This document shows, piece by piece, positions 1 to 64,000 of a DNA stretch of 64,000 nt. The stretch lies in the NCBI GenBank assembly GCA_003507395.1, contig DNVW01000016.1:12726-76725 (forward strand), in the 5' to 3' direction. Every line of letters starts with the position of its first letter. Positions within the stretch are counted from its first letter, which is position 1. The stretch is from Clostridiales bacterium (lineage in GTDB: Bacteria > Bacillota > Clostridia > TANB77 > CAG-508). The position numbers were made by a program, and so were the translations under genes. The notes under the pieces were generated by a model. The model made no database searches, was not told where the DNA came from, and saw only the letters and a program-made list of their open reading frames with translations.

Positions 1-788
1 GCAATAGCAGATCATGATACTGTGGATGCATATAATGATGAATTATTTGAGTATGCAAAAAGTAAAAACATAAAGTTAATTAATGCAGTAGAAATTTCTA
101 CTAAAACAAAAAAAGCAGGAGTACATGTATTAGGATATAATCTGGATTTAGATAATGAAGAATTCAAAGAAAGATTAAAAAAAGTTAGAAATGCAAGACA
201 TAATTATTTACGTGATGTAGCTAAAAAACTAGAAGAACTAGAATATTATATAAATGTAGAAGAATTAGATAAGATAGAAGCTGTTACAAAAGCCCATATA
301 GCATTAAATACAATAGAAAATCCAAAGAACAAAGAAAAATTATTAGTAGAATTTGGACATATTCCAAGTAAAGGTGAATTTATAGAAACTATTATGAATG
401 AAAATTGTCCTGCATATGTAAAAAAAGAGAGTTTAACTCCAAAAGAAGCAGCAGAAATAATAAGAGCTGCAAAAGGAAAAGTTGTTTTAGCACATCCTGT
501 GGCATATGTGCACGAAGATAATTTCACAGAAGAAGATATTTTAGCTATTGTTAATGATATGAAACCAGATGGTTTAGAAGCAAATTATTTATATGTAGAT
601 AGATATAATAAAAAAATTGATGAAATAAAACAGTGGAATGAATTTGCAAAAAAAATAATTTATTTGTAACAGCTGGTTCAGATTTTCATAATAAAGATGG
701 ACTTAGACCAGAAATTGGTTTTGTAAATACAGAATTTGTTTTATCAGAAGATGTTATAGACAAGATTATTGAAAATTTGGAAAAATAA
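1..788 (+). pseudogene. PHP-domain phosphoesterase (TrpH/YciV-like). It is 5'-partial and interrupted by an apparent -1 frameshift in an A8 tract near 648-655.
   Basis: Frame 1 translates the ...AIADHDTVDAYN... PHP motif and stops at 667-669. The frame beginning at 642 continues KKNNLFVTAGSDFHNKDGLRPEIGFVN...ENLEK*, which is a typical PHP C-terminus. Inserting one A in the aaaaaaaa run restores a single ORF. Confidence 0.6.
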
Positions 789-795
789 TATCATA

Positions 796-1158
796 ATGTC
801 ATCAAAAAATACAAGAGTGAGCAAGACACAGAAAAGCTGTTTAAATATTTGTGTTGCTATAATTACCCAAGGAGGTGCTGTCGCAGCACCTATTGGTGGA
901 AAAGTTTTAGCAGAAGTATTACCATATTTGGAAGCACAAAAAGATAATATAAAAGAAGAAAATATAAAAAAAGATATAGAAGTACCAAATATAGAAGGAC
1001 TTACAATAGATGAGGCAAAGAAAAGATTAAAAGAAGTAAATTTAAATATATCAATAGAAGATATGGAAGAAAAAGAAGGTACAGAAATAATAACACAACA
1101 ATTACCTAAAGCTGGAATAAAAGTAAAAGAAGGAGTAGCCATAATTGCTTATAACTAA
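796..1158 (+). CDS. PASTA-domain protein that resembles the C-terminal fragment of a SpoVD/FtsI-type penicillin-binding protein
   Basis: ITQGGAVAAPIGGKVLAEVLPYL resembles the end of a PBP transpeptidase domain. It is followed by a PASTA-like segment (VPNIEGLTIDEAKKRLKEVNLNI...). The ORF cannot extend upstream of 727, so no N-terminal PBP domains are present. Confidence 0.45.
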   Translation: MSSKNTRVSKTQKSCLNICVAIITQGGAVAAPIGGKVLAEVLPYLEAQKDNIKEENIKKDIEVPNIEGLTIDEAKKRLKEVNLNISIEDMEEKEGTEIITQQLPKAGIKVKEGVAIIAYN

Positions 1159-1225
1159 TCTATATATACATATAATAAAAAGTATGGTATAATTTGTAAA
1201 AATAATTTGAAGGAAGGTTAGTAAT

Positions 1226-1927
1226 ATGATACACAGAATGAAGTTAAATGAAAGCCCGTTTGAGAGAATAAAAGATGGAACAAAAACTATAGAATTTCGA
1301 TTGTATGATGAAAAAAGAAGACAAATAAAGATTGGGGACCAAATAGAGTTTTCAAAATTGCCAGAGTTGCAAGAAACAATATTAGTAGATGTATTAGAAT
1401 TATACATAGAACCAACATTTGAAAAGTTATTTAAAAAATTATATACAGATGAAGAAGATATAAAAAGAAAAACAACTGCTATGTACCAATATTATTCACC
1501 AGAAAATGAGAAGGAATATGGCGTAGTAGGAATAAAAATATCACTACATAGTACTGGATTTAGATACACATATAATAAACTAGTACGAGATAAAATACCT
1601 GAAAATATAGATAGTGAACCAGGCAGGAAAAGCAAATATAGAATTCTTGATGATAAAGAGTACTTAACAGAACTAAATAAAAAGGTTATAGAAGAAGCTA
1701 ATGAGTTTATAGAAGAAAATAGTATTGAAGAACTTGGAGATTTAATGGAAGTTATAAATGCTATAATGAAATTAAAAGGTTATAAAATGGAAGAAGTATA
1801 TAAAATTATGAAGGTAAAAGAAGAAAAGAAAGGTGCTTTCTATAATAAAATTTATTTAGAGTATGTTGACGAAGAAAAAAGAAACTTAGACGAAGAAAAA
1901 GAATTGAATAAAGAATTTAGAAAGTGA
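1226..1927 (+). CDS. ASCH-domain / MazG-like nucleotide pyrophosphohydrolase fusion protein
   Basis: The N-terminus is ASCH-like (FERIKDGTKTIEFRLYDEKRR). The C-terminus is a MazG/HisE-like helical NTP-PPase (EANEFIEE...LGDLMEVINAIMKLKG). The RBS is aggaagg. Confidence 0.5.
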   Translation: MIHRMKLNESPFERIKDGTKTIEFRLYDEKRRQIKIGDQIEFSKLPELQETILVDVLELYIEPTFEKLFKKLYTDEEDIKRKTTAMYQYYSPENEKEYGVVGIKISLHSTGFRYTYNKLVRDKIPENIDSEPGRKSKYRILDDKEYLTELNKKVIEEANEFIEENSIEELGDLMEVINAIMKLKGYKMEEVYKIMKVKEEKKGAFYNKIYLEYVDEEKRNLDEEKELNKEFRK

Positions 1928-1968
1928 TACAGTACTTATGAATAAAAATGTAAGATTTGAGGTATTTT

Positions 1969-2721
1969 ATGGATAATAAAAAATATTTAGAGAAAACTCT
2001 AGAAGTAAAAATTGATAGACCTTTTGGAAGCAAACATCCGAAACATGGATTTATATATCCAGTAAATTATGGATATGTTCCGAATACAATAAGTGGTGAT
2101 GGCGAGGAATTAGATTGTTATGTCCTTGGAGTTTTTGAACCTTTGGAAACTTTTAGAGGAAAATGTATTGCTATTATACATAGGTTGGATGATAACGATG
2201 ATAAATTGATTATAGTTCCAGAAAATAAATCTTTTTCAAATCAAGAAATAAGAGCTTTAACAGAGTTTCAAGAAAGATTTTTCAAAAGTGAGATAATAAG
2301 AGACTCAAATTATTTAGAGTTCAACAAGAGTATTCCTGAACTTTCAGTTACTAATTTAGAAAATAGCCTGAAGTTTTATAAAACTATAGGTTTTAAAATT
2401 GAATATGATAGACCAGAAAATAAATTTGTGTTCATTTCTTTAGGGAAAATACAATTTATGTTACAAGAAATTTCTGATAATGATAAATGGAATATTATGG
2501 AACTTACTTATCCATTTGGAAATGGTATTAATTTTCAATTAGAAGTTAATAATGTTAATGAAATATATAAAAATTTAAAAGATAATAATTACAAAATTAC
2601 TTTTGAAATTGAAGAAAATTGGTATAGACAAGGAAATAGACTATTAGGAAATAAAGAATTTTTGATACAAGATCCAGATGGGTATTTATTAAGATTTTTT
2701 GAGGATTTGGGAGAAAAGTAA
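1969..2721 (+). CDS. Two-domain protein with an inorganic-pyrophosphatase-like N-terminus and a VOC/glyoxalase-like C-terminus
   Basis: EVKIDRPFGSKHPKHGFIYPVNYGYVPNT...DGEELDCYVLG resembles the family I PPase fold. The C-terminus (LKFYKTIGFKIEYD...LLRFFEDL) looks VOC-like. An ATG at 1969 follows a gagg RBS. Confidence 0.4.
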   Translation: MDNKKYLEKTLEVKIDRPFGSKHPKHGFIYPVNYGYVPNTISGDGEELDCYVLGVFEPLETFRGKCIAIIHRLDDNDDKLIIVPENKSFSNQEIRALTEFQERFFKSEIIRDSNYLEFNKSIPELSVTNLENSLKFYKTIGFKIEYDRPENKFVFISLGKIQFMLQEISDNDKWNIMELTYPFGNGINFQLEVNNVNEIYKNLKDNNYKITFEIEENWYRQGNRLLGNKEFLIQDPDGYLLRFFEDLGEK

Positions 2722-2859
2722 ATAATTATAAATTTTGACACATCAAGTAATAAATTCAACTATTCGCGTGATATTACCACAGAAATTAATAATTTTTAAA
2801 ATAAGAAAATGTGAAAATATAAATAGAGAAGGTATAGAAAAAATTAAAATATATAACAA

Positions 2860-2887
2860 GCAAGAACTTCGTAATTGAAGTTCTTGC
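2860..2887. terminator. Bidirectional rho-independent terminator hairpin (gcaagaacttc-gtaatt-gaagttcttgc)
   Basis: An 11-bp perfect stem lies between convergent genes. Confidence 0.6.
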
Positions 2888-3358
2888 TTATTCAATTATA
2901 CCGCAAGCAATTTTGCTTCCAGAATTGCCACTGGGTTGAGTTGTAAAATCATCTGGAGAATCATGAATAATAACAACTTTACCTAATATATCTTTTATTT
3001 TAAATTTATTTATTAAAACAGTCATATGTGCATAACCATTATTTTCAATTAGTGGTGGTAAATCCCCAATATGAAAAGGGTGAGGACAGTTTGTAGGATT
3101 TAAATGTGTTTTTGCATTTGCAAATTCGTCGCTTATAGTTCCACTACAAGAACTGCCTTCATGAATATGAAATCCAAAAAATCTACCGGTACAGCTGTCA
3201 GATGATTGAGGTAATCCATTTACTTTAGCAGTAACCAAGACACCATTTTTCACTTCTCTAAAAGTAACAACACCATTTATTTTAGGATATTTTTTTCCTC
3301 CCTTTATATTTGCTTTAGCAATATTAAAAATATTTGTAAACATATTATACATCTCCAA
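2888..3358 (-). CDS. sodC: Cu/Zn superoxide dismutase
   Basis: GFHIHEGSSC, the Cu/Zn ligand histidines and PHPFHIGDLPPL are typical of SodC. Confidence 0.85.
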   Translation of the reverse strand: MEMYNMFTNIFNIAKANIKGGKKYPKINGVVTFREVKNGVLVTAKVNGLPQSSDSCTGRFFGFHIHEGSSCSGTISDEFANAKTHLNPTNCPHPFHIGDLPPLIENNGYAHMTVLINKFKIKDILGKVVIIHDSPDDFTTQPSGNSGSKIACGIIE

Positions 3359-3581
3359 TTATTATTTATATTAATATAATATTCAAAGAAAATTGAAATG
3401 TTAAATAAGTTGTAGCTATAAAATAGATTGTATAATGAAAAAAGCAAATAAAAATTGCTAGAATTTAAAGAAACAATATTAGCATATATGTTAGAAAATG
3501 GAAAAATATTTATTTGATAAAAAAGTATTGAAAAAGAACATTAATATATGATAAACTTTTAACAAAAAAAGGAAGAATAAA

Positions 3582-4745
3582 ATGAATTATAATATAACAA
3601 ACAAAATAGAATATATAGGAGTTAATGATAAAACATTAGATTTATTTGAAAGTCAATATAATCTTCCAAATGGGGTATCATATAATTCATATATACTTAA
3701 AGATAAGAAAACAGTAGTAATGGATACAGTCGACAAAAGAGTGACAAATGAATGGCTGGAAAATATAGAAACAACTTTAAATAAAAAAAATATAGATTAT
3801 TTAGTAATTTCACATTTAGAGCCAGATCATTCTGCTAATATACAATTATTAGCACAGAAATATCCAGAGATGAAAATCATACTAAATCAAAAAGCCGAAA
3901 GCATGATGAAGCAATTTTTTGATTTAGATTTATCTAATAGATATGTTATAGTAAAAGAAGGAGATATTATAGATACAGGAGAACATAAATTACAATTTTT
4001 TATGGCTCCTATGGTACATTGGCCAGAAGTAATGGTAACATATGAACAAACAGAAAAGATTTTGTTTAGTGCAGATGGATTTGGTAAGTTTGGAACTTTA
4101 GATACTGAGGAAGATTGGACAAATGAAGCAAGGAGATATTACTTTAATATTGTAGGAAAATATGGCACACAAGTTCAACAGTTGCTAAAAAAAGTTGTGG
4201 GGTTAGACATTAAAATGATATGCCCATTACATGGACCAATTCTTAAGGAAAATTTGAATTATTATATAAATAAATATGATACATGGAGTAGCTATAAACC
4301 AGAAGATGAAGGCATATTAGTAGCATATAATTCTATTCATGGAAACACCAGAAAAGCTGTAGAAGAATTAGAAAAAATGCTAAAAGAAAATGGTGTAAAA
4401 AAAGTAGTAGTAGGTGATTTATCAAGAAATGATATGTCAGAAATAATAGCAAATGCATTTAGATATGATAAATTAATTATTGCTTCTCCAACATATGATG
4501 CAGGATTATTTCCATCAACAGAAAAATTTTTAAGAAATTTAAAACATAAAAATTATCAAAATAGAAGAATAGGAATAATAGAAAATGGATCATGGGCACC
4601 AATGGCAGCCAAATGTATGAATGATATAATAAAAGAAATGAAAAATATAGAAACATGCAATACAACAGTTACAATAAAAACAAGAATGAATGATGAATCA
4701 AAGAAAAAGATGAAAGAACTTGTTAAAGAACTTTTAAATAAATAG
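3582..4745 (+). CDS. Flavodiiron protein (FprA-type; metallo-beta-lactamase fold plus flavodoxin domain)
   Basis: There is an HxExDH-type MBL motif (ISHLEPDHSAN) and a C-terminal flavodoxin-like domain. It lies adjacent to a rubredoxin gene. Confidence 0.8.
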   Translation: MNYNITNKIEYIGVNDKTLDLFESQYNLPNGVSYNSYILKDKKTVVMDTVDKRVTNEWLENIETTLNKKNIDYLVISHLEPDHSANIQLLAQKYPEMKIILNQKAESMMKQFFDLDLSNRYVIVKEGDIIDTGEHKLQFFMAPMVHWPEVMVTYEQTEKILFSADGFGKFGTLDTEEDWTNEARRYYFNIVGKYGTQVQQLLKKVVGLDIKMICPLHGPILKENLNYYINKYDTWSSYKPEDEGILVAYNSIHGNTRKAVEELEKMLKENGVKKVVVGDLSRNDMSEIIANAFRYDKLIIASPTYDAGLFPSTEKFLRNLKHKNYQNRRIGIIENGSWAPMAAKCMNDIIKEMKNIETCNTTVTIKTRMNDESKKKMKELVKELLNK

Positions 4746-4758
4746 GAGGTGAAAAATT

Positions 4759-4896
4759 ATGAAATATGAATGTACAGTTTGTGGATATATATATGATGAA
4801 GCTGTAGAAGGAGTAAAATTTGAAGATTTACCAGAAGATTGGGTATGTCCACTATGCGGAGTAGGAAAAGAAATGTTTCAAAAAGTAGAAGAATAA
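4759..4896 (+). CDS. Rubredoxin (short, 45 aa)
   Basis: [14 protein letters not shown]...[19 protein letters not shown] has two CxxCG knuckles. The RBS is aggaggtg. This ORF is absent from the supplied ORF track because it is small. Confidence 0.85.
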
Positions 4897-4900
4897 TAAA

Positions 4901-4927
4901 AAAGAACTTCACATTGAAGTTCTTTTT
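4901..4927 (+). terminator. Rho-independent terminator (aaagaacttca-cat-tgaagttcttt followed by a T-run)
   Basis: It has a perfect stem and a T-tract. The sequence is nearly identical to the hairpin at 2860-2887. Confidence 0.65.
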
Positions 4928-5110
4928 TAATGTGAAAGTTTCGCTAAGCATTGCACAGAAAAATGCAATACAAATATTAGTAAGTAAGTTGAGCAGATAA
5001 AACATATAACAAATAAATACAGAATTTTAAAAAAATTATAAAAAATCTATACAAAAATAAAATTTCATTATATAATGACAATGAAAAAATATATAAATAA
5101 GGAGAAATTT

Positions 5111-6583
5111 ATGAAATTAAAATCTATATTAGCTGGATTGGAGAATTTAAAAGCTAAAGGAGAAATAGAATTAGATATACCTAACATAGAAAATGATTCC
5201 AGAAAAGTGCAACCAGGAGATATGTTTATTGCAATAAAAGGTTTTAAAAATGACGGAACTGAATATATAAAAGACGCAATTGCAAATGGAGCAAAAGTTA
5301 TACTTGCTCCAGATGATACAGATAAAGAAATAATAAAACAAATACCAGAAGGAGTTACAATCATACTACATCCAGATACCAGATATGCTTTAGCAATATG
5401 TTCTTGTAACTTTTACGAAAATCCTTCTAGCAAGTTTAAATTAGTAGGAGTAACAGGTACAAAAGGTAAAACTACAACTACATATATGATGAGGGAAATA
5501 CTAAAAAAACAAGGAATAAAAACAGGTTTAGTAGGAACAATAGCAATATACAGTGGAGATAAAAAACTAAAAGATAGTGATAGGACAACACCAGAAAGTT
5601 TAGAGCTACAAAGAATGTTTGCACAAATGGCTGAAGATGGATGCGAGGTTGTTATTATGGAAGTATCTTCTCAAAGTTTAAAACTTTCTAGAGTTGCAGG
5701 CTGTAATTTTGATATAGGAGTATTTACAAACTTTTCAGAAGACCATATAAGCCCAAAAGAGCATCCAGATATGGAGGATTATTTAAACTCAAAACTAAAA
5801 TTATTTAATATATGTAAAAAAGCTTTTGTAAATGTAGATAATATTTATGCTTCTAGAATTTTAAATTCAATAAAAGACTGTGACGTAAAAACATATGGCA
5901 TAGACAATGCAGCAGATTTATTAGCTAAAGATATTACAATAACCAATTCATATGTCGATTTTATGGTAAAGTTAGAAACAAGAAATGAAAGAGTAAAGGT
6001 AGGTATACCAGGCAGATTCAGTGTTTATAATGCTTTAGCAGCAATAAGCGTTTGTAAAAAGTTAGGATGCAGTTCAGAAAACATTAAAAAAGCATTAGAA
6101 GAAGTGAGAGTTCCAGGTAGAAGCGAGCTTGTGGACAATAAAAAAGGTTTAACAATAATGATAGATTATGCACATTCACCAGAAAGCTTACAAAACATCT
6201 TATATGCAGTAAAAAGTTATACAAGAGGAAGAGTAATTTCTGTATTTGGGTGTGGAGGAGATAGAGATACCACAAAAAGGGCTATAATGGGGGAAATATC
6301 AGGAAAAGCAGCAGATTATACTATAATAACATCAGATAATCCTCGTACAGAAAATCCAGAAGAAATAGTAAAACAAGTAGAAGAAGGAATAAAAAGAACA
6401 AAAGGAAAATATGTATGTATAGTAGATAGAAAAAAAGCTATAGAACATGCAATAAAAATGGCAAATAAAAATGACATAATAGTTTTAGCAGGCAAGGGAC
6501 ATGAACCATATCAAGAAATAAATGGAGAAAAAAATCCTTTTGATGAAAGAATTATAGTAAAAGATATAATAAACAAAATGTAA
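5111..6583 (+). CDS. murE: UDP-N-acetylmuramoyl-L-alanyl-D-glutamate--2,6-diaminopimelate ligase
   Basis: It shows the Mur ligase motifs (GVTGTKGKTTT, DNPR), has an aaggag RBS, and is followed by mraY. Confidence 0.9.
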   Translation: MKLKSILAGLENLKAKGEIELDIPNIENDSRKVQPGDMFIAIKGFKNDGTEYIKDAIANGAKVILAPDDTDKEIIKQIPEGVTIILHPDTRYALAICSCNFYENPSSKFKLVGVTGTKGKTTTTYMMREILKKQGIKTGLVGTIAIYSGDKKLKDSDRTTPESLELQRMFAQMAEDGCEVVIMEVSSQSLKLSRVAGCNFDIGVFTNFSEDHISPKEHPDMEDYLNSKLKLFNICKKAFVNVDNIYASRILNSIKDCDVKTYGIDNAADLLAKDITITNSYVDFMVKLETRNERVKVGIPGRFSVYNALAAISVCKKLGCSSENIKKALEEVRVPGRSELVDNKKGLTIMIDYAHSPESLQNILYAVKSYTRGRVISVFGCGGDRDTTKRAIMGEISGKAADYTIITSDNPRTENPEEIVKQVEEGIKRTKGKYVCIVDRKKAIEHAIKMANKNDIIVLAGKGHEPYQEINGEKNPFDERIIVKDIINKM

Positions 6584-6593
6584 GGAGATAATT

Positions 6594-7574
6594 ATGCAAT
6601 ACCAAATAAAAATATTATTATTGTCATTTGCAATTACAGTAATTTCATCTTTTATAATAATACCAATATTAAGAAAATTAAAAGTAGGTCAAATGGAACG
6701 AGCAGAAGGACCAGAATCTCATTTAGGAAAACAAGGTACACCAACAATGGGTGGAATAATAATGATTCTTGTAATTATGCTACTAACAAGTTTTATGTGT
6801 TATGATTATATTAAAGATGAACAAGCAGAGGTAGCACAAAACATAATACCAATAGCAGGTTTAGCAGTAGGTTTCGGATTAGTTGGTTTCATAGATGACT
6901 TTAAAAAATTAGTTTTAAAAAATACAAAAGGATTAAAACCAATTTATAAAATAATTGGATTATTAATATTTTCAGTTGCATTTGTATTATACATAACACA
7001 AATATTAAACATAGGTACAGAAATATACATGCCATTTTTTAAAACTTATATAATATTACCAATATGGTTATATATACCATTTGGAATACTAGTATTACTA
7101 GCAACTTCTAATGCAATTAATCTTACAGACGGAATTGATGGATTAGCAACAAGTGTAACAGCAATTATTTTAACTTGTTTAACAGTAATAGGAATTATAT
7201 TTGATATAAAAGAAATAGTAGTATTTGGAAGTATTGTAATAGGAACTTGTTTAGGATTTCTATTATTTAACTTAAATCCAGCAAAAATATTTATGGGAGA
7301 TACAGGTTCACTAATGCTAGGAGGAGCTGTTGCAGGCATGGCATTATATCTAAAAATGCCACTATTATTATTGATAATAGCCTTAGTACCAGTAATAGAA
7401 ACTATATCCGTAATAATCCAAGTAAGATATTTTAAAAAAACGGGAAATAGAATTTTTAAAATGACACCAATACACCACCATTTTGAACTATCTGGATGGA
7501 ATGAAAATAAAATAGTATCAGTATTTAGTATTATAACTTTAGCTTTATGCATAATAGGTTTAATAGCAATATAA
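6594..7574 (+). CDS. mraY: Phospho-N-acetylmuramoyl-pentapeptide transferase
   Basis: It is polytopic with the conserved NLTDGIDGLA and HHHFEL motifs. Confidence 0.9.
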   Translation: MQYQIKILLLSFAITVISSFIIIPILRKLKVGQMERAEGPESHLGKQGTPTMGGIIMILVIMLLTSFMCYDYIKDEQAEVAQNIIPIAGLAVGFGLVGFIDDFKKLVLKNTKGLKPIYKIIGLLIFSVAFVLYITQILNIGTEIYMPFFKTYIILPIWLYIPFGILVLLATSNAINLTDGIDGLATSVTAIILTCLTVIGIIFDIKEIVVFGSIVIGTCLGFLLFNLNPAKIFMGDTGSLMLGGAVAGMALYLKMPLLLLIIALVPVIETISVIIQVRYFKKTGNRIFKMTPIHHHFELSGWNENKIVSVFSIITLALCIIGLIAI

Positions 7575-7595
7575 TTATAAGAAAGGAGAAATCTA

Positions 7596-8744
7596 ATGAC
7601 AAAAAACAAAAAGACAGTTCCAAACTTTATAAATAATCAATTTGATTTTATACTTTTTGTAATAATTATTATATTGCTATCATTAGGAATAGTTATGGTA
7701 TTATCAGCATCTGCACCATCTGCTATTGCTGAATCGGGAAATAGTTATTCATATGTTATACAACAACTAAAAGCAGCAATATTGGGAATAATACTAATGC
7801 TAATAATATCAAAAATAGATTATAGACTTTATAAAAAGTTTTATAAAGCAATATATTGGATATCAGTATTAATATTGCTACTAGTTTTAATCCCAGGCTT
7901 AGGATTAAGCTCTAATGGAGCAACTAGGTGGATAGACTTAAAGTTTATACAATTTCAACCATCAGAGCTTACAAAAATAGGTTTAATAGTTTTTTATGCC
8001 GGATATCTTGCAGACCATAAATCAGAACTAAAAAGTTTTTGGAAAGGTTTTGTAAAGCCATTAATATATATATTACCACCAATAGCAATTTTATACTTTG
8101 TACAAAATCACTTAAGTGCTTCAGTAGTTATAGGTGCAGTAACTTGTGTAATGATGATTATGGCAGGTTGCAGATTATTATATTTTGTAATTGCAGGATT
8201 AATAGGGGCTCTTGTAATGACAGTGGGAATAATAGCTTTACAAGCTACAGGAAAAGGTGGATTCCGTATAAAAAGAATTATGTCATTTATGGATCCTTGG
8301 GCAGATGCAACAGAGGTAGGATGGCAAGCAGTACAAGGACTATATGCAATTGGCTCAGGGGGACTTTTTGGAGTAGGATTAGGAGAAAGCAAACAGAAAT
8401 ATTTGTACATACCAGAACCACACAATGATTTTATATTTTCCATTTTAGCAGAAGAATTAGGATTTGTAGGATGTGTAATAGTAATTTTATTATTTGCAAT
8501 ATTTATATGGAGAGGAATTTTAATAGCAATAAAATCTCCAGATATGTTTGGAAGTTTATTAGCAACAGGTATAACTACATTAATAGGAGTGCAAGTAATT
8601 ATAAATATTGGTGTTGTTACGTCATCAATACCAAATACAGGAATGCCATTACCATTTTTTAGCTACGGAGGAACAGCATTATTAATTTTATTATGCTCGT
8701 GTGGTGTATTACTAAATATTTCGAGAGCAGGTTCAAAGGTATAG
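7596..8744 (+). CDS. FtsW/RodA/SpoVE (SEDS) family peptidoglycan polymerase
   Basis: Conserved SEDS loops are present (PSELTKI, GGTALL). It lies between mraY and murG. Confidence 0.8.
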   Translation: MTKNKKTVPNFINNQFDFILFVIIIILLSLGIVMVLSASAPSAIAESGNSYSYVIQQLKAAILGIILMLIISKIDYRLYKKFYKAIYWISVLILLLVLIPGLGLSSNGATRWIDLKFIQFQPSELTKIGLIVFYAGYLADHKSELKSFWKGFVKPLIYILPPIAILYFVQNHLSASVVIGAVTCVMMIMAGCRLLYFVIAGLIGALVMTVGIIALQATGKGGFRIKRIMSFMDPWADATEVGWQAVQGLYAIGSGGLFGVGLGESKQKYLYIPEPHNDFIFSILAEELGFVGCVIVILLFAIFIWRGILIAIKSPDMFGSLLATGITTLIGVQVIINIGVVTSSIPNTGMPLPFFSYGGTALLILLCSCGVLLNISRAGSKV

Positions 8745-8790
8745 GAGGCGACTAGCAGTCACCAGAATAAATATAACGAGGAGGGAAAAG

Positions 8791-9909
8791 ATGAGAGTAA
8801 TCATTTCAGCAGCTGGTACAGGTGGACACATAAACCCAGGAATTGCAATTGCTAATAAAATAAAGAAAGAACAACCAGAATCACAAATAATTTTTATAGG
8901 AACTAATAGAGGCTTAGAAAACGATTTAGTACCAAGAGCTGGGTATGAACTAAAAACAATAGATGCATATGGTTTTGATAGAAAAATTTCATTAGATAAT
9001 ATAAAAAGAACATACAAAACATTCAGATCAATAGGTGAAGCAAAAAAAATAATAGAGGAATTTAAACCAGATGTAGTTATAGGTACAGGTGGATATATTT
9101 GTATTCCAGTTATACTTGCTGCAAAGTCGAAAAAAATACCAACAGCATTACATGAAAGTAATGCTTTCCCGGGAATAGCAGTAAAAATATTATCTAAAAA
9201 AGTAGATGTGGTATTAGTAGGATTTGAAGATGTTGTAAAAAGATTACCAAAGGCAAAAAAGATTGTTGTAACAGGTACTCCAACCAAATTAAAAAAAGTA
9301 TATTTAACAGAAGAAGAGAAAAGAAAAATATCGAGAGATTTAGGGTTTAATGATTATGAACCTAAAGTATTAGTTTTTGGTGGAAGCCAGGGAGCACAAA
9401 GCATAAATGATAGTATGATTGAAATTATATGCGAAAAGAAAAATAAAGAATATCAAATTATATGGGCAGCTGGACCAACACAATATGATGGCATTAAAGA
9501 AAGATTAAGTAATAAAGGAATAAATATAAACAATATACCAAATGTCAAGATAGTGCCATATATATATAACATGCAAGAATTAATGAATTATGTAGATTTA
9601 GTAGTATCAAGGAGTGGGGCAATGACAATAACAGAAGTAGCACTACTAAACAAACCTGCAATTTTTATCCCATTTCCATATGCAACTGAGAACCATCAAG
9701 AATATAATGCCAGAGTTCTAGAAAATGTATGTGCTGCCAAAATTATTTTAGATAAAAATTTAACTGGCAGTTCATTAGACCAAAATATATATAGTATAAT
9801 TTCAAATCCTGAATTATTAAAAAAGATGGGACAAAATACGACAAAAGTATCAGTAAATGATGTCGAAGAAAAAATATATGAAGAAATAATTAAAATATTA
9901 AAACAATAA
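8791..9909 (+). CDS. murG: Undecaprenyldiphospho-muramoylpentapeptide beta-N-acetylglucosaminyltransferase
   Basis: GTGGHINPGIAIA and the GGSQGA motif are present. Confidence 0.9.
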   Translation: MRVIISAAGTGGHINPGIAIANKIKKEQPESQIIFIGTNRGLENDLVPRAGYELKTIDAYGFDRKISLDNIKRTYKTFRSIGEAKKIIEEFKPDVVIGTGGYICIPVILAAKSKKIPTALHESNAFPGIAVKILSKKVDVVLVGFEDVVKRLPKAKKIVVTGTPTKLKKVYLTEEEKRKISRDLGFNDYEPKVLVFGGSQGAQSINDSMIEIICEKKNKEYQIIWAAGPTQYDGIKERLSNKGININNIPNVKIVPYIYNMQELMNYVDLVVSRSGAMTITEVALLNKPAIFIPFPYATENHQEYNARVLENVCAAKIILDKNLTGSSLDQNIYSIISNPELLKKMGQNTTKVSVNDVEEKIYEEIIKILKQ

Positions 9910-10008
9910 TTGTCGAAAAACATAAAATTCGAACGAACTAAAATGCTTGCACTTCTAAAGTAAATGATATATAGTTACATTAATAATTAACAAAGGAAGG
10001 TATATGTT

Positions 10009-10329
10009 ATGGATAGCATAAGAGAATTTTATGGAGAGACAACTATTGATGAAAAAGATTCAGAAGAATTAAATTTGGGAGAAAAAATAAAATTAGAATA
10101 CTACAAGACAATAAGCAAATTATTCATAAATGAAGGCAAAGAAACATATGGAATAGGCATAGTAAAAAAATGTAGAAACAATGGAAAAGAAAAATTTGAA
10201 AGCAGAGAAATAAACAACATATTAGTTGAAGAAAAACAAACAGAAAAATTATTAAAGATTTTAGTGGATAATAAAGTAACACCAATAGCACTAGATGATG
10301 TGTTAACAGACTTAATAAAAGTACCATAA
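10009..10329 (+). CDS. Hypothetical small protein
   Basis: An intact ORF with a downstream terminator. No recognisable motif was found. Confidence 0.35.
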   Translation: MDSIREFYGETTIDEKDSEELNLGEKIKLEYYKTISKLFINEGKETYGIGIVKKCRNNGKEKFESREINNILVEEKQTEKLLKILVDNKVTPIALDDVLTDLIKVP

Positions 10330-10330
10330 A

Positions 10331-10356
10331 AGACCGAAGTGATCGGTCTTTTTTGT
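10331..10356. terminator. Bidirectional terminator (aagaccga-agtga-tcggtctt followed by a T-run)
   Basis: An 8-bp GC-containing stem lies between convergent genes. Confidence 0.6.
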
Positions 10357-10377
10357 ATGTACTATATACAGATATAT

Positions 10378-11316
10378 CTAAATTTTTAATTTTTTTATAA
10401 TTGCAATTTCATTTTTTAATTTATCAATAACTCCTTTTCTAGTAATTACAGCTTGCCTATACTCATTTAAAACTTGAAGAAAATTATCAAAATTTTCACC
10501 GTCTTGGAATAATAACCTAATTCCCTCTTTGTAATAATTCTGCTGTTTTTCTTTTGTTGCTTTAAGCATTTTAATACTATAGCTTTCCATTAGTTCTAAT
10601 CTTTTAATTTGTGACTCTAAGTATTTAATATAATCTACTATACAAGAAATTTCATAGTTAATATCATCAATAACAACCTTGAATAACACTTTTAAAATTT
10701 TTCCGTTTATTTTGCCCATTTTTTTATTTTGATTTAATTGATCTAAAGCGACAATTACTGGGTCAGGTCTAGCATCTTTTATTAAGTCACGTAAGGTTTC
10801 AGAAATATTTATGTGTGTAGTATATCTCCTTTTCGTAACAATAGCATCATATTCATCTGCAACTCTAATGATTTGAGCACAATAAGGTATATTTTCTTTC
10901 GTAATACCATTTGGATAACCAGTACCATTTAATGCTTCGTGATGATATAATGCTCCCATGGCATAAGGCCTTAGTTCTAAATCTTTTATACACATTTCAT
11001 ATCCTAAAGTTGTATGAGTTTTCATTATTTCATATTCTTCAGGTGTTAATTGTTCAGGCTTGTTTAAAATACTTAGTGGAATAAAGATTTTACCTATATC
11101 ATGCAAATATGCACAAATTGTACAAAAAACAGTATAACTATTTTTACAATTTAAATATTGACAAATTCTACAAACAAGATTAGCTACATTTTCACTATGA
11201 CGTTTAGTAAAATAGTCTAGATTACCTAAAACATTTAGCTGATATCTCATTGTTTTATCTAAATTATACGATTTTAATGCTGTGGGACTATAAAAATCTA
11301 TTTTTGGATCCTTCAT
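10378..11316 (-). CDS. HD-GYP domain protein (putative c-di-GMP phosphodiesterase) with an uncharacterised N-terminal domain
   Basis: HD motif (YLHDIGK) and HHEALNGTGYP signature. Confidence 0.75.
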   Translation of the reverse strand: MKDPKIDFYSPTALKSYNLDKTMRYQLNVLGNLDYFTKRHSENVANLVCRICQYLNCKNSYTVFCTICAYLHDIGKIFIPLSILNKPEQLTPEEYEIMKTHTTLGYEMCIKDLELRPYAMGALYHHEALNGTGYPNGITKENIPYCAQIIRVADEYDAIVTKRRYTTHINISETLRDLIKDARPDPVIVALDQLNQNKKMGKINGKILKVLFKVVIDDINYEISCIVDYIKYLESQIKRLELMESYSIKMLKATKEKQQNYYKEGIRLLFQDGENFDNFLQVLNEYRQAVITRKGVIDKLKNEIAIIKKLKI

Positions 11317-11491
11317 ACTGAGTCATCCTTTCTGAAGATGTGAAAATATTAATATTTTACACACATTTCTCATTGGTAAATTATAAAACTATAATACTAC
11401 ATTTATTATTTTTTATCAAGAAAAATGTATTTATTTTTTACATAAAGTATTATATAATTAAAAAAATTAAAGTTGGGAAAAGAGGAATAGT

Positions 11492-12778
11492 ATGTCAGAA
11501 GTTTTAATAAAAAATGGCAAAGTTTTAATTATAAAAAATAATGATGTAATAATAGAAGAAAGAGATATTTTAATAGAAAATGATAAAATAAAAAAAATTG
11601 ACAAAAGCATAGAAAACGGTGAGGCTTATATAATTAATGCAAAAAATAAAGTTATAATGCCTGGATTAATAAATGCACACTCACATGTACCAATGAGCAT
11701 TTTTAGAGAAACAACAGAAGGGTGTAGTTTATATGAATGGTTAAATAAAAAAATATGGCCAAAGGAAAATGAATTAACAGAACAAGATATATATTGGGCA
11801 AGTATGTTATCATTTATGGAAATGATAAGAACAGGCTGTACTTGCATAAATGACCAATATTTCATGTCTGAGCAAATAAGAAAAGCAGCTGAAGAAAGCA
11901 AAATAAGATTAGTACTTACAAGAACAATTACATCAACATCAGGTGAAGAAGGAACAGATAAAAGAATAGAAGAGTTTGAAAAATTATACGAAACAAGAAA
12001 TAAAGAAGATGACTTAATAACATATACAGTAGCACCACATAGCTTTTATACCTGTTCAGATGAATGTTTAGAAAAAGTTTCTAAATTAGCTTTAAAATAT
12101 AATTTACCAGTACATGTTCACTTTCTAGAAAGCATAGATGAAATAGAAGATATAAAAAAGCAACATGGTCAAGAAGCAATATATGTTCTACAAAAATATT
12201 TTGCTAAAACACATACCATATTAGCGCATGGAGTCAAATTAAATGACAAAGATATTGAAATATTAAAAACAATGGATTGCAGTATAGTTCATAATCCTAT
12301 ATCTAATTTAAGGTTAGGATGTAAAATTGCAGATACTACAAAATATTTAAAGCAAGGACTAAATGTTGCTTTAGGTACAGATGGACAAGGTTCAGGTAGC
12401 AATTTAGATATGTTTGATGCTATGAGAACAGCTTGTTTAATACAAGGTGGAATACACGAAAATGAGGAAAGAATAACTGCAAAAGATGTTATAAAAATGG
12501 CAACAATAAATGGAGCTAAAGCTTTAAAATTAGAAGACAAAATAGGAAGTATAGAGGAAGGAAAACAAGCTGATTTAATTATAGTAGACATAGAAGAAAA
12601 ATTAGATAATATAAAAATGATTCCAAACTTAAATTATATTTCAAATTTAGTATATAATACAAGCGGTAATAATGTAGAAACAACAATAGTAAATGGAGAA
12701 ATTTTAATGGAAAATAAGGAAATAAAACACATAGATGTAGCTAGAGTGATAGAAGAATGCAAGAAAATTGCAAAATAG
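11492..12778 (+). CDS. Amidohydrolase-family deaminase (MTA/SAH deaminase / chlorohydrolase-like)
   Basis: PGLINAHSHVPMS metal-binding motif, and HxH / D of the amidohydrolase fold. Confidence 0.75.
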   Translation: MSEVLIKNGKVLIIKNNDVIIEERDILIENDKIKKIDKSIENGEAYIINAKNKVIMPGLINAHSHVPMSIFRETTEGCSLYEWLNKKIWPKENELTEQDIYWASMLSFMEMIRTGCTCINDQYFMSEQIRKAAEESKIRLVLTRTITSTSGEEGTDKRIEEFEKLYETRNKEDDLITYTVAPHSFYTCSDECLEKVSKLALKYNLPVHVHFLESIDEIEDIKKQHGQEAIYVLQKYFAKTHTILAHGVKLNDKDIEILKTMDCSIVHNPISNLRLGCKIADTTKYLKQGLNVALGTDGQGSGSNLDMFDAMRTACLIQGGIHENEERITAKDVIKMATINGAKALKLEDKIGSIEEGKQADLIIVDIEEKLDNIKMIPNLNYISNLVYNTSGNNVETTIVNGEILMENKEIKHIDVARVIEECKKIAK

Positions 12779-12796
12779 AGAATCTGTTTTATCAGT

Positions 12797-12840
12797 AGGG
12801 ACGGAGATTTTGACAATCCAGCGTGATAGTCAAAATTCCT
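12797..12840. repeat. Member of the GGGACGG(G/A)GA(A)TTTTG(G/A)CA repeat family, with a hairpin (attttgac ... gtcaaaat)
   Basis: agggacggagattttgacaa resembles the motif at 23628, 29753 and 57221. It lies immediately 3' of a gene. Confidence 0.45.
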
Positions 12841-12955
12841 ATCTATACTGAAAAAAGTTGCAAAAACTGCCAAAAGGCTGGACTTTTTAACGGTTTTGTG
12901 GTATAATTATAGTATAAGTGGGTTAAGATAAAATTATGTTTTGGAGGTACCTAAA

Positions 12956-13123
12956 ATGTTTAATGAAGAAGTTTTTAAATTTGATATAGATAATATAAAA
13001 AATGATTTAGCAATAGAAGGAATGGAAATAACAAATGAAGATGTAGACATGTACAGAAGATTTGCAAATGATGAATTAAATATGCCAGAATTAATAGAAA
13101 TAATAAAAAATCAAAGTTTATAA
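12956..13123 (+). CDS. VbhA-like antitoxin of a Fic toxin (inhibitory-helix family)
   Basis: NDLAIEGMEITNEDVDMYRRFANDELNMPELIEII resembles the VbhA xxxEG inhibitory motif plus the RY..GE..EL tail. The RBS is ggagg. Confidence 0.5.
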   Translation: MFNEEVFKFDIDNIKNDLAIEGMEITNEDVDMYRRFANDELNMPELIEIIKNQSL

Positions 13124-13140
13124 ATTTAAAATCACACAAA

Positions 13141-13171
13141 AAACTGCCAATAAATAAAAAGGCAGTTTTTG
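13141..13171 (+). terminator. Terminator (aaactgcc ... ggcagttt followed by a T-run)
   Basis: An inverted repeat followed by a T-run. Confidence 0.5.
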
Positions 13172-13278
13172 TTCTTAAATATAAAAAAATCGACTTTTGA
13201 AGAGTATCTGAAACGACGTATCTGATATAATAAGTTCTAGATAGAAGTTTAGATTGCACTAGAAGGTCTGTCCCCAGA

Positions 13279-13293
13279 GTGACAAAATGTCAC
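13279..13293. promoter_or_regulatory. Perfect 15-bp palindrome GTGACAaaaTGTCAC upstream of the Fic ATG. Candidate operator.
   Basis: Seen directly in the sequence. It is flanked by related CTGTCCCCA / CGTCCCCAAAGTGACAG motifs. Confidence 0.4.
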
Positions 13294-13332
13294 AAAAAGG
13301 AACGTCCCCAAAGTGACAGAAAGGAAAAAAGT

Positions 13333-13944
13333 ATGAGAGATATTTATGAGGTTTCACATTCTGTATATTGTTATCCTAATACAGAAGTATTAATAAATAA
13401 ATTAAATATTAAAGATATTAAAAAATTGCAAATTTATGAGGCTAAAATAACGGCAGCAAAATCTTTAGGATTAAGAAAAAAAGGAATAACAGGAGATTTT
13501 GATGTAAAACATATTAAGCAAATTCATAAATATTTATTTGAAGATATATATCCATTTGCTGGAGAATTTAGAACAGAAAATATAGCAAAAGGGGAATTTA
13601 GATTTGCACAAAGTGAATATATAGAGCCAGAATTAGAAAATCTATTAAATAAATTAAAAAAGGAAAATTATTTAGAAGGTTTAGATAAAAAAGAGTTAGC
13701 AATTAAATTAGCCTACTATTTAGCAGAACTAAACGTATTACATCCATTCAGAGAGGGAAATGGAAGAACAAACAGAGAATTTATAAGACAATTAGCATTA
13801 AAAAATGGCTATCAGTTAGACTTAAAAAAAGCCAAAGCAGAGGAAATATTAGAAGCGAGCATAGAATCAATAGTAGACACAAAAAAATTAGAAGAAATAA
13901 TCTATGAATGCCTACAATTAGGGACTGCTCCAAATTGTCCTTAG
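13333..13944 (+). CDS. Fic/Doc family protein (AMPylase-type toxin)
   Basis: Canonical Fic motif HPFREGNGRTNREF. The ATG at 13333 has an aggaaaaaag RBS. The longer track ORF from 13279 starts at GTG inside a palindrome and is unlikely. Confidence 0.8.
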   Translation: MRDIYEVSHSVYCYPNTEVLINKLNIKDIKKLQIYEAKITAAKSLGLRKKGITGDFDVKHIKQIHKYLFEDIYPFAGEFRTENIAKGEFRFAQSEYIEPELENLLNKLKKENYLEGLDKKELAIKLAYYLAELNVLHPFREGNGRTNREFIRQLALKNGYQLDLKKAKAEEILEASIESIVDTKKLEEIIYECLQLGTAPNCP

Positions 13945-13956
13945 TGACAATTTGGG

Positions 13957-13971
13957 CTGTCCCTAATTGGG
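13957..13971. repeat. CTGTCCCTAATTGGG palindromic motif (left boundary of the Rpn cassette)
   Basis: CCCTAATTGGG is a near-perfect palindrome. Related copies lie at 15089-15141. Confidence 0.5.
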
Positions 13972-14793
13972 AATATTTTCTATTTCTTGCATGGTTAATC
14001 CTGTTGCTTTAGCTATTGTTTCTTTGCTTATTTTTAACTCTAACATTTTCTTTGCAACCTCTAGTTTACCTTTTTCCAGTCCTTTAGCGTAAATCGCTTT
14101 TTCGTCCATTATTGCTTTTAGTCGTAAATCTGCTATTCTTTGCATTCTTTCGTCTTCACTTAAACTATCAAGTTTTTCTGTTGCCTCTTTTATTTCTTTG
14201 TTTTCTCCCATCTTTTCAGTCACCCTTTCCGATTTTGGATTTTCCAAAAAATATAACCAATCTAATAGTTTATCTTTTTCCTTTTCTCTTCCCTTTATTT
14301 TTGGTAACTCTATAATATCAATTTCTAACTTATCTGTCAATATTTTACCTCCTGTTTTATTATCCATTATTTTCCATACACTATGATAATCCATTTCTTT
14401 TAAATTCTTTACTTCAAAATCTGTTATTAATATTACAATTGTTTTTTCAAGTAATGAATAATCTTCTCCTATTTTTATTTGTCTTGTATACAACCTACTC
14501 CAATAATATAGTATTCTTTCTATTATATTGCTTTGATCAATTAATTGCATTTCTATATTGCATTTTTCCTTTCCATCAAGCTCTGCTAGTATGTCTAATA
14601 CTCCTAATTTGTCGTCTTTAAATTCTCTTCTTAATATCGGGTTCTTACTTAAATCTATACTTTCTATTTTTCTTTTTAATATTGTTTCTAAAAAACCTTT
14701 TGTTATTCTTTCGTTTCCTATTTCACCAAATAATGCTTGAAATACTACATCTAATTTAGGCGATAATGTTTTTGTTTCTTTGTTTTTTTCCAT
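13963..14793 (-). CDS. Rpn/YhgA-like PD-(D/E)XK nuclease family putative transposase (Transposase_31 / TIGR01784-like)
   Basis: N-terminal LSPKLDVVFQALFGE...LDILAELDGKEKCNIEMQ is typical of this family. Confidence 0.7.
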   Translation of the reverse strand: MEKNKETKTLSPKLDVVFQALFGEIGNERITKGFLETILKRKIESIDLSKNPILRREFKDDKLGVLDILAELDGKEKCNIEMQLIDQSNIIERILYYWSRLYTRQIKIGEDYSLLEKTIVILITDFEVKNLKEMDYHSVWKIMDNKTGGKILTDKLEIDIIELPKIKGREKEKDKLLDWLYFLENPKSERVTEKMGENKEIKEATEKLDSLSEDERMQRIADLRLKAIMDEKAIYAKGLEKGKLEVAKKMLELKISKETIAKATGLTMQEIENIPN

Positions 14794-15088
14794 AAAATGT
14801 TCCTTTCATTGTTAACTATTGCTTAAACAGTTTCTTAAAGTAGAACATTCACCTCCTATCATTAGATTTTATTTTCTTATTTTTTGGATTTTAATTAGAT
14901 TTTAAATTTTAGAATTAAATTATTTAAAATTTGTGTTGATTTTTGAATAAATAACTTTTTAGATTTTAATATATTTTTATAAGTTATTAGCTAATTGGTC
15001 TTCACTATTCAAGCAATGTAATTATATATAATCATAATTTACAATTTTTGTCAACTCATTTTTGTTATGTTTAAATGGTAATATTTCA

Positions 15089-15141
15089 GGGCTGTCCCCA
15101 ATTGGGCAAATGGGATAATTGGGGACTGTCCCTAATTGGGG
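15089..15141. repeat. Cluster of GTCCCCAATTGGG / GTCCCTAATTGGGG palindromic motifs, including a 10-bp-stem inverted repeat (gtccccaatt ... aattggggac)
   Basis: Seen directly in the sequence. It forms the right boundary of the Rpn cassette. Confidence 0.5.
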
Positions 15142-15209
15142 CAAAAAAAAGAGGGGGCAGATGCACCCTCCAATAAAGGTTTTCTCGAAGACCCATATAT
15201 GGGAAAACA

Positions 15210-15485
15210 TTACCTTATTTGGATGAATATGATACCATCCTGCCAGCAAAGATCGATACCAAGTTCGTACAGCTCGCCGTAAAGGGTAGCATAACCCATA
15301 TAACAAAAATTATTTAACTGGTCAATCTTTTTTCCAAGGGCGGAATCGGCGCGTATGAATGTTATCCCACGTTCACGCAGCCTCAGTATCCTTTTAGCTG
15401 CCCGTTTTACCCTTCTGGCCATCCTTTCTTGATATTTTTCCATAAGTTTCTTTTCCCTTGCTTTCTTTTTTTCTTCCTTTTTCAT
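15210..15485 (-). pseudogene. GC-rich foreign gene fragment (unidentified, basic protein) with its own terminator at 15152-15180
   Basis: G+C is visibly far above the surroundings. The 91-aa ORF has no recognisable family. A minus-strand hairpin (gaggg-N10-ccctc followed by T8) lies just downstream. Confidence 0.3.
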
Positions 15486-15650
15486 AATAAGGGGTCCTTT
15501 CTTTTACTAACATCCTATTGGATATTGTACCTTTATTATACCATATACTTCACATAAAGTCAAGAATTATGTAAAATCTGTAAAAAATATTGCGTTATTT
15601 AAAAAAATGGGATATAATTAGTTATTAAATTAAGGGGATAGTGAATAAGC

Positions 15651-18599
15651 ATGCCTAATAAAGAAACTCATAGAGCATTTAACCAGTTGTTAAATACTTT
15701 TTTAGAAATTAATAATAAAGAGGAAGAATTGGCACAAGATGGTACTAGTGGTATAAAATTAGTACCTATATTTTTGTATAATGATACAGACAAAAAGCTA
15801 AAGGTAGAATTTAAAATTGGAAACGAACAATTAACTAAGATTAATAATCTTCCAGATTTTTTTGAAAGAATGCTTAATAGAGAAAAATATAAATATAACA
15901 ATGTGCTGGAGTTTATACATGAGGAAAATGCTTTTGAAGAGCAAAGTAGGCCTTTGCTAAAATTTCTATTAAAATATGCAGAAATAATTAAATATGCAAA
16001 TGATGTAAATAATAACTATGCACATTATGGAAGAAACTTTAATGTGAATAATGTTGTATTATCAAATACAGGTTTAGATGAACTATTTGAAATATTAAAA
16101 GGAAAAACAGTAGAATTTGAAACAAAAACAGGAGAAAGAAAAATTCAATTTATAGATGAGCCAATAGATATAAAATTTATACTAGAAAAATCAGATGAAA
16201 GTACATATTGTTTAACACCTAATATAGATGTGTATGGGTATGATATATTTTATGGAAAAAATTATTCTTATTTTTTGATCGATAATAAGATGCACAAATG
16301 TTTACCAAAAGTGGAAAATAGGAACCTAGAATTGCTAGAAGTGTATAAAAAAAATTATACTCAATCAATAATATTTAACGAAAATAATTTAAGAAATTTT
16401 TTTGCAATTGTTGTACCAAAAATAAAAGATAATTTTGAAATAAAAAATATAGACAAAGAACAAATAGAAAAATACATGCCTAAAGATTTGTATGTAAAAA
16501 TATATTTGGATTATAACGAAAAAGGTTATATAATAGCAGATGTTAAATTCTGTTATGGAAATGTGGAATTTAATCCAATAAAAAACGTAAATTTGGAAAT
16601 AACAAGAAACGCTATACAGGAAAATGAAGTACTTGATACATTTGTACAAACAGGTTTTATGCTTGATAGTGCAAACGCAAGATTAGTATTAGTAAATGAT
16701 GAAAAAATATATAATTTTTTATCAAAGGAAATAGAAGATTATATGAAAAAATTTGAGGTGTTGGTTGCAGAAAACTTCAAGAAAAAGGACATAAAAAAAA
16801 TAAAAATAAAATCAATAGGAGTAAAAATAGAAAACAATTTATTAGACATAAACTTGGAAGATTTTAAATTTAATATTTACGAAATAAAAGATATTATAAA
16901 TAAATATAAACTAAAAAGAAAATTTTATAAATTAAAAGATGGAACCTATATATCATTAGAAAAAAATAACAGTTTGGATTTTTTGGAAAATGTAGTAGAT
17001 AATATAGAAATAGATTATGTAAATTCAGAGGGGGGTACAATAAAACTTCCTATATACAGAGCAATGTACCTAGAAAAATTATTTAAAGAAATGAACAATA
17101 CTAATATTCAAAAAAATGAATATTATAAAAAAATGATTAGTGAAATAGAAGATAGACATATAGATATAAATACAAAAATTCCTAAAAAATTAAATACTGA
17201 ATTAAGAACATACCAAAAAATAGGCTATAAGTGGCTTAAAACATTAGAACAGTATAAAATGGGTGGCATATTAGCAGATGATATGGGCTTAGGCAAAACT
17301 GTACAAGTTTTGACAGTTATACTTTCATATATACAAGAGAATAAAGAAAAAGCGAAAAACTCAATAATAGTATGTCCAAGCTCACTAACATTAAATTGGT
17401 ATAATGAGATACAAAAATTCACACCAACAATAAAGACATTAGTGATAAGTGGAGATTATTTAGAAAGAAAAAGAAAAATAGAAACTATCAACAATTATCA
17501 AATAGTAATAACCTCATATGATTCTTTAAAAAGAGACATAGATTTATATACACAATATAATTTTAAATATATTGTAGCAGATGAAGCACAATACATAAAA
17601 AATAATAATACTAAAAATTCAAAAGCTGTAAAATTAATTAATGCAGAAACAAAATTTGCATTAACAGGTACACCTATAGAAAATTCACTTTCAGAACTAT
17701 GGTCAATATTTGATTTTATAATGCCAGGGTATTTATATAAATACAAGAAGTTTAAAGAATTATATGAAATACCTATTATAAAAAATCAAGATGAAGAAAA
17801 AATGAATAAATTAAAAAAGCAAATAGAACCATTTATTTTAAGAAGAACCAAAAGCGAAGTATTAACAGAGCTTCCGGATAAAACAGTAACAATATTAAGT
17901 AATGAGATGAAAGAGGAACAATATTCAATATATATGTCTTATATGGCACAAGCAAGAGATGAAATAATGTATCAAATAGATATGAAAGGATTTGAAAAAA
18001 GTCAAATAAAAATATTATCACTTTTAATGAGACTAAGACAAATTTGTTGCCATCCAAAATTGTTTTTAAGCGAATATACAGGTGAAAGCAGTAAATTAAA
18101 TCAATGTATAGAAATAATACAAGATGCGGTTTTGGGAGGACACAAAATTTTACTATTTTCAAGTTATACCTCTATGTTTGAAATAATAGAAGAGCAATTA
18201 AAAAAATTGGAAATTAATTATTTAAAACTAACGGGACAAACAAAAGTAGGAGAAAGAATAAAATTAGTAGATGAATTTAACACAAATAAAAACATAAAAG
18301 TATTTTTAATTTCTTTAAAAGCAGGTGGAACAGGATTAAATCTAACGGGAGCAGATATGGTAATTCATTATGACCCATGGTGGAATTTGTCAGCAGAAAA
18401 CCAAGCAACAGACAGAACTTATAGGATAGGACAAAAGAAAAATGTACAAGTATATAAATTAATTACAAAAAATTCAATAGAGGAAAAAATATATGAATTA
18501 CAGCAGAAAAAAGCAAAATTAATAGATAATATGCTATCAACAGATGCAACCTTTATAAGCAAATTATCGAAAGACGACATAATGGCATTGTTTGAATAA
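15651..18599 (+). CDS. SNF2-family helicase with a ~500-aa uncharacterised N-terminal domain
   Basis: Motifs I (LADDMGLGKTVQ), II (DEAQYIKN), LTGTPIEN and the helicase C-terminal domain (DRTYRIGQKK) are present. Confidence 0.85.
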   Translation: MPNKETHRAFNQLLNTFLEINNKEEELAQDGTSGIKLVPIFLYNDTDKKLKVEFKIGNEQLTKINNLPDFFERMLNREKYKYNNVLEFIHEENAFEEQSRPLLKFLLKYAEIIKYANDVNNNYAHYGRNFNVNNVVLSNTGLDELFEILKGKTVEFETKTGERKIQFIDEPIDIKFILEKSDESTYCLTPNIDVYGYDIFYGKNYSYFLIDNKMHKCLPKVENRNLELLEVYKKNYTQSIIFNENNLRNFFAIVVPKIKDNFEIKNIDKEQIEKYMPKDLYVKIYLDYNEKGYIIADVKFCYGNVEFNPIKNVNLEITRNAIQENEVLDTFVQTGFMLDSANARLVLVNDEKIYNFLSKEIEDYMKKFEVLVAENFKKKDIKKIKIKSIGVKIENNLLDINLEDFKFNIYEIKDIINKYKLKRKFYKLKDGTYISLEKNNSLDFLENVVDNIEIDYVNSEGGTIKLPIYRAMYLEKLFKEMNNTNIQKNEYYKKMISEIEDRHIDINTKIPKKLNTELRTYQKIGYKWLKTLEQYKMGGILADDMGLGKTVQVLTVILSYIQENKEKAKNSIIVCPSSLTLNWYNEIQKFTPTIKTLVISGDYLERKRKIETINNYQIVITSYDSLKRDIDLYTQYNFKYIVADEAQYIKNNNTKNSKAVKLINAETKFALTGTPIENSLSELWSIFDFIMPGYLYKYKKFKELYEIPIIKNQDEEKMNKLKKQIEPFILRRTKSEVLTELPDKTVTILSNEMKEEQYSIYMSYMAQARDEIMYQIDMKGFEKSQIKILSLLMRLRQICCHPKLFLSEYTGESSKLNQCIEIIQDAVLGGHKILLFSSYTSMFEIIEEQLKKLEINYLKLTGQTKVGERIKLVDEFNTNKNIKVFLISLKAGGTGLNLTGADMVIHYDPWWNLSAENQATDRTYRIGQKKNVQVYKLITKNSIEEKIYELQQKKAKLIDNMLSTDATFISKLSKDDIMALFE

Positions 18600-18829
18600 T
18601 AAAGGACAAACATTTTATAGAGAGTGTGAATAAAGAAGTAGTAATCTAAAAGGTGGACTCTTTTTTACCGAAAATTAGCTTTATATATTGACAAATATGT
18701 TAAATATAAGGTATAATAAAACACATATGGTGATAGGAAAATAACCATGAGCGTTAATTTAGATTGGAAAAGTTACTTTTTCTTAATCCCACACGTAAAA
18801 GTGTAATTACTGAAGGGAGGGATATATAT

Positions 18830-19000
18830 ATGTCAGAGGTTAAAGTTAATAATGGAAATATAGAAGATGCCCTAAAGAGATTTAAAAGACAATGTGCAAG
18901 GAATGGAGTATTACAAGAAGTAAGAAAAAGAGAGCATTATGAAAAGCCAAGCGTTAAAAGAAAGAAAAAATCAGAGGCAGCTAGAAAAAGAAAATTTTAA
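18830..19000 (+). CDS. rpsU: 30S ribosomal protein S21
   Basis: [41 protein letters not shown]...; RBS gaagggaggg. Only a longer spurious N-terminal version appears in the ORF track. Confidence 0.85.
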
Positions 19001-19107
19001 TTTAAGTGAAGGAGGTTGAAAGTATAATAAGCTTTTGACCTCTTTATGTTTTAATACGATAAAAAGCAATTTTTATAGAGTTATTAAAAGATAAAGGAGG
19101 AGTGTAA

Positions 19108-19554
19108 ATGTTAAAAGAAAAATTATTGGAAGATTTGAAAGAGTCTATGAAGGAAAAAAATGTAATTAGAAAAAATGTAGTTCAAATGGTAAGAGCAGCA
19201 ATTTTACAAATAGAAAAAGACAAAAAAATAGAAGTTAGTGACAGCCAAATAGTAGAAATAATAGCAAAAGAAGCCAAAAAAAGAAAAGATGCATTAGAGG
19301 ATTACCAAAAAAGTGGAAGAGAAGATTTAATAGAGCAAATGAACCAAGAAATAAAAATACTAAATGAATATTTACCAAAACAATTAACAGAAGAAGAATT
19401 AACTCAAAAAATGCAAGAAATAATAACCGAATTAGGTGCAACTTCTATAAAAGATATAGGAGCTGTAATGAAAAAGGCAAAAGAAACAATAGGAGCGGCA
19501 GCAAATGGAAAGGCAATTAACGAAGTAGCTAAAAAAATATTAAATAATTGCTAA
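19108..19554 (+). CDS. yqeY: GatB/YqeY-domain protein
   Basis: The rpsU-yqeY arrangement is conserved in Firmicutes. It is a helical, K/E-rich ~148-aa protein. Confidence 0.75.
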   Translation: MLKEKLLEDLKESMKEKNVIRKNVVQMVRAAILQIEKDKKIEVSDSQIVEIIAKEAKKRKDALEDYQKSGREDLIEQMNQEIKILNEYLPKQLTEEELTQKMQEIITELGATSIKDIGAVMKKAKETIGAAANGKAINEVAKKILNNC

Positions 19555-19560
19555 ATAAAA

Positions 19561-19606
19561 ACCATATGAACTATACCAAAAAAGTAGAGTTCATATGGTT
19601 TTTTAA
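19561..19606 (+). terminator. Terminator (13-bp stem aaccatatgaact ... agttcatatggtt followed by a T-run)
   Basis: A perfect inverted repeat with a T-tract. Confidence 0.7.
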
Positions 19607-19690
19607 TAAATTATTAATATTAAACTTGTATAATTATTCTAAAGTATATTATAATAATATAAGAAAAATTTAAGAGAGGAATGGTGTAAT

Positions 19691-20953
19691 ATGAATTATA
19701 ATAAGCAAGAAGTAAAAGAAGGAATAACTTTACACCAAATAGACACAAAAAACTTTAAAACAAATTTATATGCTATATTTTTAGCAACTCCAATAACGAG
19801 AGAAAATGTAACAAGAGATGCTTTAATATCAGCAGTATTAAGAAGGGGAACAAATAAAATAAAATCACAAGAATTAATAAGTCAAGAATTGGAGGCTATG
19901 TATGGGGCAACTTTTGACTGTGGTATAGAGAAAACAGGAGACAACCATATTTTTAAATTTTATGTAGAAGCATTAAGTGATGAATTTTTACCAACAGAAG
20001 AAAATTTGGCGAAAAAAAGCTTAGAAATATTATTAGACATAGTGTTTAATCCATTGATAGAAAATAACGGTTTTAAGGCAGAATATGTGGAAGGTGAGAA
20101 GAAAAACATAAAACAAATAATAGAATCTAAAATAGATAACAAAGGACAATATTCGTTAGATAAATGTATAGAAGAAACATTCAAAGGAGAACCTTATGGT
20201 TTATATAAATATGGATATGTAGAAGATTTGGAAAAAATAACACCACAAGATTTATATAAGTATTACAAAAAAATGATATCAGAATGTAAAATTGATATAT
20301 TTTGTTCAGGAATATTAAAAAATGTAGAAAAAATTATAAAAGAAAATGAAAATATTAAAAATCTGGAAGCAAGAAAAGCAAATTATGTAATAGATAAAAA
20401 ACATGTAAATAACAATAAAGCAGTAAATTATATTCAAGAAAGCATGCAAGTGTCACAAGGTAAATTAGTAATAAGCTTAAATATAGATAGCAACATACCA
20501 AATTTAGCATATATTGCATCTATTTACAATGCTATTTTAGGTGGAGGAGCAAATTCTAGATTATTTCAAAATGTAAGGGAAAAGGAAAGCTTGGCATATA
20601 CTGCAGGATCAAATTATTTGAAACAAAAAAATGTAATATTTATAAGATGTGGAATTGAAATAGAAAACTATGAAAAAGCTTTAGAAACAATAAAAGTTCA
20701 AATAGAGAATTTGAAAAAAGGAGAGATAACAGAAGAAGACATAGAAAACGCTAAAAAATTAATAATAGCATCTGTAAAAAGTATAACTTCAGAACAAGAT
20801 ACAGAAATAACATATTACTATGGGCAAGAACTATCAGGAACATTTACAACAATAACTGATTATGAGAATAAAGTAAACTCAGTAACAAAAGAGCAAATTG
20901 TAGAAATAGCAAATAGTGTAAGCATTAATACAATATATTTTCTTAAAGATTAA
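19691..20953 (+). CDS. M16-family (pitrilysin-like) peptidase subunit, probably non-catalytic (no HxxEH)
   Basis: It has M16 fold length and architecture and is paired with a downstream HxxEH-containing paralog. Confidence 0.65.
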   Translation: MNYNKQEVKEGITLHQIDTKNFKTNLYAIFLATPITRENVTRDALISAVLRRGTNKIKSQELISQELEAMYGATFDCGIEKTGDNHIFKFYVEALSDEFLPTEENLAKKSLEILLDIVFNPLIENNGFKAEYVEGEKKNIKQIIESKIDNKGQYSLDKCIEETFKGEPYGLYKYGYVEDLEKITPQDLYKYYKKMISECKIDIFCSGILKNVEKIIKENENIKNLEARKANYVIDKKHVNNNKAVNYIQESMQVSQGKLVISLNIDSNIPNLAYIASIYNAILGGGANSRLFQNVREKESLAYTAGSNYLKQKNVIFIRCGIEIENYEKALETIKVQIENLKKGEITEEDIENAKKLIIASVKSITSEQDTEITYYYGQELSGTFTTITDYENKVNSVTKEQIVEIANSVSINTIYFLKD

Positions 20954-21051
20954 CAAATAAGGGCGTACTTTGTGCCCACTATAAAATAAAAATCACCTAT
21001 AATTATATTGTAATATTGGCTTGTGTGATGTAGAGCCGAAAAGGAGAATAA

Positions 21052-22329
21052 ATGAAAATTATTGAAAGTTTAAAGATTAAAGAAAAAGCTTATGTGGAAA
21101 CTCTAGAAAATGGACTAAAAATAATAATAGTACCTAAAAAAAATACAAATAAAAAATATATAATATGGGGCGTACATTTTGGATCTATAGACAATCACTT
21201 TATAATGCCCGGTACAGGAGAAGAAGTATATATACCAGATGGAGTAGCACACTTTTTAGAACATAAAATGTTTGAACAGCAAAATGGAACTAATAGTTTA
21301 GATACTTTAATGGCATTAGGATTAGATGCAAATGCATATACAACAAATGACCATACAGCATATTTGTTTGAGTGTACGGATAATTTTTACGAGGGATTAG
21401 ATGAACTTATGGATTATCTTCAGAATCCATATTTTACAGACGAAAACGTAGAAAAAGAAAAGGGAATAATAGGTCAAGAGATAAAAATGTATGAAGATGA
21501 CCCAGGATGGCAACTATATATGAATGCATTAGATTGTATGTATAAAGATAATCCTATAAAAATAGATATAGCAGGAACAGTAGAATCAATTTCAAAAATA
21601 ACACCAGAAATATTATATAAATGTTACAATACATTCTACAATCCTGCAAATATGACAATGGTAGTATGTGGAGACTTTGAACCAGAAAAATTATTAGAGG
21701 AAATAAAAAGAAGACTTGTAAAAAGAGAAAGTCAGGGAGAAATAAAAAGGATATATCCAAAAGCAGAAAATGAAATAAATATGCCATATAAAGAAAAGAA
21801 AATGGAGGTAAGTACGCCAGCTTTTGTAATTGGATATAAAGATATGCAAAATATAGACTATAGTGCAAAAACAGCAACAAAGAGACATATAGCGATAGAA
21901 ATATTGTTAAATATGATTATAGGCAAAAGTTCTAATTTATATAAAGAATTATATGAAAAAGGAATAATATTAGCAGAGCCAAGTATGGACTATGAGTTTA
22001 CAAAGCAATATGCACATGTTATAATATCTGGGCAATCAAATAACCCAGAAGAAATACAAAAAAGAATAAAAGAAACAGTAATGAAATTCAAAGAACAAGG
22101 AATAGAAGAACAGCACTTTGATAGAATAAGAAAAAAAGTGTATGGAGACTATGTAGTAGAATACAATAGCGTTGGAGATATAGCCAGAATGTTTTTAGCA
22201 GACAATATGAAAGAAATAAATAGCTTTGATTATATAGAAGAATATGAAACCGTAACAAAGCAATATGTAGAAGAAATATTAAAAGATGTATTTAAAGAAG
22301 AAAATATGGTATTGTCAATAATAAAATAG
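21052..22329 (+). CDS. M16-family zinc peptidase (active subunit)
   Basis: It carries the inverted zinc motif HFLEHKMF (HxxEH) and a downstream E. Confidence 0.75.
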   Translation: MKIIESLKIKEKAYVETLENGLKIIIVPKKNTNKKYIIWGVHFGSIDNHFIMPGTGEEVYIPDGVAHFLEHKMFEQQNGTNSLDTLMALGLDANAYTTNDHTAYLFECTDNFYEGLDELMDYLQNPYFTDENVEKEKGIIGQEIKMYEDDPGWQLYMNALDCMYKDNPIKIDIAGTVESISKITPEILYKCYNTFYNPANMTMVVCGDFEPEKLLEEIKRRLVKRESQGEIKRIYPKAENEINMPYKEKKMEVSTPAFVIGYKDMQNIDYSAKTATKRHIAIEILLNMIIGKSSNLYKELYEKGIILAEPSMDYEFTKQYAHVIISGQSNNPEEIQKRIKETVMKFKEQGIEEQHFDRIRKKVYGDYVVEYNSVGDIARMFLADNMKEINSFDYIEEYETVTKQYVEEILKDVFKEENMVLSIIK

Positions 22330-22390
22330 TAAACAACTATGGGACAGAGAATTAGTTATCAAAAAAATATATTTATACTCTAGAAAAGGA

Positions 22391-23206
22391 ATGAAAAAAA
22401 TGAATATAGTAAAATTTCCATTATTAAATTTAGAATTAGAAATATCGGAAGTTGCAATAAATATATTTGGATTAGGAATAAAGTGGTATGCTATAATAAT
22501 AGTTTTTTGTATTATTTTGGCACTAATATGGTGTAAATTTAAGTCAAAGAAATATGATATAGACTTTGATGAGATATTAAATTTATTTATTATATTAATA
22601 CCAACTGTAATAATTTGTGCAAGGCTTTATTATGTGATATTTAATTTAGATTATTATTTAAAATATCCAATAGAAATATTAAACATTCGAGCTGGAGGAC
22701 TTGCTATTTATGGAGGTATAATAGGAGGAATAATAGCAAGTTACATATATTGCAGAATAAGAAAAATTAATGTACTGAATTTATTAGATTGTATAGCTCC
22801 TATATTAGCACTTTCACAAGGTATAGGAAGATGGGGAAATTTCATTAATTCAGAAGCATATGGAACAGAAACAAATTTGCCTTGGAAAATGGGAATAGTT
22901 GAAAATGGAGTAGAAAAATTTGTACATCCTACGTTTTTATATGAATCTATAGGTACAGTAATTATATTTATAATATTAACAATATTGCAGAACAAAAGTA
23001 AATTTGAAGGACAAATAGCATACACGTATTTAGCTCTATATTCTCTTTTTAGGTTTTTTATAGAAGGTTTAAGAGCAGATAGTTTAATGTTATTTAATTT
23101 TAGAATATCTCAAATTTTGTCACTAATAATTTTTGTATTATCAGTAGGAATTATAGTAGAATCTATAAGTAAAAGTAAACGTATGTCGAAAAACGAAGAA
23201 GAATAG
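22391..23206 (+). CDS. lgt: Prolipoprotein diacylglyceryl transferase
   Basis: It carries the GRWGNFINSEAYG signature and is polytopic. Confidence 0.8.
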   Translation: MKKMNIVKFPLLNLELEISEVAINIFGLGIKWYAIIIVFCIILALIWCKFKSKKYDIDFDEILNLFIILIPTVIICARLYYVIFNLDYYLKYPIEILNIRAGGLAIYGGIIGGIIASYIYCRIRKINVLNLLDCIAPILALSQGIGRWGNFINSEAYGTETNLPWKMGIVENGVEKFVHPTFLYESIGTVIIFIILTILQNKSKFEGQIAYTYLALYSLFRFFIEGLRADSLMLFNFRISQILSLIIFVLSVGIIVESISKSKRMSKNEEE

Positions 23207-23331
23207 CAAAAAAAGTCACTCGAAAAATAGCTAAAAGCCTGAAAAATCAACAAAAACAGTTGACTAAGATGTAAAAATATGGTATTTTAGATATATACAA
23301 AAGAAAAAATAGAAAAAGGGAGAGTGATTGT

Positions 23332-23529
23332 ATGTTAAATGAAGAAATTTGTAAATTAAGAGAAGAGTTAAATAACAGCATTACATCCGGAAAAGATTAT
23401 AAAGAGATATACGAAATAAGTATAGAGCTGGATAGATTAATAGCTTTATATTATAGAAAAAATATAAAGGGTAAAAAGCAAAAGAAGAAAAAATTATGTA
23501 AAAAAATATTTAATTTTGTTATAGCATAA
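23332..23529 (+). CDS. Spo0E-like sporulation regulatory aspartyl-phosphate phosphatase
   Basis: A small helical protein whose IELDRLIALYY motif resembles the Spo0E family. Confidence 0.5.
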   Translation: MLNEEICKLREELNNSITSGKDYKEIYEISIELDRLIALYYRKNIKGKKQKKKKLCKKIFNFVIA

Positions 23530-23620
23530 AGATGTGAGAAATAAAAAAGTCCTAGCTAAACTGAAGTGATAAAATGAAAGTAGACACAAAAAGTCTGCTT
23601 TCATTTTTTTGTGCCAATAG

Positions 23621-23718
23621 GTGCCAATAGGGACGGGGAATTTTGGCACAAAAAATTTTAATTTAACAAAAAGCGAGTGAAAATGAAATTTCACTCGTTC
23701 TGGCGCAGATGGGCTTAA
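23621..23718. repeat. ~97-bp att-proximal repeat A. It consists of the GTGCCAATAGGGACGGGGAATTTTGGCAC hairpin, a CGAGTGAAA-ATGAAA-TTTCACTCG hairpin, and a degenerate tRNA-Leu 3' core (tggCgcagatgg at 23701-23712).
   Basis: It is ~96 percent identical to 29747-29844. It is preceded by a 10-bp tandem duplication, gtgccaatag x2. Confidence 0.7.
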
Positions 23719-23815
23719 ATTTTTACTCATCTTTTCTTACACCTTCAGGCTTTTTCAAATTTCGTATCTTTGTCCCGACATTGTCGGGAGATATTTTCTA
23801 TTCAATTATTTATTA

Positions 23816-24121
23816 TTATTCTACTTCGATTATCTTATTATTTTCTAGTAGTTTTTCATATTTCTCGTTCATCTTGTCCATATATTCTGTGTATTTATAC
23901 ATTTGTTTTTTCTGATGATAATCAAATATATCTCCATAAATATTAATTGTAGTTTGAATATTAGCATGTCCTAGAACTTTTTGCAATGTTGCTAAATCCA
24001 TACCAGCCTCAATACATCTAGTTGCAAAAGTATGCCTTAACATATGAACATGCACATCACTTGTCTTTTCATTTACATAGTGAACTCCTTTCGATTTAAG
24101 TTTGTTTTGTAAAGTTACCAT
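23816..24121 (-). pseudogene. Tyrosine recombinase/integrase, C-terminal ~100-codon remnant
   Basis: [41 protein letters not shown] aligns to the C-terminus of the integrase at 29979-31427. The N-terminal ~380 codons are missing. Confidence 0.75.
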
Positions 24122-24123
24122 CT

Positions 24124-24152
24124 ATTGACATTATTTCTTTAAAATTATATAA
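24124..24152 (+). promoter_or_regulatory. Consensus sigma-A promoter (TTGACA-17-TATAAT)
   Basis: Seen directly in the sequence. It abuts the truncated integrase and points toward the 24291 gene. Confidence 0.55.
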
Positions 24153-24290
24153 TATAGATATAGTTATAAGATACTTGATACATCTTATTGAAATAGTATA
24201 GAGACTTAGTTGTTACAACTATATATAACATATTATTATAAAAGTCAAGTAGTTTTCTAAAATTTTATAAGATTTTTTATGAGGTGTGAA

Positions 24291-25226
24291 ATGATTAGAG
24301 AAGAAAAGATTGAATTTACTGCAAAATGGTGCAAGTACAGTAAATATATAATTGAAAAGAAAGACGATAAATATTACATATTACCAGATAAAAATGCAAA
24401 ACCAAGTACATATGATCCATTTGAAGTAAAAAATCAAATATTAAAAGATTTATTAGTAATGGGTAAAGAATCAGTTGGTAATGAAATGTATAAACTTGGT
24501 AATAAGGAAGTAACAATTGAAGCACAAAGTAAAATGGAAAAATTCCAAAATTTAGTGTTTGAATTTGTAAGTAATTATGGATTACTTGGTAATTTTAGAT
24601 ATCTGCCAGAAAATTATGAATTTATGGATAATGGAGATATCCCTGTAAATTTAGGATATAATACTTCTATAAGTGCATTGGAATTTGAAAAGAAATATTT
24701 TTGGAAAGATTCAAAAATGGACTGGTCAAGTACAATGAAAGCAAACGATTATCACAGAAATACTGGTCTTAATGATGATTTTGAACAAATTGAAGGAGAT
24801 AGACTTAGTGATGTAATTTTTTCAAAAAATTATGCTGAAACTATTGCAGAAATTATTAACTTTGCAACAATTATATACAATAAAAAGCTTTTAATTTGTG
24901 CATACTTATATGATGATGTATCAGAAGATATAAGACAAGTATATCAAGAAAGTATTACTGGAGATAGCTTAAAAAAGCCAAATATTTCATATAGTGCTGA
25001 AGATGGACAAATAAAATTCAAATGGAATTTTATGTCTTTAAGTGAAATAATAGAAATTATCTTACTTTTAAATGAAACATCTGGAAGAACTGAAGTAAAA
25101 CTATGTAAGCATTGTGGTAAACCATTTATTGCTGAAAACATTAAAGCTGAATATGACACTATACAATGTAGGAATAGAGAAAATATAAACAAAAGCAGAC
25201 AAAAGAAGAATAATTATATTGAGTAA
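24291..25226 (+). CDS. Hypothetical protein with a C-terminal CxxC...C Zn-ribbon (paralog of 32549-33481)
   Basis: It is clearly homologous to the element B protein (KYxKYxI...YYIxPDK...; C-terminal CKHCxKPFIAxN...CRN). The RBS is gaggtg. It was not recognised as a named family. Confidence 0.45.
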   Translation: MIREEKIEFTAKWCKYSKYIIEKKDDKYYILPDKNAKPSTYDPFEVKNQILKDLLVMGKESVGNEMYKLGNKEVTIEAQSKMEKFQNLVFEFVSNYGLLGNFRYLPENYEFMDNGDIPVNLGYNTSISALEFEKKYFWKDSKMDWSSTMKANDYHRNTGLNDDFEQIEGDRLSDVIFSKNYAETIAEIINFATIIYNKKLLICAYLYDDVSEDIRQVYQESITGDSLKKPNISYSAEDGQIKFKWNFMSLSEIIEIILLLNETSGRTEVKLCKHCGKPFIAENIKAEYDTIQCRNRENINKSRQKKNNYIE

Positions 25227-25250
25227 ATTAAAATTATTTGGAGGTTGAAA

Positions 25251-26246
25251 ATGGAAATTAATTATCCACCATATAAAATTACTAATAAAATGTTAAACTA
25301 TGTATCAGATATAATGAAAAAAATTGGAGAAACAAATTATTTTGAAAATTTAAATAGATATCCAGAATTAAGAAGAAAATCAAGAATTAAATCAATTCAT
25401 TCTTCACTTGCTATTGAAAATAATCAATTATCATTATTTCAGGTTGAAGATGTAATAAATGGAAAACCAGTAATTGGAGAACAAAAAGATATACAAGAAG
25501 TAAAAAATGCTTATGAAGCTTATGAACAAATTGATAAAGTAAATCCATATTCTGTAGATGATTTAAAGAAAATACACGGAATATTAACTTTCTTAATTGA
25601 AAAAGATGCTGGTAAATTTAGAAATCATGGCGAAGCAGTTTATGATGGAGATATACAAATATTTATGGCTCCTCCTTACAAAATGGTTCCTACATTAATA
25701 GATAACTTATTTAACTGGATGAATGAAGTTAAAAACACAATAAATCCACTTATTTTATCGTCTATATTCCATTATGAATTTGTTTTCATACATCCTTTTC
25801 ATGATGGAAATGGTAGAACAGCAAGGATATGGCAAACTGCAATCTTATCACATTGGGAAAAAGCATTTACCTACTTACCTATTGAAAGTATGATTAGAAA
25901 AAATCAAGAAGAATATTATAAAGCTATTCAAAATTGTAACAATGCAGGAGAATCAACAGAATTTATAGAGTTTATGTTAAAAATTATTGATGACACAATA
26001 GATGAATTGATGAACTCAAAAGAAATGAGAGATAAAGCTCAATTACTACTTTCTGATAATGAAATGAAAATAATTGAATGTATTAAAAGAAATGTTTTAA
26101 TAGGTGCAAAAGAAATAATTAAAGAAACTAATATTGCTGATAGAACAGTAAGAAGAATTTTAAAAAAATTACTAGATAATAATACCATTGAAACAATTGG
26201 AAAAGGTGAAAAGGACCCTAATAAAAAATATAAAATTATTGAATAA
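25251..26246 (+). CDS. Fic-family protein with a C-terminal winged-helix DNA-binding domain
   Basis: Fic motif HPFHDGNGRTARIW. The C-terminus is wHTH-like (IIECIKRNVLIGAKEIIKETNIADRTVRRILKKL). Confidence 0.75.
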   Translation: MEINYPPYKITNKMLNYVSDIMKKIGETNYFENLNRYPELRRKSRIKSIHSSLAIENNQLSLFQVEDVINGKPVIGEQKDIQEVKNAYEAYEQIDKVNPYSVDDLKKIHGILTFLIEKDAGKFRNHGEAVYDGDIQIFMAPPYKMVPTLIDNLFNWMNEVKNTINPLILSSIFHYEFVFIHPFHDGNGRTARIWQTAILSHWEKAFTYLPIESMIRKNQEEYYKAIQNCNNAGESTEFIEFMLKIIDDTIDELMNSKEMRDKAQLLLSDNEMKIIECIKRNVLIGAKEIIKETNIADRTVRRILKKLLDNNTIETIGKGEKDPNKKYKIIE

Positions 26247-26260
26247 TGGCATAGTACTGA

Positions 26261-26458
26261 CATAGTAATGGCAGAGTTAAAAGTTATTTTTACAACTTCC
26301 CGACCATTTTTGATGAGTATATATTAGAAAATGGTCATGTAGACTTAAATCATTTCATTCGTTTTTATGAAGAAAATAAATCTAAGTATATTATCATTGA
26401 TGAATATAATACTGAATTTACTCTAGATGAGTTCTTAAGGGAAGTAAATTTAAAATAA
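26261..26458 (+). pseudogene. Start-less C-terminal ORF fragment beginning at the TAATGGCAGAG junction
   Basis: A 65-codon open frame (...YFYNFPTIFDEYILENGHVDLNHFIRFYEENKSKYIIIDEYNTEFTLDEFLREVNLK*) has no Met and a stop immediately upstream. Confidence 0.35.
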
Positions 26459-26483
26459 ATGTAATTTATAAAGAGGTTTAAAA

Positions 26484-26747
26484 ATGGAATTAAAAGATTT
26501 AGAAAAAGAAATTGAAAATATTAAAACTAGAAATAAAAAAGTTGAATTAGATAAAAAATGGGAAACGAGCTTAACTAGAAAAATATGTATTTGTATATTA
26601 ACATATATAGTTGTAATTGTCTATTCATACATAGTAAGAAATTACTCTAATATACTTTTAAGCTCACTTGTCCCTGTTATTGGTTTTACATTGTCAACAT
26701 TATCATTAAAATACATAAGAAAAATATGGGAGAAGAATATAAAATAA
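26484..26747 (+). CDS. Small two-TM membrane protein, hypothetical
   Basis: Hydrophobic segments are present. No motif was found. Confidence 0.3.
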   Translation: MELKDLEKEIENIKTRNKKVELDKKWETSLTRKICICILTYIVVIVYSYIVRNYSNILLSSLVPVIGFTLSTLSLKYIRKIWEKNIK

Positions 26748-26769
26748 ATATATTTAAGAGGTATATAAA

Positions 26770-27294
26770 ATGTTATATGTAATTAGACATGGACAAGTTG
26801 ATACAAATATAAAAAATCAGGTTAATGGCTGGAACGAGGAAAAACTTAATTCAGTAGGAATACAACAAGCTATAAATGCAGGTAATCAGCTTAAAAATAT
26901 AAAAATCGATGTAGTATTTTGTTCACCATTATTGAGAACAAAACAAACCTACAATAATTTAAATATAAAAGACATTCCAATTTTTTATGACGATAGGATA
27001 AAAGAAAGGAATTCTAATAGTATGGTTTATGCTGATGTAGAAACATTAGATAATAATATTTGGTATGATGGAACAAAAAATATTATATATAAAGATTCTG
27101 AAGGATTTAAGAGTATAATAAATAGAACTGAATCAATATTAAATGATATAAAAAATAATTATAAAGACAAAAATGTATTAATAGTCACTCACGGAGATGT
27201 TTGTAAAGCTGTTTATTTATATTTCAATCCAAATACCCAAGACATTAGTAAATTCCAACAAAATAATTGTGAAATAGTTTGTTATAAATTTTAG
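26770..27294 (+). CDS. Histidine phosphatase family protein (phosphoglycerate mutase-like)
   Basis: N-terminal catalytic RHG motif (LYVIRHGQVDTN) and the THGDV second His motif. Confidence 0.65.
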   Translation: MLYVIRHGQVDTNIKNQVNGWNEEKLNSVGIQQAINAGNQLKNIKIDVVFCSPLLRTKQTYNNLNIKDIPIFYDDRIKERNSNSMVYADVETLDNNIWYDGTKNIIYKDSEGFKSIINRTESILNDIKNNYKDKNVLIVTHGDVCKAVYLYFNPNTQDISKFQQNNCEIVCYKF

Positions 27295-27302
27295 GGGTGT
27301 TT

Positions 27303-27962
27303 ATGGGTAAAAAAAAGAATATAATTTATACAATTTTTATTATGGTATTTTCAATTATATGTGGAATAATATCAAAAGATTATTTTTTAGGAACTATAAT
27401 ACTTGCGAGTGGACTTCTTAATTCTTACTATGCAAGTGTTGGCAAAATATATAATTACATATTCGGAGCAGTTTATTGTGCTTTAAGTGGTTATGTTTGT
27501 TTGAAAACAGGTTTATATGGAATAGCCATTTTATCTTTTGCAGTTTATTTTCCATCACAAATACATGGGTATTTTAGTTGGAAAAATAAAAAGAATGAAA
27601 ATAAGGAAGTTAAAGTTAGAGGTTTTACTTTAAAAAACTCAATAATAATTATTTCTTCTTGTATTATTGGAAGTTTATTATTAGGGCTATTATTAAGTAA
27701 AATACCAACTCAACAATTAGTCTTTTTAGATTCTAGCAGCAATATTTTAAATCTATGTGGCATAATCCTTATGAATTTAAGATTTAAAGAATGCTGGGCT
27801 GTATGGTTATTTAATAATACTGTTGATTTAATAATCTGGGTTGTTAATTATATGAATAATACAGTAAATAGTACAATGATGTTATTAGTTTCAATTGGTT
27901 ATTTATTAATAAATATATATGGTTTAATAAAATGGTATAAAAAAAGTGGGTATGAAATATGA
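27303..27962 (+). CDS. pnuC: PnuC-like nicotinamide riboside transporter
   Basis: A ~220-aa polytopic protein with a terminal W..Y..K-rich tail. It lies adjacent to a nicotinamidase-like gene. The assignment is by similarity of topology and sequence feel, not a strict motif. Confidence 0.5.
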   Translation: MGKKKNIIYTIFIMVFSIICGIISKDYFLGTIILASGLLNSYYASVGKIYNYIFGAVYCALSGYVCLKTGLYGIAILSFAVYFPSQIHGYFSWKNKKNENKEVKVRGFTLKNSIIIISSCIIGSLLLGLLLSKIPTQQLVFLDSSSNILNLCGIILMNLRFKECWAVWLFNNTVDLIIWVVNYMNNTVNSTMMLLVSIGYLLINIYGLIKWYKKSGYEI

Positions 27963-28273
27963 AATATTGTATGATTGAAGTTGCCTTTGGAATTAAGAAA
28001 GAAGCAAATAAAGCAGTTGATGAATTATTAAATAAAAGATTAGTTGCAAGTTGTCAAATATTAGAAAGTAATAGCATTTGGAATTGGAAACAAAAACGAG
28101 AACAAAGCAAAGAATATATAGTTTTAATGAAAACACAGTTTTATTTACAGAATAAAATATACAATGTAATTAAAAATATACATAGTTATGAGTGTTTTGA
28201 GTTCGCTGTTTTTGAATTAAGCAGTTGTAATGAAGATTATTTAAATTGGATAGAATCAGAAACAAATAAATAA
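27959..28273 (+). CDS. cutA: CutA1-like divalent-cation tolerance protein
   Basis: VASCQIL...IWNWKQ...EYIVLMKTQ...IHSYECFEF...YLNWIESET matches the CutA signature pattern. Confidence 0.6.
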   Translation: MKYCMIEVAFGIKKEANKAVDELLNKRLVASCQILESNSIWNWKQKREQSKEYIVLMKTQFYLQNKIYNVIKNIHSYECFEFAVFELSSCNEDYLNWIESETNK

Positions 28274-28289
28274 TTGAGGAGAATAATAA

Positions 28290-28772
28290 ATGAATAGATT
28301 ATTATTAGTAATAGATGTTCAAAATGATTTTATAAATGAGCATACAAAAAATATTTTAACAAAAATAAAAGAATTAGTGGATTCAAATAAATATGATTTA
28401 ACTGCTTTTACTAGATTTATCAATGATGAAAATAGCATTTGGTATAAAAAATTAAATTATAAAGGCTGTATGACTAAAGAAGGACAAGCAATTGCTATTA
28501 ATACTAAAAACAATAAAGTATTTGATAAAAACATATATACTGCAGTAAATGATGAATTGAAAAAATATATTCAAAAAAATAATATTTCTAAAATATATTT
28601 ATGTGGCTTTGATACAGATGCTTGTGTTCAAAAAACTGCTATTGATTTATTTGAACAAAACTATGATGTATATGTTTTAAAAGATTATTGCATGAGCCAT
28701 TTAGGTAAGGAAACTCATGATTTTCATATAAATAATCTTGCAAGATTAATAGGAAAAGATAGAATTATTTAA
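28290..28772 (+). CDS. Isochorismatase-family hydrolase (nicotinamidase PncA-like)
   Basis: LLVIDVQNDF and the catalytic Cys context CGFDTDACV are present. Confidence 0.7.
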   Translation: MNRLLLVIDVQNDFINEHTKNILTKIKELVDSNKYDLTAFTRFINDENSIWYKKLNYKGCMTKEGQAIAINTKNNKVFDKNIYTAVNDELKKYIQKNNISKIYLCGFDTDACVQKTAIDLFEQNYDVYVLKDYCMSHLGKETHDFHINNLARLIGKDRII

Positions 28773-28773
28773 G

Positions 28774-28796
28774 CACTTCAAATTGAAGTGTTTTTT
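28774..28796 (+). terminator. Terminator (cacttcaa-a-ttgaagtg followed by a T6 run)
   Basis: It belongs to the same CTTCNNATTGAAG palindrome family as 2860 and 4901. Confidence 0.6.
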
Positions 28797-28830
28797 AGTT
28801 TAGATCTTCACATAATAGGAAAAGCTGAAT

Positions 28831-28859
28831 TTGCAAAAATTCACATAATGTGGTATAAT
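28831..28859 (+). promoter_or_regulatory. Consensus promoter TTGCAA-17-TGgTATAAT (extended -10)
   Basis: Seen directly in the sequence. It drives the GC-rich ORF. Confidence 0.55.
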
Positions 28860-28936
28860 TATATTGTATCACGTAAGTGAACATATCAAAAGTCCCTAAA
28901 TGGGCAATGCTTGCAATGCAAGCAAAAGGAGTCAGC

Positions 28937-29599
28937 ATGAGTAACGAAATCGCTAACAACGCATCCTTCATCTTTGCAGGTAAGAAGCCGAAATTCTTAA
29001 ATCTCGTGTACATTTCTTGTGAAGGCGACATTCAGAAACTTCCTGAAGATGTTCGGACTGCAGTTTCGCTGGAACCAGGAGGAGCAATCCGCGTAGAATC
29101 CAGAGAATATGCAAATGGAGAATTGATTCCCCTTCCTGCATACATCGCTTGGGAAAAGGAGGACAAGGACAAAGAAAGATGTCCTCATGGTTGGAATCTT
29201 TGGAACAAGGCGAATGCTTCCGCACAGCTTTCCGAAGGATTCCTCGAAGAAGTTGATGGTAAATTCCGTCAGACGAAGATAGTGCCCCTTAAAGCACAAC
29301 TCTTCACTGGTGAAATTCCCGAAATCTTTCTCGAGATGCCCCGTTTTGATGGGCAGGTAACCGTTGAAAACGGAAATCTGTTTATCAAGACTCCGTGGGG
29401 GATTTCCAATTGTAAAGCTGGTAACGGTTTTGCAATTGTATATGGTTTGGGAAATGACGCTGAAAAGCCTAAATTCTTCGGAATGCTTGATGGGAATATT
29501 CTTACCGTTGGAACAGCTTCGTTTGAAGATTACTACCACGTCACGGAGGATGGCAAGGTGATCGAAACTCTTCGCGAGTATTTTGAGAGCCTGCATTAA
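28937..29599 (+). CDS. Hypothetical protein encoded by a GC-rich (foreign-composition) cassette
   Basis: G+C and codon usage (GGC, CGC, CTG) are strikingly higher than the surroundings. The RBS is aaaggag. A long antisense ORF is typical of GC-rich DNA. No family was recognised. Confidence 0.5.
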   Translation: MSNEIANNASFIFAGKKPKFLNLVYISCEGDIQKLPEDVRTAVSLEPGGAIRVESREYANGELIPLPAYIAWEKEDKDKERCPHGWNLWNKANASAQLSEGFLEEVDGKFRQTKIVPLKAQLFTGEIPEIFLEMPRFDGQVTVENGNLFIKTPWGISNCKAGNGFAIVYGLGNDAEKPKFFGMLDGNILTVGTASFEDYYHVTEDGKVIETLREYFESLH

Positions 29600-29654
29600 A
29601 CCCCCAAATAGTCAACTGTGACTTGAGAAGATAGCTATCAACTCTAAAAACAGC

Positions 29655-29697
29655 CAAGAGCCAAGTCGTATACAAACGCTAGGCTCTTGTTTTATTT
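29655..29697 (+). terminator. Terminator (caagagcc ... ggctcttg followed by a T-run)
   Basis: An 8-bp stem and a T-tract at the end of the GC-rich block. Confidence 0.55.
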
Positions 29698-29746
29698 ATA
29701 TTTTAAGTCAGATTTAAACTTCTTTCAGATATAAAGTTAAATAATA

Positions 29747-29844
29747 TGCCAATAGGGACGGGGAATTTTGGCACAAAAATATTTTAATTTAACAAAAAGC
29801 GAGTGAAAATGAAATTTCACTCGTTCTGGTGCAGATGGACTTAA
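29747..29844. repeat. ~98-bp att-proximal repeat B (attR arm). It has the same two hairpins as repeat A and ends in a tRNA-Leu 3' core copy, tggtgcagatgg (29827-29838).
   Basis: The 12-bp core is identical to tRNA-Leu 3' end 41805-41816. Confidence 0.7.
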
Positions 29845-29894
29845 TAAAACTCCCATCTTTCTTAGTATTTCTCATAGATTTACAGCTTACCGTA

Positions 29895-29946
29895 TTTTTG
29901 GAACTTAGTTCCAAATTATTCTTATTAAATTTTTTAGTTCCAAATT
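29895..29946. repeat. TTTGGAAC / GTTCCAAATT 10-bp repeats (3 copies) just inside attR
   Basis: The same decamer recurs as direct repeats at 41645-41667, at the other end of the element. Confidence 0.45.
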
Positions 29947-29978
29947 TTCAATTTTATATCATATAAAATTCTATATTA

Positions 29979-31427
29979 TTATTTTAATTTTAAATATTCT
30001 TCTTCAAATCTTTCAAAGTTTTCTTCTAATATAGTATTTGTATCTTGCATATACTTTGTGTATTTTTGATTTAATTCCTTTTGTCTTAAATATGAGTAAA
30101 TATATCCATAAGTGTTTATAGTTGTAGTAATGTCTGCATGACCTAGAATTTTTTGTAATACTTCAATAGCAATTCCAGATTCTATACATCTTGTTGCAAA
30201 AGTATGCCTTAGCATATGAGTATGTGTATCACTTGATTTATAATTAACATAGTGTATTCCTTTTTTCTTACTAACTTTTTTATGTTTTAATGTTATAACT
30301 CTAAGTCCTGCATTTTTACATATTATTTTAAATGCTGAATTAACTTGTCCATCAGTATAAAAGTTGCCACTAGGTTTAGAAAATAATACATCATATTTAT
30401 TTTCTTTGTATTGTTCTAATGCTTTTTGTATCACTGGTACTGCTAAAGGTGTAAGATCTATTGTTCTTAATCCATTTTTAGTTTTAGTTATATCTCCAAT
30501 TACAACTTTATTGTTTATATCTTTTGTCAATGTTCTTCTAACATTAATGCTTCCAATATTTCCTACAATATTTATATCACTAGGTCTTAATGCAAGTATT
30601 TCTCCTATTCTCATTCCAGTATATAAAGCAATTAGTAATATTAGCTTATATTTTGATTTATGAGTTTTTAGATATTCTGTTAAAACATATTCTTCTTTTC
30701 TGGTAAAAGCATCAACCTTTTTATCTTCTTTAAAACTCTCTGGCTTTTTAATTCCCTCTCCAATTAAAAATGGATTTTTTTGAATAATACCATTTGCATA
30801 AGCAATAGAAAAAGCATTTTTAATTTTACTATAATATTTGTCTATTGAAGAATTAGATTTTGCTCGTTCACTTTCTAAATATTGTTTTATCTGGTTAGCT
30901 GTAACATTCTGTATTGGAATATTTGCGAATTTATAATTTCCAATTGCTTTTATAGTTTGCATATGCCTATTATAAGTGTTTGGTTTAATTTCCTTGTTTC
31001 TTACTCTTTTGGTTTCGTATGATTCACATATTGAAACAATAGTTGCATCTTTCTCTTTAGTTTTCTCAGTTTTCCCATGAATAGAAACATCTTGGATATA
31101 TTCAAGCATTTTATTTAAGGCTTCTTCTTTTGTTTTTCCATTAAATTGCATCCTATTTGTATCTTTTGTTGTGGATTTTCTGCCATTTGTTAAAAGCTCT
31201 ACTTTGAATTTGGGATAAATATAGAATTTATCGCAATGTTCTTTATCTTTACAATTATTGCAATCTTCACATTCTTTCATTTTGAATAGCTTTTTTCTAT
31301 TAGCACAAAATTCTTTGTGATTACAATTACTACAAGTAGGGCATATTGGTCTATCATTGGCTTTTCTTTTATCTTTAGTAGTATACTCGTGTACAGAATA
31401 GTCTTTGCCTTCAACTAAAGTTTTCAA
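29979..31427 (-). CDS. int: Tyrosine-type site-specific integrase with a Cys-rich N-terminal extension
   Basis: R..HxxR..Y catalytic region ([10 protein letters not shown] ... TINTYGYIY) and multiple CxxC motifs at the N-terminus. Confidence 0.85.
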   Translation of the reverse strand: MKTLVEGKDYSVHEYTTKDKRKANDRPICPTCSNCNHKEFCANRKKLFKMKECEDCNNCKDKEHCDKFYIYPKFKVELLTNGRKSTTKDTNRMQFNGKTKEEALNKMLEYIQDVSIHGKTEKTKEKDATIVSICESYETKRVRNKEIKPNTYNRHMQTIKAIGNYKFANIPIQNVTANQIKQYLESERAKSNSSIDKYYSKIKNAFSIAYANGIIQKNPFLIGEGIKKPESFKEDKKVDAFTRKEEYVLTEYLKTHKSKYKLILLIALYTGMRIGEILALRPSDINIVGNIGSINVRRTLTKDINNKVVIGDITKTKNGLRTIDLTPLAVPVIQKALEQYKENKYDVLFSKPSGNFYTDGQVNSAFKIICKNAGLRVITLKHKKVSKKKGIHYVNYKSSDTHTHMLRHTFATRCIESGIAIEVLQKILGHADITTTINTYGYIYSYLRQKELNQKYTKYMQDTNTILEENFERFEEEYLKLK

Positions 31428-31580
31428 ATTTCTTCCTCCTTTAAAAAATTTAAAGGAATACCTTGTCCGTTTTTCATCTCTTGTGATATAATCATTAAAG
31501 AGATAACGAAAAGATATCCCATCATTTCGGTCTAATCTCTGTTAGAGAATTTAGAAGTTCCTTTTCTAAGTTCTCATTTT

Positions 31581-31796
31581 TTATCTTAATGTTATAGATT
31601 TTGAATAGTCGTGTCTTTCCTTTAGAAATTCTTTAAAAGCATCTGCTTCAATCCACCAACTTCTACCAACTCTTTGAGCAGGGAATTCATTATTGTTAAA
31701 TAATTCTAGTCCTTTCTTTGGACCAATTTTTAACAACTGGCATACATCTTTTAAAGAATATACTTTCATTCCAGCAAGTTCTTGCATAAATATCAC
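31581..31796 (-). CDS. xis: Excisionase-family HTH DNA-binding protein
   Basis: KVYSLKDVCQLLKIGPKKGLELFNNNEFPAQRVGRSWWI matches the excisionase/MerR-like HTH pattern (RxWRI). Confidence 0.55.
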   Translation of the reverse strand: MIFMQELAGMKVYSLKDVCQLLKIGPKKGLELFNNNEFPAQRVGRSWWIEADAFKEFLKERHDYSKSITLR

Positions 31797-31850
31797 TCCT
31801 TTCGCTTTAAAATTTGGTGCAAAAAATACCTCATCACTAAAGATGGGGTA

Positions 31851-32300
31851 TTACCTTACTTGTTCTTTATAAAATCTTTTTACTTTTCTTTTGTATTTTT
31901 TTGGTAAAACATATGAAGTTTTTATTTTATCGTCTAATATTAAATTTCCGTCATTATCTTGTTTATAAACACTTATATTTGATTTTACAAATGCATCAGT
32001 AGAAATTCCAAAAGAATGTCTAGACATTTGCCTTGCATCACTATCTAATAAAGCCTGTAGTTTTTCGTAATCTTCTTTATCAGATTTATCTTTTTTTCTT
32101 TCATAAGTTTCTAAATATTCTTTATTATATTTAGCTTTTCTTAATTTTGCTTCTTGATGTCTTCTTTGCTTTTCTTCTGGATATCTATCATCATTTCTAA
32201 CAACTTTTGAAACATATTCGCTACTCACTTTAAAAAACTCTGCAATATCTTTTTGCTTCATATGCTCTTCAAAATACATTTTTAAGATTTCTTCTACCAT
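31851..32300 (-). CDS. Small HTH-containing protein (sigma-70 region 4-like), hypothetical regulator
   Basis: N-terminal KQKDIAEFFKVSSEYVSKV helix-turn-helix and a basic C-terminus. Confidence 0.35.
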   Translation of the reverse strand: MVEEILKMYFEEHMKQKDIAEFFKVSSEYVSKVVRNDDRYPEEKQRRHQEAKLRKAKYNKEYLETYERKKDKSDKEDYEKLQALLDSDARQMSRHSFGISTDAFVKSNISVYKQDNDGNLILDDKIKTSYVLPKKYKRKVKRFYKEQVR

Positions 32301-32548
32301 TTTTTACCTCCTTTCTTGGTTGATTTTTATACTTGCTAAATTTTAAGCATAATAATCCTATATATATTGTACTTACAAATTTTGCAAAAATTATTGCTTT
32401 TATTTACTTTATGTAGTACAATTTAAGTATGATAAAGTATCTAGCAACAATCTATGTTAATAGCTAAGCACACTAAAATAATAACATAGTAATTTTTGAA
32501 AGTCAACAACTTTTTTAAAATTTTTTAAGAAATTAGGGGGAAATTATA

Positions 32549-33481
32549 ATGATTAAGGAAAAGAATCCCAATTATAAAGGGCTTTGGGCTAAATATAAAA
32601 AATATGAAATTTTAAAAATAAATAATGAATACTATATTAGACCAGATAAAAAAGCTTCTTATGAAATCTATGATGTGTTTGATAAAGAAAAAGAACTTCT
32701 TGTAGATTTTCTTTTAATTGGTAGAGAAGCTATGAATTATGCAGATATAAATGATGCTAATTGTGATTTAATGTCTACAGAAACTAAATATCAAGATATG
32801 ATTTTAGATTTTGTAAATAAATATGGTATGTTTGGAGAACTTACATATAGATTATTAAATACTCACATAATTTCATCTGGTAAAGCACTAACTCAAGGAT
32901 ATTCTAATATTGATGAAGTGTCTGCTAGTACATATATAAAACCATATTTTATTGGTAATGAAGATATACAAAGAATAGATTTCGATCATGGAGTTAATGA
33001 AGATATATTAAAATATGTATATGGCTCTGATAATCCAAATGGAGATTTATTAAATAGCTTTGATAAAGGCGAAGATTTTAGTATTGTATTTTCTAAATGC
33101 TATACTGAAAAAATAGCTAATATTTTAGTAATGGCTAGAGCTTTATATAGAATATTTAATTCAGTAGAAAATAGCTCTTGGACTGAAAATGAAGATAAAA
33201 AAGCAATATATCAAAAATATGCAAATATGTTTAACCCTAACAATGTAGCATTTAATTTTGATTTTGCAGATGAAAAAACATTTTTAAATTGGAATTTCAA
33301 TTCTCTATTCCAAGCTATTGAGCTAATACTTGCTTTTAATGAAACAAATGAAAGAAAAGAAGTTAAAATGTGTAAACATTGTTTTAAACCATTTATTGCA
33401 AAAAATTTAAATAGTGATTATGATACAGCAAGTTGTAGAAATGTAGCAAATGTTTATAGAAGCAGAGCAAAAAATAAATAA
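32549..33481 (+). CDS. Hypothetical Zn-ribbon protein (paralog of 24291-25226)
   Basis: It is homologous throughout to the element A protein. The RBS is aggggg. Confidence 0.45.
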   Translation: MIKEKNPNYKGLWAKYKKYEILKINNEYYIRPDKKASYEIYDVFDKEKELLVDFLLIGREAMNYADINDANCDLMSTETKYQDMILDFVNKYGMFGELTYRLLNTHIISSGKALTQGYSNIDEVSASTYIKPYFIGNEDIQRIDFDHGVNEDILKYVYGSDNPNGDLLNSFDKGEDFSIVFSKCYTEKIANILVMARALYRIFNSVENSSWTENEDKKAIYQKYANMFNPNNVAFNFDFADEKTFLNWNFNSLFQAIELILAFNETNERKEVKMCKHCFKPFIAKNLNSDYDTASCRNVANVYRSRAKNK

Positions 33482-33638
33482 ACTAAAAAAGCAAATAACC
33501 TTTAGACTAAATCTAAAGGTTACTTGAAATCAACTTGACCGTCTTTCAGGTCTAAATGTCTTATTTATTGAGTGTATTTCAACTCATAACAGAATTGCTT
33601 CTGTTAATATTATTATACTCAATTTATTAAAAAAAATC

Positions 33639-33670
33639 AACAAAATGTTAAAAATTTTTAACATTTTGTT
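33639..33670. promoter_or_regulatory. Perfect 32-bp palindrome (aacaaaatgttaaaaa|tttttaacattttgtt) overlapping the -35 region. Candidate operator.
   Basis: Seen directly in the sequence. A tataat lies at 33685-33690. Confidence 0.5.
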
Positions 33671-33719
33671 AAAAAATATGTTAATATAATGCTAATTTAG
33701 CTTTTAGGAGGCATAAACT

Positions 33720-34226
33720 TTGAATATAAATGATGAATTAAACAAACTAAATACAAACCAACAACAAGAATTAGAAAAATGGTTTGCTGAACAAATATTT
33801 AAATTAAATAAAGTAAATAAAAATGAACAACTAAACTATGTGCCATATGTTACTAGAAAACAAGTTGTATGGGTGGATTTTGGAGTAAATGTTGGTCAGG
33901 AATTAAATCATTCACACCCTGCTGTTGTACTTTATTCAAGGCCAAATGTTGGTACAGTTCTTGTTGCTCCACTAACAAGTAAATCCAACACATCTGATGT
34001 TGTTATTGATATTGGAGAAATAGAAAATTTTGAAGGGTTTTCATATTGTAAGATAGACCAATTACGAGCAGTAAGTAAATTAAGAATACAAACTAAAAAG
34101 CATGAAAATAAGTACTATAATAACTACAATAGAGAAACTGGAGAATATTCTAATCCAGAATTATCTACAGAACAAATGAATTTAATAGATAAAGCTATAC
34201 AAGAATTGAAATTTAAATCGAAATAA
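33720..34226 (+). CDS. PemK/MazF-like toxin-fold protein with a ~50-aa N-terminal extension (TTG start)
   Basis: VVWVDFGVNVGQELNHSHPAVVLYSRPNVGTVLVAPLTSK resembles the MazF/PemK core. There is a strong aggagg RBS 8 nt before the TTG. Confidence 0.5.
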   Translation: MNINDELNKLNTNQQQELEKWFAEQIFKLNKVNKNEQLNYVPYVTRKQVVWVDFGVNVGQELNHSHPAVVLYSRPNVGTVLVAPLTSKSNTSDVVIDIGEIENFEGFSYCKIDQLRAVSKLRIQTKKHENKYYNNYNRETGEYSNPELSTEQMNLIDKAIQELKFKSK

Positions 34227-34347
34227 ATAATGGCAAAGTTTTGGCAGAGTAATGGCAGAGCTTTATCTTACTGCTTAGATAAAAAAGCAGTAAGTTTAGC
34301 AGTATGAAATGACAAAGTATAATTCATTAAAGGAAAGGAAGTTTTTA

Positions 34348-34821
34348 ATGGAGAATATAGTAATTAGAAAAGCAATTTTGGAAGATGTTAGCTACATCCA
34401 AAATTTAAATAACGAATTATTTAAATTGGAAAAAGAAAACTATGACACAACTTTAGTTTTGAACTGGGCTTTAACAGAAGAAGGCAAAGATTATTTCGAA
34501 GATTTAATCAAAAATCAATATGTCATAGTCGCAACATTAGAAGATAAAATTATTGGTTATCTAGCAGGTTCAATAAATGAAAAAGGTAGTTATGAAGAAA
34601 TACAATATGGTGAAATTAATAATATGTTTATAAAAGAAGATTACAGACTATATGGCATTGGCAAAAAACTAATAAATAATTTTAAAAATTATTGCAGAAA
34701 TAATAATATCAGCAATTTAAAAGTGGTTGCAAGTTCAAAAAACAAAAATGCAATAGAGTTTTATAGAAAAAATGGATTTGATGATTTTAATTTAACTTTA
34801 ACTATGAATATTGGAGATTAA
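34348..34821 (+). CDS. GNAT-family N-acetyltransferase
   Basis: Acetyl-CoA binding motif (RLYGIGKKLINNF) and GNAT fold length. Confidence 0.7.
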   Translation: MENIVIRKAILEDVSYIQNLNNELFKLEKENYDTTLVLNWALTEEGKDYFEDLIKNQYVIVATLEDKIIGYLAGSINEKGSYEEIQYGEINNMFIKEDYRLYGIGKKLINNFKNYCRNNNISNLKVVASSKNKNAIEFYRKNGFDDFNLTLTMNIGD

Positions 34822-34824
34822 GAT

Positions 34825-35622
34825 ATGGATGGATTTTATGTAGGAGATATAATTGGCAATTCATATACTCACGAAAATGAGAAATATAACTTAAAAACAA
34901 AGGATTTTGAACTATTTACAAATAGAAGTAAATTTTCAGATGATACTATTCTATCTTTTGCAACTATATATTGGCTATTGCATACACATCATGAATCTAC
35001 TGAAATGATAACAGTTTTAAAAAAATTTTACGAAGAATACCCAGATAAAATTCCAACTATCTATGGAGAATCATTTGTAAATTGGATTACAAGTGTAAAA
35101 GATGAATACAGAAAATCGTCTGGAAACGGTGGTGCAATGAGGTCTTCTGTTATCGGATGGTATGCTAAAGATATAGAAGAACTTAAAAAATTAGTATATA
35201 AAGCAATTATGCCTACTCATAACGAAGAAGGAGCAATTAAAGCATCCGAAATCGTTGCCATTTCTATATTTCTATTTAAAAATAATTATACTAAAGATGC
35301 AGTATTGAATTATATTGAAAGTAATTATAATTATGATTTACATGAAAATATAAATTCATATAAAAACTATTACACATATACATCAGATGCAAAAGAAACT
35401 GTAAGACCTGCGTTAATTGCTTTCTTTAACTCGACTGACTATGAAGATAGTATTAGAAATGCGGTATCTTTTGGTGGAGATACAGATACTATTACTACAA
35501 TAAATTCATCAATAGCAGAAGCATATTATAAAGAGATACCTAAAAATATTTTAGAAAAAGCAATAAAATACTTACCAAGAGAATTCATTAATATATTAAA
35601 TGAATTCAAAAAATATATATGA
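34825..35622 (+). CDS. ADP-ribosylglycohydrolase (ARH/DraG family)
   Basis: FSDDT, GNGGAMR and GGDTDT metal-binding motifs. Confidence 0.75.
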   Translation: MDGFYVGDIIGNSYTHENEKYNLKTKDFELFTNRSKFSDDTILSFATIYWLLHTHHESTEMITVLKKFYEEYPDKIPTIYGESFVNWITSVKDEYRKSSGNGGAMRSSVIGWYAKDIEELKKLVYKAIMPTHNEEGAIKASEIVAISIFLFKNNYTKDAVLNYIESNYNYDLHENINSYKNYYTYTSDAKETVRPALIAFFNSTDYEDSIRNAVSFGGDTDTITTINSSIAEAYYKEIPKNILEKAIKYLPREFINILNEFKKYI

Positions 35623-35644
35623 TAAAAAATGTTAAAAGGATTTT

Positions 35645-37051
35645 ATGAATATGGAAGAATTGAAACAAATAATTGATAATAAATGTGTAGAATTTAAAGG
35701 GTTAAAAATATATACTGGATGGTTTTATGATTTTGCAGAGATGCTTTTACAACAAGGGTATACTCAAGAACAAATAAGTAATATATTAGAGCAGATAATG
35801 AGTACTGATTGTATGGAAAATATGAGTGGAAAAGGTATGATGAAGTATTTTGGAAACGTACAACCTGCTATTGATAATGAAAAAGCCTTTTTTGATTATA
35901 TAAAAAGCAAATTAGATATACAAAATCCAGAATACCTTGAAAGTGGATTACAATATGCATCACAAGAAACTAAAAATGTAGGAAATTTTATTGATGCTTT
36001 TATAAAATATGTTGTAATAACCAATTTCGAAGATTTGCAACTTCAATATAAAGACCAAACAACAGAACATTGGGAGCAAATGCTTGTTAGTTGTTGTTTG
36101 GGAAATTTTAGTTTAAGTACTATGCTATGTGAAGCCGAATCAGATAAAATATATTTTGATGAACTTCATACTAGAAAAAATTTAACAGGTACTAGAATTG
36201 GTGCTGTTTTATTTAAAAAATTAATGGAAAAAATACACAATGAATTCCCTGACAGAGATTTATATACATTAAGATTAAAAAAAGATAATGAAGGTGCTAA
36301 AAGATTTTATGAAAGAATGGGTGGAACAGTATATGACTATGGAGATGAATCACAATTTGGTGTAGTCTATAAAAAAGAAGATATGGAAGAATTATTTAAA
36401 AAAGAGGTCGTTCCTCCTACTTTATATCCTACTAAAAAAGAAGAATTTTTAAATAGTTTAAAAGTTAACATTACTAATAAAGAACCAGATCCATTTCCAT
36501 CAGATGAAGATATTATTGAAAAAATGGATATTAATGATAAGTTTTATAGTTTTGACATGGATGATATTGATAAAAAAATAAAGATTCCAAAGCTAGCCAA
36601 AAATGGAGAACAGTTATATTTATATCGTAGAAGTATAAGAAATAGACAATTAGGCTCTAGTAATTCTAGAATAGATTCACAATATTTTATTTTAAATAAT
36701 TCTGGACAAATTGTTGGCAGAGTTCCTGTTTCAGTTTTAGAGCCTTATTCATTAAGTATGGATTATTGGATACGAGATGAATTTCAAGGACAAGGCATTG
36801 GGACTGTGGTTTTAGAAGAAATAGTAAAACAAATTTACGATGGAAAAGAATTCGATGGAATAGACTGTATATCAGCTAAATTTCCAGAAGCAAATAAAAC
36901 ATCAATACAAAATATTAAATTAGAAATATCAGACGATAACGAAGCTAGTATTAAAATTGCTTCAAAAAATGGATTCAAAAAAGCAGGTGAACGATATTAT
37001 TCACTAACTTTAAATAACTTTCTTGAAAGAAATCAAGAAAGAGCCAAATAA
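35645..37051 (+). CDS. Protein with two GNAT-like acetyltransferase domains plus an uncharacterised N-terminal region
   Basis: Two acetyl-CoA motifs are present: LTGTRIGAVLFKKLMEK and FQGQGIGTVVLEEIVKQ. Confidence 0.5.
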   Translation: MNMEELKQIIDNKCVEFKGLKIYTGWFYDFAEMLLQQGYTQEQISNILEQIMSTDCMENMSGKGMMKYFGNVQPAIDNEKAFFDYIKSKLDIQNPEYLESGLQYASQETKNVGNFIDAFIKYVVITNFEDLQLQYKDQTTEHWEQMLVSCCLGNFSLSTMLCEAESDKIYFDELHTRKNLTGTRIGAVLFKKLMEKIHNEFPDRDLYTLRLKKDNEGAKRFYERMGGTVYDYGDESQFGVVYKKEDMEELFKKEVVPPTLYPTKKEEFLNSLKVNITNKEPDPFPSDEDIIEKMDINDKFYSFDMDDIDKKIKIPKLAKNGEQLYLYRRSIRNRQLGSSNSRIDSQYFILNNSGQIVGRVPVSVLEPYSLSMDYWIRDEFQGQGIGTVVLEEIVKQIYDGKEFDGIDCISAKFPEANKTSIQNIKLEISDDNEASIKIASKNGFKKAGERYYSLTLNNFLERNQERAK

Positions 37052-37078
37052 ATAACTGTATTTATTCGGCTCTTTTTC
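37040..37078. terminator. Bidirectional terminator (agagccaaataaata ... tatttattcggctct)
   Basis: A 15-bp stem with one mismatch, followed by a T-run. Confidence 0.6.
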
Positions 37079-37079
37079 T

Positions 37080-37859
37080 CTAATATCCGCCATCAATTGT
37101 AAGAACTTCTCCATTAATATAAGTTGATTCTTCGCTAGATAAAAAATAGATTGTATTGGCTATTTCGCTTGGTGTAGCAAATCTGTTTAGGAATATTTTC
37201 TTATTTTCTTCTTCAATATATTCTTTTGGTAAATCTTTATTCATATCTGTATCTGCCCATCCAATAGCTATAGCATTTACTCTTATATTTGGTTTGAATT
37301 GAAATGCCAAATCCCTTGTTAAACTCTGCAATCCAACCTTGGAAATATTGTAGTCAATAGATTCTGGTGCAATAACCTTTGTTCCATTTGTTGATGATAC
37401 ATTAATAATTGAACTTCCTTTTTTCATATATTTAGAAACTTCTCTAGATACAATAAATGCACCTAAAACATTTACTCTAATTGTATTCTCAAATTCAGAT
37501 ACTGTTGCTTTATAAATATCTCTATCAAAAACTATACCTGCACAATTCACAAGTACATCTATTTTTCCAAATCTATCTATAATCTTTTTTATACCACTTA
37601 TTATTTCTGCTTCGTTTGAAACATCCATTTCTACAATCATTGTCTGAATTCCATATTGCTTTTCAACATATTCTTTTAACTTTTTAGCATCTTCTTCATT
37701 GTTAAATTCAAAATCGCCATCAACAAATTTAAGTTTTGCCTCTTTTTCACTAGATATATAATTTATAACTACATTATAACCTTTTTTTGCAAATTCAATA
37801 ATTGTTGCTCTACCAATTCCTCTTGAACTACCTGTAACTAAAACTACTTTATTTTCCAT
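37080..37859 (-). CDS. Short-chain dehydrogenase/reductase (SDR) family oxidoreductase
   Basis: TGSSRGIG Rossmann motif, the NCAG motif and the YxxxK catalytic site. Confidence 0.8.
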   Translation of the reverse strand: MENKVVLVTGSSRGIGRATIIEFAKKGYNVVINYISSEKEAKLKFVDGDFEFNNEEDAKKLKEYVEKQYGIQTMIVEMDVSNEAEIISGIKKIIDRFGKIDVLVNCAGIVFDRDIYKATVSEFENTIRVNVLGAFIVSREVSKYMKKGSSIINVSSTNGTKVIAPESIDYNISKVGLQSLTRDLAFQFKPNIRVNAIAIGWADTDMNKDLPKEYIEEENKKIFLNRFATPSEIANTIYFLSSEESTYINGEVLTIDGGY

Positions 37860-37882
37860 GTTTTCACTTCTTTCTAATACTT

Positions 37883-38413
37883 CTAATTAATTTTTTTCAT
37901 ATATAATCTTCTTAAAAATCCATTTGATAGTTTTGTTTCCTTTACAAACTCTAGTCCTATTTTTTCCAATGTTTTACAACTTGCTACATTATCAGGATGT
38001 GCCATTGAAATAATATAGTCAAAATTTAATTCTTTTGCAAGATTCATTTCAAGTGTTTGTAATTTAGTAGTAATTCCTAATCCTCTATATTCTGGCAATA
38101 CTAAATTTCCACCTAATTCACATACTTTGTACTCAGTTAAATCAAATTCCTTTTTAAAATCTTCTAACATATCTTGTGAAACATATAATTGTGCCATTCC
38201 TACAAGTTTATTACCATCATAAGCTCCATATAATGGTGCATAGTTTACTTCATCAAACATACTATCTAATTCCCATTGTTCATATGGAATAAAATGATTT
38301 TGGTCTGGTAATCCACTTAATACTATATCTATAAGTTTAAATAACTGCTCTTTGTCTTTTTCTTCAATCTTTTTATATGTTAATTCCATAAAATTGATCT
38401 CCTTTATAATCAA
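37883..38413 (-). CDS. GNAT-family N-acetyltransferase
   Basis: EYRGLGITTKLQTLE acetyl-CoA motif. Confidence 0.7.
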   Translation of the reverse strand: MIIKEINFMELTYKKIEEKDKEQLFKLIDIVLSGLPDQNHFIPYEQWELDSMFDEVNYAPLYGAYDGNKLVGMAQLYVSQDMLEDFKKEFDLTEYKVCELGGNLVLPEYRGLGITTKLQTLEMNLAKELNFDYIISMAHPDNVASCKTLEKIGLEFVKETKLSNGFLRRLYMKKIN

Positions 38414-38488
38414 AATAATTATGACTATATATTACCATTTTTTACTCTTTTTATCAAGTAACTGAGAAATACAATTACTAAAAAAATA

Positions 38489-39778
38489 TTATCTACCTCT
38501 CGATTTATCTTTTTTCTTATCTTTAACAATTTCTTTTGATTTTTCAATTTTAAGTTGATTTTTAAGCAGAATGGTTCTATTTTCAATTTCATAGCAGCCC
38601 ACGATATCTTTATTGGTTTTATTAATTAAAGCCTTTAAATTGGCAATTTCGTGTGTAATTTTCCCTTTGATTTCAGGATTTGTTTCTCTTTTTCTTTTTC
38701 TCCATAGATTTTCTCTTTTGCCTTTTAAATTTCGTACTTTCTCCTCTAAATTGAATCTATAAGATTTAAGTTCTTCTAAGTTATTAATTTTATTTTCAGA
38801 TAGTAAAATGGTTTGCTTACTTAAACTTTCTAAATGTTTTAAAGATATTTTCATTTCTTTTGTAATTGGTACTCTATAGTTTCCAATTTCAATTTTTTCA
38901 GGGAGTGGGTCAATTCTTAATAATATGCATATTAGAATATATAATGCAGGAAGTTCTCGTAATTGATGCTCTCTTTGTTTTTGCTTAAATTTATTATATT
39001 CTTCAATACTCATTTTATATTTTTTCTTTGGAATATAAACTTGACTATAAGTTTTATTTTCAATTCTATATCGTATCTTTTCTTTAGTATAATTATCTCC
39101 AAATAATTCTTGTGGTCTTACAACTTGGTAACTATTATCTCTTTCAATAATAATTCCTGTATCTTCATTTTCTGAAACATAATAGCCTTTTGCTTCTAGC
39201 TTTGATACAAACCCCTTATATGAATATGAAATAGCAATTGCATCATCTATATCTTTTTTTACTAATTGCATATATGGATTATTTTTAGCATACAGCTTAT
39301 AATAGCCTTTATTCTTCCACGGAGTTTTTATAACGCTTAATCCATTTTCTCTGCATATAAAATCAGATGTTATTCTTATAAAGTCTTTTGTTTCTCTATT
39401 ACTATAAAACTTATACCCACTTTTAAAAGAAACAGAATTTATAACAATATGGTTGTGTACATTATCTGTATTTAGATGTGTTGCAACTACAAATTGAAAG
39501 TCATCTCCAAACAGTTCTTTAGCATATTGTAATCCTAGCTCGTGGCATTTCTTTGGAGATATTTCTTTTCCATCAAATGATTGTATTAAATGGTAAGATA
39601 TTATTCCATCTTCTTTATCAAATCTTTTCTTTGTATCTTGCATTTCGTAAATTGCAGTGTCTGGTCTGCAATTTACACCAGACACATACATCATCTTTTC
39701 AGTTTTCTCGCCATTCATAATATACTTAATTATTGTGTTTAATCTTGTTTTTCTAGTCAAAAATTTTGTGACCGCCAT
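38489..39778 (-). CDS. MobA/VirD2-type relaxase (mobilization nuclease)
   Basis: HLNTDNVHNHIVINS histidine triad. The probable start is MAVTKF... at 39778. The longer track ORF adds 18 unlikely residues. Confidence 0.75.
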   Translation of the reverse strand: MAVTKFLTRKTRLNTIIKYIMNGEKTEKMMYVSGVNCRPDTAIYEMQDTKKRFDKEDGIISYHLIQSFDGKEISPKKCHELGLQYAKELFGDDFQFVVATHLNTDNVHNHIVINSVSFKSGYKFYSNRETKDFIRITSDFICRENGLSVIKTPWKNKGYYKLYAKNNPYMQLVKKDIDDAIAISYSYKGFVSKLEAKGYYVSENEDTGIIIERDNSYQVVRPQELFGDNYTKEKIRYRIENKTYSQVYIPKKKYKMSIEEYNKFKQKQREHQLRELPALYILICILLRIDPLPEKIEIGNYRVPITKEMKISLKHLESLSKQTILLSENKINNLEELKSYRFNLEEKVRNLKGKRENLWRKRKRETNPEIKGKITHEIANLKALINKTNKDIVGCYEIENRTILLKNQLKIEKSKEIVKDKKKDKSRGR

Positions 39779-40118
39779 AGTAAACTCCACCTTCTTTCTT
39801 GGTTGGGGTAAGGTAGAAGTTTTGTAAATCATCTATCATGTCATTAACTTTATTAGCAAGTGGATAATATTTATTATCATCAACATACTGATATGTGTTA
39901 GCTACTCTTGCAAGTTGATTTATATTTATTGCAATACCTCTTAAATCATTTAGTATTTTATAAAAGTTTTCATCAGGTTTTTCTTTTATTTGAGTATCAT
40001 TAATGACATGTCTAAAAAAAGCAGATTCTGATAAACCTGCTTTCAAACATTTCTTTTTTAGTAATTCATTTTCTCTACTATTAAGCCATACTTGTTTTTT
40101 TATTGATCTTGTTCGCAT
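39753..40118 (-). CDS. mobC: MobC-like relaxosome accessory protein (ribbon-helix-helix)
   Basis: RTRSIKKQVWLNSRENELLKKKCLKAGLSESAFFRHVI matches the MobC pattern. Its stop overlaps the relaxase start. Confidence 0.65.
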   Translation of the reverse strand: MRTRSIKKQVWLNSRENELLKKKCLKAGLSESAFFRHVINDTQIKEKPDENFYKILNDLRGIAININQLARVANTYQYVDDNKYYPLANKVNDMIDDLQNFYLTPTKKEGGVYYGGHKIFD

Positions 40119-40284
40119 AAATTATCATCTCCAATCTCTAATATTTTTTTATAAAACTTTTCTAAAGTTTTGTTTAAAGTATATATTTTATAATTTGTAC
40201 TTTAAGAATTGTGCGGTAGTACAAATTCATGGCTTGCTTTATACATAAAAACAACAATTGTACTACCACACGCCAGAGTTATTT

Positions 40285-40635
40285 TTACTTTAAAATGCCC
40301 ATATTTTTGAAATAAAAGTAAGCCTCATTGCCACCTAAAAAGAACAATTCTTTTGCTTCAATTTCCTTCATATTGTAAAATATTTGTACCAATTTAGATA
40401 ACATTTTACATTCATAATTGTTCAGATTTCTTCCTTCATTTTGTCCTTCTAAAACCCAATTTAAATTTTTATTTTTTCTTAATAATTCATAATATTGTTC
40501 TTGTAATTGTTTGTATTTTTCATTTTTATTTTTCAAATTTCCAATAATATCTTCTAAATATTCTTCAAACATATCTTCATATTCTTTATAAAAACTTTTG
40601 ATTTCACTCATAACATTTACCTCACTTTTAATCAT
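40285..40635 (-). CDS. Hypothetical protein (element B backbone)
   Basis: An intact ORF with no recognisable motif. Confidence 0.3.
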   Translation of the reverse strand: MIKSEVNVMSEIKSFYKEYEDMFEEYLEDIIGNLKNKNEKYKQLQEQYYELLRKNKNLNWVLEGQNEGRNLNNYECKMLSKLVQIFYNMKEIEAKELFFLGGNEAYFYFKNMGILK

Positions 40636-40679
40636 GAATTAGTTCTTTTAGTACAATTTCTTCAGCTCTATTTTTTATA

Positions 40680-41039
40680 TTATTCATCTTTCCGTACCCA
40701 TTCTAGTTGGTTATTAGCCTTTAATTCTTCAGTAACATTTTCCTTTTTAGCTAATTCTTTTATAATAGCATTTACTCTTTCTGTAGCTGTTATATCTATA
40801 TCCATTAAATGCTTTTGTAGTTTATTTTCCATTTGTAAAATCATATATTCAGCTTTCTTATTAGTCTTTAAATAGTTAAGTCTTAACCTTCCATATTTAC
40901 CTAATTTAAAATTTTTAATATTACTTGGTGCTACTATATTTGGTATATAATAATCTCCTTGTAATACATACTCAATACCAGTTTTACTATCTACAAATTT
41001 TTCTTTTAGATTTCCATTTTCATCATATCTTTCATCCAT
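40680..41039 (-). CDS. Hypothetical protein (element B backbone)
   Basis: An intact ORF with no recognisable motif. Confidence 0.3.
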   Translation of the reverse strand: MDERYDENGNLKEKFVDSKTGIEYVLQGDYYIPNIVAPSNIKNFKLGKYGRLRLNYLKTNKKAEYMILQMENKLQKHLMDIDITATERVNAIIKELAKKENVTEELKANNQLEWVRKDE

Positions 41040-41053
41040 TTTATAAATCCTCC

Positions 41054-41605
41054 TTAATCTACAAAATTAGCATATAAGCTATTTAAAAATTCTTTTGTAT
41101 ATTGCCTTTGTTCATAATTGCAATAATTTTTATTAGTTATATTAGTATTTTTATTATTAGTATAGTTAGGACGTAAATTCTCCGATTCATGAGTCGTAGA
41201 ATTTACGCTTCGTGAGTCGGAATTTTTACGAGTCAGATTATCGAATTTTTCATCGTGTACCATTTGGGCAGGGTATAAAAGTTTTGGTTTAGCTTTTCCT
41301 TGACTTTTTTCTAATAATAATTTTGCATCTACTAATTCTTTAAATGTTTTTGTACAAGTTTTATCTGAAATATGCAGTATGCTTTGTATTTCTTTTCTAG
41401 TAAATATTAAATAAATATTTCCGTTTTTATCTACCCAATTATTCTTAATAGATAGAGTTAGCCTGTCTAATAAAATACCATAAAGAAGTATTGCAGCAGG
41501 AGATAAAGAAATATATCTCTCATTTACAAAAAGTTCTTTTGGTATCATATAAAATTTGTATTGATAAATATCTTTTTGATTTATAAATTTAAAATCTTTT
41601 TCCAT
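41054..41605 (-). CDS. RepA_N-family replication initiator (N-terminal wHTH)
   Basis: FYMIPKELFVNERYISLSPAAILLYGILLDR is typical of Firmicute RepA_N initiators. Confidence 0.65.
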   Translation of the reverse strand: MEKDFKFINQKDIYQYKFYMIPKELFVNERYISLSPAAILLYGILLDRLTLSIKNNWVDKNGNIYLIFTRKEIQSILHISDKTCTKTFKELVDAKLLLEKSQGKAKPKLLYPAQMVHDEKFDNLTRKNSDSRSVNSTTHESENLRPNYTNNKNTNITNKNYCNYEQRQYTKEFLNSLYANFVD

Positions 41606-41644
41606 ATTTTGTCCTTTCCGAACTTAATATGAAATAAACTAAAA

Positions 41645-41667
41645 AATTTGGAACTTTAATTTGGAAC
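41645..41667. repeat. AATTTGGAAC direct repeats (13-bp period), putative iterons or arm sites
   Basis: Two exact copies lie upstream of repA_N. The reverse complement recurs at 29908 and 29937. Confidence 0.45.
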
Positions 41668-41804
41668 GAAATTTGATTATTTTTGAGAAACTGACAGAAA
41701 TTTGCAAAAAAGAAAAACACTTATCAAACTATATTGATAAGTGCTTTTGACGATTTTCTATTTTTATAGATTTCTCTAAATTTCTCTAGAAAATCGTAAG
41801 TGTT

Positions 41805-41892
41805 TGGTGCAGATGGCCGGAATCGAACCGGCACGGTTTATTCAACCGCAGGATTTTAAGTCCTGTGCGTCTACCAGTTCCGCCACATCTGC
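41805..41892 (-). tRNA. tRNA-Leu (anticodon UAA) with a long variable arm and encoded CCA
   Basis: The reverse complement reads GCAGATGTGGCGGAACTGGTAGACGCACAGGACTTAAAATCCTGCGGTTGAATAAACCGTGCCGGTTCGATTCCGGCCATCTGCACCA. It has a 7-bp acceptor stem and a T-arm GGTTCGATTCC. Confidence 0.85.
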
Positions 41893-42035
41893 GTAACTGA
41901 ACTGACAATTCATATTATAATACGATAAAACCACATTTGTCAATACTAAAATAAAAAAAATAAAATTCTGCAATATGTGTAGACATTTATAAGAAATTAG
42001 CTTAAAATATTAGAATAGAAAGAAGGCAAGATGGT

Positions 42036-42566
42036 ATGAATATATGGCATGAAATATCACCAGAAAGAATAAAAAAAGACGATTTTATAAGTGTAGTTGA
42101 AATAACAAAAGGTGGCAAAAACAAATATGAATTAGATAAAGAAACAGGAATGTTAAGGTTAGATAGAGTACTATATACCTCTACACACTATCCTGCAAAT
42201 TATGGATTTATTCCAAGAACATATGCAAGAGATAATGACCCCTTAGATGTATTGGTACTTTGTCAAGAAGATATTATTCCACTTACATTAGTAGAATGTT
42301 ATCCCATAGGTGTTCTAATTATGATAGATGGGGAAGAATATGATGAAAAAATAATAGCTGTAGCAAAAAAAGATCCATTTTTAAATGAATATCAAGATAT
42401 ATCAGAAGTATCTCATCAGATTTCAGCAGAAATAAAACATTTTTTTGAAGTATATAAACAATTAGAGGGTAAAACCACAACAATAGAAAAAATATTAGGA
42501 AGGGAAGAGGCAGAAAAAATAATTCAAACTTGTATAGATAGCTATAATAAAAAATTTGTTAAATAA
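42036..42566 (+). CDS. ppa: Inorganic pyrophosphatase (family I)
   Basis: DNDPLDVLVL and a YPANYGFIPRT-type active site. Confidence 0.9.
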   Translation: MNIWHEISPERIKKDDFISVVEITKGGKNKYELDKETGMLRLDRVLYTSTHYPANYGFIPRTYARDNDPLDVLVLCQEDIIPLTLVECYPIGVLIMIDGEEYDEKIIAVAKKDPFLNEYQDISEVSHQISAEIKHFFEVYKQLEGKTTTIEKILGREEAEKIIQTCIDSYNKKFVK

Positions 42567-42585
42567 ATTATTAGGGAGAAGGAGT

Positions 42586-43776
42586 ATGATATTCAAAATA
42601 ATATTTAATATATTGGCAGTTACACTATTTATAACAATGTTTTTCAAAATGATAAAGAAAAATAATACACAATATTTGTATTTGTTAGTAATTCAGTTCA
42701 TAGGAATTTTACTAAATTTTGTAGAGCTAATATTAGCAACTAGTTTTAATATAGTTTTAAAAATATTTATATATGTGTTATCAATAATAATACCGGGAAT
42801 AATACTATTATTAGAGCATAAGCAAAATATGGATTTTCCAGAAATGTTAAATATAATTTTAGCAGAATGGATGATACACTTAGGCAAAAAAGATAATGCA
42901 AAAAAGTATTTATTAATATTAATAAATAAATATCCAGAAAACTTTATGGGACATAAATTACTAGCAGAAATATATGAAAAAGAAGGAAAAATTTCTAACG
43001 CTATATCTGAATATTTAAGTACAATAGAAATAAGACCACAAAATTTTGAAATGAATTGCAAAATAGCTACATTACTGCATGTAGAGGGAAAAGATAATGA
43101 GGCTATTAACTTATTACAAGATTTGTTAAAAAAGAGACCGGAGGATTGCAAAGCAACAGAATTGCTCGGAGATATATTAATTGGACAGGAAAGATATAAA
43201 GAAGCTATATCTGTATATATGAGTTCATTAAGATATAATCCAGCAAGTTATGAGTTGTATTACAATTTGGGAATAGCTTATACAATGCTAAATGATTTTC
43301 AAAGAGCAAAGGAATTTTATGAAAAAGCAGCAGAATTAAATAGTCTATTATATCACGCAAAATTAAGTTTAGCACAGATAGCTATAATATATGGTGAATT
43401 AGATGAAGCGGAAATGTATTTATTTGAAAGCTTAAAAGAAAAAGAATTAGAATCTGGCTCATATTATTATTTAGCACAAATAGCAATGATAAAAGGTGAT
43501 GAAGATAAAGCAAAAAATTACATAAAAGTAGCAATAGAACTAGAACCAGAACTATATGAAAAAATAGAAAAAGATACAGTGTTTTTGCCAATAAAAAATA
43601 GCATAGATAAACCTGCAGAATATAAGAAAAAACAAAAAAATAAATTAACCAAAGAACAAAAAGTACAAAAGCATTTGGAAGAAACCTGTTCGATTGTAGG
43701 TAAACTAAACAATAGTGATTTGACCATGATGAAAAATATAAAAGAAAATCAAAAATATAAAGGAAGAGAAAGATAG
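42586..43776 (+). CDS. Membrane-anchored TPR-repeat protein
   Basis: Four N-terminal TM helices are followed by multiple TPR-like repeats (AISEYLSTIEIRPQNFE, AKEFYEKAAELN). Confidence 0.55.
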   Translation: MIFKIIFNILAVTLFITMFFKMIKKNNTQYLYLLVIQFIGILLNFVELILATSFNIVLKIFIYVLSIIIPGIILLLEHKQNMDFPEMLNIILAEWMIHLGKKDNAKKYLLILINKYPENFMGHKLLAEIYEKEGKISNAISEYLSTIEIRPQNFEMNCKIATLLHVEGKDNEAINLLQDLLKKRPEDCKATELLGDILIGQERYKEAISVYMSSLRYNPASYELYYNLGIAYTMLNDFQRAKEFYEKAAELNSLLYHAKLSLAQIAIIYGELDEAEMYLFESLKEKELESGSYYYLAQIAMIKGDEDKAKNYIKVAIELEPELYEKIEKDTVFLPIKNSIDKPAEYKKKQKNKLTKEQKVQKHLEETCSIVGKLNNSDLTMMKNIKENQKYKGRER

Positions 43777-43821
43777 ACATATTTTAAAAGTCCTTTTATA
43801 TAATTAATATAAAAGGAGATT

Positions 43822-44697
43822 ATGCATATGGAATTATCTATAATTGGTGGAGATTTAAGAACAGTAAAATTAATTAAATTGCTAGCACAAGATGAAAATA
43901 CCATAAAGGTATGGGGATTTGAAAATAATGAAGAAATATTAAAATTAAAAGAAACTAAAACAAAAGTTAAACTTTGTAGTGGCATAGAAGATGCTTTAGA
44001 AGGAATAGAAATAATATTGGGGCCAACACCATTTACAAAAGATAAAAAATATGTGTGTACTCAATATACAAACCAAAAGTTAAAAATAGAAGAACTAACC
44101 AAAAATCTAAAAGGTAAGTTATTATTAGCAGGTTCAATACCAAATAATGTATTAGATAAAGTAGAAGCAATAGATATATTGAAAGATGAAAATTTAGTTA
44201 TATTAAATGCAATTTCAACAGTAGAAGGGACAATAAATATTGCTATAAAAGAAACACAGAAAAATTTATATAAAAGTAATATATTAGTAATAGGATATGG
44301 TAGAATAGGTAAAATATTAGTAGATAGGCTAAATGCATTTAAAGCAAATGTGTATTGCAGTGCAAGAGGGAAAGACATTACATGGATAGACACTTTTGGA
44401 GGGAAAAGTATAAAATATGAAGATTTAAACGAACAGCTAAACAAATTTGATATAATAATAAATACTGTGCCAGTATTAATCTTAGATAAAGAAAGATTGA
44501 AGTTATTAGACAAAGATGTACTTTTGATAGATATAGCATCAGCCCCAGGAGGAATAGATTTTAATGTAGCACAAGACTTGAAAATAAAGACGATATGGGA
44601 ATTAGGCATACCAGGTAAAATAGCACCATTAAGCTCAGCAAAATATATAAAAGAAACGATATATAATATATTAAAAAGAAAGGAAGATAACAAATGA
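43822..44697 (+). CDS. Dipicolinate synthase subunit A-like NAD-binding protein (DpaA/SpoVFA family)
   Basis: N-terminal ELSIIGGDLRTVKLIKLL resembles SpoVFA (IAVIGGDARQ). A 2-hydroxyacid-dehydrogenase-like Rossmann fold is present. No DpaB partner follows. Confidence 0.5.
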   Translation: MHMELSIIGGDLRTVKLIKLLAQDENTIKVWGFENNEEILKLKETKTKVKLCSGIEDALEGIEIILGPTPFTKDKKYVCTQYTNQKLKIEELTKNLKGKLLLAGSIPNNVLDKVEAIDILKDENLVILNAISTVEGTINIAIKETQKNLYKSNILVIGYGRIGKILVDRLNAFKANVYCSARGKDITWIDTFGGKSIKYEDLNEQLNKFDIIINTVPVLILDKERLKLLDKDVLLIDIASAPGGIDFNVAQDLKIKTIWELGIPGKIAPLSSAKYIKETIYNILKRKEDNK

Positions 44698-45500
44698 CAA
44701 TAATACAAGCAATTATTTTAGGAACAGTACAAGGACTTACAGAATTTTTACCAATATCAAGTTCAGCACACTTGAATTTATTTCCTTGGCTGCTAAAATG
44801 GCAAGAGATGCCAGAATCATTTGACGTAGCTTTACATATAGGAACATTGCTAGCAATAATAGTATATTTCTTTAAAGACTGGATAAGGTTAATAGCAGGT
44901 GGATATAAACAAGTAGTAAAAAAAGAGAAAACAACAGATGGAAGAATATTCTGGTATTTAGTAATTGCTACAGTACCAGCAGGAATATTAAGTTTAATAT
45001 TAGATAAAATAGTAGATAAAATAATAGGAAATAATTTAAATTTAGAAATGATTATAATATCAATGGCATTAATAATTATGGGAATAGTTCTATATCTAGT
45101 AGACAAAAATTCGAAATCAACTATAAAATATGAAAATATAACATTAAAGCAATCTGTTTTAATAGGTATGTCACAAGCATTAGCTGCAGCATTTCCAGGA
45201 GTATCACGTTCGGGAATAACTATGACAGTTGCAAGATGGTTAGGAATAGACAGAGAAAGTGCTGCTAAATATTCATTTTTATTAGCAACACCCATAACGG
45301 CAGCAGCAGTAATATTTAGTTTAGGAGATTTAGCCTTAACAAGTTTATCATTTTGGATAGGAGTGTTAGCAAGCTTTGTTGTAGGAATTTTTGTAATAAA
45401 ATTCTTATTAAATTATTTGAAAAAAGGTAGCTTTAAAGTTTTTGCAATTTATAGAATCATAATAGGTTTGTTAATAATAGGAATAGTATTTATAAGATAA
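44694..45500 (+). CDS. uppP: Undecaprenyl-diphosphatase
   Basis: TEFLPISSSAHL and GVSRSGITM motifs. Confidence 0.85.
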   Translation: MTIIQAIILGTVQGLTEFLPISSSAHLNLFPWLLKWQEMPESFDVALHIGTLLAIIVYFFKDWIRLIAGGYKQVVKKEKTTDGRIFWYLVIATVPAGILSLILDKIVDKIIGNNLNLEMIIISMALIIMGIVLYLVDKNSKSTIKYENITLKQSVLIGMSQALAAAFPGVSRSGITMTVARWLGIDRESAAKYSFLLATPITAAAVIFSLGDLALTSLSFWIGVLASFVVGIFVIKFLLNYLKKGSFKVFAIYRIIIGLLIIGIVFIR

Positions 45501-45567
45501 ATAAAAAAGAGTTATTTAAATAAAAAGAATAGTATTATTTAGATAACTCTTAAAAAAGGAGCAAAAG

Positions 45568-46275
45568 ATGAATATATTATTATATATAACAATATTTGTA
45601 ATAGGTATGATTTTCGGAGCATTAACCACATTGCTATGTAGAATAAAATTAAAACAGAAAGTAACAATTGTAAAACCATATATATTAAGAGCAACATTAA
45701 GCGGAATAATATTTGTTTTATTTGCATTATCAATAAATTTAAATCAAAATACACTAACAAAAGATATGCTAATTTACTTTATATTTACCACTTTATATAT
45801 TAGTATACTATTTATAATTGCTACAATCGATAAAAACGAAAAAAGAGTAAATAAGATAATCTTATTATTTGGTTTTATAGTAGTAACCGTGTATATGATT
45901 TACACATATGTTACAAGTAGCGATATATCTATATCTAGATATGCAACTTATTTGTTAATAGTATGTGCATTGATTATAGCAGATACAATATATATGAAAC
46001 GAAAAGCAAAGCAAAATTATACCTTAAATGTATTACTATTATCTATGCTTATGATATTATTCACATATGAAGAAGTTTATTTTTTAACAGCTACATATGC
46101 CTTATTGATAATAGGTATTAAACTAATCCTAAACAAAATTAAAAATAGAAAAATAAAATATGTTAAATTTGATGAACATGCGAAAGCAAAAATACCAATA
46201 GCATATTATATGTGTTTAGCAAACATTATTATGTTATTAATAACAAATTATTATATATTTTACCAATATGTATAA
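45568..46275 (+). CDS. Polytopic membrane protein, hypothetical (weakly prepilin-peptidase-like)
   Basis: Multiple TM segments. The resemblance to A24 peptidases is weak and the catalytic Asp pair was not confirmed. Confidence 0.3.
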   Translation: MNILLYITIFVIGMIFGALTTLLCRIKLKQKVTIVKPYILRATLSGIIFVLFALSINLNQNTLTKDMLIYFIFTTLYISILFIIATIDKNEKRVNKIILLFGFIVVTVYMIYTYVTSSDISISRYATYLLIVCALIIADTIYMKRKAKQNYTLNVLLLSMLMILFTYEEVYFLTATYALLIIGIKLILNKIKNRKIKYVKFDEHAKAKIPIAYYMCLANIIMLLITNYYIFYQYV

Positions 46276-46335
46276 TAAATGTGTAATAATTAGAATAATT
46301 TATAACACAAAAAAATAATGAAGAGGAAAGAAAAA

Positions 46336-47226
46336 ATGAAAATAGGAATTGATATAGGTGGAAGCCATATAGCAGTGGGAATAGTAGATGGAAATAACAT
46401 TATAAATAAAAGCGAAACAGAAATAAATAAAAATAATGTTCAAGACATTGAGGAATTTATTTTAACATATATTGTGAATACTATCTCTAAACTAAAACAA
46501 AATGAAGAAATAGAATTAATAGGAATAGCAACACCAGGTAATCCTAAAAATGGAAATATTTCTACAATGGTTAACTTAGGAGTTGACGAATACAACATAA
46601 AAGAAAAGATAGAGCAATATTATAAAGTGCCTATAACAGTTCGAAATGATGCAAAATGTGCAGCACTAGCAGAAAAAAGATATGGGAGTTTGAAAGACTA
46701 TGAAGATGCGGTATTTTTATGTTTAGGTACAGGGATTGGCTCGGCAGTATTTTTAAATAATCAATTATTGGTTCCAAAAAGGAATACAGGATTTGAAATA
46801 GGGCATATGGTAATAGAAAAGCAAGGAGAAAAATGTAATTGTGGTAAGCTTGGATGTTTTGAAGCATATTGTTCTATAAAAAGATTTAGAGAAAAAATAA
46901 AAAATATATTAAAAATACCTGAGGAAATACAAGGAAAAGACTTTTTAGATATATTACATAACAATATAAGTAATATGGAAGTACAACAAGTTATAATTAT
47001 GTACATACAAGACCTTTTAGTAGGAATATCAAATATAATAGATATATTTGAACCAGAAGCAATATCAATAGGTGGTGGATTTGCATATTATAAAGATATA
47101 TTGTATAACAAGCTTTTAGAAGAGTTCTATAATAGAAAATACGTATTTAACAAAAATTCTTTACCTGAAATAAAATTGGCAAGTTTAGGAAATGACGCTG
47201 GTATTATAGGTGCTGTTATAAATTAG
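46336..47226 (+). CDS. ROK-family sugar kinase (glucokinase-like)
   Basis: GIDIGGSHIAVGIVD and the Zn motif CNCGKLGCFEAYCS. Confidence 0.75.
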   Translation: MKIGIDIGGSHIAVGIVDGNNIINKSETEINKNNVQDIEEFILTYIVNTISKLKQNEEIELIGIATPGNPKNGNISTMVNLGVDEYNIKEKIEQYYKVPITVRNDAKCAALAEKRYGSLKDYEDAVFLCLGTGIGSAVFLNNQLLVPKRNTGFEIGHMVIEKQGEKCNCGKLGCFEAYCSIKRFREKIKNILKIPEEIQGKDFLDILHNNISNMEVQQVIIMYIQDLLVGISNIIDIFEPEAISIGGGFAYYKDILYNKLLEEFYNRKYVFNKNSLPEIKLASLGNDAGIIGAVIN

Positions 47227-47234
47227 GAGGAGTA

Positions 47235-48014
47235 ATGGATTTATCAAATGAAAATATTATACATATAAAAAAAGATAATGTAGAATATATACAATTTAGA
47301 AAACTGTTAGAATATAAAAATATTACTCATTGTTATACTTTAAAAAGTGATGGGAAACTAAATTTTAGAAGTGAAAATAATGCAACAATGTTAAAAAGCT
47401 ATGAAAATATTTCAAGAGAATTGGGGTTCACAAACATTATAAAACCCAAGCAAACACATTCAGATAATATTACAATAATAGAAAATAATGAAAAAAACTT
47501 AAATGAAATAGATGGCTTAATAACAAATGAAAAAAATGTAACTTTAGGAACAACATCGGCGGATTGCATATCATTATTATTTTATGATCCTAATAAAAAC
47601 GTAATTGCAAATGTACATTCAGGATGGAGAGGAACGGAAAAAGGGATAGCAAAAAAAACAGTTCAAGAACTTATAGAAAAATTTAATTGCCAACCAAAAG
47701 ATATAATTTGCTGTATATGTCCAAGTATAAGAAAATGTCATTTTGAAGTAGATGAAGATGTAAAAGAAATATTTTATAATAAATATGGCGATCTTCCTGA
47801 AATTAATGATATAATAAGTGAAAACACAGCAAAGCATAAATACTATATAGATACTGTATTAATAAATAAATGTTTACTAAAACAGATAGGATTAAGAAAA
47901 GAGAATATTATAGATAGTAATATATGTACAGTATGTAATAGCAATTCGTTTCACTCATATAGAGTAGATAAGGAAAATTCAGGAAGAAATATGGCAATAA
48001 TAGAAATCAAATAA
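47235..48014 (+). CDS. pgeF: YfiH/PgeF family protein (purine nucleoside phosphorylase / peptidoglycan editing factor)
   Basis: Conserved H...C...H triad context and a C-terminal NSFHSYRVD...GRN. Confidence 0.75.
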
Positions 48015-48032
48015 TAGAAAGAGACGAAGAAA

Positions 48033-48578
48033 ATGTATGATAATTGGGACGATTTAAAAAAAAGTATTGCAGAATGTAAAAAATGTAGATTATGCACCAA
48101 TAGAACCAACATTGTTTTGGGAGAAGGTAATATAAATGCAAAAATAATGTTTATAGGAGAAGGACATGGTGCAGATGAAGATAAACAAGGCGTACCTTTT
48201 GTAGGGAAAGCAGGACAACTTATGAACAAAGCTTTTCAAGCATTAGGAATAAATAGAGAAGAAATATATATAGCAAATATAGTAAAATGTAGACCACCAT
48301 CAAATAGAGTTCCAGAAGAGGACGAAGCACAAGCTTGCTTGAACTATTTACGAAATCAGGTTGTCTTAATAAAACCTGAAATTATAGTTCTATTAGGTAG
48401 TACAGCCCTAAAGACCATACTAGGAAAAGAATATGGAATAACAGCAGTACGTGGAAAATGGATGGAAAAAAACGGAATTAAATATATGCCAACATGGCAT
48501 CCAGCAGCACTTCTAAGAGACGAGAACAAAAAGATAGAATTTTGGCAAGATTTAAAAGAATTAAAAAAGTATTTATAG
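48033..48578 (+). CDS. Uracil-DNA glycosylase, family 4
   Basis: ECKKCRLC 4Fe-4S cysteines and GEGHGADE (GEGPG-like) motif. Confidence 0.8.
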
Positions 48579-48589
48579 AAAGGGAAAAA

Positions 48590-49846
48590 ATGAACACAGA
48601 AATAAAAGAAAAAATAGAACAATGTTTAAATTGTAAAACAAAACCATGTACACAAGGATGTCCATTAGGAAATAATATACCAATATTTATAAAAAATGCA
48701 AAAGAAGGTAAATATAAAGAAGCATATGATATTCTTTCAGAAACTACGGTTTTACCAGCAATATGTGGAAGAATTTGTCCACATTATAAACAATGTATGG
48801 GAAAATGCATACGTGGTATAAAAGGACAACCTGTAAATATAGGAGATATAGAAAAATATATAGGAGATATATCAATAAAGGAAAAATATAATTTACCCAA
48901 ATGTGAACAAGAAAGAAAAGAAAAAATTGCCATAGTAGGTAGCGGACCGGCTGGATTAACATGTGCAGCATTCTTACGAAGGAAAGGGTTTAAAGTAACA
49001 ATATATGAAAAATATAATGAACTTGGGGGAATATTAAGAAATGGTATTCCAGAATTTAGATTAGACAAAGTTATACTAGATAATACAATACAAAAAATAT
49101 TAGATTTAGGAATTGAAGTAAAATATAGCATGACATTAGGAGAAAACTTAAATATTGAGCAATTAGATAAAGAATATGATGCTATATTTTTAGCTATAGG
49201 AGCTAATATAACAAGAAAAATGGGAATAAAGGGGGAAGAGTTAGAAGGAGTATATGGTGGAAATGAGTTACTAGAGTCAAGAAATCACCCTAATTACAAA
49301 GGGAAAAAAGTTGCAGTAATAGGTGGAGGTAATGTGGCCATTGATTGTGCAAGAACAGTAAAAAGATTAGGCGCTGAAATAGTAAACATTATATATAGAA
49401 GAGAAGAAGAGCAAATGCCAGCCGAGAAAAAAGAAATAGAAAATGCAAAAAAAGAAGGAATAGAGTTTTTGTTTAAAAATAATATTGTAAAAATTATAGG
49501 AAATAAAAAAGTAGAAAAAATAGAATGTATAAAAACAGAGCTAATGCAAAAAGAGGGAGAAATAAGAAAATCGCCAGTTGAAATAAAAGATAGTAACTAT
49601 ATAATAGATGTGGATTATGTTATAATGGCATTGGGCTCAAAAACAGATATACAGGTATTAAATAAATTAGGTATAGAGCTTACACAAGACAAATATGTAA
49701 AAGTAAACAATAAAAATCAAACAAGTAATACGAAAATATTTGCAGGGGGAGATATAAAAGGCGAAAAATCAACAGTAGCATGGGCAGCGAGAAGTGGGAG
49801 AGATACAGCCGAAAATATAGAAAGCTTTTTAAACAATAATATTTGA
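48590..49846 (+). CDS. GltD-family NAD(P)H-dependent oxidoreductase (glutamate synthase small subunit / dihydropyrimidine dehydrogenase PreT-like)
   Basis: N-terminal Fe-S cysteines and two dinucleotide-binding motifs (IAIVGSGPAGL and VAVIGGGNVAID). Confidence 0.7.
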   Translation: MNTEIKEKIEQCLNCKTKPCTQGCPLGNNIPIFIKNAKEGKYKEAYDILSETTVLPAICGRICPHYKQCMGKCIRGIKGQPVNIGDIEKYIGDISIKEKYNLPKCEQERKEKIAIVGSGPAGLTCAAFLRRKGFKVTIYEKYNELGGILRNGIPEFRLDKVILDNTIQKILDLGIEVKYSMTLGENLNIEQLDKEYDAIFLAIGANITRKMGIKGEELEGVYGGNELLESRNHPNYKGKKVAVIGGGNVAIDCARTVKRLGAEIVNIIYRREEEQMPAEKKEIENAKKEGIEFLFKNNIVKIIGNKKVEKIECIKTELMQKEGEIRKSPVEIKDSNYIIDVDYVIMALGSKTDIQVLNKLGIELTQDKYVKVNNKNQTSNTKIFAGGDIKGEKSTVAWAARSGRDTAENIESFLNNNI

Positions 49847-49902
49847 CATAAATAATATAGTTTGATATTATAAAATAAATACAAAGGATAGGAGAGATTT
49901 AT

Positions 49903-50697
49903 ATGGGAAGAGAAGAGTTCATAAGAGGTCTACAAGTACCACAAAACAAAAGACCGCAAAATAAAAGACCAAAACGAAAAATAAAATTAAATCAAGATAT
50001 AAAGTATAAAAGGAGGAGATTTGCATTAGGTGTAGGACTAACAATGGGCTTAATAGCTGCTTCTTTAGGAATAATTAAGCAAGCAAATAAAGACAATGAG
50101 GAAATGAGTTTACCAGACACTATAGTAGATATGAGAGAGCCAGAAGAAGTTAGTGAATTAACTGGAACAAACTTAGATGAAGTAAACTTAGATGAAACAA
50201 ACTCAGATGATATAAATGAAGAAAAGAAAGTGCCAAAAATGAATTATAATACAGATGAAGAAGCAACAAAAATTGCACTTAGACTAATAGCTGATAAAGT
50301 ATCAGAAGCTTTGGGATTTGAAGAAACAGCAAACCAACGATTATATACCAAAAGAGTGTCTGATGGGGAGTACCAGATTAGGTTTGAATATAATCTAAAT
50401 GGAGAAAGATTCACATCATCATTGTTTGGTTGGAAAGAAACAAAAGATTTGCTTAAATATTATACAGAAATAATGAAAGGTGGAAAAAATGCCGAAGCTA
50501 TATATAATGAATTATATTATAAATCTATAAAAATAGATAAAGATGGAAAACTGTCATTTGTAGACTCGGAAGAACCAATAAATGAAGCAGGATGGCACTT
50601 AGATACTTGGGAAGAAAAAGACCCTCTTTCAGGAATGTATACTATAACAAAAGCAAAACTGGTTTCAGAAAGAGAAATTGGTGATGAAGGAAGATAA
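49903..50697 (+). CDS. Membrane-anchored hypothetical protein with a short acidic tandem repeat (GTNLDEVNLDETNSDD)
   Basis: It has a basic N-terminus, one TM segment and an acidic repeat. Confidence 0.3.
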   Translation: MGREEFIRGLQVPQNKRPQNKRPKRKIKLNQDIKYKRRRFALGVGLTMGLIAASLGIIKQANKDNEEMSLPDTIVDMREPEEVSELTGTNLDEVNLDETNSDDINEEKKVPKMNYNTDEEATKIALRLIADKVSEALGFEETANQRLYTKRVSDGEYQIRFEYNLNGERFTSSLFGWKETKDLLKYYTEIMKGGKNAEAIYNELYYKSIKIDKDGKLSFVDSEEPINEAGWHLDTWEEKDPLSGMYTITKAKLVSEREIGDEGR

Positions 50698-50707
50698 AAA
50701 ATGAGAA

Positions 50708-50745
50708 ATCACCTCTAGATATATAAGTCTAGAGGTGATTTTGGT
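50708..50745. terminator. Bidirectional terminator (13-bp stem aatcacctctagat ... gtctagaggtgatt)
   Basis: A perfect inverted repeat between convergent genes. Confidence 0.65.
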
Positions 50746-50751
50746 GTAATA

Positions 50752-51837
50752 TTAATTCTCATTAACCCTTTTTTCTCCGCCAAAAGAGAATAAGTTTTTT
50801 AGACTATTGAAAAGTGCATGTAACTTAGAGTTATTTACAGGAACTAAAGATACATTATTTATAATTGTATCATATTTAATTTCCAAAGCTTCCATTTGCT
50901 GAACATAATAGTCATTAAAAAAGGTATAACCATCTGTAGAGCCTAAATAATTTTTGTAATTATATAACTTATATCTGTATTCATCTATATCAGCAGTTGT
51001 ATTTAATTTTTTCAATTCATTGTCAAAATATGAAGTGAAAATTACATTTTGTGTTTCAAAAAATAATTTTTTTAATTTATTTTTGTATAAAGAAATCTTT
51101 TTTCCATATCTTGCAGCTTGACTATCTGTACAAGAGATGTTAAGCAACTTGTTATTTAAATTTATTATTTTTTCTTCTGTATACAAAATTTCGTCTAAAT
51201 TATCTTGTATATAAAAGAAAACTTTTTCACCACATGCCTGTATTATATTTTCTTGAAATTGTGTTGTAGCAGAAAACATACTATCATAAAAATCATTTTC
51301 ATTTGTTATATAAACTAATTGTGAAACCAAATTACAAAGTACAGGATAGTAAGATGGCGAAGTTGTTGAAAAAGTTATATCATAATATTTAACCATTTCG
51401 TAGTTATGTCTTAGTGCTTTAGAAGTTGCAAGCTGAACAGCAGCTTCATTTAAAGCCATACCATATTCTTTAGAATTAATAAAAGCACATAATCCTAGTT
51501 TCTTCAAATTTCCTCTTCTGTCTTTTACTTCTTGTAAATAATGAATAACTTCATGTATAGCGAATTTTTCTATTTCATCAATAGAAAGACCTGCTTTAAA
51601 ATATATAGAGGAATTTTTATAAAAGTAGTTTGCTTCAGCTAAACCTTCTGGCATTTCTGCATAATACATAGGAATTCTTGAAATAGTTATAAATAATTTT
51701 TGGGCAATAAAGTGTTGATTTGGAAAAGCTCTACATAGTTTTTGGGCAATATTTTTTGCTAAAGTATTAACACTTAAAGTGTCTAACTTATTTATAACTG
51801 TAATCCCATTTTTCTTTAATTCTTTTTCTATATTCAT
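50752..51837 (-). CDS. Hypothetical protein with an HExxH zinc-metallopeptidase-like motif
   Basis: FAIHEVIHYLQE contains HEVIH. Otherwise it is unassigned. Confidence 0.35.
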   Translation of the reverse strand: MNIEKELKKNGITVINKLDTLSVNTLAKNIAQKLCRAFPNQHFIAQKLFITISRIPMYYAEMPEGLAEANYFYKNSSIYFKAGLSIDEIEKFAIHEVIHYLQEVKDRRGNLKKLGLCAFINSKEYGMALNEAAVQLATSKALRHNYEMVKYYDITFSTTSPSYYPVLCNLVSQLVYITNENDFYDSMFSATTQFQENIIQACGEKVFFYIQDNLDEILYTEEKIINLNNKLLNISCTDSQAARYGKKISLYKNKLKKLFFETQNVIFTSYFDNELKKLNTTADIDEYRYKLYNYKNYLGSTDGYTFFNDYYVQQMEALEIKYDTIINNVSLVPVNNSKLHALFNSLKNLFSFGGEKRVNEN

Positions 51838-51937
51838 TTAAATTTCTCCTTAGTACAAATTACAACACTATTATACAACAAAACATAGATAAAAATATTA
51901 CAAAACTAATACTTTTATATTACAAAAACATTACAGT

Positions 51938-54349
51938 TTATTTTACAACAATATTATATATCTTATTTTTTACATATATTTCTTTAATAACTGTCTTGTT
52001 CTGCAAATTATTTATAACTGTAGGATTAGCATGTACAAGTTCTTTTACGGTACTTTCATCAGTATCTCTTGCAATTTTTACAGTAGCTTTCAACTTTCCA
52101 TTAAATTGTATAGGTAATTCTATTTCGTCATCAATTGTCTTTTCTTCATCATAAGTAGGCCATTCTGTTTCAGCAATTGTAATACTAGCACCAATTCTTT
52201 CATAAAGTTCTTCAGTAATATGTGGTGCAAATGGATTTAATAGTTGCAAAAAGGTTTTAAATTCAGCAATATTTATTCTTTTTAATTTATAAAATTCATT
52301 AACCATTGTCATAAAAGTAGAAATACAAGTATTAAATTTCATTTCTTCAATATCTGAACTTACTTTCTTTATAGCTTTGTGCATCATTTTTTCAAATTCA
52401 GGAGAGTAAGAATTGCCCTCTATTAACATATCCTGCAAGTTCCATACTCTATCTAAAAACTTACCACAGCCACGAATACTTTCCATAGACCAAGGAGCAG
52501 TTTGATCAAATGGCCCCATAAACATTTCATAAACTCTAAAAGTATCTGCACCAAATTCTTCTATAATATCATCTGGATTAACAACATTACCCTTAGATTT
52601 AGACATTTTTTCTCCATTTGAACCTAAAATCATGCCATGTGCAGTACGTTTTTGATAAGGTTCTTTTGTAGGAACAATTCCAATATCATATAAAAACTTA
52701 TGCCAAAATCTAGAATATAATAAATGCAAAGTAGTGTGTTCCATACCTCCATTGTACCAATCAACAGGAGACCAATATTCCAAAGCTTCCTTAGAAACTA
52801 GTTCTTTATCATTATGTGGATCCATATATCTTAAATAATACCAAGAAGATCCAGCCCACTGAGGCATAGTATCTGTTTCTCTTTTAGCAGGTCCTTTACA
52901 ATGTGGACAAATAGTGTTAATCCAATCAGTCTGCTTAGCAAGAGGAGATTCACCATTTTCACTAGGTTCATAATCTTTAATATCTGGTAAAACCAAAGGT
53001 AATTCTTCTTCTGGAATTGGAACCCAACCACATTTTTCACAATATACCATTGGAATTGGTTCGCCCCAATAACGTTGTCTAGAAAATACCCAATCACGAA
53101 GTTTGTAATTCACTTTTCTTTTTCCAATACCATTTTCTTCTAAATATCCTATAACTTTTTCCATAGCATCTTTTACATTTAAGCCATTTAAAAAACCAGA
53201 ATTAACTAAAGTGCCAGAAGAAACATCTGTGAATACACTTTTTTGAACATCTTCTCCACCGCTAACAACTTCTATAATTGGCAAATTAAACTTTTTGGCG
53301 AATTCCCAGTCTCTGCTATCATGCGCAGGAACAGCCATAATAGCTCCTGTACCATATGTGATTAAAACATAATCAGAAGCCCAAATAGGAATTTCTTTAC
53401 CAGTTAAAGGATTTATTGCCTTAATTCCTTTAATCTCAACTCCACTTTTTTCTTTGTTTAATTCAGAACGTTCGAAGTCAGATTTTAAACTAGCTAATCT
53501 TTTATATTCTTCAACTTCTTCCAAATTTGTAATTCTATCTTTTAATTTATTAATAAACTCATGCTCAGGAGCAACAACCATATAAGTAGCACCAAATAAA
53601 GTATCTGGTCTTGTAGTATAAACTGTTAACTCCTCATCAGAATTAGCAATTTTAAATTTAACTTCTGCACCCTCACTTCTGCCAATCCAATTAATCTGTT
53701 GTGCTTTAATTTTATCTAAAAAATTAACTTCATCTAGGTCATCAATTAATCTTTGAGCATAATTTGTAATTTTTAACATCCATTGACTTTTTTCTTTTTG
53801 AACAACTGCACTGCCACATCTTTCACAAACACCATTTACAACTTCTTCATTTGCTAAACCAACTTTACAACCAGTACAATAATTAATAGGCATAGTTGTT
53901 TTATATGCTAACCCTTTTTTAAATAATTGAATAAAAATCCATTGAGTCCATTTGTAATAATTGGGATCTGTTGTGTTTACTTCTCTTGACCAATCAAATG
54001 AAAAGCCTAAAGATTTTAATTGTTCTCTAAAATGATTTACATTCTTCTCAGTTGTAATTTTAGGATGAACATGATTTTTTATAGCATAATTTTCAGCTGG
54101 TAAGCCAAAAGCATCAAAACCAATAGGATATAAAACATTATATCCTTCCATCCTTTTTTTTCTAGCAATAATATCTAAAGCCGTATAGCTTCTAGGATGA
54201 CCAACATGAAGACCTTGACCAGATGGATAAGGAAATTCAACTAACCCATACCATTTTTTCATGGAAGGATCATCTTTAGCAAAAAAAGTTCCTTCACTAT
54301 ACCATTTATTTTGCCATTTTTTATCTATATTTTTAAAGTCATATATCAT
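51938..54349 (-). CDS. leuS: Leucyl-tRNA synthetase
   Basis: [13 protein letters not shown] (HIGH) and KMSKSKGN motifs. It has LeuRS-specific N-terminal similarity and is 803 aa long. Confidence 0.9.
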
Positions 54350-54507
54350 AAAACTCTCTCCTCATCAATAATTTAAAACATTATATAATAATTATATTAA
54401 AAAGTAAATATTAGAAATAAATAATAAAATTTAGAAAATCTAAAAATATACAAACAAAATGTGGGAGAAAAGTTTTATAAATCAACATAAAAAGAAGATT
54501 CTAATTC

Positions 54508-54535
54508 TTGACTTTTAAATTCATTAGTATATAAT
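54508..54535 (+). promoter_or_regulatory. Candidate adhE promoter (TTGACT-16-TATAAT)
   Basis: Seen directly in the sequence, ~55 nt upstream of the adhE ATG. Confidence 0.45.
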
Positions 54536-54592
54536 AATTAATAAGTGCAAATAATATAACTAAGGAAATTTTGCCAGAAAGGATGAGATAAT

Positions 54593-57202
54593 ATGGCTAT
54601 TGAAATTACAGAAGAAGAGAAAAACAGAATAAAAGAAATGATAGATAAACTGGTAGAAAAAGCCAAAATAGCTTCAGAAGAATATATGGATTTAACTCAA
54701 GAGCAAGTCGATAATATAGTAAAACAAATGGCAATGGCAGGATTGGAGCATCATATGGAGCTTGCGAAAATGGCAGTTGAAGAAACAAATAGAGGAATTT
54801 ATGAAGACAAAATAACTAAAAATATGTTTGCAACAGAATATATATATCATAGTATAAAATATGATAAAACTGTAGGTGTAATTAACGAAAATGAAGAAGA
54901 GGGTTATGTAGAAATAGCAGAACCTGTTGGAATTATTGCAGGTGTAACACCTGTTACAAACCCAACTTCAACTACAATGTTTAAATCGATAATTGCTGCT
55001 AAAACAAGAAATGTAATAATATTTGGTTTTCACCCATCAGCTCAAAAATGTAGTGTAGCAGCAGCTAAAATATTAAGAGATGCAGCAGTAGCAGCAGGGG
55101 CACCAGAAAATTGCATTTTATGGATAGAAGAACCATCTGTTACAGCAACAAATATGCTTATGCATCATCCAGATGTGAATTTAATATTGGCAACAGGTGG
55201 CACAGGAATGGTAAAAGCAGCATATTCTTGCGGAAAGCCAGCACTAGGAGTAGGACCAGGCAATGTGCCTTGTTATATAGATAAAACAGCAAATTTAAAA
55301 ACTTCTGTTAATGATTTAGTAATGTCAAAATCATTTGATAATGGAATGATATGTGCTTCTGAACAATCTGTCATAGTAGATAAAGAAATACATGAAGAAT
55401 TTGAAAGACTTATGAAAGAAGCAGGATGCTATTTTATGTCACAAGATGAAACAAATACTTTAAGAAATAGTATGTTTATAGAAGAAAAAGGTTGTGCATT
55501 AAATGCAGATATAGTAGGAAAAAGCCCATATCAAATAGCAAAAGGTGCAGGAATAGAAGTTCCAATAGATACAAAAGTATTAGTTCTTAAAGAAAACGGA
55601 ATTGGAATAGAATATCCATTCTCAAAAGAAAAGTTAAGCCCAGTCTTAGCATACTATATTGTAGAAAATGCAGATGAAGGAATAAACATAGCAGAAAGAC
55701 TTATAGAATTTGGTGGACTTGGACATTCTGCTGTTATTCATTCAGAGAATGAGCAAACAATATTAAAATTTTCAGAAAAAGTTAAAGTAGGAAGAATAAT
55801 AGTAAATTCTCCATCTACGCACGGAGCCATAGGAGATATATATAATACAAATATGCCATCATTAACATTAGGTTGTGGAACATTTGGAGGAAATTCAACA
55901 ACAGCAAATGTATCATCTGTTAATTTAATAAATATAAAAAGAGTTGCAAAAAGAAGGGTAAATATGCAGTGGTTTAAAGTTCCAGAAAAAATTTATTTTG
56001 AAGCAGGCTCTATAGGATATTTAGAAAAAATGCCAAATATAACAAGAGCATTCATAGTAACAGATGAATCAATGGTAAAACTGGGATATGTAGATAAAAT
56101 ATTATATTACTTAAGAAAAAGAAAAGAATATGTACATTCAGAAATTTTTGCAGATGTAGAATCAGACCCATCGTTTGAAACAATTAATAAAGGCGTAGAA
56201 ATGATGAATGAATTTAAGCCAGATGTAATAATTGCATTAGGTGGAGGAAGTCCAATAGATGCTGCAAAAGGAATGTGGTTATTTTATGAGCACCCAGAGG
56301 CAGATGTCGAAGGATTAAAACTTAAATTTATGGATATAAGGAAGAGAACATATAAATTTCCTAAATTAGGTAATAAAGCCAAAATGGTAGCAATACCTAC
56401 AACTTCAGGCACAGGCTCAGAAGTAACTTCGTTTGCAGTTATTACAGATAAAAAACTTAATAAAAAGTATCCATTAGCAGATTATGAATTAACACCAGAT
56501 GTAGCAATCGTAGATCCAGATTTAGTAATGAGTTTGCCTAAGGGAATAACAGCAGATACTGGTATGGATGTTTTAACACATGCTATAGAAGCATATGTTT
56601 CTAATATGGCATCAGATTACACAGATGGACTAGCAGAAAAAGCTTTTGAATTAGTATTCAAGAATTTAAGAGAAGCGTATAACAATGGAAGTAATAAAGT
56701 GGCAAGGGAAAAAATGCATAATGCAAGTACAATAGCAGGAATGGCATTTACAAATGCATTCTTAGGAATAAATCATTCGTTAGCACATAAAATAGGAGGA
56801 GAGTTTCACTTACCACATGGAAGAATAAATGCAATTCTTCTTCCTTATGTTATTAAGTACAATAGTCAAAAGCCGACAAAGTTTGTTTCATTCCCTAAAT
56901 ATGAATATTTTATTGCGGACCAAAAATACGCGGATTTATCAAGAAAAATGAACTTTCCAGCATATACAAATGAAGAAGGAGTATGGTCATTAATAAATGA
57001 AATAAAAAGATTAAATTCAGATTTAGGAATTCCATCAAATTTTAAGGATGCAGGTATAGATGAAAAAGAATTTTTGGACAAAGTAGATATGTTAGCAGAT
57101 AGAGCTTTTGAAGACCAATGTACAACAGCAAATCCAAGATTACCACTAGTAAGTGAGTTAAAGCAAATATTATTAGATAGCTATTATGGAAATAATATAT
57201 AA
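54593..57202 (+). CDS. adhE: Bifunctional acetaldehyde-CoA / alcohol dehydrogenase
   Basis: An 869-aa protein with an N-terminal ALDH domain and a C-terminal Fe-ADH domain ([10 protein letters not shown], HxxxH). Confidence 0.9.
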
Positions 57203-57211
57203 GCAAAAATA

Positions 57212-57313
57212 GTGCCAAAGGGGACGGGGAATTTTGGCACTATTTTATTGCAAAGGAAAAAGCAATTTAATTTTCAAAATGAAATGTGCCAAAATTCCCC
57301 GTCCCCTTTGGCA
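57212..57313. repeat. Structured repeat element with 27-bp perfect inverted-repeat arms (57214-57240 and 57286-57312), each arm itself hairpin-forming. It is a member of the GGGACGGGGAATTTTGGCAC family.
   Basis: gccaaaggggacggggaattttggcac is exactly the reverse complement of gtgccaaaattccccgtcccctttggc. It lies immediately 3' of adhE. Confidence 0.7.
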
Positions 57314-57400
57314 TAAATTAAACATTTTTTAGATATAACTTGAATTTTAGTAAAAAAATATATATAATATGTTTACATATTGAAAGGAACGTGAGTATAC

Positions 57401-57688
57401 ATGAAAGTTAGTAAAGAAGAATTATTACACATTGCAAATTTAGCAAGCTTAAATTTAAAAGATGAAGAGATAGATACATATTTACTACATCTTCAAGATA
57501 TTTTGAATTTTGCTAATATTGTAGGTAAAGCACCAGTAAGTGACATGGAAGAGACAATAGGAGTAAATGAAAATTGTAATATATTTAGAAAAGATGAAAT
57601 AAAACCATTTGAAGATATAGAAGCACTATTAAAAAATGCGCCAGAACAAGAGGCAAATATGTTTAAAATACCAAAGGTAATACAATAA
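57401..57688 (+). CDS. gatC: Glutamyl-tRNA(Gln) amidotransferase subunit C
   Basis: A 95-aa protein at the conserved position upstream of gatA. Confidence 0.85.
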   Translation: MKVSKEELLHIANLASLNLKDEEIDTYLLHLQDILNFANIVGKAPVSDMEETIGVNENCNIFRKDEIKPFEDIEALLKNAPEQEANMFKIPKVIQ

Positions 57689-57748
57689 AGGTTGGAAATT
57701 AGATGTTATACATTAAATAATTAACATCAAAATTAAAGGAGGAGAACA

Positions 57749-59203
57749 ATGGATATTACAGAATTAACTGTGCATGAGTTAGTTGAAAAATTAAAAAGCA
57801 AAGAGCTTACAGTAACAGAAATAAACAAAGCATATATAGATAGAATAAATGACAGAGAAAAAGATGTACAAGCATTTATAACGCTATTAACAGAGGAGGC
57901 TTTAAAAGAAGCAGAGAGTATAGAAAAAAAAGAAAATTTATCTGAATTAGCGGGTATTCCAATAGGAATAAAAGACAATATATGTACAAAAAATATAAAA
58001 ACAACATGTGCTTCAAAAATGCTAGAAAATTTTGTATCACCATATGATGCAACAGTAATAGAAAAATTAGAAAGTAAAGGCATAATAAATTTGGGCAAAT
58101 TAAATTTAGACGAACTCGCAATGGGAGGTTCTACAGAGTACTCGGCTTTTAAAGTAACAAAAAACCCATGGAATTTAAAAAATGTTCCAGGTGGTTCTTC
58201 TGGTGGAAGTGCAGCAGCAGTTGCTGCTAATTTAGTACCTTGGGCATTGGGGTCAGATACAGGTGGTTCAATACGTCAGCCTGCATCATTTTGTGGAGTA
58301 GTGGGACTAAAACCAACATATGGATTGGTTTCAAGATATGGATTAGTAGCGTTTGCTTCATCTCTTGATCAAATAGGACCAATTACAAAAGATGTAAAAG
58401 ATGCAGCAATTTTATTAAATGTAATAGCAGGACATGATGAAAAAGATACAACCTCAGAAAAAATTAATGATAAAGATTATACAAAGTGCTTAAAAAATGA
58501 TGTTAAAGGATTAAAAATAGGTATACCAAAAGAATATTTTAGTGATGGAATAAATGTAGAGGTAAAAGCGAAGTTAGAAGAAACGATAGAAAAATATAGA
58601 CAATTAGGTGCAGAAGTAGAAGAATTTTCATTAAGTATTGCAGATTATGCTTTAGCAACTTACTATATAATAGCTTGTGCAGAAGCAAGCTCAAATTTAG
58701 GAAGATTTGATGGAATTCGTTATGGATATAGAACAAAGAATTTTTCAAATTTAAAAGATATATATAAAAATTCTAGAAGTGAGGCTTTTGGAAGTGAAGT
58801 AAAAAGGAGAATTATATTAGGTACATATGTACTTTCTTCTGGATATTATGATGCATATTATAAAAAAGCACAACAGGTTCGTACACTAGTACAAAAAGAA
58901 TTTAATGATGCATTTAAAAAATATGATATATTACTTACACCAACAGCACCAACAGCAGCATTTGAAATAGGTGCAAAATCAAATAATCCTTTAGAGATGT
59001 ATTTGGCAGATATATGTACAGTTCCAGTAAATATAGCAGGTCTTCCAGCAATATCTGTACCAGTGGGAGTAGATAATAATGGCATGCCAATAGGAATGCA
59101 ACTTATAGGAAATAAGTTTGAAGAAGAGAAAATATTAAATGCAGCATATACACTTGAACAAGAGATTAAATTTAGAGAAAATTATAAGCCTAATTTTAAA
59201 TAA
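57749..59203 (+). CDS. gatA: Glutamyl-tRNA(Gln) amidotransferase subunit A
   Basis: Amidase signature [12 protein letters not shown]. Confidence 0.9.
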
Positions 59204-59258
59204 ATTTAGACTATTATATGAGAATAATTTGTAATTAATTTAGAGGAGGAGAACAACA

Positions 59259-60704
59259 ATGGCTAGAGAAGATTATGAGGTTGTAATAGGGTTAGAAGTA
59301 CATGCAGAACTTTCAACAAAAACAAAAATATTTTGCCCATGCCCTACAGAGTTTGGAGCAGAACCCAATACACATACATGTCCAATTTGTATGGCAATGC
59401 CAGGAACATTACCAGTATTAAACGAGAAAGTAGTAGAATATGCTGTAAAAGCTGGACTGGCAACTAATTGTGAAATATCAAGAAATTGTAAAAATGATAG
59501 AAAAAATTATTTTTATCCAGATCTTCCTAAATCATATCAGATATCACAATTTGATAAACCACTTTGTGAAAGAGGGTATGTGGAGATAGAAGAAGAAAAT
59601 GGAGAAAAAAAGAAAATAAGACTTACAAGAATTCATATAGAAGAAGATGCTGGAAAGCTAAACCATAGTGAATTAAGCGGAGGAAGCTTAGTAGATTTAA
59701 ATAGGGCAGGAGTGCCTTTAATAGAGATAGTTTCAGAACCAGATTTACGTTCAAGCGAAGAAGCAGAAAAATATTTAAGAAAGTTAAAATCTATTCTAGA
59801 ATATATAGAAGTATCAGACTGCAAAATGCAAGAGGGATCTTTTAGAGCAGATGTAAATGTTTCTGTAAGAAAAAAAGGTGCAAAAGAATATGGAACACGT
59901 ACAGAGATGAAAAATATGAACTCATTTAGAGCAATTGTAAGAGGAATAGAATATGAAGTAGAAAGACAAATAGAAGTATTAGAAAATGGGGGAAAGGTAG
60001 AACAAGAAACACTAAGATGGGATGATGTATCAGGAAGAACTTTTTCAATGAGAGATAAAGAAGATGCACAAGATTATAGATATTTCCCAGAGCCAGATTT
60101 GGTAGCAATAAGATTGTCAGATGAATATATTGAAAATGTTAAAAAAACATTACCAGAATTACCAGAAAGAAGAAAGAAAAGATATTTGGAAGACTATGGG
60201 CTATCACAAAAAGATGCTACATTACTAACTGCATCTAAATATTTGTCAGACTTGTTTGAAGGAACATTAAAAATATATGGTAAACCAAAAGCAATAGCAA
60301 ATTGGATCTTATCAGATATTTCAAGGATATTAAATGAAAAAGAGATAGAAGCAACTGAAATACCATTTACTTCAAAAGAATTAGCTAAAGTAATTGAGCT
60401 AATAGATAAAGGAACAATAAGTTCAGCAATTGCAAAAAAGATAATAGAGGAATTATTTGAAAATCCAAAAAATCCAGAAGATATTATAAAAGAGAAAGGA
60501 TGGGTTCAAATCTCAGATGAAGGAGCAATTAAAGAGGTAGTGCTAAAAATATTAGATAAAAACCCACAATCTATAAGTGATTATAAATCAGGAAAAGACA
60601 GAGCATTAGGATTTTTAGTAGGACAAGCTATGAAAGAGACAAAGGGAAAGGCAAATCCACAAATACTTAATAAAATGTTTTTAGAGGAATTAAATAAAGA
60701 ATAA
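59259..60704 (+). CDS. gatB: Aspartyl/glutamyl-tRNA amidotransferase subunit B
   Basis: GatB N-terminus (VIGLEVHAEL) and a C-terminal YqeY-like domain. Confidence 0.9.
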   Translation: MAREDYEVVIGLEVHAELSTKTKIFCPCPTEFGAEPNTHTCPICMAMPGTLPVLNEKVVEYAVKAGLATNCEISRNCKNDRKNYFYPDLPKSYQISQFDKPLCERGYVEIEEENGEKKKIRLTRIHIEEDAGKLNHSELSGGSLVDLNRAGVPLIEIVSEPDLRSSEEAEKYLRKLKSILEYIEVSDCKMQEGSFRADVNVSVRKKGAKEYGTRTEMKNMNSFRAIVRGIEYEVERQIEVLENGGKVEQETLRWDDVSGRTFSMRDKEDAQDYRYFPEPDLVAIRLSDEYIENVKKTLPELPERRKKRYLEDYGLSQKDATLLTASKYLSDLFEGTLKIYGKPKAIANWILSDISRILNEKEIEATEIPFTSKELAKVIELIDKGTISSAIAKKIIEELFENPKNPEDIIKEKGWVQISDEGAIKEVVLKILDKNPQSISDYKSGKDRALGFLVGQAMKETKGKANPQILNKMFLEELNKE

Positions 60705-60708
60705 AATT

Positions 60709-60737
60709 CGGAAGCTTTTGCTTTCGAATTTTTTTAA
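60709..60737 (+). terminator. Terminator (aattcggaagc ... gctttcgaatt followed by a T-run)
   Basis: An 11-bp stem with one mismatch and a T7 run. Confidence 0.55.
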
Positions 60738-60982
60738 CATTTCAAATCTTTTTTTATGTGATTAAACACAACTCCGCACATAATAAAGGCAACTATAAAA
60801 AATAAACCAGAGCGAAATAAAGAAATTCCTATGTAATAAAATATAGGAGAAGCATAAAATTTATAAATAAGTAAAAGAAATATGGCTAATATACAAAATA
60901 AAAAACAGTATTTAACTCCGGATTTTACAGTTTTTAATATTAATTTATCAAAAGATTTTAATTCTTTCAAAACCTTATTCAT
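60734..60982 (-). CDS. Small membrane protein, hypothetical
   Basis: Two hydrophobic helices. Confidence 0.3.
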   Translation of the reverse strand: MNKVLKELKSFDKLILKTVKSGVKYCFLFCILAIFLLLIYKFYASPIFYYIGISLFRSGLFFIVAFIMCGVVFNHIKKDLKC

Positions 60983-61090
60983 ATTTACATCAACCTCTCT
61001 TAAGATGTTCTTATATTAATATTAACATAATTCTAATGTAAAAAGCAAAGGTAATATATACCAAATAAGACATTTGATATATATGTAGAA

Positions 61091-61630
61091 TTAATTTTCT
61101 TGTGTAAGTATACTTAAAATTTTTCCATATATTTTGTTGGAATTATTTTCCCAATTATTCACAATTTTTTTAGCCTGTTCTCTAGATGGAGCTGTAGTTT
61201 TCAGTTCAAAACAACATTCATTGTTTTCTATAATTTTACAGCTTACAACATAATTATTCTCACTGCGAGGGGTGTACTCAGCAATAACAGAGCTTTCATT
61301 TTTGGCAGTTGTTAATTCAGTATCTATTTGTAATTTTAAAATTCCTGGTAAAATATCCTCAGTAAGTTCTAAAACGTTTTTGCCCAAAGTTGTTATTTTA
61401 TAAATAGTATGAATACCATTATTAAAAAATTCAATATATTTATTATTAATTAAATCTAACAAAAACTGTTGAAAATAAAAATAATTCATATCATTTATAG
61501 AAAGTATAAGCTTATATAAACTTTCATTAGAAACAGGGTTAGGCAATTTATTCAAAATATATAAAATTATAACTTTACCCTCTGCTAAAGTTTCATTATC
61601 TGATGTTAATTTCACAATACTCACTCCCAT
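61091..61630 (-). CDS. Hypothetical protein (conserved clostridial-type, unknown function)
   Basis: An intact ORF. The probable start is MGVSIVKL.... No motif was found. Confidence 0.35.
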   Translation of the reverse strand: MGVSIVKLTSDNETLAEGKVIILYILNKLPNPVSNESLYKLILSINDMNYFYFQQFLLDLINNKYIEFFNNGIHTIYKITTLGKNVLELTEDILPGILKLQIDTELTTAKNESSVIAEYTPRSENNYVVSCKIIENNECCFELKTTAPSREQAKKIVNNWENNSNKIYGKILSILTQEN

Positions 61631-61782
61631 ATAAAATATATAAGTATTATAACACGTAAAAAAGCAAAATACTAGCAATAAAACAAAAATAAGTTAATTA
61701 ATAAATATTAATCAGTACTTGTATAAAATAACGTAAATAGTATATAATTTAATTATAAATTTTAAACAAAGGAGAGATATGT

Positions 61783-62862
61783 ATGGATAGAAAAGTAAAA
61801 GTTATACAATTTGGTACGGGTAAAATGGCAGTATACACAATGAGATATGTACTAGAAAAAGGGGGAGAAATTGTTGGCGCAATAGACGTAAACCCCAATG
61901 TTATAGGAAAAGATATTTCAGAAATAATGGGGATTGCTGATAAGAAAAATGTTACAGTAACAGCATTAGAAAATGCTGAAGAAATGATAAAAAATACAAA
62001 ACCAGATATAGCAATAGTAACAACTATGAGCCTAATAGAAGATGTAAAAGATGCTTTAATGTTATGTGCTAAATTAGGAGTTAATGCAATAACAACCTGT
62101 GAAGAAGCATTTTATCCACAAAACTCAAACCCAATAGCTACAAGGAATATTGATGAATTAGCAAAGAAAAATGGATGCACAATTACAGGAAGTGGATATC
62201 AAGACATATATTGGGGACAATTAATAAGCTCAATTGCAGGTTCTACACAAAAAATAACAAAAATAGTTGGAAGTTCAAGCTATAATGTAGAGGATTACGG
62301 AATAGCTTTAGCAAAAGCACATGGAGCAGGACTTACACTAGAAGAATTTGAAAAAGAAGTTGCAGCAGCAGATAATATTAGTGAAAAAGAAAGAATAGAA
62401 TTAATTAATAATGGAAAATTTTTACCATCATATATGTGGAATGTAAATGGATGGCTTTGTTCAAAATTAGGCTTGACAGAAATAGAGCAAACACAAAAAT
62501 GTGTACCACAAACTTATAAAGAGGATATTGAGTCTTCTACATTGGGTATGACAGTAAAAGCAGGACAAGCAACAGGAATGAGTGCAGTTGTTACAACACA
62601 AACAAAAGAAGGAATTATTTTAGAAACAGAATGCATAGGAAAAGTATATTCAAAAGAAGATTATGACAAAAATGAATGGACAATTTATGGAGAACCAAAT
62701 ACAACAATAGTTGTAGCGAGACCATCAACAGTAGAATTGACTTGTGCTACTGTAGTAAACAGAATACCAGATGTAATAAATGCAGAACCTGGATATGTAA
62801 CAACAGAAAAAATGGGAGAGCTAAATTATAGGGTAAAACCATTAAATGAATATGTAAAATAA
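61783..62862 (+). CDS. DapB-like NAD(P)-binding oxidoreductase (possibly a 2,4-diaminopentanoate dehydrogenase-like amine dehydrogenase)
   Basis: N-terminal Rossmann KVIQFGTGKMAVYTMRYV. The fold is dihydrodipicolinate-reductase-like. The specific function is uncertain. Confidence 0.45.
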   Translation: MDRKVKVIQFGTGKMAVYTMRYVLEKGGEIVGAIDVNPNVIGKDISEIMGIADKKNVTVTALENAEEMIKNTKPDIAIVTTMSLIEDVKDALMLCAKLGVNAITTCEEAFYPQNSNPIATRNIDELAKKNGCTITGSGYQDIYWGQLISSIAGSTQKITKIVGSSSYNVEDYGIALAKAHGAGLTLEEFEKEVAAADNISEKERIELINNGKFLPSYMWNVNGWLCSKLGLTEIEQTQKCVPQTYKEDIESSTLGMTVKAGQATGMSAVVTTQTKEGIILETECIGKVYSKEDYDKNEWTIYGEPNTTIVVARPSTVELTCATVVNRIPDVINAEPGYVTTEKMGELNYRVKPLNEYVK

Positions 62863-62953
62863 GAAGAAATTATATGTACTTAATTAAAAAATGTCCCAGA
62901 CTAATCGGATAAAACCGAAAAGTCTGGTTTTTCTTCTTATATAAATATTTAAC

Positions 62954-63454
62954 CTATTTTAAATCTGATGTACAGTTAGGGCATCTTGTTGCTTTAAAAT
63001 TGATTTCAGTATAACAAAAAGGACAAGTTTTAGTTGTTGGCTCAGGTGCAGGCTCTTCCTCTTTCTCTTTTTTCTTAAATAATTTACTTTTTTTAGATAA
63101 CTCTTCTAATTTTTCTTTGTTCTTTTTAGATATTTTTTCAAAATTACCCTTTGCGGTATCAGCCAATTTCTTATTTATTTTATTTGCTGAGCGTATTGCA
63201 ATAAAAATAGAAAAAGCTATAATTAAAAAGTCAATAATAGATGTTATAAAATTACCATATTTAATAGAAATATCACCTATTGTAAATTCTAATGTGGAAA
63301 AATCCACTTTTCCAGTAATAATAGATATTGTGGGCATAACAATATCATTAACTAAAGATGTAACTATTTTTTGAAAAGCGCCACCTATAATAATACCAAT
63401 AGCCATATCAAATATATTCCCACGAGTAGCGAACTCTTTAAATTCTTTTAACAT
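62954..63454 (-). CDS. mscL: Large-conductance mechanosensitive channel with a C-terminal Cys4 zinc-ribbon extension
   Basis: [27 protein letters not shown] matches the MscL TM1. The C-terminus [18 protein letters not shown] is atypical for MscL. Confidence 0.75.
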
Positions 63455-63608
63455 ATCAAAAATCAATCCTTTCTATAAACAATATATAACATAATATGAC
63501 AAAAATCCCAAAAAGTCAATTATAAAAATTTGAGATGTTCGCTTGTTTTTTAAAATTATATACTGTATAGTGAGTAAAGAAAAATATGTGCGGTGGAGAT
63601 GAAACAAT

Positions 63609-64000
63609 ATGGATAAAGTAGATTTCAAAATTGAAAGAAATAATGACAGAGAATATGTTTTAAATAAAGTTAAAACAGAAGGCAAATTATTAGATTTAGC
63701 AAGTGATGAACTAAAAGAGGATAAAGAACTAGTTTGGGAGGCAATAAAAAATAATGCAGAAGCTTTAGAGTTTGCAGGTACTACTTTAAAAGGAGATAAA
63801 GATATTGTTTTAGAATCGGTTAAAAAAGTTGGGTGGACCATATGCTATGCTAATGAAAAATTGCAAGATGATAAAGATATAGTTTTAGCAGCTGTACAAA
63901 AAAGTGGACAAGCATTATATTACGCTTCTCAGAGTTTAAGAGATGACAAACAAGTAGTTTTAGAGGCAGTAAAAAATAAAGGAATAATATTAAAATATGC
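63609..64000 (+). CDS. DUF4116-repeat protein (3'-partial, runs off the window)
   Basis: ~35-aa repeats of the form L..DKE.V..A.K.....L.FA are present. The ATG lies at 63609. It is absent from the ORF track because no stop lies in the window. Confidence 0.5.
   Translation, partial: MDKVDFKIERNNDREYVLNKVKTEGKLLDLASDELKEDKELVWEAIKNNAEALEFAGTTLKGDKDIVLESVKKVGWTICYANEKLQDDKDIVLAAVQKSGQALYYASQSLRDDKQVVLEAVKNKGIILKY

What the first reader, a model, noticed from the sequence alone, without database searches (positions are those of the whole stretch)
28831..29700. GC-rich single-gene cassette with its own consensus promoter and terminator, inserted at the attR junction
An ~830-bp block with roughly double the local G+C and foreign codon usage encodes one 220-aa protein of unrecognised family. 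It has a textbook TTGCAA-17-TGgTATAAT promoter, an AAAGGAG RBS and a hairpin terminator. It is placed between the end of element A cargo and the attR arm of element B. It is a clear recent horizontal acquisition from a higher-GC donor.
Basis: seen in the sequence. Interest (0 to 1): 0.6.

Follow-up and report, generated by a model that had tools for sequence, protein, structure and literature searches.

The report
Self-contained GC-rich orphan gene cassette
A roughly 1-kb foreign-looking block in a very AT-rich gut Clostridia genome is a complete, self-sufficient gene unit (promoter, leader, gene, terminator) for a protein of unknown family and unmatched fold; its relatives in other AT-rich gut Clostridia look just as foreign, so it is not a simple recent import.

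Summary
Window 28831-29700 is the only G+C outlier in 64 kb (0.425 against 0.27, z about 6; GC3 0.43 against a median of 0.15). It holds a TTGCAA-17-TGTGgTATAAT promoter, an AAAGGAG RBS, a 220-aa ORF and an intrinsic terminator.

- The host is an uncultured human-gut Clostridia lineage ("Clostridium sp. CAG:798"-like).
- The cassette is the last gene of a decayed tRNA-Leu island. It lies 228 nt from the tRNA-Leu 3' end and occupies the same site in all sister strains retrieved, with or without element B.
- No GC-rich donor was found. Eleven further members examined in Clostridia (27-91% aa identity) are also GC-rich islands (0.35-0.58) in AT-rich DNA (0.22-0.33), and nine carry the same ACATAATRTGnTATAAT promoter.
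- A 90%-identical copy lies beside a relaxase of an element-B-like mobilizable element. The cassette is therefore movable cargo.
- The protein has no Pfam, NCBIfam, PADLOC or PDB match. Its AlphaFold model is confident (pLDDT 91) but has no fold neighbour. Distant relatives occur in Saccharibacteria.
- Its mRNA folds more stably than codon-shuffled controls.

Function is unknown. My best reading is a moron-like, constitutively expressed accessory cassette.

The parts
28766..29747 (+). Whole cassette block: the stretch shared at 90% nucleotide identity with contig L016, whose flanks are unrelated to those in the window.
   Evidence: blastn of the window against L016 aligns window 28766-29747 with L016 408-1385. 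The L016 flanks match only an att core plus another element's end on the left, and a relaxase 3' end on the right.
28771..28793 (+). Upstream hairpin followed by a T-run. It is the terminator of the isochorismatase-family gene and would act as an upstream insulator. It lies inside the block shared with L016.
   Evidence: Terminator scan. Fold -9.9 kcal/mol, z = -4.1. A homologous hairpin is present in L016.
28831..28859 (+). Sigma-A-type promoter: -35 TTGCAA (28831-28836), 17-nt spacer, -16 TGTG (28849-28852), -10 TATAAT (28854-28859).
   Evidence: The 17-mer ACATAATRTGnTATAAT occurs exactly once in each of 33 loci, always upstream of the family gene. This covers nine of the other members examined, down to 38% aa identity.
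28866..28936 (+). Inferred 5' UTR (about 71 nt) with three hairpins: a 5'-terminal one (28866-28882, GNRA loop), a CCC/GGG one (28892-28905) and a pre-RBS one (28908-28924). The RBS AAAGGAG at 28925-28931 is left unpaired.
   Evidence: Fold. The pre-RBS hairpin keeps its position, with both-sided changes at 6 of 6 pairs across lineages. A 5'-terminal stem is present, with different sequences, in most members. The transcription start is inferred, not measured.
28937..29599 (+). CDS for a 220-aa soluble, mildly acidic (pI 4.9), beta-rich protein of an unnamed family.
   Evidence: ORF. 29 clusters of close homologues and 40 representatives in 1.84 billion proteins. AlphaFold pLDDT 91. No Pfam, NCBIfam, PHROG, PADLOC or PDB match. 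pI.
29600..29697 (+). 3' UTR and intrinsic terminator (stem 29655-29689, then TTTTATTT).
   Evidence: Fold -24.8 kcal/mol, z = -3.9. The 3' UTR and terminator are conserved in L016, L017 and L029, with compensatory changes in the L029 stem.
29761..29844 (.). Right 84-nt direct repeat of island A. It holds the tRNA-Leu 3'-end core TGGTGCAGATGG (29827-29838) and, on the minus strand, the tRNA terminator (29800-29823). This is context, not part of the cassette.
   Evidence: Repeat D2 with 23635-23718, 88% identity. In strains without element B the intact tRNA-Leu starts here.

Best explanation
Window 28766-29747 is an autonomous, moron-like expression cassette carried as cargo in the array of integrative elements at tRNA-Leu(taa).

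What is shown.
- The unit consists of an upstream terminator hairpin, a near-consensus sigma-A promoter with a -16 TRTG element, a roughly 70-nt leader with a 5'-terminal stem and a pre-RBS hairpin, a strong Shine-Dalgarno sequence, a 220-aa ORF, a conserved 3' UTR and an intrinsic terminator.
- It is the last gene of island A, a decayed integrase-less island, and lies 228 nt from the tRNA-Leu 3' end.
- It sits at that site in all retrieved sister strains of this uncultured human-gut Clostridia species, whatever element lies beyond it.
- Promoter, leader, ORF and terminator stay together as one unit in relatives found in other AT-rich gut Clostridia.
- A 90%-identical copy sits next to the relaxase of an element-B-like mobilizable element.

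What is inferred.
- The cassette is transcribed constitutively and strongly wherever it lands. It would give an unusually GC-rich, stably folded mRNA and an abundant cytoplasmic protein.
- It spreads by riding on, and recombining between, integrative mobilizable elements and variable chromosomal sites.
- Its foreign composition reflects an origin outside the AT-rich host pool. The window copy is now drifting AT-wards.

The protein's biochemical role is unknown. My low-confidence guess (about 0.2) is a ligand- or nucleic-acid-binding accessory protein of mobile-element origin that acts in phage or mobile-element conflict.
For: Anatomy and chance controls.

Same site in 10 of 10 long sister contigs, with element B (L008, L013, L014), without it (L006, L007, L009, L010, L011), or with other elements (L005, L012). 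Intact tRNA-Leu at the window-29827 equivalent in strains without element B.

Host identity comes from the names attached to neighbouring proteins' clusters ('Clostridium sp. CAG:798', 'Clostridiales bacterium' MAG).

Within the species, core flanks are 99.4-100% identical and island A is 95.5-99%. The cassette is 99.3-100%, and its CDS is 100% identical in 13 of 14 loci. PnuC is broken in 3 sister strains and the isochorismatase-family gene is truncated in 2, while the cassette stays intact.

The unit travels together. Homology between the window and L016 is confined to 28766-29747. The L016 left flank holds the same att core, preceded by another element's end. Its right flank is the 3' end of a relaxase 94% identical to window 38506-38640.

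The 17-mer ACATAATRTGnTATAAT lies upstream of the gene in 33 loci, covering nine of the other members examined. L034 and L040 have the same -35/-16/-10 layout without the exact 17-mer. Leader and terminator show compensatory changes.

Real protein: 29 close clusters with 62% mean column identity and an AlphaFold model at pLDDT 91.

Foreign composition in all Clostridia hosts examined. AT-ward drift on the window lineage is 10:2, against 2:7 on the L016 lineage, Fisher p = 0.009.

Mobile-element association of relatives: a Y1 transposase next to the gene in L026, Bro-N nearby in L003, a serine-recombinase element in L040.

Morons are defined as independent transcriptional units spread by horizontal transfer (PMC3594210, abstract seen).
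Against: - No expression data. The transcription start, promoter strength and terminator function are all inferred from sequence.
- No donor lineage and no copy in a GC-matched context were found, so 'imported' rests on composition alone.
- In the syntenic pair L017/L029 the two alleles differ at 45% of 4-fold sites. S>W and W>S changes are balanced (17:19 and 19:17) in hosts whose own 4-fold G+C is 0.04-0.06. Simple import followed by decay does not predict that.
- The family's coding mRNAs fold more stably than synonymous-codon shuffles: mean z = -2.7 against -0.7 for 16 control genes, p = 0.0009. This hints that nucleotide composition is itself under selection.
- The cassette has no recombinase or terminal repeats of its own, so its way of moving between contexts is undefined.
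- No relative was found in cultured phages, PLSDB plasmids or IMG/VR. A phage origin is therefore unsupported beyond weak PHROG and BFVD hints.
- Sister loci were retrieved by exact protein match, so strains lacking the cassette could not be seen.
Confidence: 0.62

Rival explanations
1. A one-off, recent horizontal insertion of a gene from a higher-GC donor, placed at the junction between element A cargo and element B's attR.
For: Composition and codon use are strongly foreign. The window lineage shows AT-biased substitutions, as expected after import. The cassette is more uniform among strains (99.3-100%) than the adjacent island A (95.5-99%).
Against: The site and sequence are the same in strains with no element B. 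The exact protein is in 1012 collection blocks. No donor was found: only 1 hit among 185,579 species representatives, itself a 26%-GC Clostridia MAG. All eleven other members examined in Clostridia hosts sit in AT-rich DNA. The cassette's uniformity equals that of the core genome (99.4-100%), so it is not evidence of recency.
Confidence: 0.12
2. The gene is a long-term resident of AT-rich gut Clostridia. Its high G+C is held by selection on the nucleic acid itself, for example for a very stable, highly structured, strongly expressed mRNA, or for escape from AT-directed RNases or silencers. On this view it is not a recent import.
For: GC excess is seen in all twelve members examined in Clostridia hosts, despite saturated synonymous divergence (57-80% of 4-fold sites differ). 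L017 and L029 share a locus with AT-extreme flanks, yet their alleles show balanced S>W and W>S change at 4-fold G+C 0.52-0.54. Coding mRNAs are more stable than synonymous shuffles: window z = -3.8, L001 -5.1, L003 -3.7, and family against controls p = 0.0009. The 5' stem, strong RBS and terminators fit a design for high, stable expression.
Against: No conserved RNA architecture was found in the CDS. The RNAalifold consensus is only -24 kcal/mol with a covariation term of -0.6. The L035 member at the same locus as L003 has decayed to G+C 0.35 and GC3 0.29. The window lineage is drifting AT-wards. Holding about 100 synonymous sites against extreme AT pressure needs strong selection in organisms with 1.4-Mb genomes. 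Distribution is patchy: 1 of 185,579 species representatives. In Saccharibacteria the relative is within the local G+C range.
Confidence: 0.22
3. The selected product is not the 220-aa protein but a structured RNA, or the 199-aa antisense ORF (28997-29596, minus strand).
For: A 199-codon antisense frame is open. The region folds stably.
Against: The antisense frame is interrupted in most relatives, with longest open stretches of 126-177 codons in seven of the eight other members. It simply reflects avoidance of the TTA, CTA and TCA codons. Conservation is at the protein level, with saturated synonymous sites. AlphaFold pLDDT is 91. No Rfam family scored better than E = 0.78, and none reached its gathering score. 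No covarying consensus structure was found.
Confidence: 0.02
4. A so-far unrecognised antibiotic- or toxin-resistance determinant spreading among gut commensals. This is a sub-case of the best explanation that names the protein's role.
For: It shows what I recall as the usual signature of such genes: foreign G+C, own strong promoter, and identical sequence across very many gut metagenomes. It is cargo of mobilizable elements, and in L012 a transposon with serine recombinase, Mob_Pre and TnpV lies next to it. NCBI lists the identical protein under Holdemanella biformis, a different class.
Against: There is no similarity to any NCBIfam model. From my own knowledge, that library includes resistance-gene models. 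There is no similarity to any Pfam enzyme family. No obvious catalytic motif is conserved across the wider family. The family is diverse and sits at syntenic chromosomal sites in related species.
Confidence: 0.06

Closest known systems
Phage and mobile-element 'morons' (independent transcription units added to an element; Hendrix and colleagues; reviewed in PMC3594210)
   Same: One gene flanked by its own promoter and terminator, lying between unrelated genes of an integrative element next to its att site. Its composition differs from its neighbours and it is spread horizontally.
   Different: The carrier is a decayed tRNA-Leu island or mobilizable element, not a prophage. The promoter, leader and terminator stay attached to the ORF across members down to about 38% protein identity, which as far as I know has not been described for morons. 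The G+C deviation is upward by 15-25 points in all Clostridia hosts examined.
Cargo genes of integrative mobilizable elements and cis-mobilizable islands accreted in tandem at tRNA genes (described for Firmicutes by Guedon, Bellanger and colleagues; from my own knowledge)
   Same: Tandem elements share one att core (23701, 29827, 41805). There is an intact element with integrase, Xis-like protein, relaxase and RepA_N, and an integrase-less island bounded by att repeats. Cargo sits at the element ends.
   Different: The cassette is compositionally foreign even to the AT-rich elements that carry it. It also occurs at ordinary chromosomal sites in other species.
Integron gene cassettes
   Same: A single-ORF mobile unit next to a tyrosine recombinase gene.
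   Different: It has its own promoter and a Rho-independent terminator rather than an attC site. The neighbouring recombinase is a tRNA-targeting phage-type integrase belonging to another element, and there is no cassette array.
PGDYG-type small phage proteins (Pfam PF14083, accession from memory) and uncharacterised phage proteins in BFVD and PHROGs
   Same: Weak structural resemblance of a roughly 70-residue beta sub-domain (Foldseek probability 0.6-0.96, TM 0.2-0.4). Four distant family members weakly hit phrog_18435 or phrog_27860. The motif 'PGEAYWVxYG' in distant members recalls 'PGDYG'.
   Different: No Pfam hit even at E = 10. No relatives in 50,697 phage records or in IMG/VR. The function of those families is also unknown.

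Membership tests
Moron-like autonomous transcription unit | Own promoter immediately upstream of a single gene | tested here: met
   TTGCAA-17-TGTGgTATAAT at 28831-28859. The pattern occurs 2 times in 64 kb against 0.06 expected. It is conserved upstream of the gene in 33 loci. Activity was not measured.
Moron-like autonomous transcription unit | Own terminator immediately downstream | tested here: met
   Stem 29655-29689 plus a T-run, z = -3.9. The terminator is conserved, with compensatory changes, in relatives.
Moron-like autonomous transcription unit | Sits inside a mobile element between unrelated genes, and is present in some related elements but not others | tested here: met
   It is the last gene of island A next to the att repeat. 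A 90% copy lies between an att core and a relaxase in L016, whereas element B, which has a 94%-identical relaxase end, lacks it. The carrier is an island or mobilizable element, not a prophage.
Moron-like autonomous transcription unit | Nucleotide composition different from neighbouring genes | tested here: met
   G+C 0.443 against 0.21-0.28, and GC3 0.43 against 0.11-0.18.
Integron gene cassette | Promoterless ORF followed by an attC site, captured by an IntI integrase at attI | tested here: not met
   It has its own promoter, and its 3' end is an intrinsic terminator. The adjacent integrase matches Phage_integrase plus SAM-like domains, targets the tRNA-Leu core and belongs to element B. attC was not searched with a dedicated model.
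PGDYG protein family | Significant match to the Pfam model | tested here: not met
   No Pfam family for the window protein or for 30 relatives at E <= 0.01. No PGDYG model appeared at E <= 10 for six distant members and three C-terminal domains (one from the window protein). There is only weak Foldseek similarity.
Known anti-phage defence proteins (PADLOC-DB 2.0) | Match to a defence-system model | tested here: not met
   0 families at E <= 1.
Named bacterial protein families (NCBIfam 20.0) | Match above the curated cut-off | tested here: not met
   The only hit is a chance one: YpeB, E = 0.12, 11 bits against a cut-off of 303.
Known RNA families (Rfam 15) | Match to a covariance model in the leader, CDS or 3' UTR | tested here: not met
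   The best match in 28700-29900 has E = 0.78, and every match is far below its gathering score.

The most novel reading that the evidence does not exclude
The cassette family is a 'host-independent expression module'. On this reading an orphan protein with a new fold is kept together with its consensus promoter, stabilising leader, terminators and a deliberately GC-rich, highly structured coding mRNA. Selection, not recency of transfer, would then hold its synonymous sites 30-70 GC points above the extreme AT equilibrium of its hosts (host 4-fold G+C 0.04-0.06). That would be a clear case of sustained selection on mRNA composition or structure in a mobile bacterial gene. It would also flag the protein as important enough to justify that cost.
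Probability: 0.2. Interest if true: 0.8.

Novelty: new variant of a known kind. Interest (0 to 1): 0.5.

Why it matters
Three points make this worth a follow-up.

1. The protein belongs to a very small family: 40 representatives among 1.84 billion. It has a confident predicted structure but no detectable fold or sequence relative. It is carried by a common human-gut bacterium in more than a thousand public assemblies. Its wider family is conserved in Saccharibacteria.

2. Horizontally acquired genes are usually AT-richer than their hosts (my own knowledge of the literature). Here a whole gene family is GC-richer than every Clostridia host examined. It keeps that composition through saturated synonymous divergence. 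That makes it a natural test case for separating amelioration from selection on mRNA composition and structure.

3. The conserved promoter, leader and terminator set is a ready-made strong expression platform for extremely AT-rich, hard-to-engineer gut Clostridia.

If it turns out to be simply a repeatedly imported passenger gene, the practical value is limited to annotating a new accessory family and the tRNA-Leu hot spot.

Tried and rejected
- Antisense 199-aa ORF: not conserved. It is explained by avoidance of TTA, CTA and TCA codons.
- Known RNA families: none.
- Conserved RNA structure within the CDS: none convincing.
- Sequence families: Pfam, NCBIfam, PHROGs and PADLOC gave nothing for the window protein. 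Relatives gave only weak hits to PHROGs of unknown function.
- PDB by sequence profile: three profiles, nothing below E = 0.69.
- DNA and protein searches of INPHARED phages and PLSDB plasmids: no match.
- IMG/VR viral contigs: no relative for either clade. One alignment was too diverse to search with.
- Conserved partner gene: none. The 155-156-aa downstream genes of L001 and L017/L029 are unrelated to each other, and other neighbours differ.
- Terminal inverted or direct repeats of the cassette: a 9-nt AT-only inverted match at the window ends is absent in L016 (read by eye) and is treated as chance.
- DNA mimic or anti-restriction idea from charge: the protein is only mildly acidic, net charge -10.
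- 'Circular' island A: L022 and L023 join the right end of an island to a left end. The first 1 kb of L022 is unrelated to the window, so this is a tandem pair of related islands, not a circle.
- GC excess in Saccharibacteria: the gene there is the highest of 17 local genes but within their range, so I do not count it as an outlier.
Full report
**1.

G+C climbs from 0.21-0.29 to 0.39-0.46 between about 28800 and 29700 and then drops back. No other 1-kb bin in the 64-kb window exceeds 0.33. All 870-nt windows outside it have mean 0.271, sd 0.026 and maximum 0.341, giving z of about 6.

The ORF runs from ATG 28937 to TAA 29599 and encodes 220 aa. The longer GTG-initiated reading of 240 aa is not supported by the homologues' N-termini or by the position of the RBS.

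Codon use is foreign. GC3 is 0.43, against a median of 0.152 for open frames of at least 200 codons. The highest such frame outside the cassette has GC3 0.189. Only one of 18 Leu codons is TTA.

The expression signals are as follows.
- Promoter: -35 TTGCAA 28831-28836, 17-nt spacer, -16 TGTG 28849-28852, -10 TATAAT 28854-28859.
- RBS: AAAGGAG 28925-28931.
- Terminator: stem 29655-29689 followed by TTTTATTT, z = -3.9.

Loose promoter-like matches are common in this AT-rich DNA: 18 found against 14.3 expected. The stringent pattern TTG-15N-TRTGnTATAAT occurs only twice in 64 kb, against 0.06 expected.

**2. Where it sits**

The neighbours' protein clusters carry names such as 'Clostridium sp. 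CAG:798' and 'MAG TPA: Clostridiales bacterium', and lie on contigs of up to 1.46 Mb. The host is therefore an uncultured, small-genome, roughly 27%-GC human-gut Clostridia lineage.

A tRNA-Leu(taa) gene lies at 41805-41892 on the minus strand. Its 3'-end core, TGG[TC]GCAGATGG, recurs at 29827 and 23701.

Between 29827 and 41805 lies element B, about 12 kb long. It carries:
- a tyrosine integrase;
- an HTH_17 Xis-like protein;
- a PemK toxin;
- GNAT acetyltransferases;
- an ADP-ribosylglycohydrolase;
- a relaxase;
- a RepA_N protein.

Between 23701 and 29827 lies island A. It is bracketed by 84-nt direct repeats (23635-23718 and 29761-29844, 88% identical). It keeps only a remnant of an integrase (23928-24091, 76% identical to 30100-30263). 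Its cargo is a Fic protein, a histidine phosphatase, PnuC, CutA1 and an isochorismatase-family protein. The cassette is its last gene.

**3. It is independent of element B and present in every sister strain retrieved**

The exact 220-aa protein is indexed in 1012 blocks of the assembly collection. In all ten long contigs shown it follows the isochorismatase-family gene. What lies downstream of it varies:

| Loci | Downstream of the cassette |
|---|---|
| L006, L007, L009, L010, L011 | pyrophosphatase gene (window 42036), with the intact tRNA-Leu starting at the equivalent of 29827 |
| L008, L013, L014 | element B |
| L005, L012 | other elements |

Across 14 sister loci DNA identity is as follows:
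- core flanks: 99.4-100%;
- island A: 95.5-99%;
- the cassette: 99.3-100%;
- its CDS: 100% in 13 of 14 loci.

PnuC is reduced to a fragment in three strains and the isochorismatase-family gene is truncated in two. The cassette is intact in all of them.

One caveat applies. These loci were found through the exact protein or through close relatives, so strains without the cassette could not appear.

**4. What the protein is**

- No Pfam, NCBIfam, PHROG or PADLOC family matches.
- No PDB chain matches any of three sequence profiles.
- The family is tiny. There are 29 clusters among 5.8 billion and 40 representatives among 1.84 billion. Only one of 185,579 species-representative genomes carries it, a goat-rectum Clostridia MAG.
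- With the 29-sequence alignment AlphaFold gives pLDDT 91 and pTM 0.63 for a mostly beta protein.
- The protein is soluble and mildly acidic.

A more distant clade of about 185 aa has at least 365 clusters. It occurs in Candidatus Saccharibacteria. A 261-aa version sits inside a roughly 5.5-kb serine-recombinase element that splits a Zip gene in another small-genome gut Clostridia.

No conserved neighbouring gene exists.

**5. The unexpected part: relatives in other AT-rich hosts look just as foreign**

I read the context of eleven further family members in Clostridia hosts. Their identities to the window protein run from 91% down to 27-38%. Composition is as follows:
- gene G+C: 0.35-0.58;
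- gene GC3: 0.29-0.78;
- flanking G+C: 0.22-0.33;
- host G+C at 4-fold sites: 0.04-0.10.

No copy in a GC-matched genome was seen, except that the Saccharibacteria relative lies at the top of its local range but within it.

Nine of these members carry the 17-mer ACATAATRTGnTATAAT in the promoter. It occurs once per locus in 33 loci and once in the window. The other two members, L034 and L040, have the same -35/-16/-10 layout without the exact 17-mer.

Other shared features:
- most members have a stem at the 5' end of the inferred transcript;
- several have a hairpin just before a strong RBS, with both-sided changes at 6 of 6 pairs;
- the 3' UTR and terminator show compensatory variation.

So promoter, leader, ORF and terminator persist as one unit across deep divergence.

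**6. Evidence for mobility**

Homology between the window and contig L016 (91% aa, 90% nt) is confined to 28766-29747.

The L016 left flank carries the same tRNA-Leu att core, preceded by the end of another element as in L012. Its right flank is the 3' end of a relaxase 94% identical to element B's (window 38506-38640). The cassette therefore occurs in two different arrangements within tRNA-Leu element arrays.

Other members lie near mobile or variable features:
- next to a Y1 transposase (L026);
- near a Bro-N gene (L003);
- at variable chromosomal sites.

In two syntenic pairs the cassette protein is far more diverged than its flanks:

| Pair | Flanking gene identity (aa) | Cassette protein identity (aa) |
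|---|---|---|
| L017 / L029 | HSP33 89% | 77% |
| L003 / L035 | deaminase 70% | 35% (G+C 0.52 and 0.35) |

This pattern suggests allele replacement at a fixed site.

**7. Import or selection?**

Both readings have support.

For import followed by decay:
- the window lineage shows 10 S>W against 2 W>S changes, while L016 shows 2 against 7 (Fisher p = 0.009);
- the L035 copy looks ameliorated.

For selection on the nucleic acid:
- L017 and L029 differ at 45% of 4-fold sites, with balanced S>W and W>S changes, in hosts with 4-fold G+C of 0.04-0.06;
- the coding mRNAs of nine family members fold more stably than synonymous-codon shuffles. Mean z is -2.7, with the window at -3.8 and L001 at -5.1. 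Sixteen control genes from the same loci have mean z of -0.7 (Mann-Whitney p = 0.0009).

There is no conserved RNA architecture in the CDS, and no Rfam match.

I cannot decide between an unsampled mid-GC reservoir and sustained selection. I rate the first as somewhat more likely.

**8. Verdict**

- The feature is real and well delimited.
- It is best described as a moron-like, self-contained expression cassette for an orphan protein. It is carried as cargo in the tRNA-Leu integrative-element array and is long established in this species.
- Function remains unknown. My guess of a conflict-related binding protein carries about 0.2 probability.
- Novelty: a new variant of a known kind.
- Interest is moderate (0.5). 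It rests on the orphan fold, the conserved travelling expression platform and the unexplained GC excess.

Noticed in passing
window 29827-41892: Element B is a roughly 12-kb integrative mobilizable element at tRNA-Leu(taa). It carries a tyrosine integrase (29979-31427, minus strand), an HTH_17 Xis-like gene (31581-31796, minus), a PemK toxin (33720-34226), several GNAT acetyltransferases, an ADP-ribosylglycohydrolase (34825-35622), an SDR, a relaxase (38489-39832, minus) and a RepA_N protein (41054-41605, minus). It is present in some sister strains and absent or replaced by other elements in others.
   Followed up: partly
window 23635-29844: Island A is an integrase-less island bounded by 84-nt direct repeats (88% identical), with an integrase remnant at 23928-24091. 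Its cargo has an NAD-salvage flavour: PnuC, a nicotinamidase-like isochorismatase-family protein and a histidine phosphatase, plus Fic and CutA1. PnuC or the isochorismatase-family gene is broken in 5 of 10 sister strains. Contigs L022 and L023 show two related islands in tandem.
   Followed up: partly
window 26242-26276 and 34226-34260: A 35-nt repeat (86% identical) rich in AATGGCA motifs lies directly after the Fic gene and again directly after the PemK toxin gene. Its role is unknown.
   Followed up: no
protein of window 28937-29599: NCBI lists the identical 220-aa sequence as WP_418786069.1 'hypothetical protein [Holdemanella biformis]', an organism of a different class. This could be very recent cross-class transfer or a mis-assigned contig. 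It could not be checked with the tools available.
   Followed up: no
L040 8084-14444: A roughly 5.5-kb element with a large serine recombinase interrupts a ZIP-transporter gene in another small-genome gut Clostridia. It carries a distant 261-aa relative of the cassette protein, again GC-richer than its surroundings (0.41 against 0.28).
   Followed up: partly
L012 11095-18640: In one sister strain a further element lies between the cassette and element B. It carries a 985-aa metallophosphatase, TnpV, Mob_Pre and a large serine recombinase, which from memory resembles the Tn4451 family. This shows that the tRNA-Leu site is an accretion hot spot.
   Followed up: no
window 15535-15563 (minus strand): The only other perfect TTG-15N-TRTGnTATAAT promoter match in the 64 kb. 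It lies just upstream of the start of the 982-aa SNF2-family helicase ORF (15651-18599, plus strand) but on the opposite strand.
   Followed up: no

Follow-up and report, generated by a model that had tools for sequence, protein, structure and literature searches.

A gene for an ADP-ribosylglycohydrolase (ARH) that lies between genes for GNAT acetyltransferases on a mobile element raises the question of what these enzymes do for the bacterium that carries them. A first-pass annotation of the window, i.e., the whole stretch of 64,000 nucleotides that was analysed, had placed the cluster on an IME and offered two answers, namely an immunity or antidote set that reverses the action of ADP-ribosylating toxins, or an antibiotic-modification cassette. 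Our preferred reading, to which we give a probability of a little under 0.4, is that the operon protects against ADP-ribosylating toxins by means of an orphan Imm-ARG/Tri1-like ARH, with which the GNATs are co-transcribed, and is not a recognisable resistance cassette.

The element is ~12 kb long, sits at a tRNA-Leu gene and is an IME, of which the GNAT, ARH and short-chain dehydrogenase/reductase (SDR) genes are the cargo (Table 1). It encodes a tyrosine integrase, Xis, a relaxase, MobC, TnpV and RepA_N, and is bounded by att repeats, the 12-bp direct repeat TGGTGCAGATGG being present at 29827-29838 and in the 3′ end of the tRNA-Leu gene; no T4SS genes are found in the IME. The backbone genes were assigned by Pfam, either on the ORFs of the window or on the syntenic genes of a 97%-identical locus (L001). 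The TnpV and RepA_N calls are of the latter kind, and the DUF6664 gene (40285-40635) matches PF20369 directly. The conserved 310-aa protein of the IME family gives no Pfam or NCBIfam match and has a paralog, 31% identical, encoded at 24291-25205 within a decayed sister element. L001 carries the same element at the same site, and near-identical copies are present at further loci (L023, L050-L054); an empty tRNA-Leu site was not recovered. A metagenome scan with an alignment (A3) of the N-terminal module of the 468-aa cargo protein returned mostly further copies of the same IME. The closest genome match is Clostridium sp. CAG:567, the host being an uncultured, low-GC gut Clostridium. In the plasmid collection the tRNA alone is matched at the DNA level and nothing matches the 468-aa protein at the protein level. 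A phage origin of the cargo is rejected, because neither the ARH family nor the 468-aa family has a relative in the viral contigs of IMG/VR; the N-module is also unmatched in the phage collection.

Table 1. Features of the IME and its cargo, in window positions.
Feature	Position	Strand	Evidence
attL core TGGTGCAGATGG, displaced copy of the tRNA-Leu 3′ end	29827-29838		direct repeat, alignment of att copies
Tyrosine integrase of the IME	29979-31427	-	PF00589 E=3.7e-23
Excisionase-like HTH_17 protein	31581-31796	-	syntenic gene of L001 annotated PF12728
310-aa protein, conserved in the IME family	32549-33481	+	
PemK/MazF-like toxin-domain protein, variable slot	33720-34226	+	PF02452 E=1e-12
Promoter-like site TTAGCA-16-TATAAT upstream of GNAT1	34296-34323	+	consensus match only
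GNAT1, 157-aa acetyltransferase	34348-34821	+	PF00583 E=3.5e-15
Short-form ARH, 265 aa, complete binuclear metal site	34825-35622	+	PF03747, alignment, AF2/Foldseek
N-module of the 468-aa protein: helical extension and divergent GNAT core	35645-36409	+	AF2 pLDDT ~80-89, profile against PDB
C-module of the 468-aa protein: RimJ/RimL-type GNAT	36437-37051	+	PF13302 and PF00583
Bidirectional terminator hairpin between the convergent units	37038-37075		
FabG-like SDR	37080-37859	-	PF13561 E=1.5e-57; PDB 2uvd E=4e-38
GNAT3, acetyltransferase of 176 aa, next gene downstream of the relaxase	37883-38413	-	PF00583 E=2e-10
MOB relaxase	38489-39832	-	PF03432 E=5e-38
MobC/NikA-like protein	39753-40118	-	PF21983 and PF05713
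DUF6664, TnpV-like and RepA_N backbone genes	40285-41605	-	
tRNA-Leu(UAA); 3′ end 41805-41816 = attR core	41805-41892	-	ARAGORN, Rfam, repeat

The layout first proposed for positions 34348-37051 is reproduced exactly by the open reading frames, the ARH gene having GNAT1 upstream and the gene for a protein with two GNAT domains downstream. The three genes are co-directional and separated by gaps of 3 nt and 22 nt. For GNAT1 the start at 34348 is preferred over 34309 because of the RBS AGGAAAGGAAG and the -35/-10-like site at 34296-34323, and the ORF of the 468-aa protein (35645-37051, + strand) probably starts at 35651, matching its homologs. From the promoter-like site to the terminator the three genes would form one transcription unit, encoding three putative cytoplasmic modification enzymes. 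Across the hairpin the SDR and GNAT3 genes face the operon from the opposite strand, in the convergent arrangement already described; GNAT3 has no sequence match in the PDB. A single biosynthetic pathway comprising the SDR, the GNATs and the ARH was considered and is given low weight, because the SDR-GNAT3 pair is a convergent unit of its own, in continuation of the relaxase operon. All five cargo genes show dN/dS values of 0.08-0.19 between IME variants, indicative of purifying selection, and the five-gene block is kept at 90-96% identity in two variants (L052 and L054) in which the integrase and relaxase are reduced to fragmentary matches. The verdict is that the cargo is real, functional and under purifying selection, and is made up of known enzyme families and one rare two-GNAT architecture.

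The domain searches support both the ARH and the GNAT folds. The ARH belongs to the PF03747 superfamily (E=6e-22; residues 6-239 score 79.1 bits, the cut-off being 26.2), and its AF2 model (pLDDT 91.5) has the all-α ARH fold, with TM scores of 0.73-0.75 to MJ1187 (1t5j) and ARH3 (6g1q) in Foldseek (E~1e-7). The metal site comprises E17, S38-D39-D40, T131-H132 and D219-x-D221-T222, T131-H132 being the T-H motif of ARH enzymes as defined in PMC9503650. Residues E17, D39, D40, T131, G217-G218, D219, D221 and T222 are invariant in 24 members of the family, S38 and H132 are shared by at least 90% of these, and the motifs align with T76-D77-D78 and D314/D316/T317 (GGDTDT) of ARH3, so that the complete set of metal-site motifs recognized in the first pass is borne out. 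The prediction for the ARH is an active enzyme that hydrolyses ADP-ribosyl glycosidic bonds and depends on Mg/Mn.

Among PDB sequences, Lmo0067 matches the ARH best (E=1e-8 with the single sequence, 2e-17 with the family profile); the nature of Lmo0067 is taken solely from the title of PDB entry 8za7, 'ART-ARH type toxin effector-immunity protein pair of Listeria monocytogenes'; Lmo0067 was not found in full-text literature searches. By number the neighbouring locus tag is lmo0066, which occupies the position of a T7SS toxin (PMC5417603). The ARH structure is equally close to MJ1187, ARH3 and Lmo0067, which counts against the protective reading, and is therefore not indicative of the substrate class. 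Membership of the Tri1 and DraG groups is rejected, with scores more than 10-fold under the NCBIfam cut-offs (20.4 bits against 490 for the Tri1 equivalog NF041672 and 28.6 bits against 337 for the DraG equivalog TIGR02662), and no draT or nif genes are present near the ARH gene.

Comparative genomics has established that ARG enzymes confer immunity to R-S-E ART toxins, among them T7SS toxins (PMC3482391). On the preferred reading, the ARH of the IME would strip ADP-ribose from cell components modified by incoming R-S-E-type ART toxins, possible sources of which are phages and the T7SS effectors of rival Firmicutes. The GNATs would serve as co-transcribed, acyl-CoA-dependent acetyltransferases. 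Like the ARH components of the Imm-ARG/Tri1 systems (Serratia Tre1-Tri1, PDB 6dre; Listeria Lmo0066-Lmo0067, 8za7), the window ARH has the fold of its superfamily and a binuclear metal site that is intact, and its host is a Firmicute, a group in which T7SS ART toxins exist. Unlike them, it has GNAT genes as neighbours and no adjacent cognate R-S-E ART toxin gene, and it stems from a slowly evolving, mostly chromosomal family. Its identity is ~21% to Lmo0067 and ~15% to Tri1, and it has 265 residues and a truncated N-terminus, compared with 332-366 residues in those systems. The O-glycosidic hydrolases of the ARH3/MJ1187 type are its best structural matches (profile E=1e-16) and share the S/T-D-D, D-x-D-T, N-terminal Glu and T-H motifs, whereas the window ARH is bacterial, 60-80 residues shorter and only 17-21% identical to them. 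Ting and co-workers (2018) reportedly found that orphan Tri1 homologs protect against non-cognate toxins.

A further association with ART toxins comes from the 468-aa protein. The two GNAT domains assigned to it in the first pass are recovered, the C-module by Pfam and the N-module by its family profile; GNAT1 and GNAT3 are likewise assigned by Pfam matches. The acyl-CoA-binding motifs A and B of the GNAT superfamily are present in GNAT1, GNAT3 and the two modules. The N-module consists of a helical extension of ~125 residues followed by the GNAT core (residues ~130-245). Against the PDB, its family profile matches Naa50 (E=3e-9), and Naa50 and RimI-type protein acetyltransferases outscore the GNAT toxins, although AtaT and KacT are among the fold and profile matches of the 468-aa protein. 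PF00583 is matched by 17 of 31 family members, and R..G...G and N..A..FY.K.G are conserved motifs of the N-module family. The C-module (residues ~290-460) matches Acetyltransf_3/1 (E~1e-9). Since the AF2 model is confident for the N-module only, with a pLDDT of 40-55 for the C-module, the fold matches of the protein are taken only as support for 'GNAT'. The protein had been called unusual, which is apt: the full-length family comprises 14 clusters among 5.8 billion proteins, and for the N-module a set of 1.84 billion contains 52 representatives. The C-module recombines with other N-termini: three other proteins (P0010-P0012) have C-termini with 60-66% identity to residues 265-466. Stand-alone N-module proteins are common within the N-module family, and those of intermediate length contain no further recognisable domain.

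The N-module GNAT also occurs within three giant proteins. One of these (P0141) is encoded downstream of an EssC-like FtsK/FHA ATPase and a DUF4176 protein, and has a PF03496 ART domain directly before the N-module. A second (P0145) also has a PF03496 ART domain (E=7e-21), so that R-S-E-type ART domains are present in two of the three giants. The third (P0144) contains a homolog of the C-module as well, and its gene follows one with a faint WXG100 match. The placement of a GNAT beside an ART is a described theme in the polyvalent proteins of phages and conjugative elements (PMC5512222). These are resembled by the N-module in its position beside the ART domain of P0141 and P0145, with ParB-like GRHR-motif regions, and in its likeness to RimI/Naa-type protein acetyltransferases. 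The giants, however, lie in T7SS-type loci and not in phage-head or T4SS contexts, and the window protein, cytoplasmic and 468 aa long with its two GNATs, is not a polyvalent protein. A tblastn search of the window with the giant proteins, including their ART segments, reveals no ART or T7SS gene. The link of the GNATs to ADP-ribosylation consists of domain sharing only.

The surroundings of the operon are likewise suggestive of conflict. In four IME variants (L050, L051, L052 and L054) the MazF-like gene in the variable slot is replaced by TIR_2 and Schlafen-AlbA_2 (SLFN_AlbA_2) genes, and the corresponding slot of the decayed sister element contains SoFic (PADLOC, E=5e-49). The IME would also shuttle other conflict genes in the slot that adjoins the operon. 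The five cargo proteins themselves (GNAT1, ARH, the 468-aa protein, SDR and GNAT3) have zero matches in PADLOC-DB v2. Acquired interbacterial defence (AID) islands are said, after Ross and co-workers (2019), to reside on mobile elements of gut Bacteroidales. The IME resembles these islands in being a recombinase-bearing mobile element of a gut bacterium with orphan immunity-like genes, and differs from them in its phylum, in the secretion system concerned (T7SS instead of T6SS) and in having only one candidate immunity gene. On balance the antidote proposal of the first pass is plausible by association: the kinship to Lmo0067 and the modules common to the ART-bearing giants speak for it, while the lack of an ART gene, the failure to match Tri1 and the non-conserved linkage of ARH and GNAT speak against it.

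An alternative that is almost as probable as the preferred reading is that the cargo is no joint system at all, but an assortment of accessory enzymes of the housekeeping type that were picked up from the chromosomes of Clostridia and have endogenous substrates of their own. The ARH would then clear endogenous ADP-ribose adducts, or the O-acetyl-ADP-ribose (OAADPr) that sirtuin-linked acetylation cycles produce; polyamines, proteins or metabolites would be the substrates of the GNATs, and the SDR would reduce a carbonyl. ARH3-like enzymes do hydrolyse OAADPr (PMC9503650), but no sirtuin family is found among the 25 most frequent families of the sampled ARH neighbours. The ARH family, with ~640 homologs of ~55-60% identity in gut Clostridia and Bacilli, consists mostly of conserved genes that occur singly on the chromosome, in a variety of unrelated contexts such as between dnaK and dnaJ or beside ATP-grasp and tRNA methyltransferase genes; a loose company of NUDIX, HIT, MazG, nucleoside hydrolase and GNAT genes is seen, and no partner toxin lies beside the homologs in the sampled loci. 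Such a distribution fits better with a conserved endogenous role than with a fast-evolving immunity gene, and the uniform purifying selection shows no sign of an arms race. Among the 99 neighbours of 20 non-IME ARH loci no GNAT family ranks within the 25 most frequent families, and the idea of a conserved GNAT neighbour in the ARH family is rejected for this lack of enrichment. The nearest solved relative of GNAT1 is PaiA, a spermidine/spermine N-acetyltransferase (PDB 1tiq, E=2e-8), i.e., GNAT1 is most like the PaiA-type polyamine acetyltransferases, and its nearest homolog (54% identity) is located in a chromosomal island of the above kind, 3.4 kb from an ARH gene whose product is 76% identical to that of the window. 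The family of the 468-aa protein has different neighbours elsewhere. Against a chance assortment stand the tight spacing of the operon, the survival of the five-gene block in elements that are decaying, the adjoining slot for defence genes and the presence of both GNAT modules in the ART-bearing, T7SS-linked giants. In addition, two different GNATs are found directly upstream of the ARH in independent lineages, i.e., the IME clade and L031, by inspection the only cases with a GNAT at position -1. Three chromosomal ARH homologs (L024, L025 and L015) have a decayed remnant of the GNAT1 3′ end upstream, from which it follows that the GNAT1-ARH pair is older than this IME.

It is unlikely that the operon is an antibiotic- or toxin-modification cassette, with an aminoglycoside, streptothricin or a microcin-C-type aminoacyl-nucleotide as the acetylation substrate of at least one GNAT. 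RimL/MccE detoxifies processed microcin C, and the C-module is of the Acetyltransf_3 (RimJ/RimL) type. GNAT1 and GNAT3 are weakly similar to AAC(6'), AAC(3), Sat and ArsN models, GNAT1 is weakly similar to a putative streptothricin acetyltransferase and to meta-AAC0020 structures, and a 70% identical homolog of the 468-aa protein is encoded next to an APH-family kinase on another mobile element. GH10-like genes are also found there but no ARH, which counts against the protective reading. The resistance models, however, give 16-38 bits against cut-offs of 125-400, the best being 37.6 bits for ArsN1a (cut-off 170) and 30.5 bits for AAC(6') group E (cut-off 140). Membership of the known acetyltransferase resistance genes (AAC(6'), AAC(3), Sat, ArsN1/2) is thus rejected by the NCBIfam/AMRFinder cut-offs, and the antibiotic option of the first-pass annotation lacks support. 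Such a cassette would moreover leave the ARH without a role, and the cargo has no match in the plasmid collection.

A bolder form of the protective reading, which we consider improbable, regards GNAT1, ARH and the GNAT-GNAT protein as a mobile three-enzyme counter-toxin system against the giant T7SS effectors with which it shares both GNAT modules and which carry R-S-E ART domains. The ARH would remove ADP-ribose and the GNAT modules, whether taken from the toxins or common to both, would perform a coupled acetyl step, for example by de-protecting or pre-empting an acetylated ADP-ribose adduct, or by acetylating the toxin or its target. Least probable is a toxin-antitoxin module that stabilises the IME through a toxic GNAT (e.g., the N-module, with aminoacyl-tRNA acetylation of the TacT/AtaT/KacT type) counteracted by a neighbour: the AtaT and KacT matches, the occurrence of the N-module in likely secreted toxins and the MazF-like gene immediately upstream favour it, but no small RHH/TacA-like antitoxin ORF as in TacAT, AtaRT and KacAT is present beside any of the GNATs, no way is known for an ARH to reverse acetylation, Naa50/RimI-type enzymes score above the GNAT toxins, and N-module proteins commonly stand alone.

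Whatever its function, the ARH of the IME defines a family of short-form ARHs in gut Firmicutes that is compact and well conserved, and the N-module defines a rare, unannotated GNAT subfamily that is common to the cargo protein of the IME and to giant proteins, two of them with ART domains. If the enzymes form no joint system, the cluster would be ordinary accessory cargo. The three-enzyme system, if real, would point to coupled ADP-ribosylation/acetylation chemistry in bacterial antagonism and would be the first acquired interbacterial-defence cassette for T7SS toxins. If the preferred, protective reading is correct, a small mobilizable element would spread enzymatic immunity to ADP-ribosylating toxins among gut Clostridia, and acquired interbacterial defence would extend from the T6SS of Bacteroidales to the T7SS of Firmicutes.

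The first-pass annotation had described an ADP-ribosylglycohydrolase (ARH) gene sandwiched between acetyltransferase (GNAT) genes, with a short-chain dehydrogenase/reductase (SDR) gene and a further GNAT gene convergent downstream. ORF calling reproduces its ORF positions exactly, and SDR and GNAT3 indeed run towards the operon from the opposite strand. For GNAT1, the start at 34348 is preferred over that of a longer ORF at 34309, because it is served by the ribosome-binding site AGGAAAGGAAG and a promoter-like site (TTAGCA-16-TATAAT, 34296-34323). The GNAT1 stop codon and the ARH start are three bases apart. Homologs of the 468-aa protein start at its second methionine (35651), and its ORF is closed by a strong hairpin (37038-37075) common to the convergent SDR and GNAT3 side. 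On the minus strand (37080-40118), the MobC, relaxase, GNAT3 and SDR genes follow one another in one direction, separated by short gaps (75 and 23 nt), as far as this common terminator, so that co-transcription of GNAT3 and SDR with the mobilisation genes is a possibility.

Features of the operon, its surroundings and related loci (window coordinates unless a locus handle, L, is given)
Feature	Location	Strand	Remarks
Sister-element att copy CTGGCGCAGATGG	within 23622-23718		97% identical to attL-proximal sequence
Sister-element integrase, C-terminal fragment	23816-24121	minus	
Sister-element paralog of 310-aa gene	24279-25226		
Sister-element Fic + wHTH protein	25245-26246		PADLOC SoFic model, E=5e-49
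MazF/PemK-like gene	33720-34226		variable slot; 168 aa
GNAT1	34348-34821		PF00583, E=3.5e-15
ARH	34825-35622		PF03747, 79 bits (cut-off 26)
468-aa ORF	35645-37051		22 bases past ARH
SDR	37080-37859	minus	convergent on operon
GNAT3	37883-38413	minus	convergent on operon
TIR_2 + SLFN_AlbA_2/HATPase_c_4/Fic-like_C pair	L050:4533-6656		exact place of the PemK-like gene
Giant proteins	L046:10001-15850; L045:1321-9663; L047:652-10989		1949-3445 aa
ARH homologs between dnaK and dnaJ	L032:758-1555; L039:6001-6792		two MAGs

In an alignment of 24 ARH homologs (mean column identity 59%), residues E17, D39-D40-T41, T131 and G217-G218-D219-x-D221-T222 are invariant, and S38 and H132 are kept in at least 90%. 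Profile-to-PDB alignment places S38-D39-D40 on T76-D77-D78 of ARH3 and the GGDTDT segment on the ARH3 motif D314/D316/T317, which bears out the complete metal-site motif set claimed for ARH. The segment GDIIGNSYTHE resembles GDCVGSFYE, the ARH3 stretch with the catalytic Glu41. The AF2 model (pLDDT 91.5) is all-α, with TM-scores of 0.73–0.75 to MJ1187 and ARH3. Given the conserved motifs, the ARH3 alignment and the confident predicted fold, ARH is very probably an active enzyme, although the sequence does not reveal which substrate it would act on.

The best solved sequence relative of ARH is Lmo0067 from Listeria (E=1e-8 for the ARH sequence alone, 2e-17 for the family profile), and PDB entry 8za7 is entitled 'ART-ARH type toxin effector-immunity protein pair of Listeria monocytogenes'. 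By locus-tag number the neighbour of Lmo0067 is lmo0066, which occupies the T7SS toxin position (PMC5417603). MJ1187 and ARH3 score almost as high as Lmo0067 against the family profile in the PDB. Scores for Tri1 and DraG are far lower, and the cut-offs of their NCBIfam equivalogs are missed more than ten-fold. ARG is the known enzymatic immunity to ADP-ribosyltransferase (ART) toxins of the R-S-E type, including T7SS ones (PMC3482391).

The 468-aa protein is modular, with an N-module (residues 1 to ~255) and a C-module (~265–468). The C-module is a RimJ/RimL-type GNAT that recurs at 60–66% identity after unrelated N-termini, GH10-like in protein P0010 and others in P0011 and P0012. The AF2 model gives the N-module, with confidence (pLDDT about 80–89), a ~125-residue helical extension and a β/α core. 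It is rare, with only 52 relatives among 1.84 billion representatives in an exhaustive HMMER scan. Their alignment contains GNAT motifs A (R..L....G..L) and B (N..A..FY.K.G), and the family profile matches Naa50 (E=3e-9) and many other GNATs, with PF00583 touched by 17 of 31 members. The protein was thus rightly said to hold two GNAT domains, and calling it unusual was fair, as the full-length architecture forms 14 clusters in 5.8 billion proteins. The 70%-identical homolog of the 468-aa protein (L004/L005, L010-L012) belongs to another small mobile element, which has a Mob_Pre relaxase, integrase and AAA_25 gene; beside it are GH10-like genes and the gene of a 211-aa protein of the APH family. 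In P0010 a GH10-like domain is fused to a near-identical copy of the C-module GNAT, which points to recent shuffling of domains.

The N-module is also found alone, in tandem (P0135), behind rather than before an Acetyltransf_3 domain (reverse order, P0143) and within three giant proteins, which have no Pfam match over most of their length. In P0141 (1949 aa, L046), encoded directly downstream of an EssC-like FtsK/FHA ATPase gene and a DUF4176 gene, a PF03496 ART domain immediately precedes the N-module; in P0145 (3445 aa) such a domain (E=7e-21) lies ~240 residues past it. P0144 (2780 aa, L045), whose preceding gene has a faint WXG100 match, also contains a C-module homolog; it has in common with P0141 a region that bears a ParB-like GRHR motif. 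Between them, the giants contain the N-module GNAT, PF03496 ART, the GRHR region, a RimL-like GNAT and a duplicated block with an HD motif. Neighbouring GNAT and ART domains have been described as a theme of polyvalent conflict proteins (PMC5512222).

The five cargo genes are located within a ~12-kb integrative mobilizable element (IME), bordered by the repeat TGGTGCAGATGG at 29827-29838 and at 41805-41816, the 3' end of tRNA-Leu(UAA). Pfam searches on window ORFs, or on their syntenic counterparts in L001 (97% identical), identify a tyrosine integrase, HTH_17 excisionase, MOB relaxase, MobC, DUF6664, TnpV and RepA_N, and no T4SS genes. L001, a human-gut metagenome contig, has the same element at the same chromosomal site (97% DNA identity over 21 kb). 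Clostridium sp. CAG:567 (L023) has a 95.6%-identical copy, and metagenomes supply five more. Within ARH, at ~35000-35073, a sharp recombination breakpoint separates a left part (29.7–35.07 kb) with 2 differences from L001 in 5.3 kb from a right part, through relaxase and RepA_N up to the tRNA, diverging by 5–10%. For all five cargo genes dN/dS is 0.08–0.19, and copies L052 and L054 keep the five-gene block at 90–96% identity, with only fragmentary matches to integrase and relaxase.

Between a conserved 310-aa gene and GNAT1, the IME has a variable slot. The PemK/MazF-like protein encoded there in the window has extensions of ~45 (N-terminal) and ~40 aa (C-terminal); with E=4e-17, its N-terminal part matches a PHROG family that bears the label 'antitoxin MazE-like'. 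An ORF for a separate antitoxin is not visible, and a hairpin (34268-34296) lies downstream of the gene. The slot of L050, L051, L052 and L054 encodes a TIR_2 protein (E=1e-23; PADLOC PDC-S66, TIR-NLR and ThsB-like matches) and a Schlafen-AlbA_2/HATPase_c_4 protein, which may form an uncharacterised two-gene defence module. The IME shares its tRNA-Leu att with a decayed sister element (23622-29826) arranged in tandem, which has a SoFic-type gene in the same relative position. From these slot variants it follows that the IME family carries conflict genes from place to place beside the operon. After the Fic gene come His_Phos_1, PnuC-like NMN transporter, CutA1 and isochorismatase-family genes, a group that suggests NAD salvage. 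In a patch at 28877-29599 (38% GC against 26% for the genome) both strands contain long ORFs; the 240-aa ORF on the plus strand matches nothing in Pfam or PADLOC, and Rfam finds no RNA in the patch.

The ARH family comprises ~640 homologs, mostly 265–275 aa and about 55–60% identical, from gut Clostridia and Bacilli MAGs; IMG/VR holds no relatives. Their neighbourhoods are heterogeneous. In five Bacilli MAGs (L034-L038) ARH is directly followed by an ATP-grasp enzyme of ~397 aa, reminiscent of the linkage between R2K ATP-grasp and ARG noted by Burroughs et al. 2015 (PMC4431377); a tRNA-U5 methyltransferase is nearby. Others adjoin HIT, NUDIX, nucleoside hydrolase or a type I R-M system. No GNAT family is among the 25 most frequent Pfam families of 99 proteins within three genes of ARH at 20 non-IME loci; outside the IME, inspection shows a GNAT directly before ARH only in L031/L021, and that GNAT is unrelated. 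One finding runs counter to this: the stretch of ~55 bases just before chromosomal ARH genes with 76–81% identical products (L024, L025, L015) is a decayed copy of the GNAT1 3' end (...NGFD..NLTMNIGD*), confirmed as the native GNAT C-terminus by a 54%-identical GNAT1 homolog in L015. Within this subclade the GNAT1-ARH pair is therefore older than the present IME, but the GNAT later became dispensable.

A protective role of the operon as an antidote set, as put forward in the first-pass annotation, is our tentative reading (probability about 0.38). Its supports are independent and circumstantial: the kinship of ARH to Lmo0067, the GNAT modules common to ART-bearing, T7SS-linked giants, the adjoining defence slot and the block kept in decaying elements. 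Against it count the lack of an ART or T7SS gene in the window (tblastn with the giant proteins), the slow-evolving, chromosomal nature of the ARH family, without partner toxin, and the different company of the 70%-identical homolog of the 468-aa protein, which on its own mobile element is accompanied by GH10-like genes and an APH-like kinase. That these are unrelated accessory enzymes is almost as probable as the protective reading. Modification of antibiotics or toxins is unlikely; the proposed antibiotic cassette finds no support, as every resistance-model match is far below threshold, and it leaves ARH without a role. A toxin-antitoxin-like module is highly improbable. The enzyme superfamilies and ARH-type orphan immunity as a concept are already known. 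New, to a modest extent, are the two-GNAT architecture, which is rare, a GNAT subfamily that lacks annotation and has a link to the T7SS ART giants, and an IME family of gut Clostridia that carries defence genes.

What the first reader, a model, noticed from the sequence alone, without database searches (positions are those of the whole stretch)
57212..57313. Perfect 27-bp inverted repeat (cruciform/long hairpin) between adhE and gatCAB
Arms 57214-57240 and 57286-57312 are exact reverse complements, separated by 45 bp that contains a smaller palindrome (attgc...gcaat). Each arm is itself a hairpin. The RNA would fold into a ~100-nt stem. It could be a strong terminator or insulator for the highly expressed adhE, a transcript-stabilising 3' structure, or a miniature inverted-repeat mobile element.
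Basis: seen in the sequence. Interest (0 to 1): 0.55.

Follow-up and report, generated by a model that had tools for sequence, protein, structure and literature searches.

The report
REP doublet (REPIN) downstream of adhE
The perfect 101-bp hairpin between adhE and gatC is two inverted copies of a short palindromic repeat that is scattered through the genomes of a group of uncultured gut Clostridia and also flanks a small REP-type (RAYT-like) transposase gene, so it is a known kind of miniature mobile element and not a purpose-built regulatory structure.

Summary
Arms 57213-57240 and 57286-57313 are 28/28 complementary with a 45-nt spacer, and each arm is itself a hairpin.

The arm is a dispersed repeat, R-TGCCAA-NN-GGGACGGGGAATTTTGGCA-CA.
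- It has 4 copies in this window and 81 copies in the window plus 47 loci from 14 gut Clostridia MAGs.
- 76 of the 81 copies lie outside long ORFs.
- Similarity between copies starts exactly at the outer TGCC and runs inward.

Inverted pairs bound elements of about 101, 235 and 850-861 bp. The largest encodes a 226-aa HUH/Y1 transposase of the REP-associated (RAYT) type. The window's own species (close to Clostridium sp. CAG:798) carries this REP-RAYT-REP unit, and its right REP is identical to both arms here.

The element is therefore a REP doublet (REPIN/BIME type), a non-autonomous relative of that unit. It is fixed at this site in 22 of 23 sampled strains; the 23rd contig breaks in an IS there.

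A role as adhE terminator or 3' stabiliser is plausible. It starts 10 nt after the stop codon, has a U-rich tail, and lies upstream of a gatC promoter-like site. That role is untested and is not a general property of the family. This is a new member of a known kind, of modest interest.

The parts
57213..57313 (.). The whole 101-bp element: an inverted REP doublet (REPIN/BIME-like), left REP + 45-nt spacer + right REP
   Evidence: Similarity to doublets in other genomes begins and ends exactly at these outer bases.
57213..57240 (+). Left REP copy, TGCCAAAGGGGACGGGGAATTTTGGCAC (variable positions 7-8 = AG)
   Evidence: It is identical to the right-hand REP that flanks the RAYT gene in the same species (L089-L096).
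57241..57285 (.). Spacer; not conserved between doublets of different genomes, and its small palindrome is at chance level
57286..57313 (-). Right REP copy, an exact reverse complement of the left one
57206..57246 (+). Extended first hairpin (AAAATAGTGCCAAA...TTTGGCACTATTTT) followed by a U-rich run; candidate adhE terminator or 3'-end protector
   Evidence: Inverted repeat I2. RNA fold of 57203-57252 is -20.5 kcal/mol, z -6.7. The terminator scan did not call it because the loop is 11 nt and the scan allows 3-8. The function is inferred.
54593..57202 (+). adhE; its stop codon (57200-57202) is 10 nt upstream of the element
57340..57368 (+). Sigma-70-like promoter match (TTGAAT-17-TATAAT, 10/12) between the element and gatC
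   Evidence: a consensus match only
57401..57688 (+). gatC, the first gene of gatCAB
23622..23649 (+). Another REP copy (positions 7-8 = TA), preceded by a partial tandem duplicate of its first 11 nt at 23611-23621. It lies at the outer edge of a segment that holds a tyrosine-recombinase gene fragment (23816-24121, minus strand).
29747..29774 (+). Another REP copy (TA), at the outer edge of a segment that holds a complete 482-aa tyrosine-recombinase gene (29979-31427, minus strand)

Best explanation
The element is a REP doublet (REPIN, or BIME in the older name). It consists of two inverted copies of a 28-nt repetitive extragenic palindrome separated by a non-conserved 45-nt spacer.

The REP family is R-TGCCAA-NN-GGGACGGGGAATTTTGGCA-CA: a 7-8-bp stem with a conserved G-rich loop, in a genome of 27% G+C. 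It is dispersed through the extragenic space of a clade of uncultured gut Clostridia. It also forms the two inverted ends of an 850-861-bp unit that encodes a 226-aa HUH/Y1 single-strand DNA transposase of the REP-associated (RAYT, TnpA_REP) type.

Shown here:
- The family exists, and its copies have sharp outer boundaries.
- Close opposite-strand pairs always face each other.
- There is a size series of 101, 235 and 850-861 bp with shared ends.
- The window's own species has the RAYT unit.

Inferred from what is known of TnpA_REP and IS200/IS608 TnpA: the RAYT binds the REP hairpin on single-stranded DNA and cuts and rejoins at its foot. That is how REP-bounded pieces, including this doublet, were placed in new extragenic sites without a target duplication.

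At this site the insertion is old enough to be fixed in the species. As a by-product, its first hairpin plus U-rich tail probably ends or protects the adhE transcript upstream of the gatC promoter. This last step is inference only.
For: Repeat family: 4 copies in the window against 0 expected. 81 copies in the window plus 47 loci from 14 MAG assemblies. Only 5 of the 81 overlap ORFs of at least 120 aa, although 79% of bases lie in such ORFs.

Boundaries: in all-against-all BLAST, similarity between copies starts at motif position 0 (typically 0 to -5) and runs inward for 101, about 135-140, 175, 235 or 849 nt. The 5' flanks are unrelated.

Architecture: 11 of the 12 opposite-strand pairs lying within 1 kb face each other. 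Spacings are 71-76, 205-207 and 822 nt.

Transposase: L019:4907-5587 matches Pfam Y1_Tnp at 2.3e-12. It matches NCBIfam REP_Tyr_transpos at 78.9 bits against 23.9 bits for the IS200 model. A profile search of the PDB has E. coli TnpA_REP (4ER8) as best hit, with the HUH and YIYxNPVK motifs aligned. H60, H62 and Y120-x3-N124-P125 are invariant in 16 homologues, matching the class-2 signature Y---NP (PMC6006769). The 235-bp elements keep the last 24 RAYT codons, so they are deletion derivatives.

Same species: RAYT P0286 lies on contig ERZ13688274:opera_contig_308509 of 1,162,649 bp, which is the length of the longest contig carrying the window's exact GatC. RAYT P0285 has a longest contig of 1,458,522 bp, which is the length of ERZ13690501:opera_contig_211885, the contig that carries adhE-doublet-gatC (L074). 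These RAYT genes are flanked by inverted REPs, and the right one is identical to the window arms. One source names P0282 'REP element-mobilizing transposase RayT'.

Mobility of the parent unit: REP-to-REP similarity of 95.4% and 98.4% between three unrelated contexts, with nothing shared outside the unit.

Fit to the definition: REPINs are about 100 bp, two inverted REPs each with a short palindrome, with a variable spacer and conserved arms (Bertels and Rainey, 10.1101/2021.07.10.451892; compare).
Against: - No transposition event or empty site was seen for this doublet. It is present wherever the site could be read.
- Short doublets are few. I found about one locus per species, and their spacers are unrelated. 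The classical picture of hundreds of doublets replicating as units is therefore not shown. Most copies are singlets or ends of larger pieces.
- The RAYT scores 1-4 bits below NCBIfam's trusted cut-off.
- The RAYT unit behaves more like an insertion sequence than a domesticated single-copy RAYT. It sits in several contexts, there are sometimes two copies per contig, and it is 95% identical between species.
- The genome-wide copy number in the window's own genome is unknown.
- The terminator role is unsupported by the consensus scan and by family-wide statistics.
Confidence: 0.85

Rival explanations
1. It is a dedicated, locally evolved adhE terminator/insulator or mRNA-stabilising hairpin with no mobile origin.
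For: The element starts 10 nt after the adhE stop. The first hairpin is extended by an A-tract/U-tract pairing and followed by UAUUUUAUU. No other terminator-like structure lies in the 198-nt gap. A promoter-like site for gatC follows. Relatives have an ordinary terminator hairpin at the equivalent place upstream of gatC. The element is conserved wherever the site could be read in the species.
Against: The same 28-mer occurs at dozens of unrelated extragenic sites in at least 14 MAG assemblies, with sharp boundaries. It also forms both ends of a transposase-bearing unit. The terminator scan calls nothing. REP copies show no preference for gene 3' ends or for one orientation. A local origin cannot explain identity to the RAYT-flanking REP.
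Confidence: 0.05
2. It is a classical MITE: an internally deleted DDE-type insertion sequence with terminal inverted repeats, moved by cut-and-paste with a target-site duplication.
For: It has perfect 28-bp inverted termini, is small, lies between genes, and shares its ends with larger elements.
Against: No direct repeat flanks this doublet or the others (flank table; alignments). The larger element with the same ends encodes a Y1/HUH enzyme, not a DDE enzyme. Each terminus is itself a hairpin, as in REPs. The one DDE (rve) IS seen at this locus (L080) is inserted into the element and has different ends.
Confidence: 0.03
3. The 28-mer is a recombination (att-like) site for the tyrosine recombinases seen nearby, and the doublet is a pair of such sites.
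For: Two of the four window copies lie about 200 nt beyond the 3' ends of tyrosine-recombinase genes, at the exact edge of a repeated segment. A 38%-identical homologue of that recombinase lies 154 nt from a REP in L092. The stem-loop has the inverted half-site layout of a core site.
Against: tblastn with the recombinase found no homologue in any of the 50 loci retrieved by the motif. In L092 the island junction is 45 nt beyond the REP, not in it. No recombinase gene lies next to the adhE-gatC doublet. The 11-13-nt gap between half-sites is long for a tyrosine-recombinase core (my knowledge).
Confidence: 0.05
4. It is a fossil: a REP doublet by descent that is no longer mobile and has no role, kept only because nothing removes it.
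For: It is fixed at one site wherever the site could be read, with no insertion polymorphism seen. No second copy with the same spacer was found.
Against: The arms are still 28/28 identical, and the only variants are small duplications. This argues for recent origin, homogenisation or constraint. The cognate RAYT in the species is intact, with its catalytic motifs.
Confidence: 0.07

Closest known systems
REPIN-RAYT systems (Pseudomonas fluorescens SBW25) and E. coli REP/BIME with TnpA_REP (REPtron)
   Same: About 100 bp; two inverted REPs, each with a short palindrome; conserved arms and a variable spacer; extragenic; the same REPs flank a Y1/HUH transposase gene that has the Y---NP motif and whose best PDB match is 4ER8 (10.1101/2021.07.10.451892; PMC6006769).
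   Different: The host is an AT-rich Firmicute (27% G+C). The conserved part is the G-rich loop, and no GTAG- or CGTC-type 5' tag is present (base table). Few doublets were seen and many singlets. The RAYT unit is multi-context, sometimes duplicated, and 95% identical between species, so it is IS-like and not a single-copy, vertically inherited gene. The RAYT has a C-terminal extension of about 80 aa that the 146-position RAYT model does not cover.
IS200/IS605-family insertion sequences and their miniature derivatives (PATEs)
   Same: Y1/HUH transposase; hairpins at the element ends; no target duplication; short non-autonomous derivatives share the ends.
   Different: The IS200 model scores only 22-24 bits against a cut-off of 55. 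The ends here are an inverted pair of the same hairpin. In IS200/IS605 the left and right end hairpins lie on the same strand (my knowledge of IS608).
Group 1 RAYTs of Bertels, Gallie and Rainey 2017
   Same: That paper reports Group 1 in Clostridia, with the highest duplication rate among true RAYT groups, some plasmid carriage and only moderately repeated flanking 16-mers (PMC5581495). This matches the IS-like behaviour seen here.
   Different: Group membership was not tested here because I had no reference sequences of the groups.
Correia elements (Neisseria) and BOX/RUP (Streptococcus pneumoniae) intergenic repeats
   Same: Short, dispersed intergenic inverted-repeat elements that can affect transcript ends (my knowledge).
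   Different: Those have DDE-type or unknown mobilisers and target duplications (Correia: TA). Here there is no duplication and the partner is a Y1 enzyme.

Membership tests
REPIN / BIME (REP doublet) | [quoted passage not shown] | tested here: met
   28-nt arms, 45-nt spacer, 101 bp
REPIN / BIME (REP doublet) | Each REP contains its own short palindrome (hairpin) | tested here: met
   7-8-bp stem with an 11-13-nt loop in each arm, as RNA and as DNA, z -3.2 to -4.6
REPIN / BIME (REP doublet) | The REP is repeated in the genome and is extragenic | tested here: met
   4 copies in 64 kb against 0 expected. 81 copies in the window plus 47 loci, 76 of them outside ORFs of at least 120 aa, where 79% of bases are in such ORFs. 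The genome-wide count for the window's own genome was not obtainable.
REPIN / BIME (REP doublet) | Arms conserved and spacer variable between family members | tested here: met
   Alignment of doublets from four genomes: arms invariant, spacers unalignable, spacing 71-76 nt
REPIN / BIME (REP doublet) | A RAYT gene flanked by the same REP in the same genome | tested here: met
   L089-L096 have REP(+), RAYT, REP(-), and the right REP is identical to the window arms.
REPIN / BIME (REP doublet) | Doublets form a multi-copy population that replicates as units | tested here: inconclusive
   Only about one short-doublet locus per species was found in the sampled loci and in the metagenome scan. The two arms of each short doublet share the variable positions 7-8, which suggests origin as a unit. 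No whole genome was available.
RAYT (TnpA_REP, class 2 Y1 transposases) | HUH motif and catalytic Tyr in a Y---NP motif | tested here: met
   H60-x-H62 and Y120-IYD-N124-P125 are invariant in 16 homologues and align with the same motifs of 4ER8. The signature is from PMC6006769.
RAYT (TnpA_REP, class 2 Y1 transposases) | Passes the curated family model | tested here: inconclusive
   NCBIfam NF047646 REP_Tyr_transpos: 75.5-78.9 bits over the full model, against a cut-off of 80. The IS200 model scores 22-24 bits against 55. Pfam Y1_Tnp scores 47.5 bits against 23.
RAYT (TnpA_REP, class 2 Y1 transposases) | Single copy, fixed chromosomal position, vertical inheritance (a 'domesticated' transposase) | tested here: not met
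   The same 861-bp unit is found after rplL (L061), near aspS (L089, L096) and next to Mob_Pre cargo (L093). Two copies occur on one contig (L067/68, L094/95). Identity is 95-98% and confined to REP-to-REP.
Classical MITE (DDE-type) | Target-site duplication flanking the inverted termini | tested here: not met
   No direct repeat at the borders of this or the other doublets
Classical MITE (DDE-type) | Parent insertion sequence with the same termini that encodes a DDE transposase | tested here: not met
   The element with the same termini encodes a Y1/HUH protein
Intrinsic (rho-independent) terminator | G+C-rich stem, short loop, then a U run directly after the stem | tested here: inconclusive
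   The consensus scan found 0 sites in 56900-57500 (it allows loops of 3-8 nt). By eye there is an 11-14-bp stem with an 11-nt loop followed by UAUUUUAUU. No transcript data are available.
Known RNA families (Rfam) | Match at the gathering score | tested here: not met
   Nothing at gathering thresholds. Below threshold there were only generic long-hairpin families such as miRNA precursors.

The most novel reading that the evidence does not exclude
In these gut Clostridia the REP-RAYT-REP unit is still an autonomous insertion sequence that moves between species, perhaps riding on mobilisable elements with Mob_Pre. At the same time it sheds REP singlets, 235-bp deletion derivatives and 101-bp doublets. 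That would be a living intermediate between IS200-type elements and the domesticated, single-copy REPIN-RAYT systems of Proteobacteria. The REP copies may also serve as landing or border sites for a family of zinc-ribbon tyrosine-recombinase islands.
Probability: 0.3. Interest if true: 0.55.

Novelty: new member of a known kind. Interest (0 to 1): 0.3.

Why it matters
It replaces a tempting reading, a special regulatory hairpin for a highly expressed gene, with a general one.

- This clade of abundant but uncultured gut Clostridia carries a REP/RAYT repeat system. That explains many perfect palindromes, G+C-rich islands in AT-rich intergenic DNA, and contig breaks in their metagenome assemblies.
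- REPIN-RAYT systems have been studied almost only in Proteobacteria. A Firmicute example whose RAYT unit still looks mobile could help test how such systems arise from insertion sequences.
- For this locus, the practical point is that any effect on adhE/gatCAB expression is a side effect of an inserted repeat and needs direct measurement.

Tried and rejected
1. Tyrosine-recombinase link. Two window copies border integrase-bearing segments. tblastn found no integrase homologue in the 50 motif-retrieved loci. In L092 the island junction lies 45 nt past the REP. I kept this only as a side observation.

2. Integron-like cassette array. L040 shows gene / 235-bp repeat / gene / 235-bp repeat. I rejected this because the conserved part is the repeat's interior, it carries the RAYT 3' end, and there is no integrase.

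3. IS3-like two-ORF element in L027/L040. The ORFs are a sigma factor and an anti-sigma factor, not a transposase.

4. Rfam. Nothing at gathering scores, and only generic hairpin hits below threshold.

5. PDB search with the single RAYT sequence found nothing. A 16-sequence profile was needed to reach 4ER8.

6. Empty-site search.
   - 23 loci of the species were examined; 22 are occupied and L080 is cut by an IS.
   - Four GatC relatives at 76-80% identity have uvrC or other genes upstream instead of adhE, an ordinary terminator and no REP.
   - No true empty site was obtained.

7. Phage carriage. One match in the viral collection.

8. Preference for gene 3' ends or for one orientation. A rough ORF-based count showed none.

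9. Three of the 50 genome hits (L034 Chloroflexi, L045 Bacteroidaceae, L056 Jingyaoa) match only the degenerate search pattern and lack the full motif, so they are chance matches.

10. The genome scan returned exactly 50 stretches and may have been capped. Counts per genome are therefore lower bounds, and the window's own contig was not among them.

Full report
**The observation**

The sequence is as described. The repeat finder gives arms 57213-57240 and 57286-57313, 28 nt, 100% complementary, 45 nt apart. The region folds into one long stem of -64.5 kcal/mol as RNA, z = -10.4, with none of 200 shuffles as stable. As single-stranded DNA it reaches -42 to -43 kcal/mol on either strand.

Each arm is itself a hairpin. 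TGCCAAA pairs with TTTGGCA around an 11-13-nt G-rich loop. The inner attgc/gcaat palindrome (57247-57251 and 57262-57266) exists, but the spacer folds no better than shuffled sequence.

The neighbours are confirmed: AdhE (54593-57202), GatC (57401-57688) and GatA (57749-59203). The element begins 10 nt after the adhE stop codon. A TTGAAT-17-TATAAT match at 57340-57368 lies between it and gatC.

**The arm is a dispersed repeat**

The 28-mer occurs four times in the window with up to 3 mismatches, against 0.00 expected. Besides the two arms there are copies at 23622-23649 and 29747-29774.

A scan of one genome per species with GCCAANNGGGACGGGGAANNNTGGC returned 50 stretches. 47 of them carry the full motif, and they come from 14 assemblies of uncultured gut Clostridia: Clostridium sp. 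CAG:452, Clostridiales W1P7.002 and W1P7.012, HGM13686, several Hadza MAGs and others.

In the window plus these loci I counted 81 copies.
- The consensus is R-TGCCAA-NN-GGGACGGGGAATTTTGGCA-C-A. Positions 7-8 are variable and the rest is nearly invariant.
- Only 5 of the 81 overlap ORFs of at least 120 aa, although 79% of the bases lie in such ORFs.
- The window has 27% G+C, so these are G+C-rich islands in AT-rich spacers.

**The copies are the outermost ends of something**

When all copies are oriented by the loop, the 5' flanks are unrelated. The 3' sides fall into about a dozen families of conserved sequence.

In all-against-all BLAST, similarity nearly always starts at motif position 0. 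It runs inward for discrete lengths: 101 nt (this element and doublets in L015, L037/L046 and L060), about 135-140 nt, 175 nt, about 235 nt (three copies in L040, one in L019) and 849 nt (L019, L026, L031).

Of the 12 opposite-strand pairs lying within 1 kb, 11 face each other. Spacings are 71-76, 205-207 or 822 nt.

**The 849-bp element encodes a RAYT-type transposase**

L019:4771-5619 holds one ORF of 226 aa.
- It matches Pfam Y1_Tnp (2.3e-12).
- It matches the NCBIfam model for REP-associated tyrosine transposases (78.9 bits over the whole model, cut-off 80), far better than the IS200 model (23.9 bits, cut-off 55).
- A profile of 16 homologues has E. coli TnpA_REP (4ER8) as its best PDB match (E = 0.005). 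The HUH motif and YIYxNPVK are aligned.
- H60, H62 and Y120-x3-N124-P125 are invariant. Y---NP is the signature given for class-2 (TnpA_REP) enzymes in PMC6006769.

Homologues flanked by the motif occur in L019, L026, L031, L042, L024, L041 and L059. The 235-bp elements retain the last 24 codons of the gene, so they are internal-deletion derivatives. The protein family is large, with 1508 database proteins at E <= 1e-10, many on very short contigs.

**The window's own species has the transposase**

The window's GatC is identical to proteins of unnamed Clostridia MAGs. It clusters at 90% identity with that of Clostridium sp. CAG:798.

A RAYT cluster contains three relevant proteins.
- P0282 is from Clostridium sp. 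CAG:798. One source names it 'REP element-mobilizing transposase RayT', and it is seen on 614 contigs.
- P0285 has a longest contig of 1,458,522 bp.
- P0286 has a longest contig of 1,162,649 bp.

The first length is that of ERZ13690501:opera_contig_211885, which carries adhE-doublet-gatC (L074). The second is that of ERZ13688274:opera_contig_308509, which carries P0286 (L096). It is also the length of the longest contig that carries the window's exact GatC.

I take this as showing that RAYT and this doublet share a genome. It is an inference from two exact length coincidences, not a read-through sequence.

In L089-L096 the gene (4001-4681) is flanked by REP(+) at 3853-3879 and REP(-) at 4687-4713. 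The latter is identical to both window arms.

**Fit to the known kind**

Bertels and Rainey (10.1101/2021.07.10.451892) describe REPINs as about 100 bp, extragenic, made of two inverted REPs each defined by a short palindrome, with a variable spacer and conserved arms, and mobilised by a RAYT. PMC6006769 calls the REP-flanked RAYT gene a REPtron. The present element matches each structural point.

In each of the four short doublets the two arms share the variable positions 7-8 (AG/AG, AG/AG, TG/TG, TA/TA). The two REPs around RAYT and in the 235-bp elements differ at those positions. This fits an origin of each short doublet as a unit, or homogenisation within its hairpin.

**Where it departs from the textbook**

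First, short doublets are few. I found roughly one locus per species, including in the metagenome scan. That scan returned three further adhE-gatC loci and two other doublet types. A multi-copy doublet population is therefore not shown.

Second, the RAYT unit does not look domesticated.
- The 861-bp REP-to-REP unit is 95.4% identical between L089 (near aspS, window species) and L061 (after rplL, W1P7.002).
- It is 98.4% identical to L093 (next to DUF6076/DUF3800/Mob_Pre genes).
- Similarity ends at the outer REP bases.
- Two copies can sit on one contig (L067/68, L094/95).

This resembles what PMC5581495 reports for Group 1 RAYTs, which occur in Clostridia and are the most IS-like of the true RAYT groups. 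Group membership was not tested here.

Third, there is no GTAG/CGTC-type tag. The conserved part is the loop.

**State of this particular insertion**

All ten strains with the window's exact GatC have the doublet. So do nine of ten with the CAG:798-type GatC and three JGI metagenome contigs. In the tenth CAG:798-type locus (L080) the contig breaks inside an rve-type IS inserted at the right REP end. L073 keeps a 24-nt footprint of that IS end.

The other variants are tandem duplications of 10, 12 or 22 nt of an arm. The same kind of partial duplication of the first 9-18 nt recurs at many other copies, including window 23611-23621. I have no tested explanation. Slippage at the hairpin, or imprecise cutting and rejoining by the RAYT, are the obvious candidates.

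Relatives with 76-80% identical GatC have uvrC or other genes upstream, an ordinary terminator hairpin and no REP. A true empty site was therefore not found.

**Likely mechanism and local effect**

I infer the mechanism by homology with TnpA_REP and IS608 TnpA, from my own knowledge and PMC6006769. The RAYT binds the REP hairpin on single-stranded DNA and cuts and rejoins at its foot. This moves REP-bounded DNA without a target duplication. That is consistent with the absence of flanking direct repeats, but it was not tested.

At this locus the first REP with its flanks makes a -20.5 kcal/mol hairpin followed by UAUUUUAUU. It is the only strong structure between the adhE stop and the gatC promoter-like site. 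It probably ends or protects the adhE transcript, and the full stem would form on any read-through. The terminator scan does not call it because its loop is too long for the rule. Across the family there is no preference for 3' ends or for one orientation. I therefore regard this as a by-product of the insertion, with about even odds that it is functionally important.

**Verdict**

It is a new member of a known kind.

Interest is modest. The more interesting thread is the IS-like, apparently horizontally moving RAYT unit in a Firmicute clade.

Noticed in passing
window 23611-24121 and 29747-31427: Two REP copies in direct orientation, 6.1 kb apart. Each begins a repeated segment made of the REP, about 75 nt of 88%-identical sequence that includes a minus-strand terminator hairpin (GCGAGTGAAA...TTTCACTCG), and then a tyrosine-recombinase gene on the minus strand. 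The gene at 29979-31427 is complete (482 aa, Cys-rich N-terminus). The one at 23816-24121 is a 101-aa fragment. This looks like two tandem integrative elements whose border is a REP. No matching REP closes the second element.
   Followed up: partly
L092 4687-6198 (same species, RAYT locus): A 443-aa homologue of the window's recombinase (38% identity, same Cys-rich N-terminus) lies 154 nt outside the REP that flanks RAYT. Compared with L089, the island junction is 45 nt past the REP. This recombinase family may prefer REP-rich spots, but the junction is not in the REP.
   Followed up: partly
L080 1-480 and L073 (adhE-gatC locus of other strains): An IS with an rve (DDE) integrase domain is inserted at the right end of the doublet in L080. 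L073 keeps a 24-nt footprint of the same IS end (TATATGTTTGACAAACCTACAGCA). REPs are known IS targets in other bacteria.
   Followed up: partly
window 23611-23621; L001/L006/L071 left arm; L002, L008, L103 right arm; many loci: Recurrent partial tandem duplication of the first 9-22 nt of the REP at its outer border. The duplication copies the variable positions 7-8, so it arises locally. It is triple in L051. The cause is unknown.
   Followed up: no
L061 vs L089 vs L093; L067/L068; L094/L095: The 861-bp REP-RAYT-REP unit is 95-98% identical in unrelated contexts and in two species, and is sometimes duplicated with cargo between the copies. In L093-L095 it sits beside DUF6076, DUF3800 and Mob_Pre genes, which suggests carriage on a mobilisable element.
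   Followed up: partly
L089 956-2088: A 1.1-kb segment bounded by facing REPs holds a peptidase S51 gene instead of a RAYT. The aspS-to-DUF2207 interval differs between strains (L089 vs L096) in what lies between REPs.
   Followed up: no
L019+L040 (contig CAKOVK010000013.1, 1-16000): Eleven REP copies in 16 kb. Three 235-bp RAYT-deletion elements occur at a period of about 1.4 kb, separated by single genes (VanZ-like, TraX-like). This resembles a cassette array but has no integrase.
   Followed up: partly
L018 207-413 and 3556-3730; window tRNA-Leu 41805-41892: In a related MAG a REP lies 91 nt downstream of tRNA-Leu(UAA). The block of the last 57 nt of the tRNA + 91 nt + REP (175 nt, 98.9% identical) is repeated 3.3 kb away, like the att duplication of a small island whose repeat ends exactly at the REP's outer base. 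The window's tRNA-Leu has no REP next to it.
   Followed up: no
L011, L012, L028, L035, L039, L047, L050, L055 (W1P7.002/012): A 135-140-nt element family has the REP at one end. Its other end has a different, REP-like G-rich inverted motif (AAGTCCCCGTGTCTTAACGTGTCCCCTTGT). This may be a second REP type paired with the first.
   Followed up: no
L081-L088, upstream of gatC: In relatives with 76-80% identical GatC the upstream gene is uvrC or a gene with no Pfam match. adhE therefore appears to have been placed next to gatCAB only in the window's lineage.
   Followed up: no
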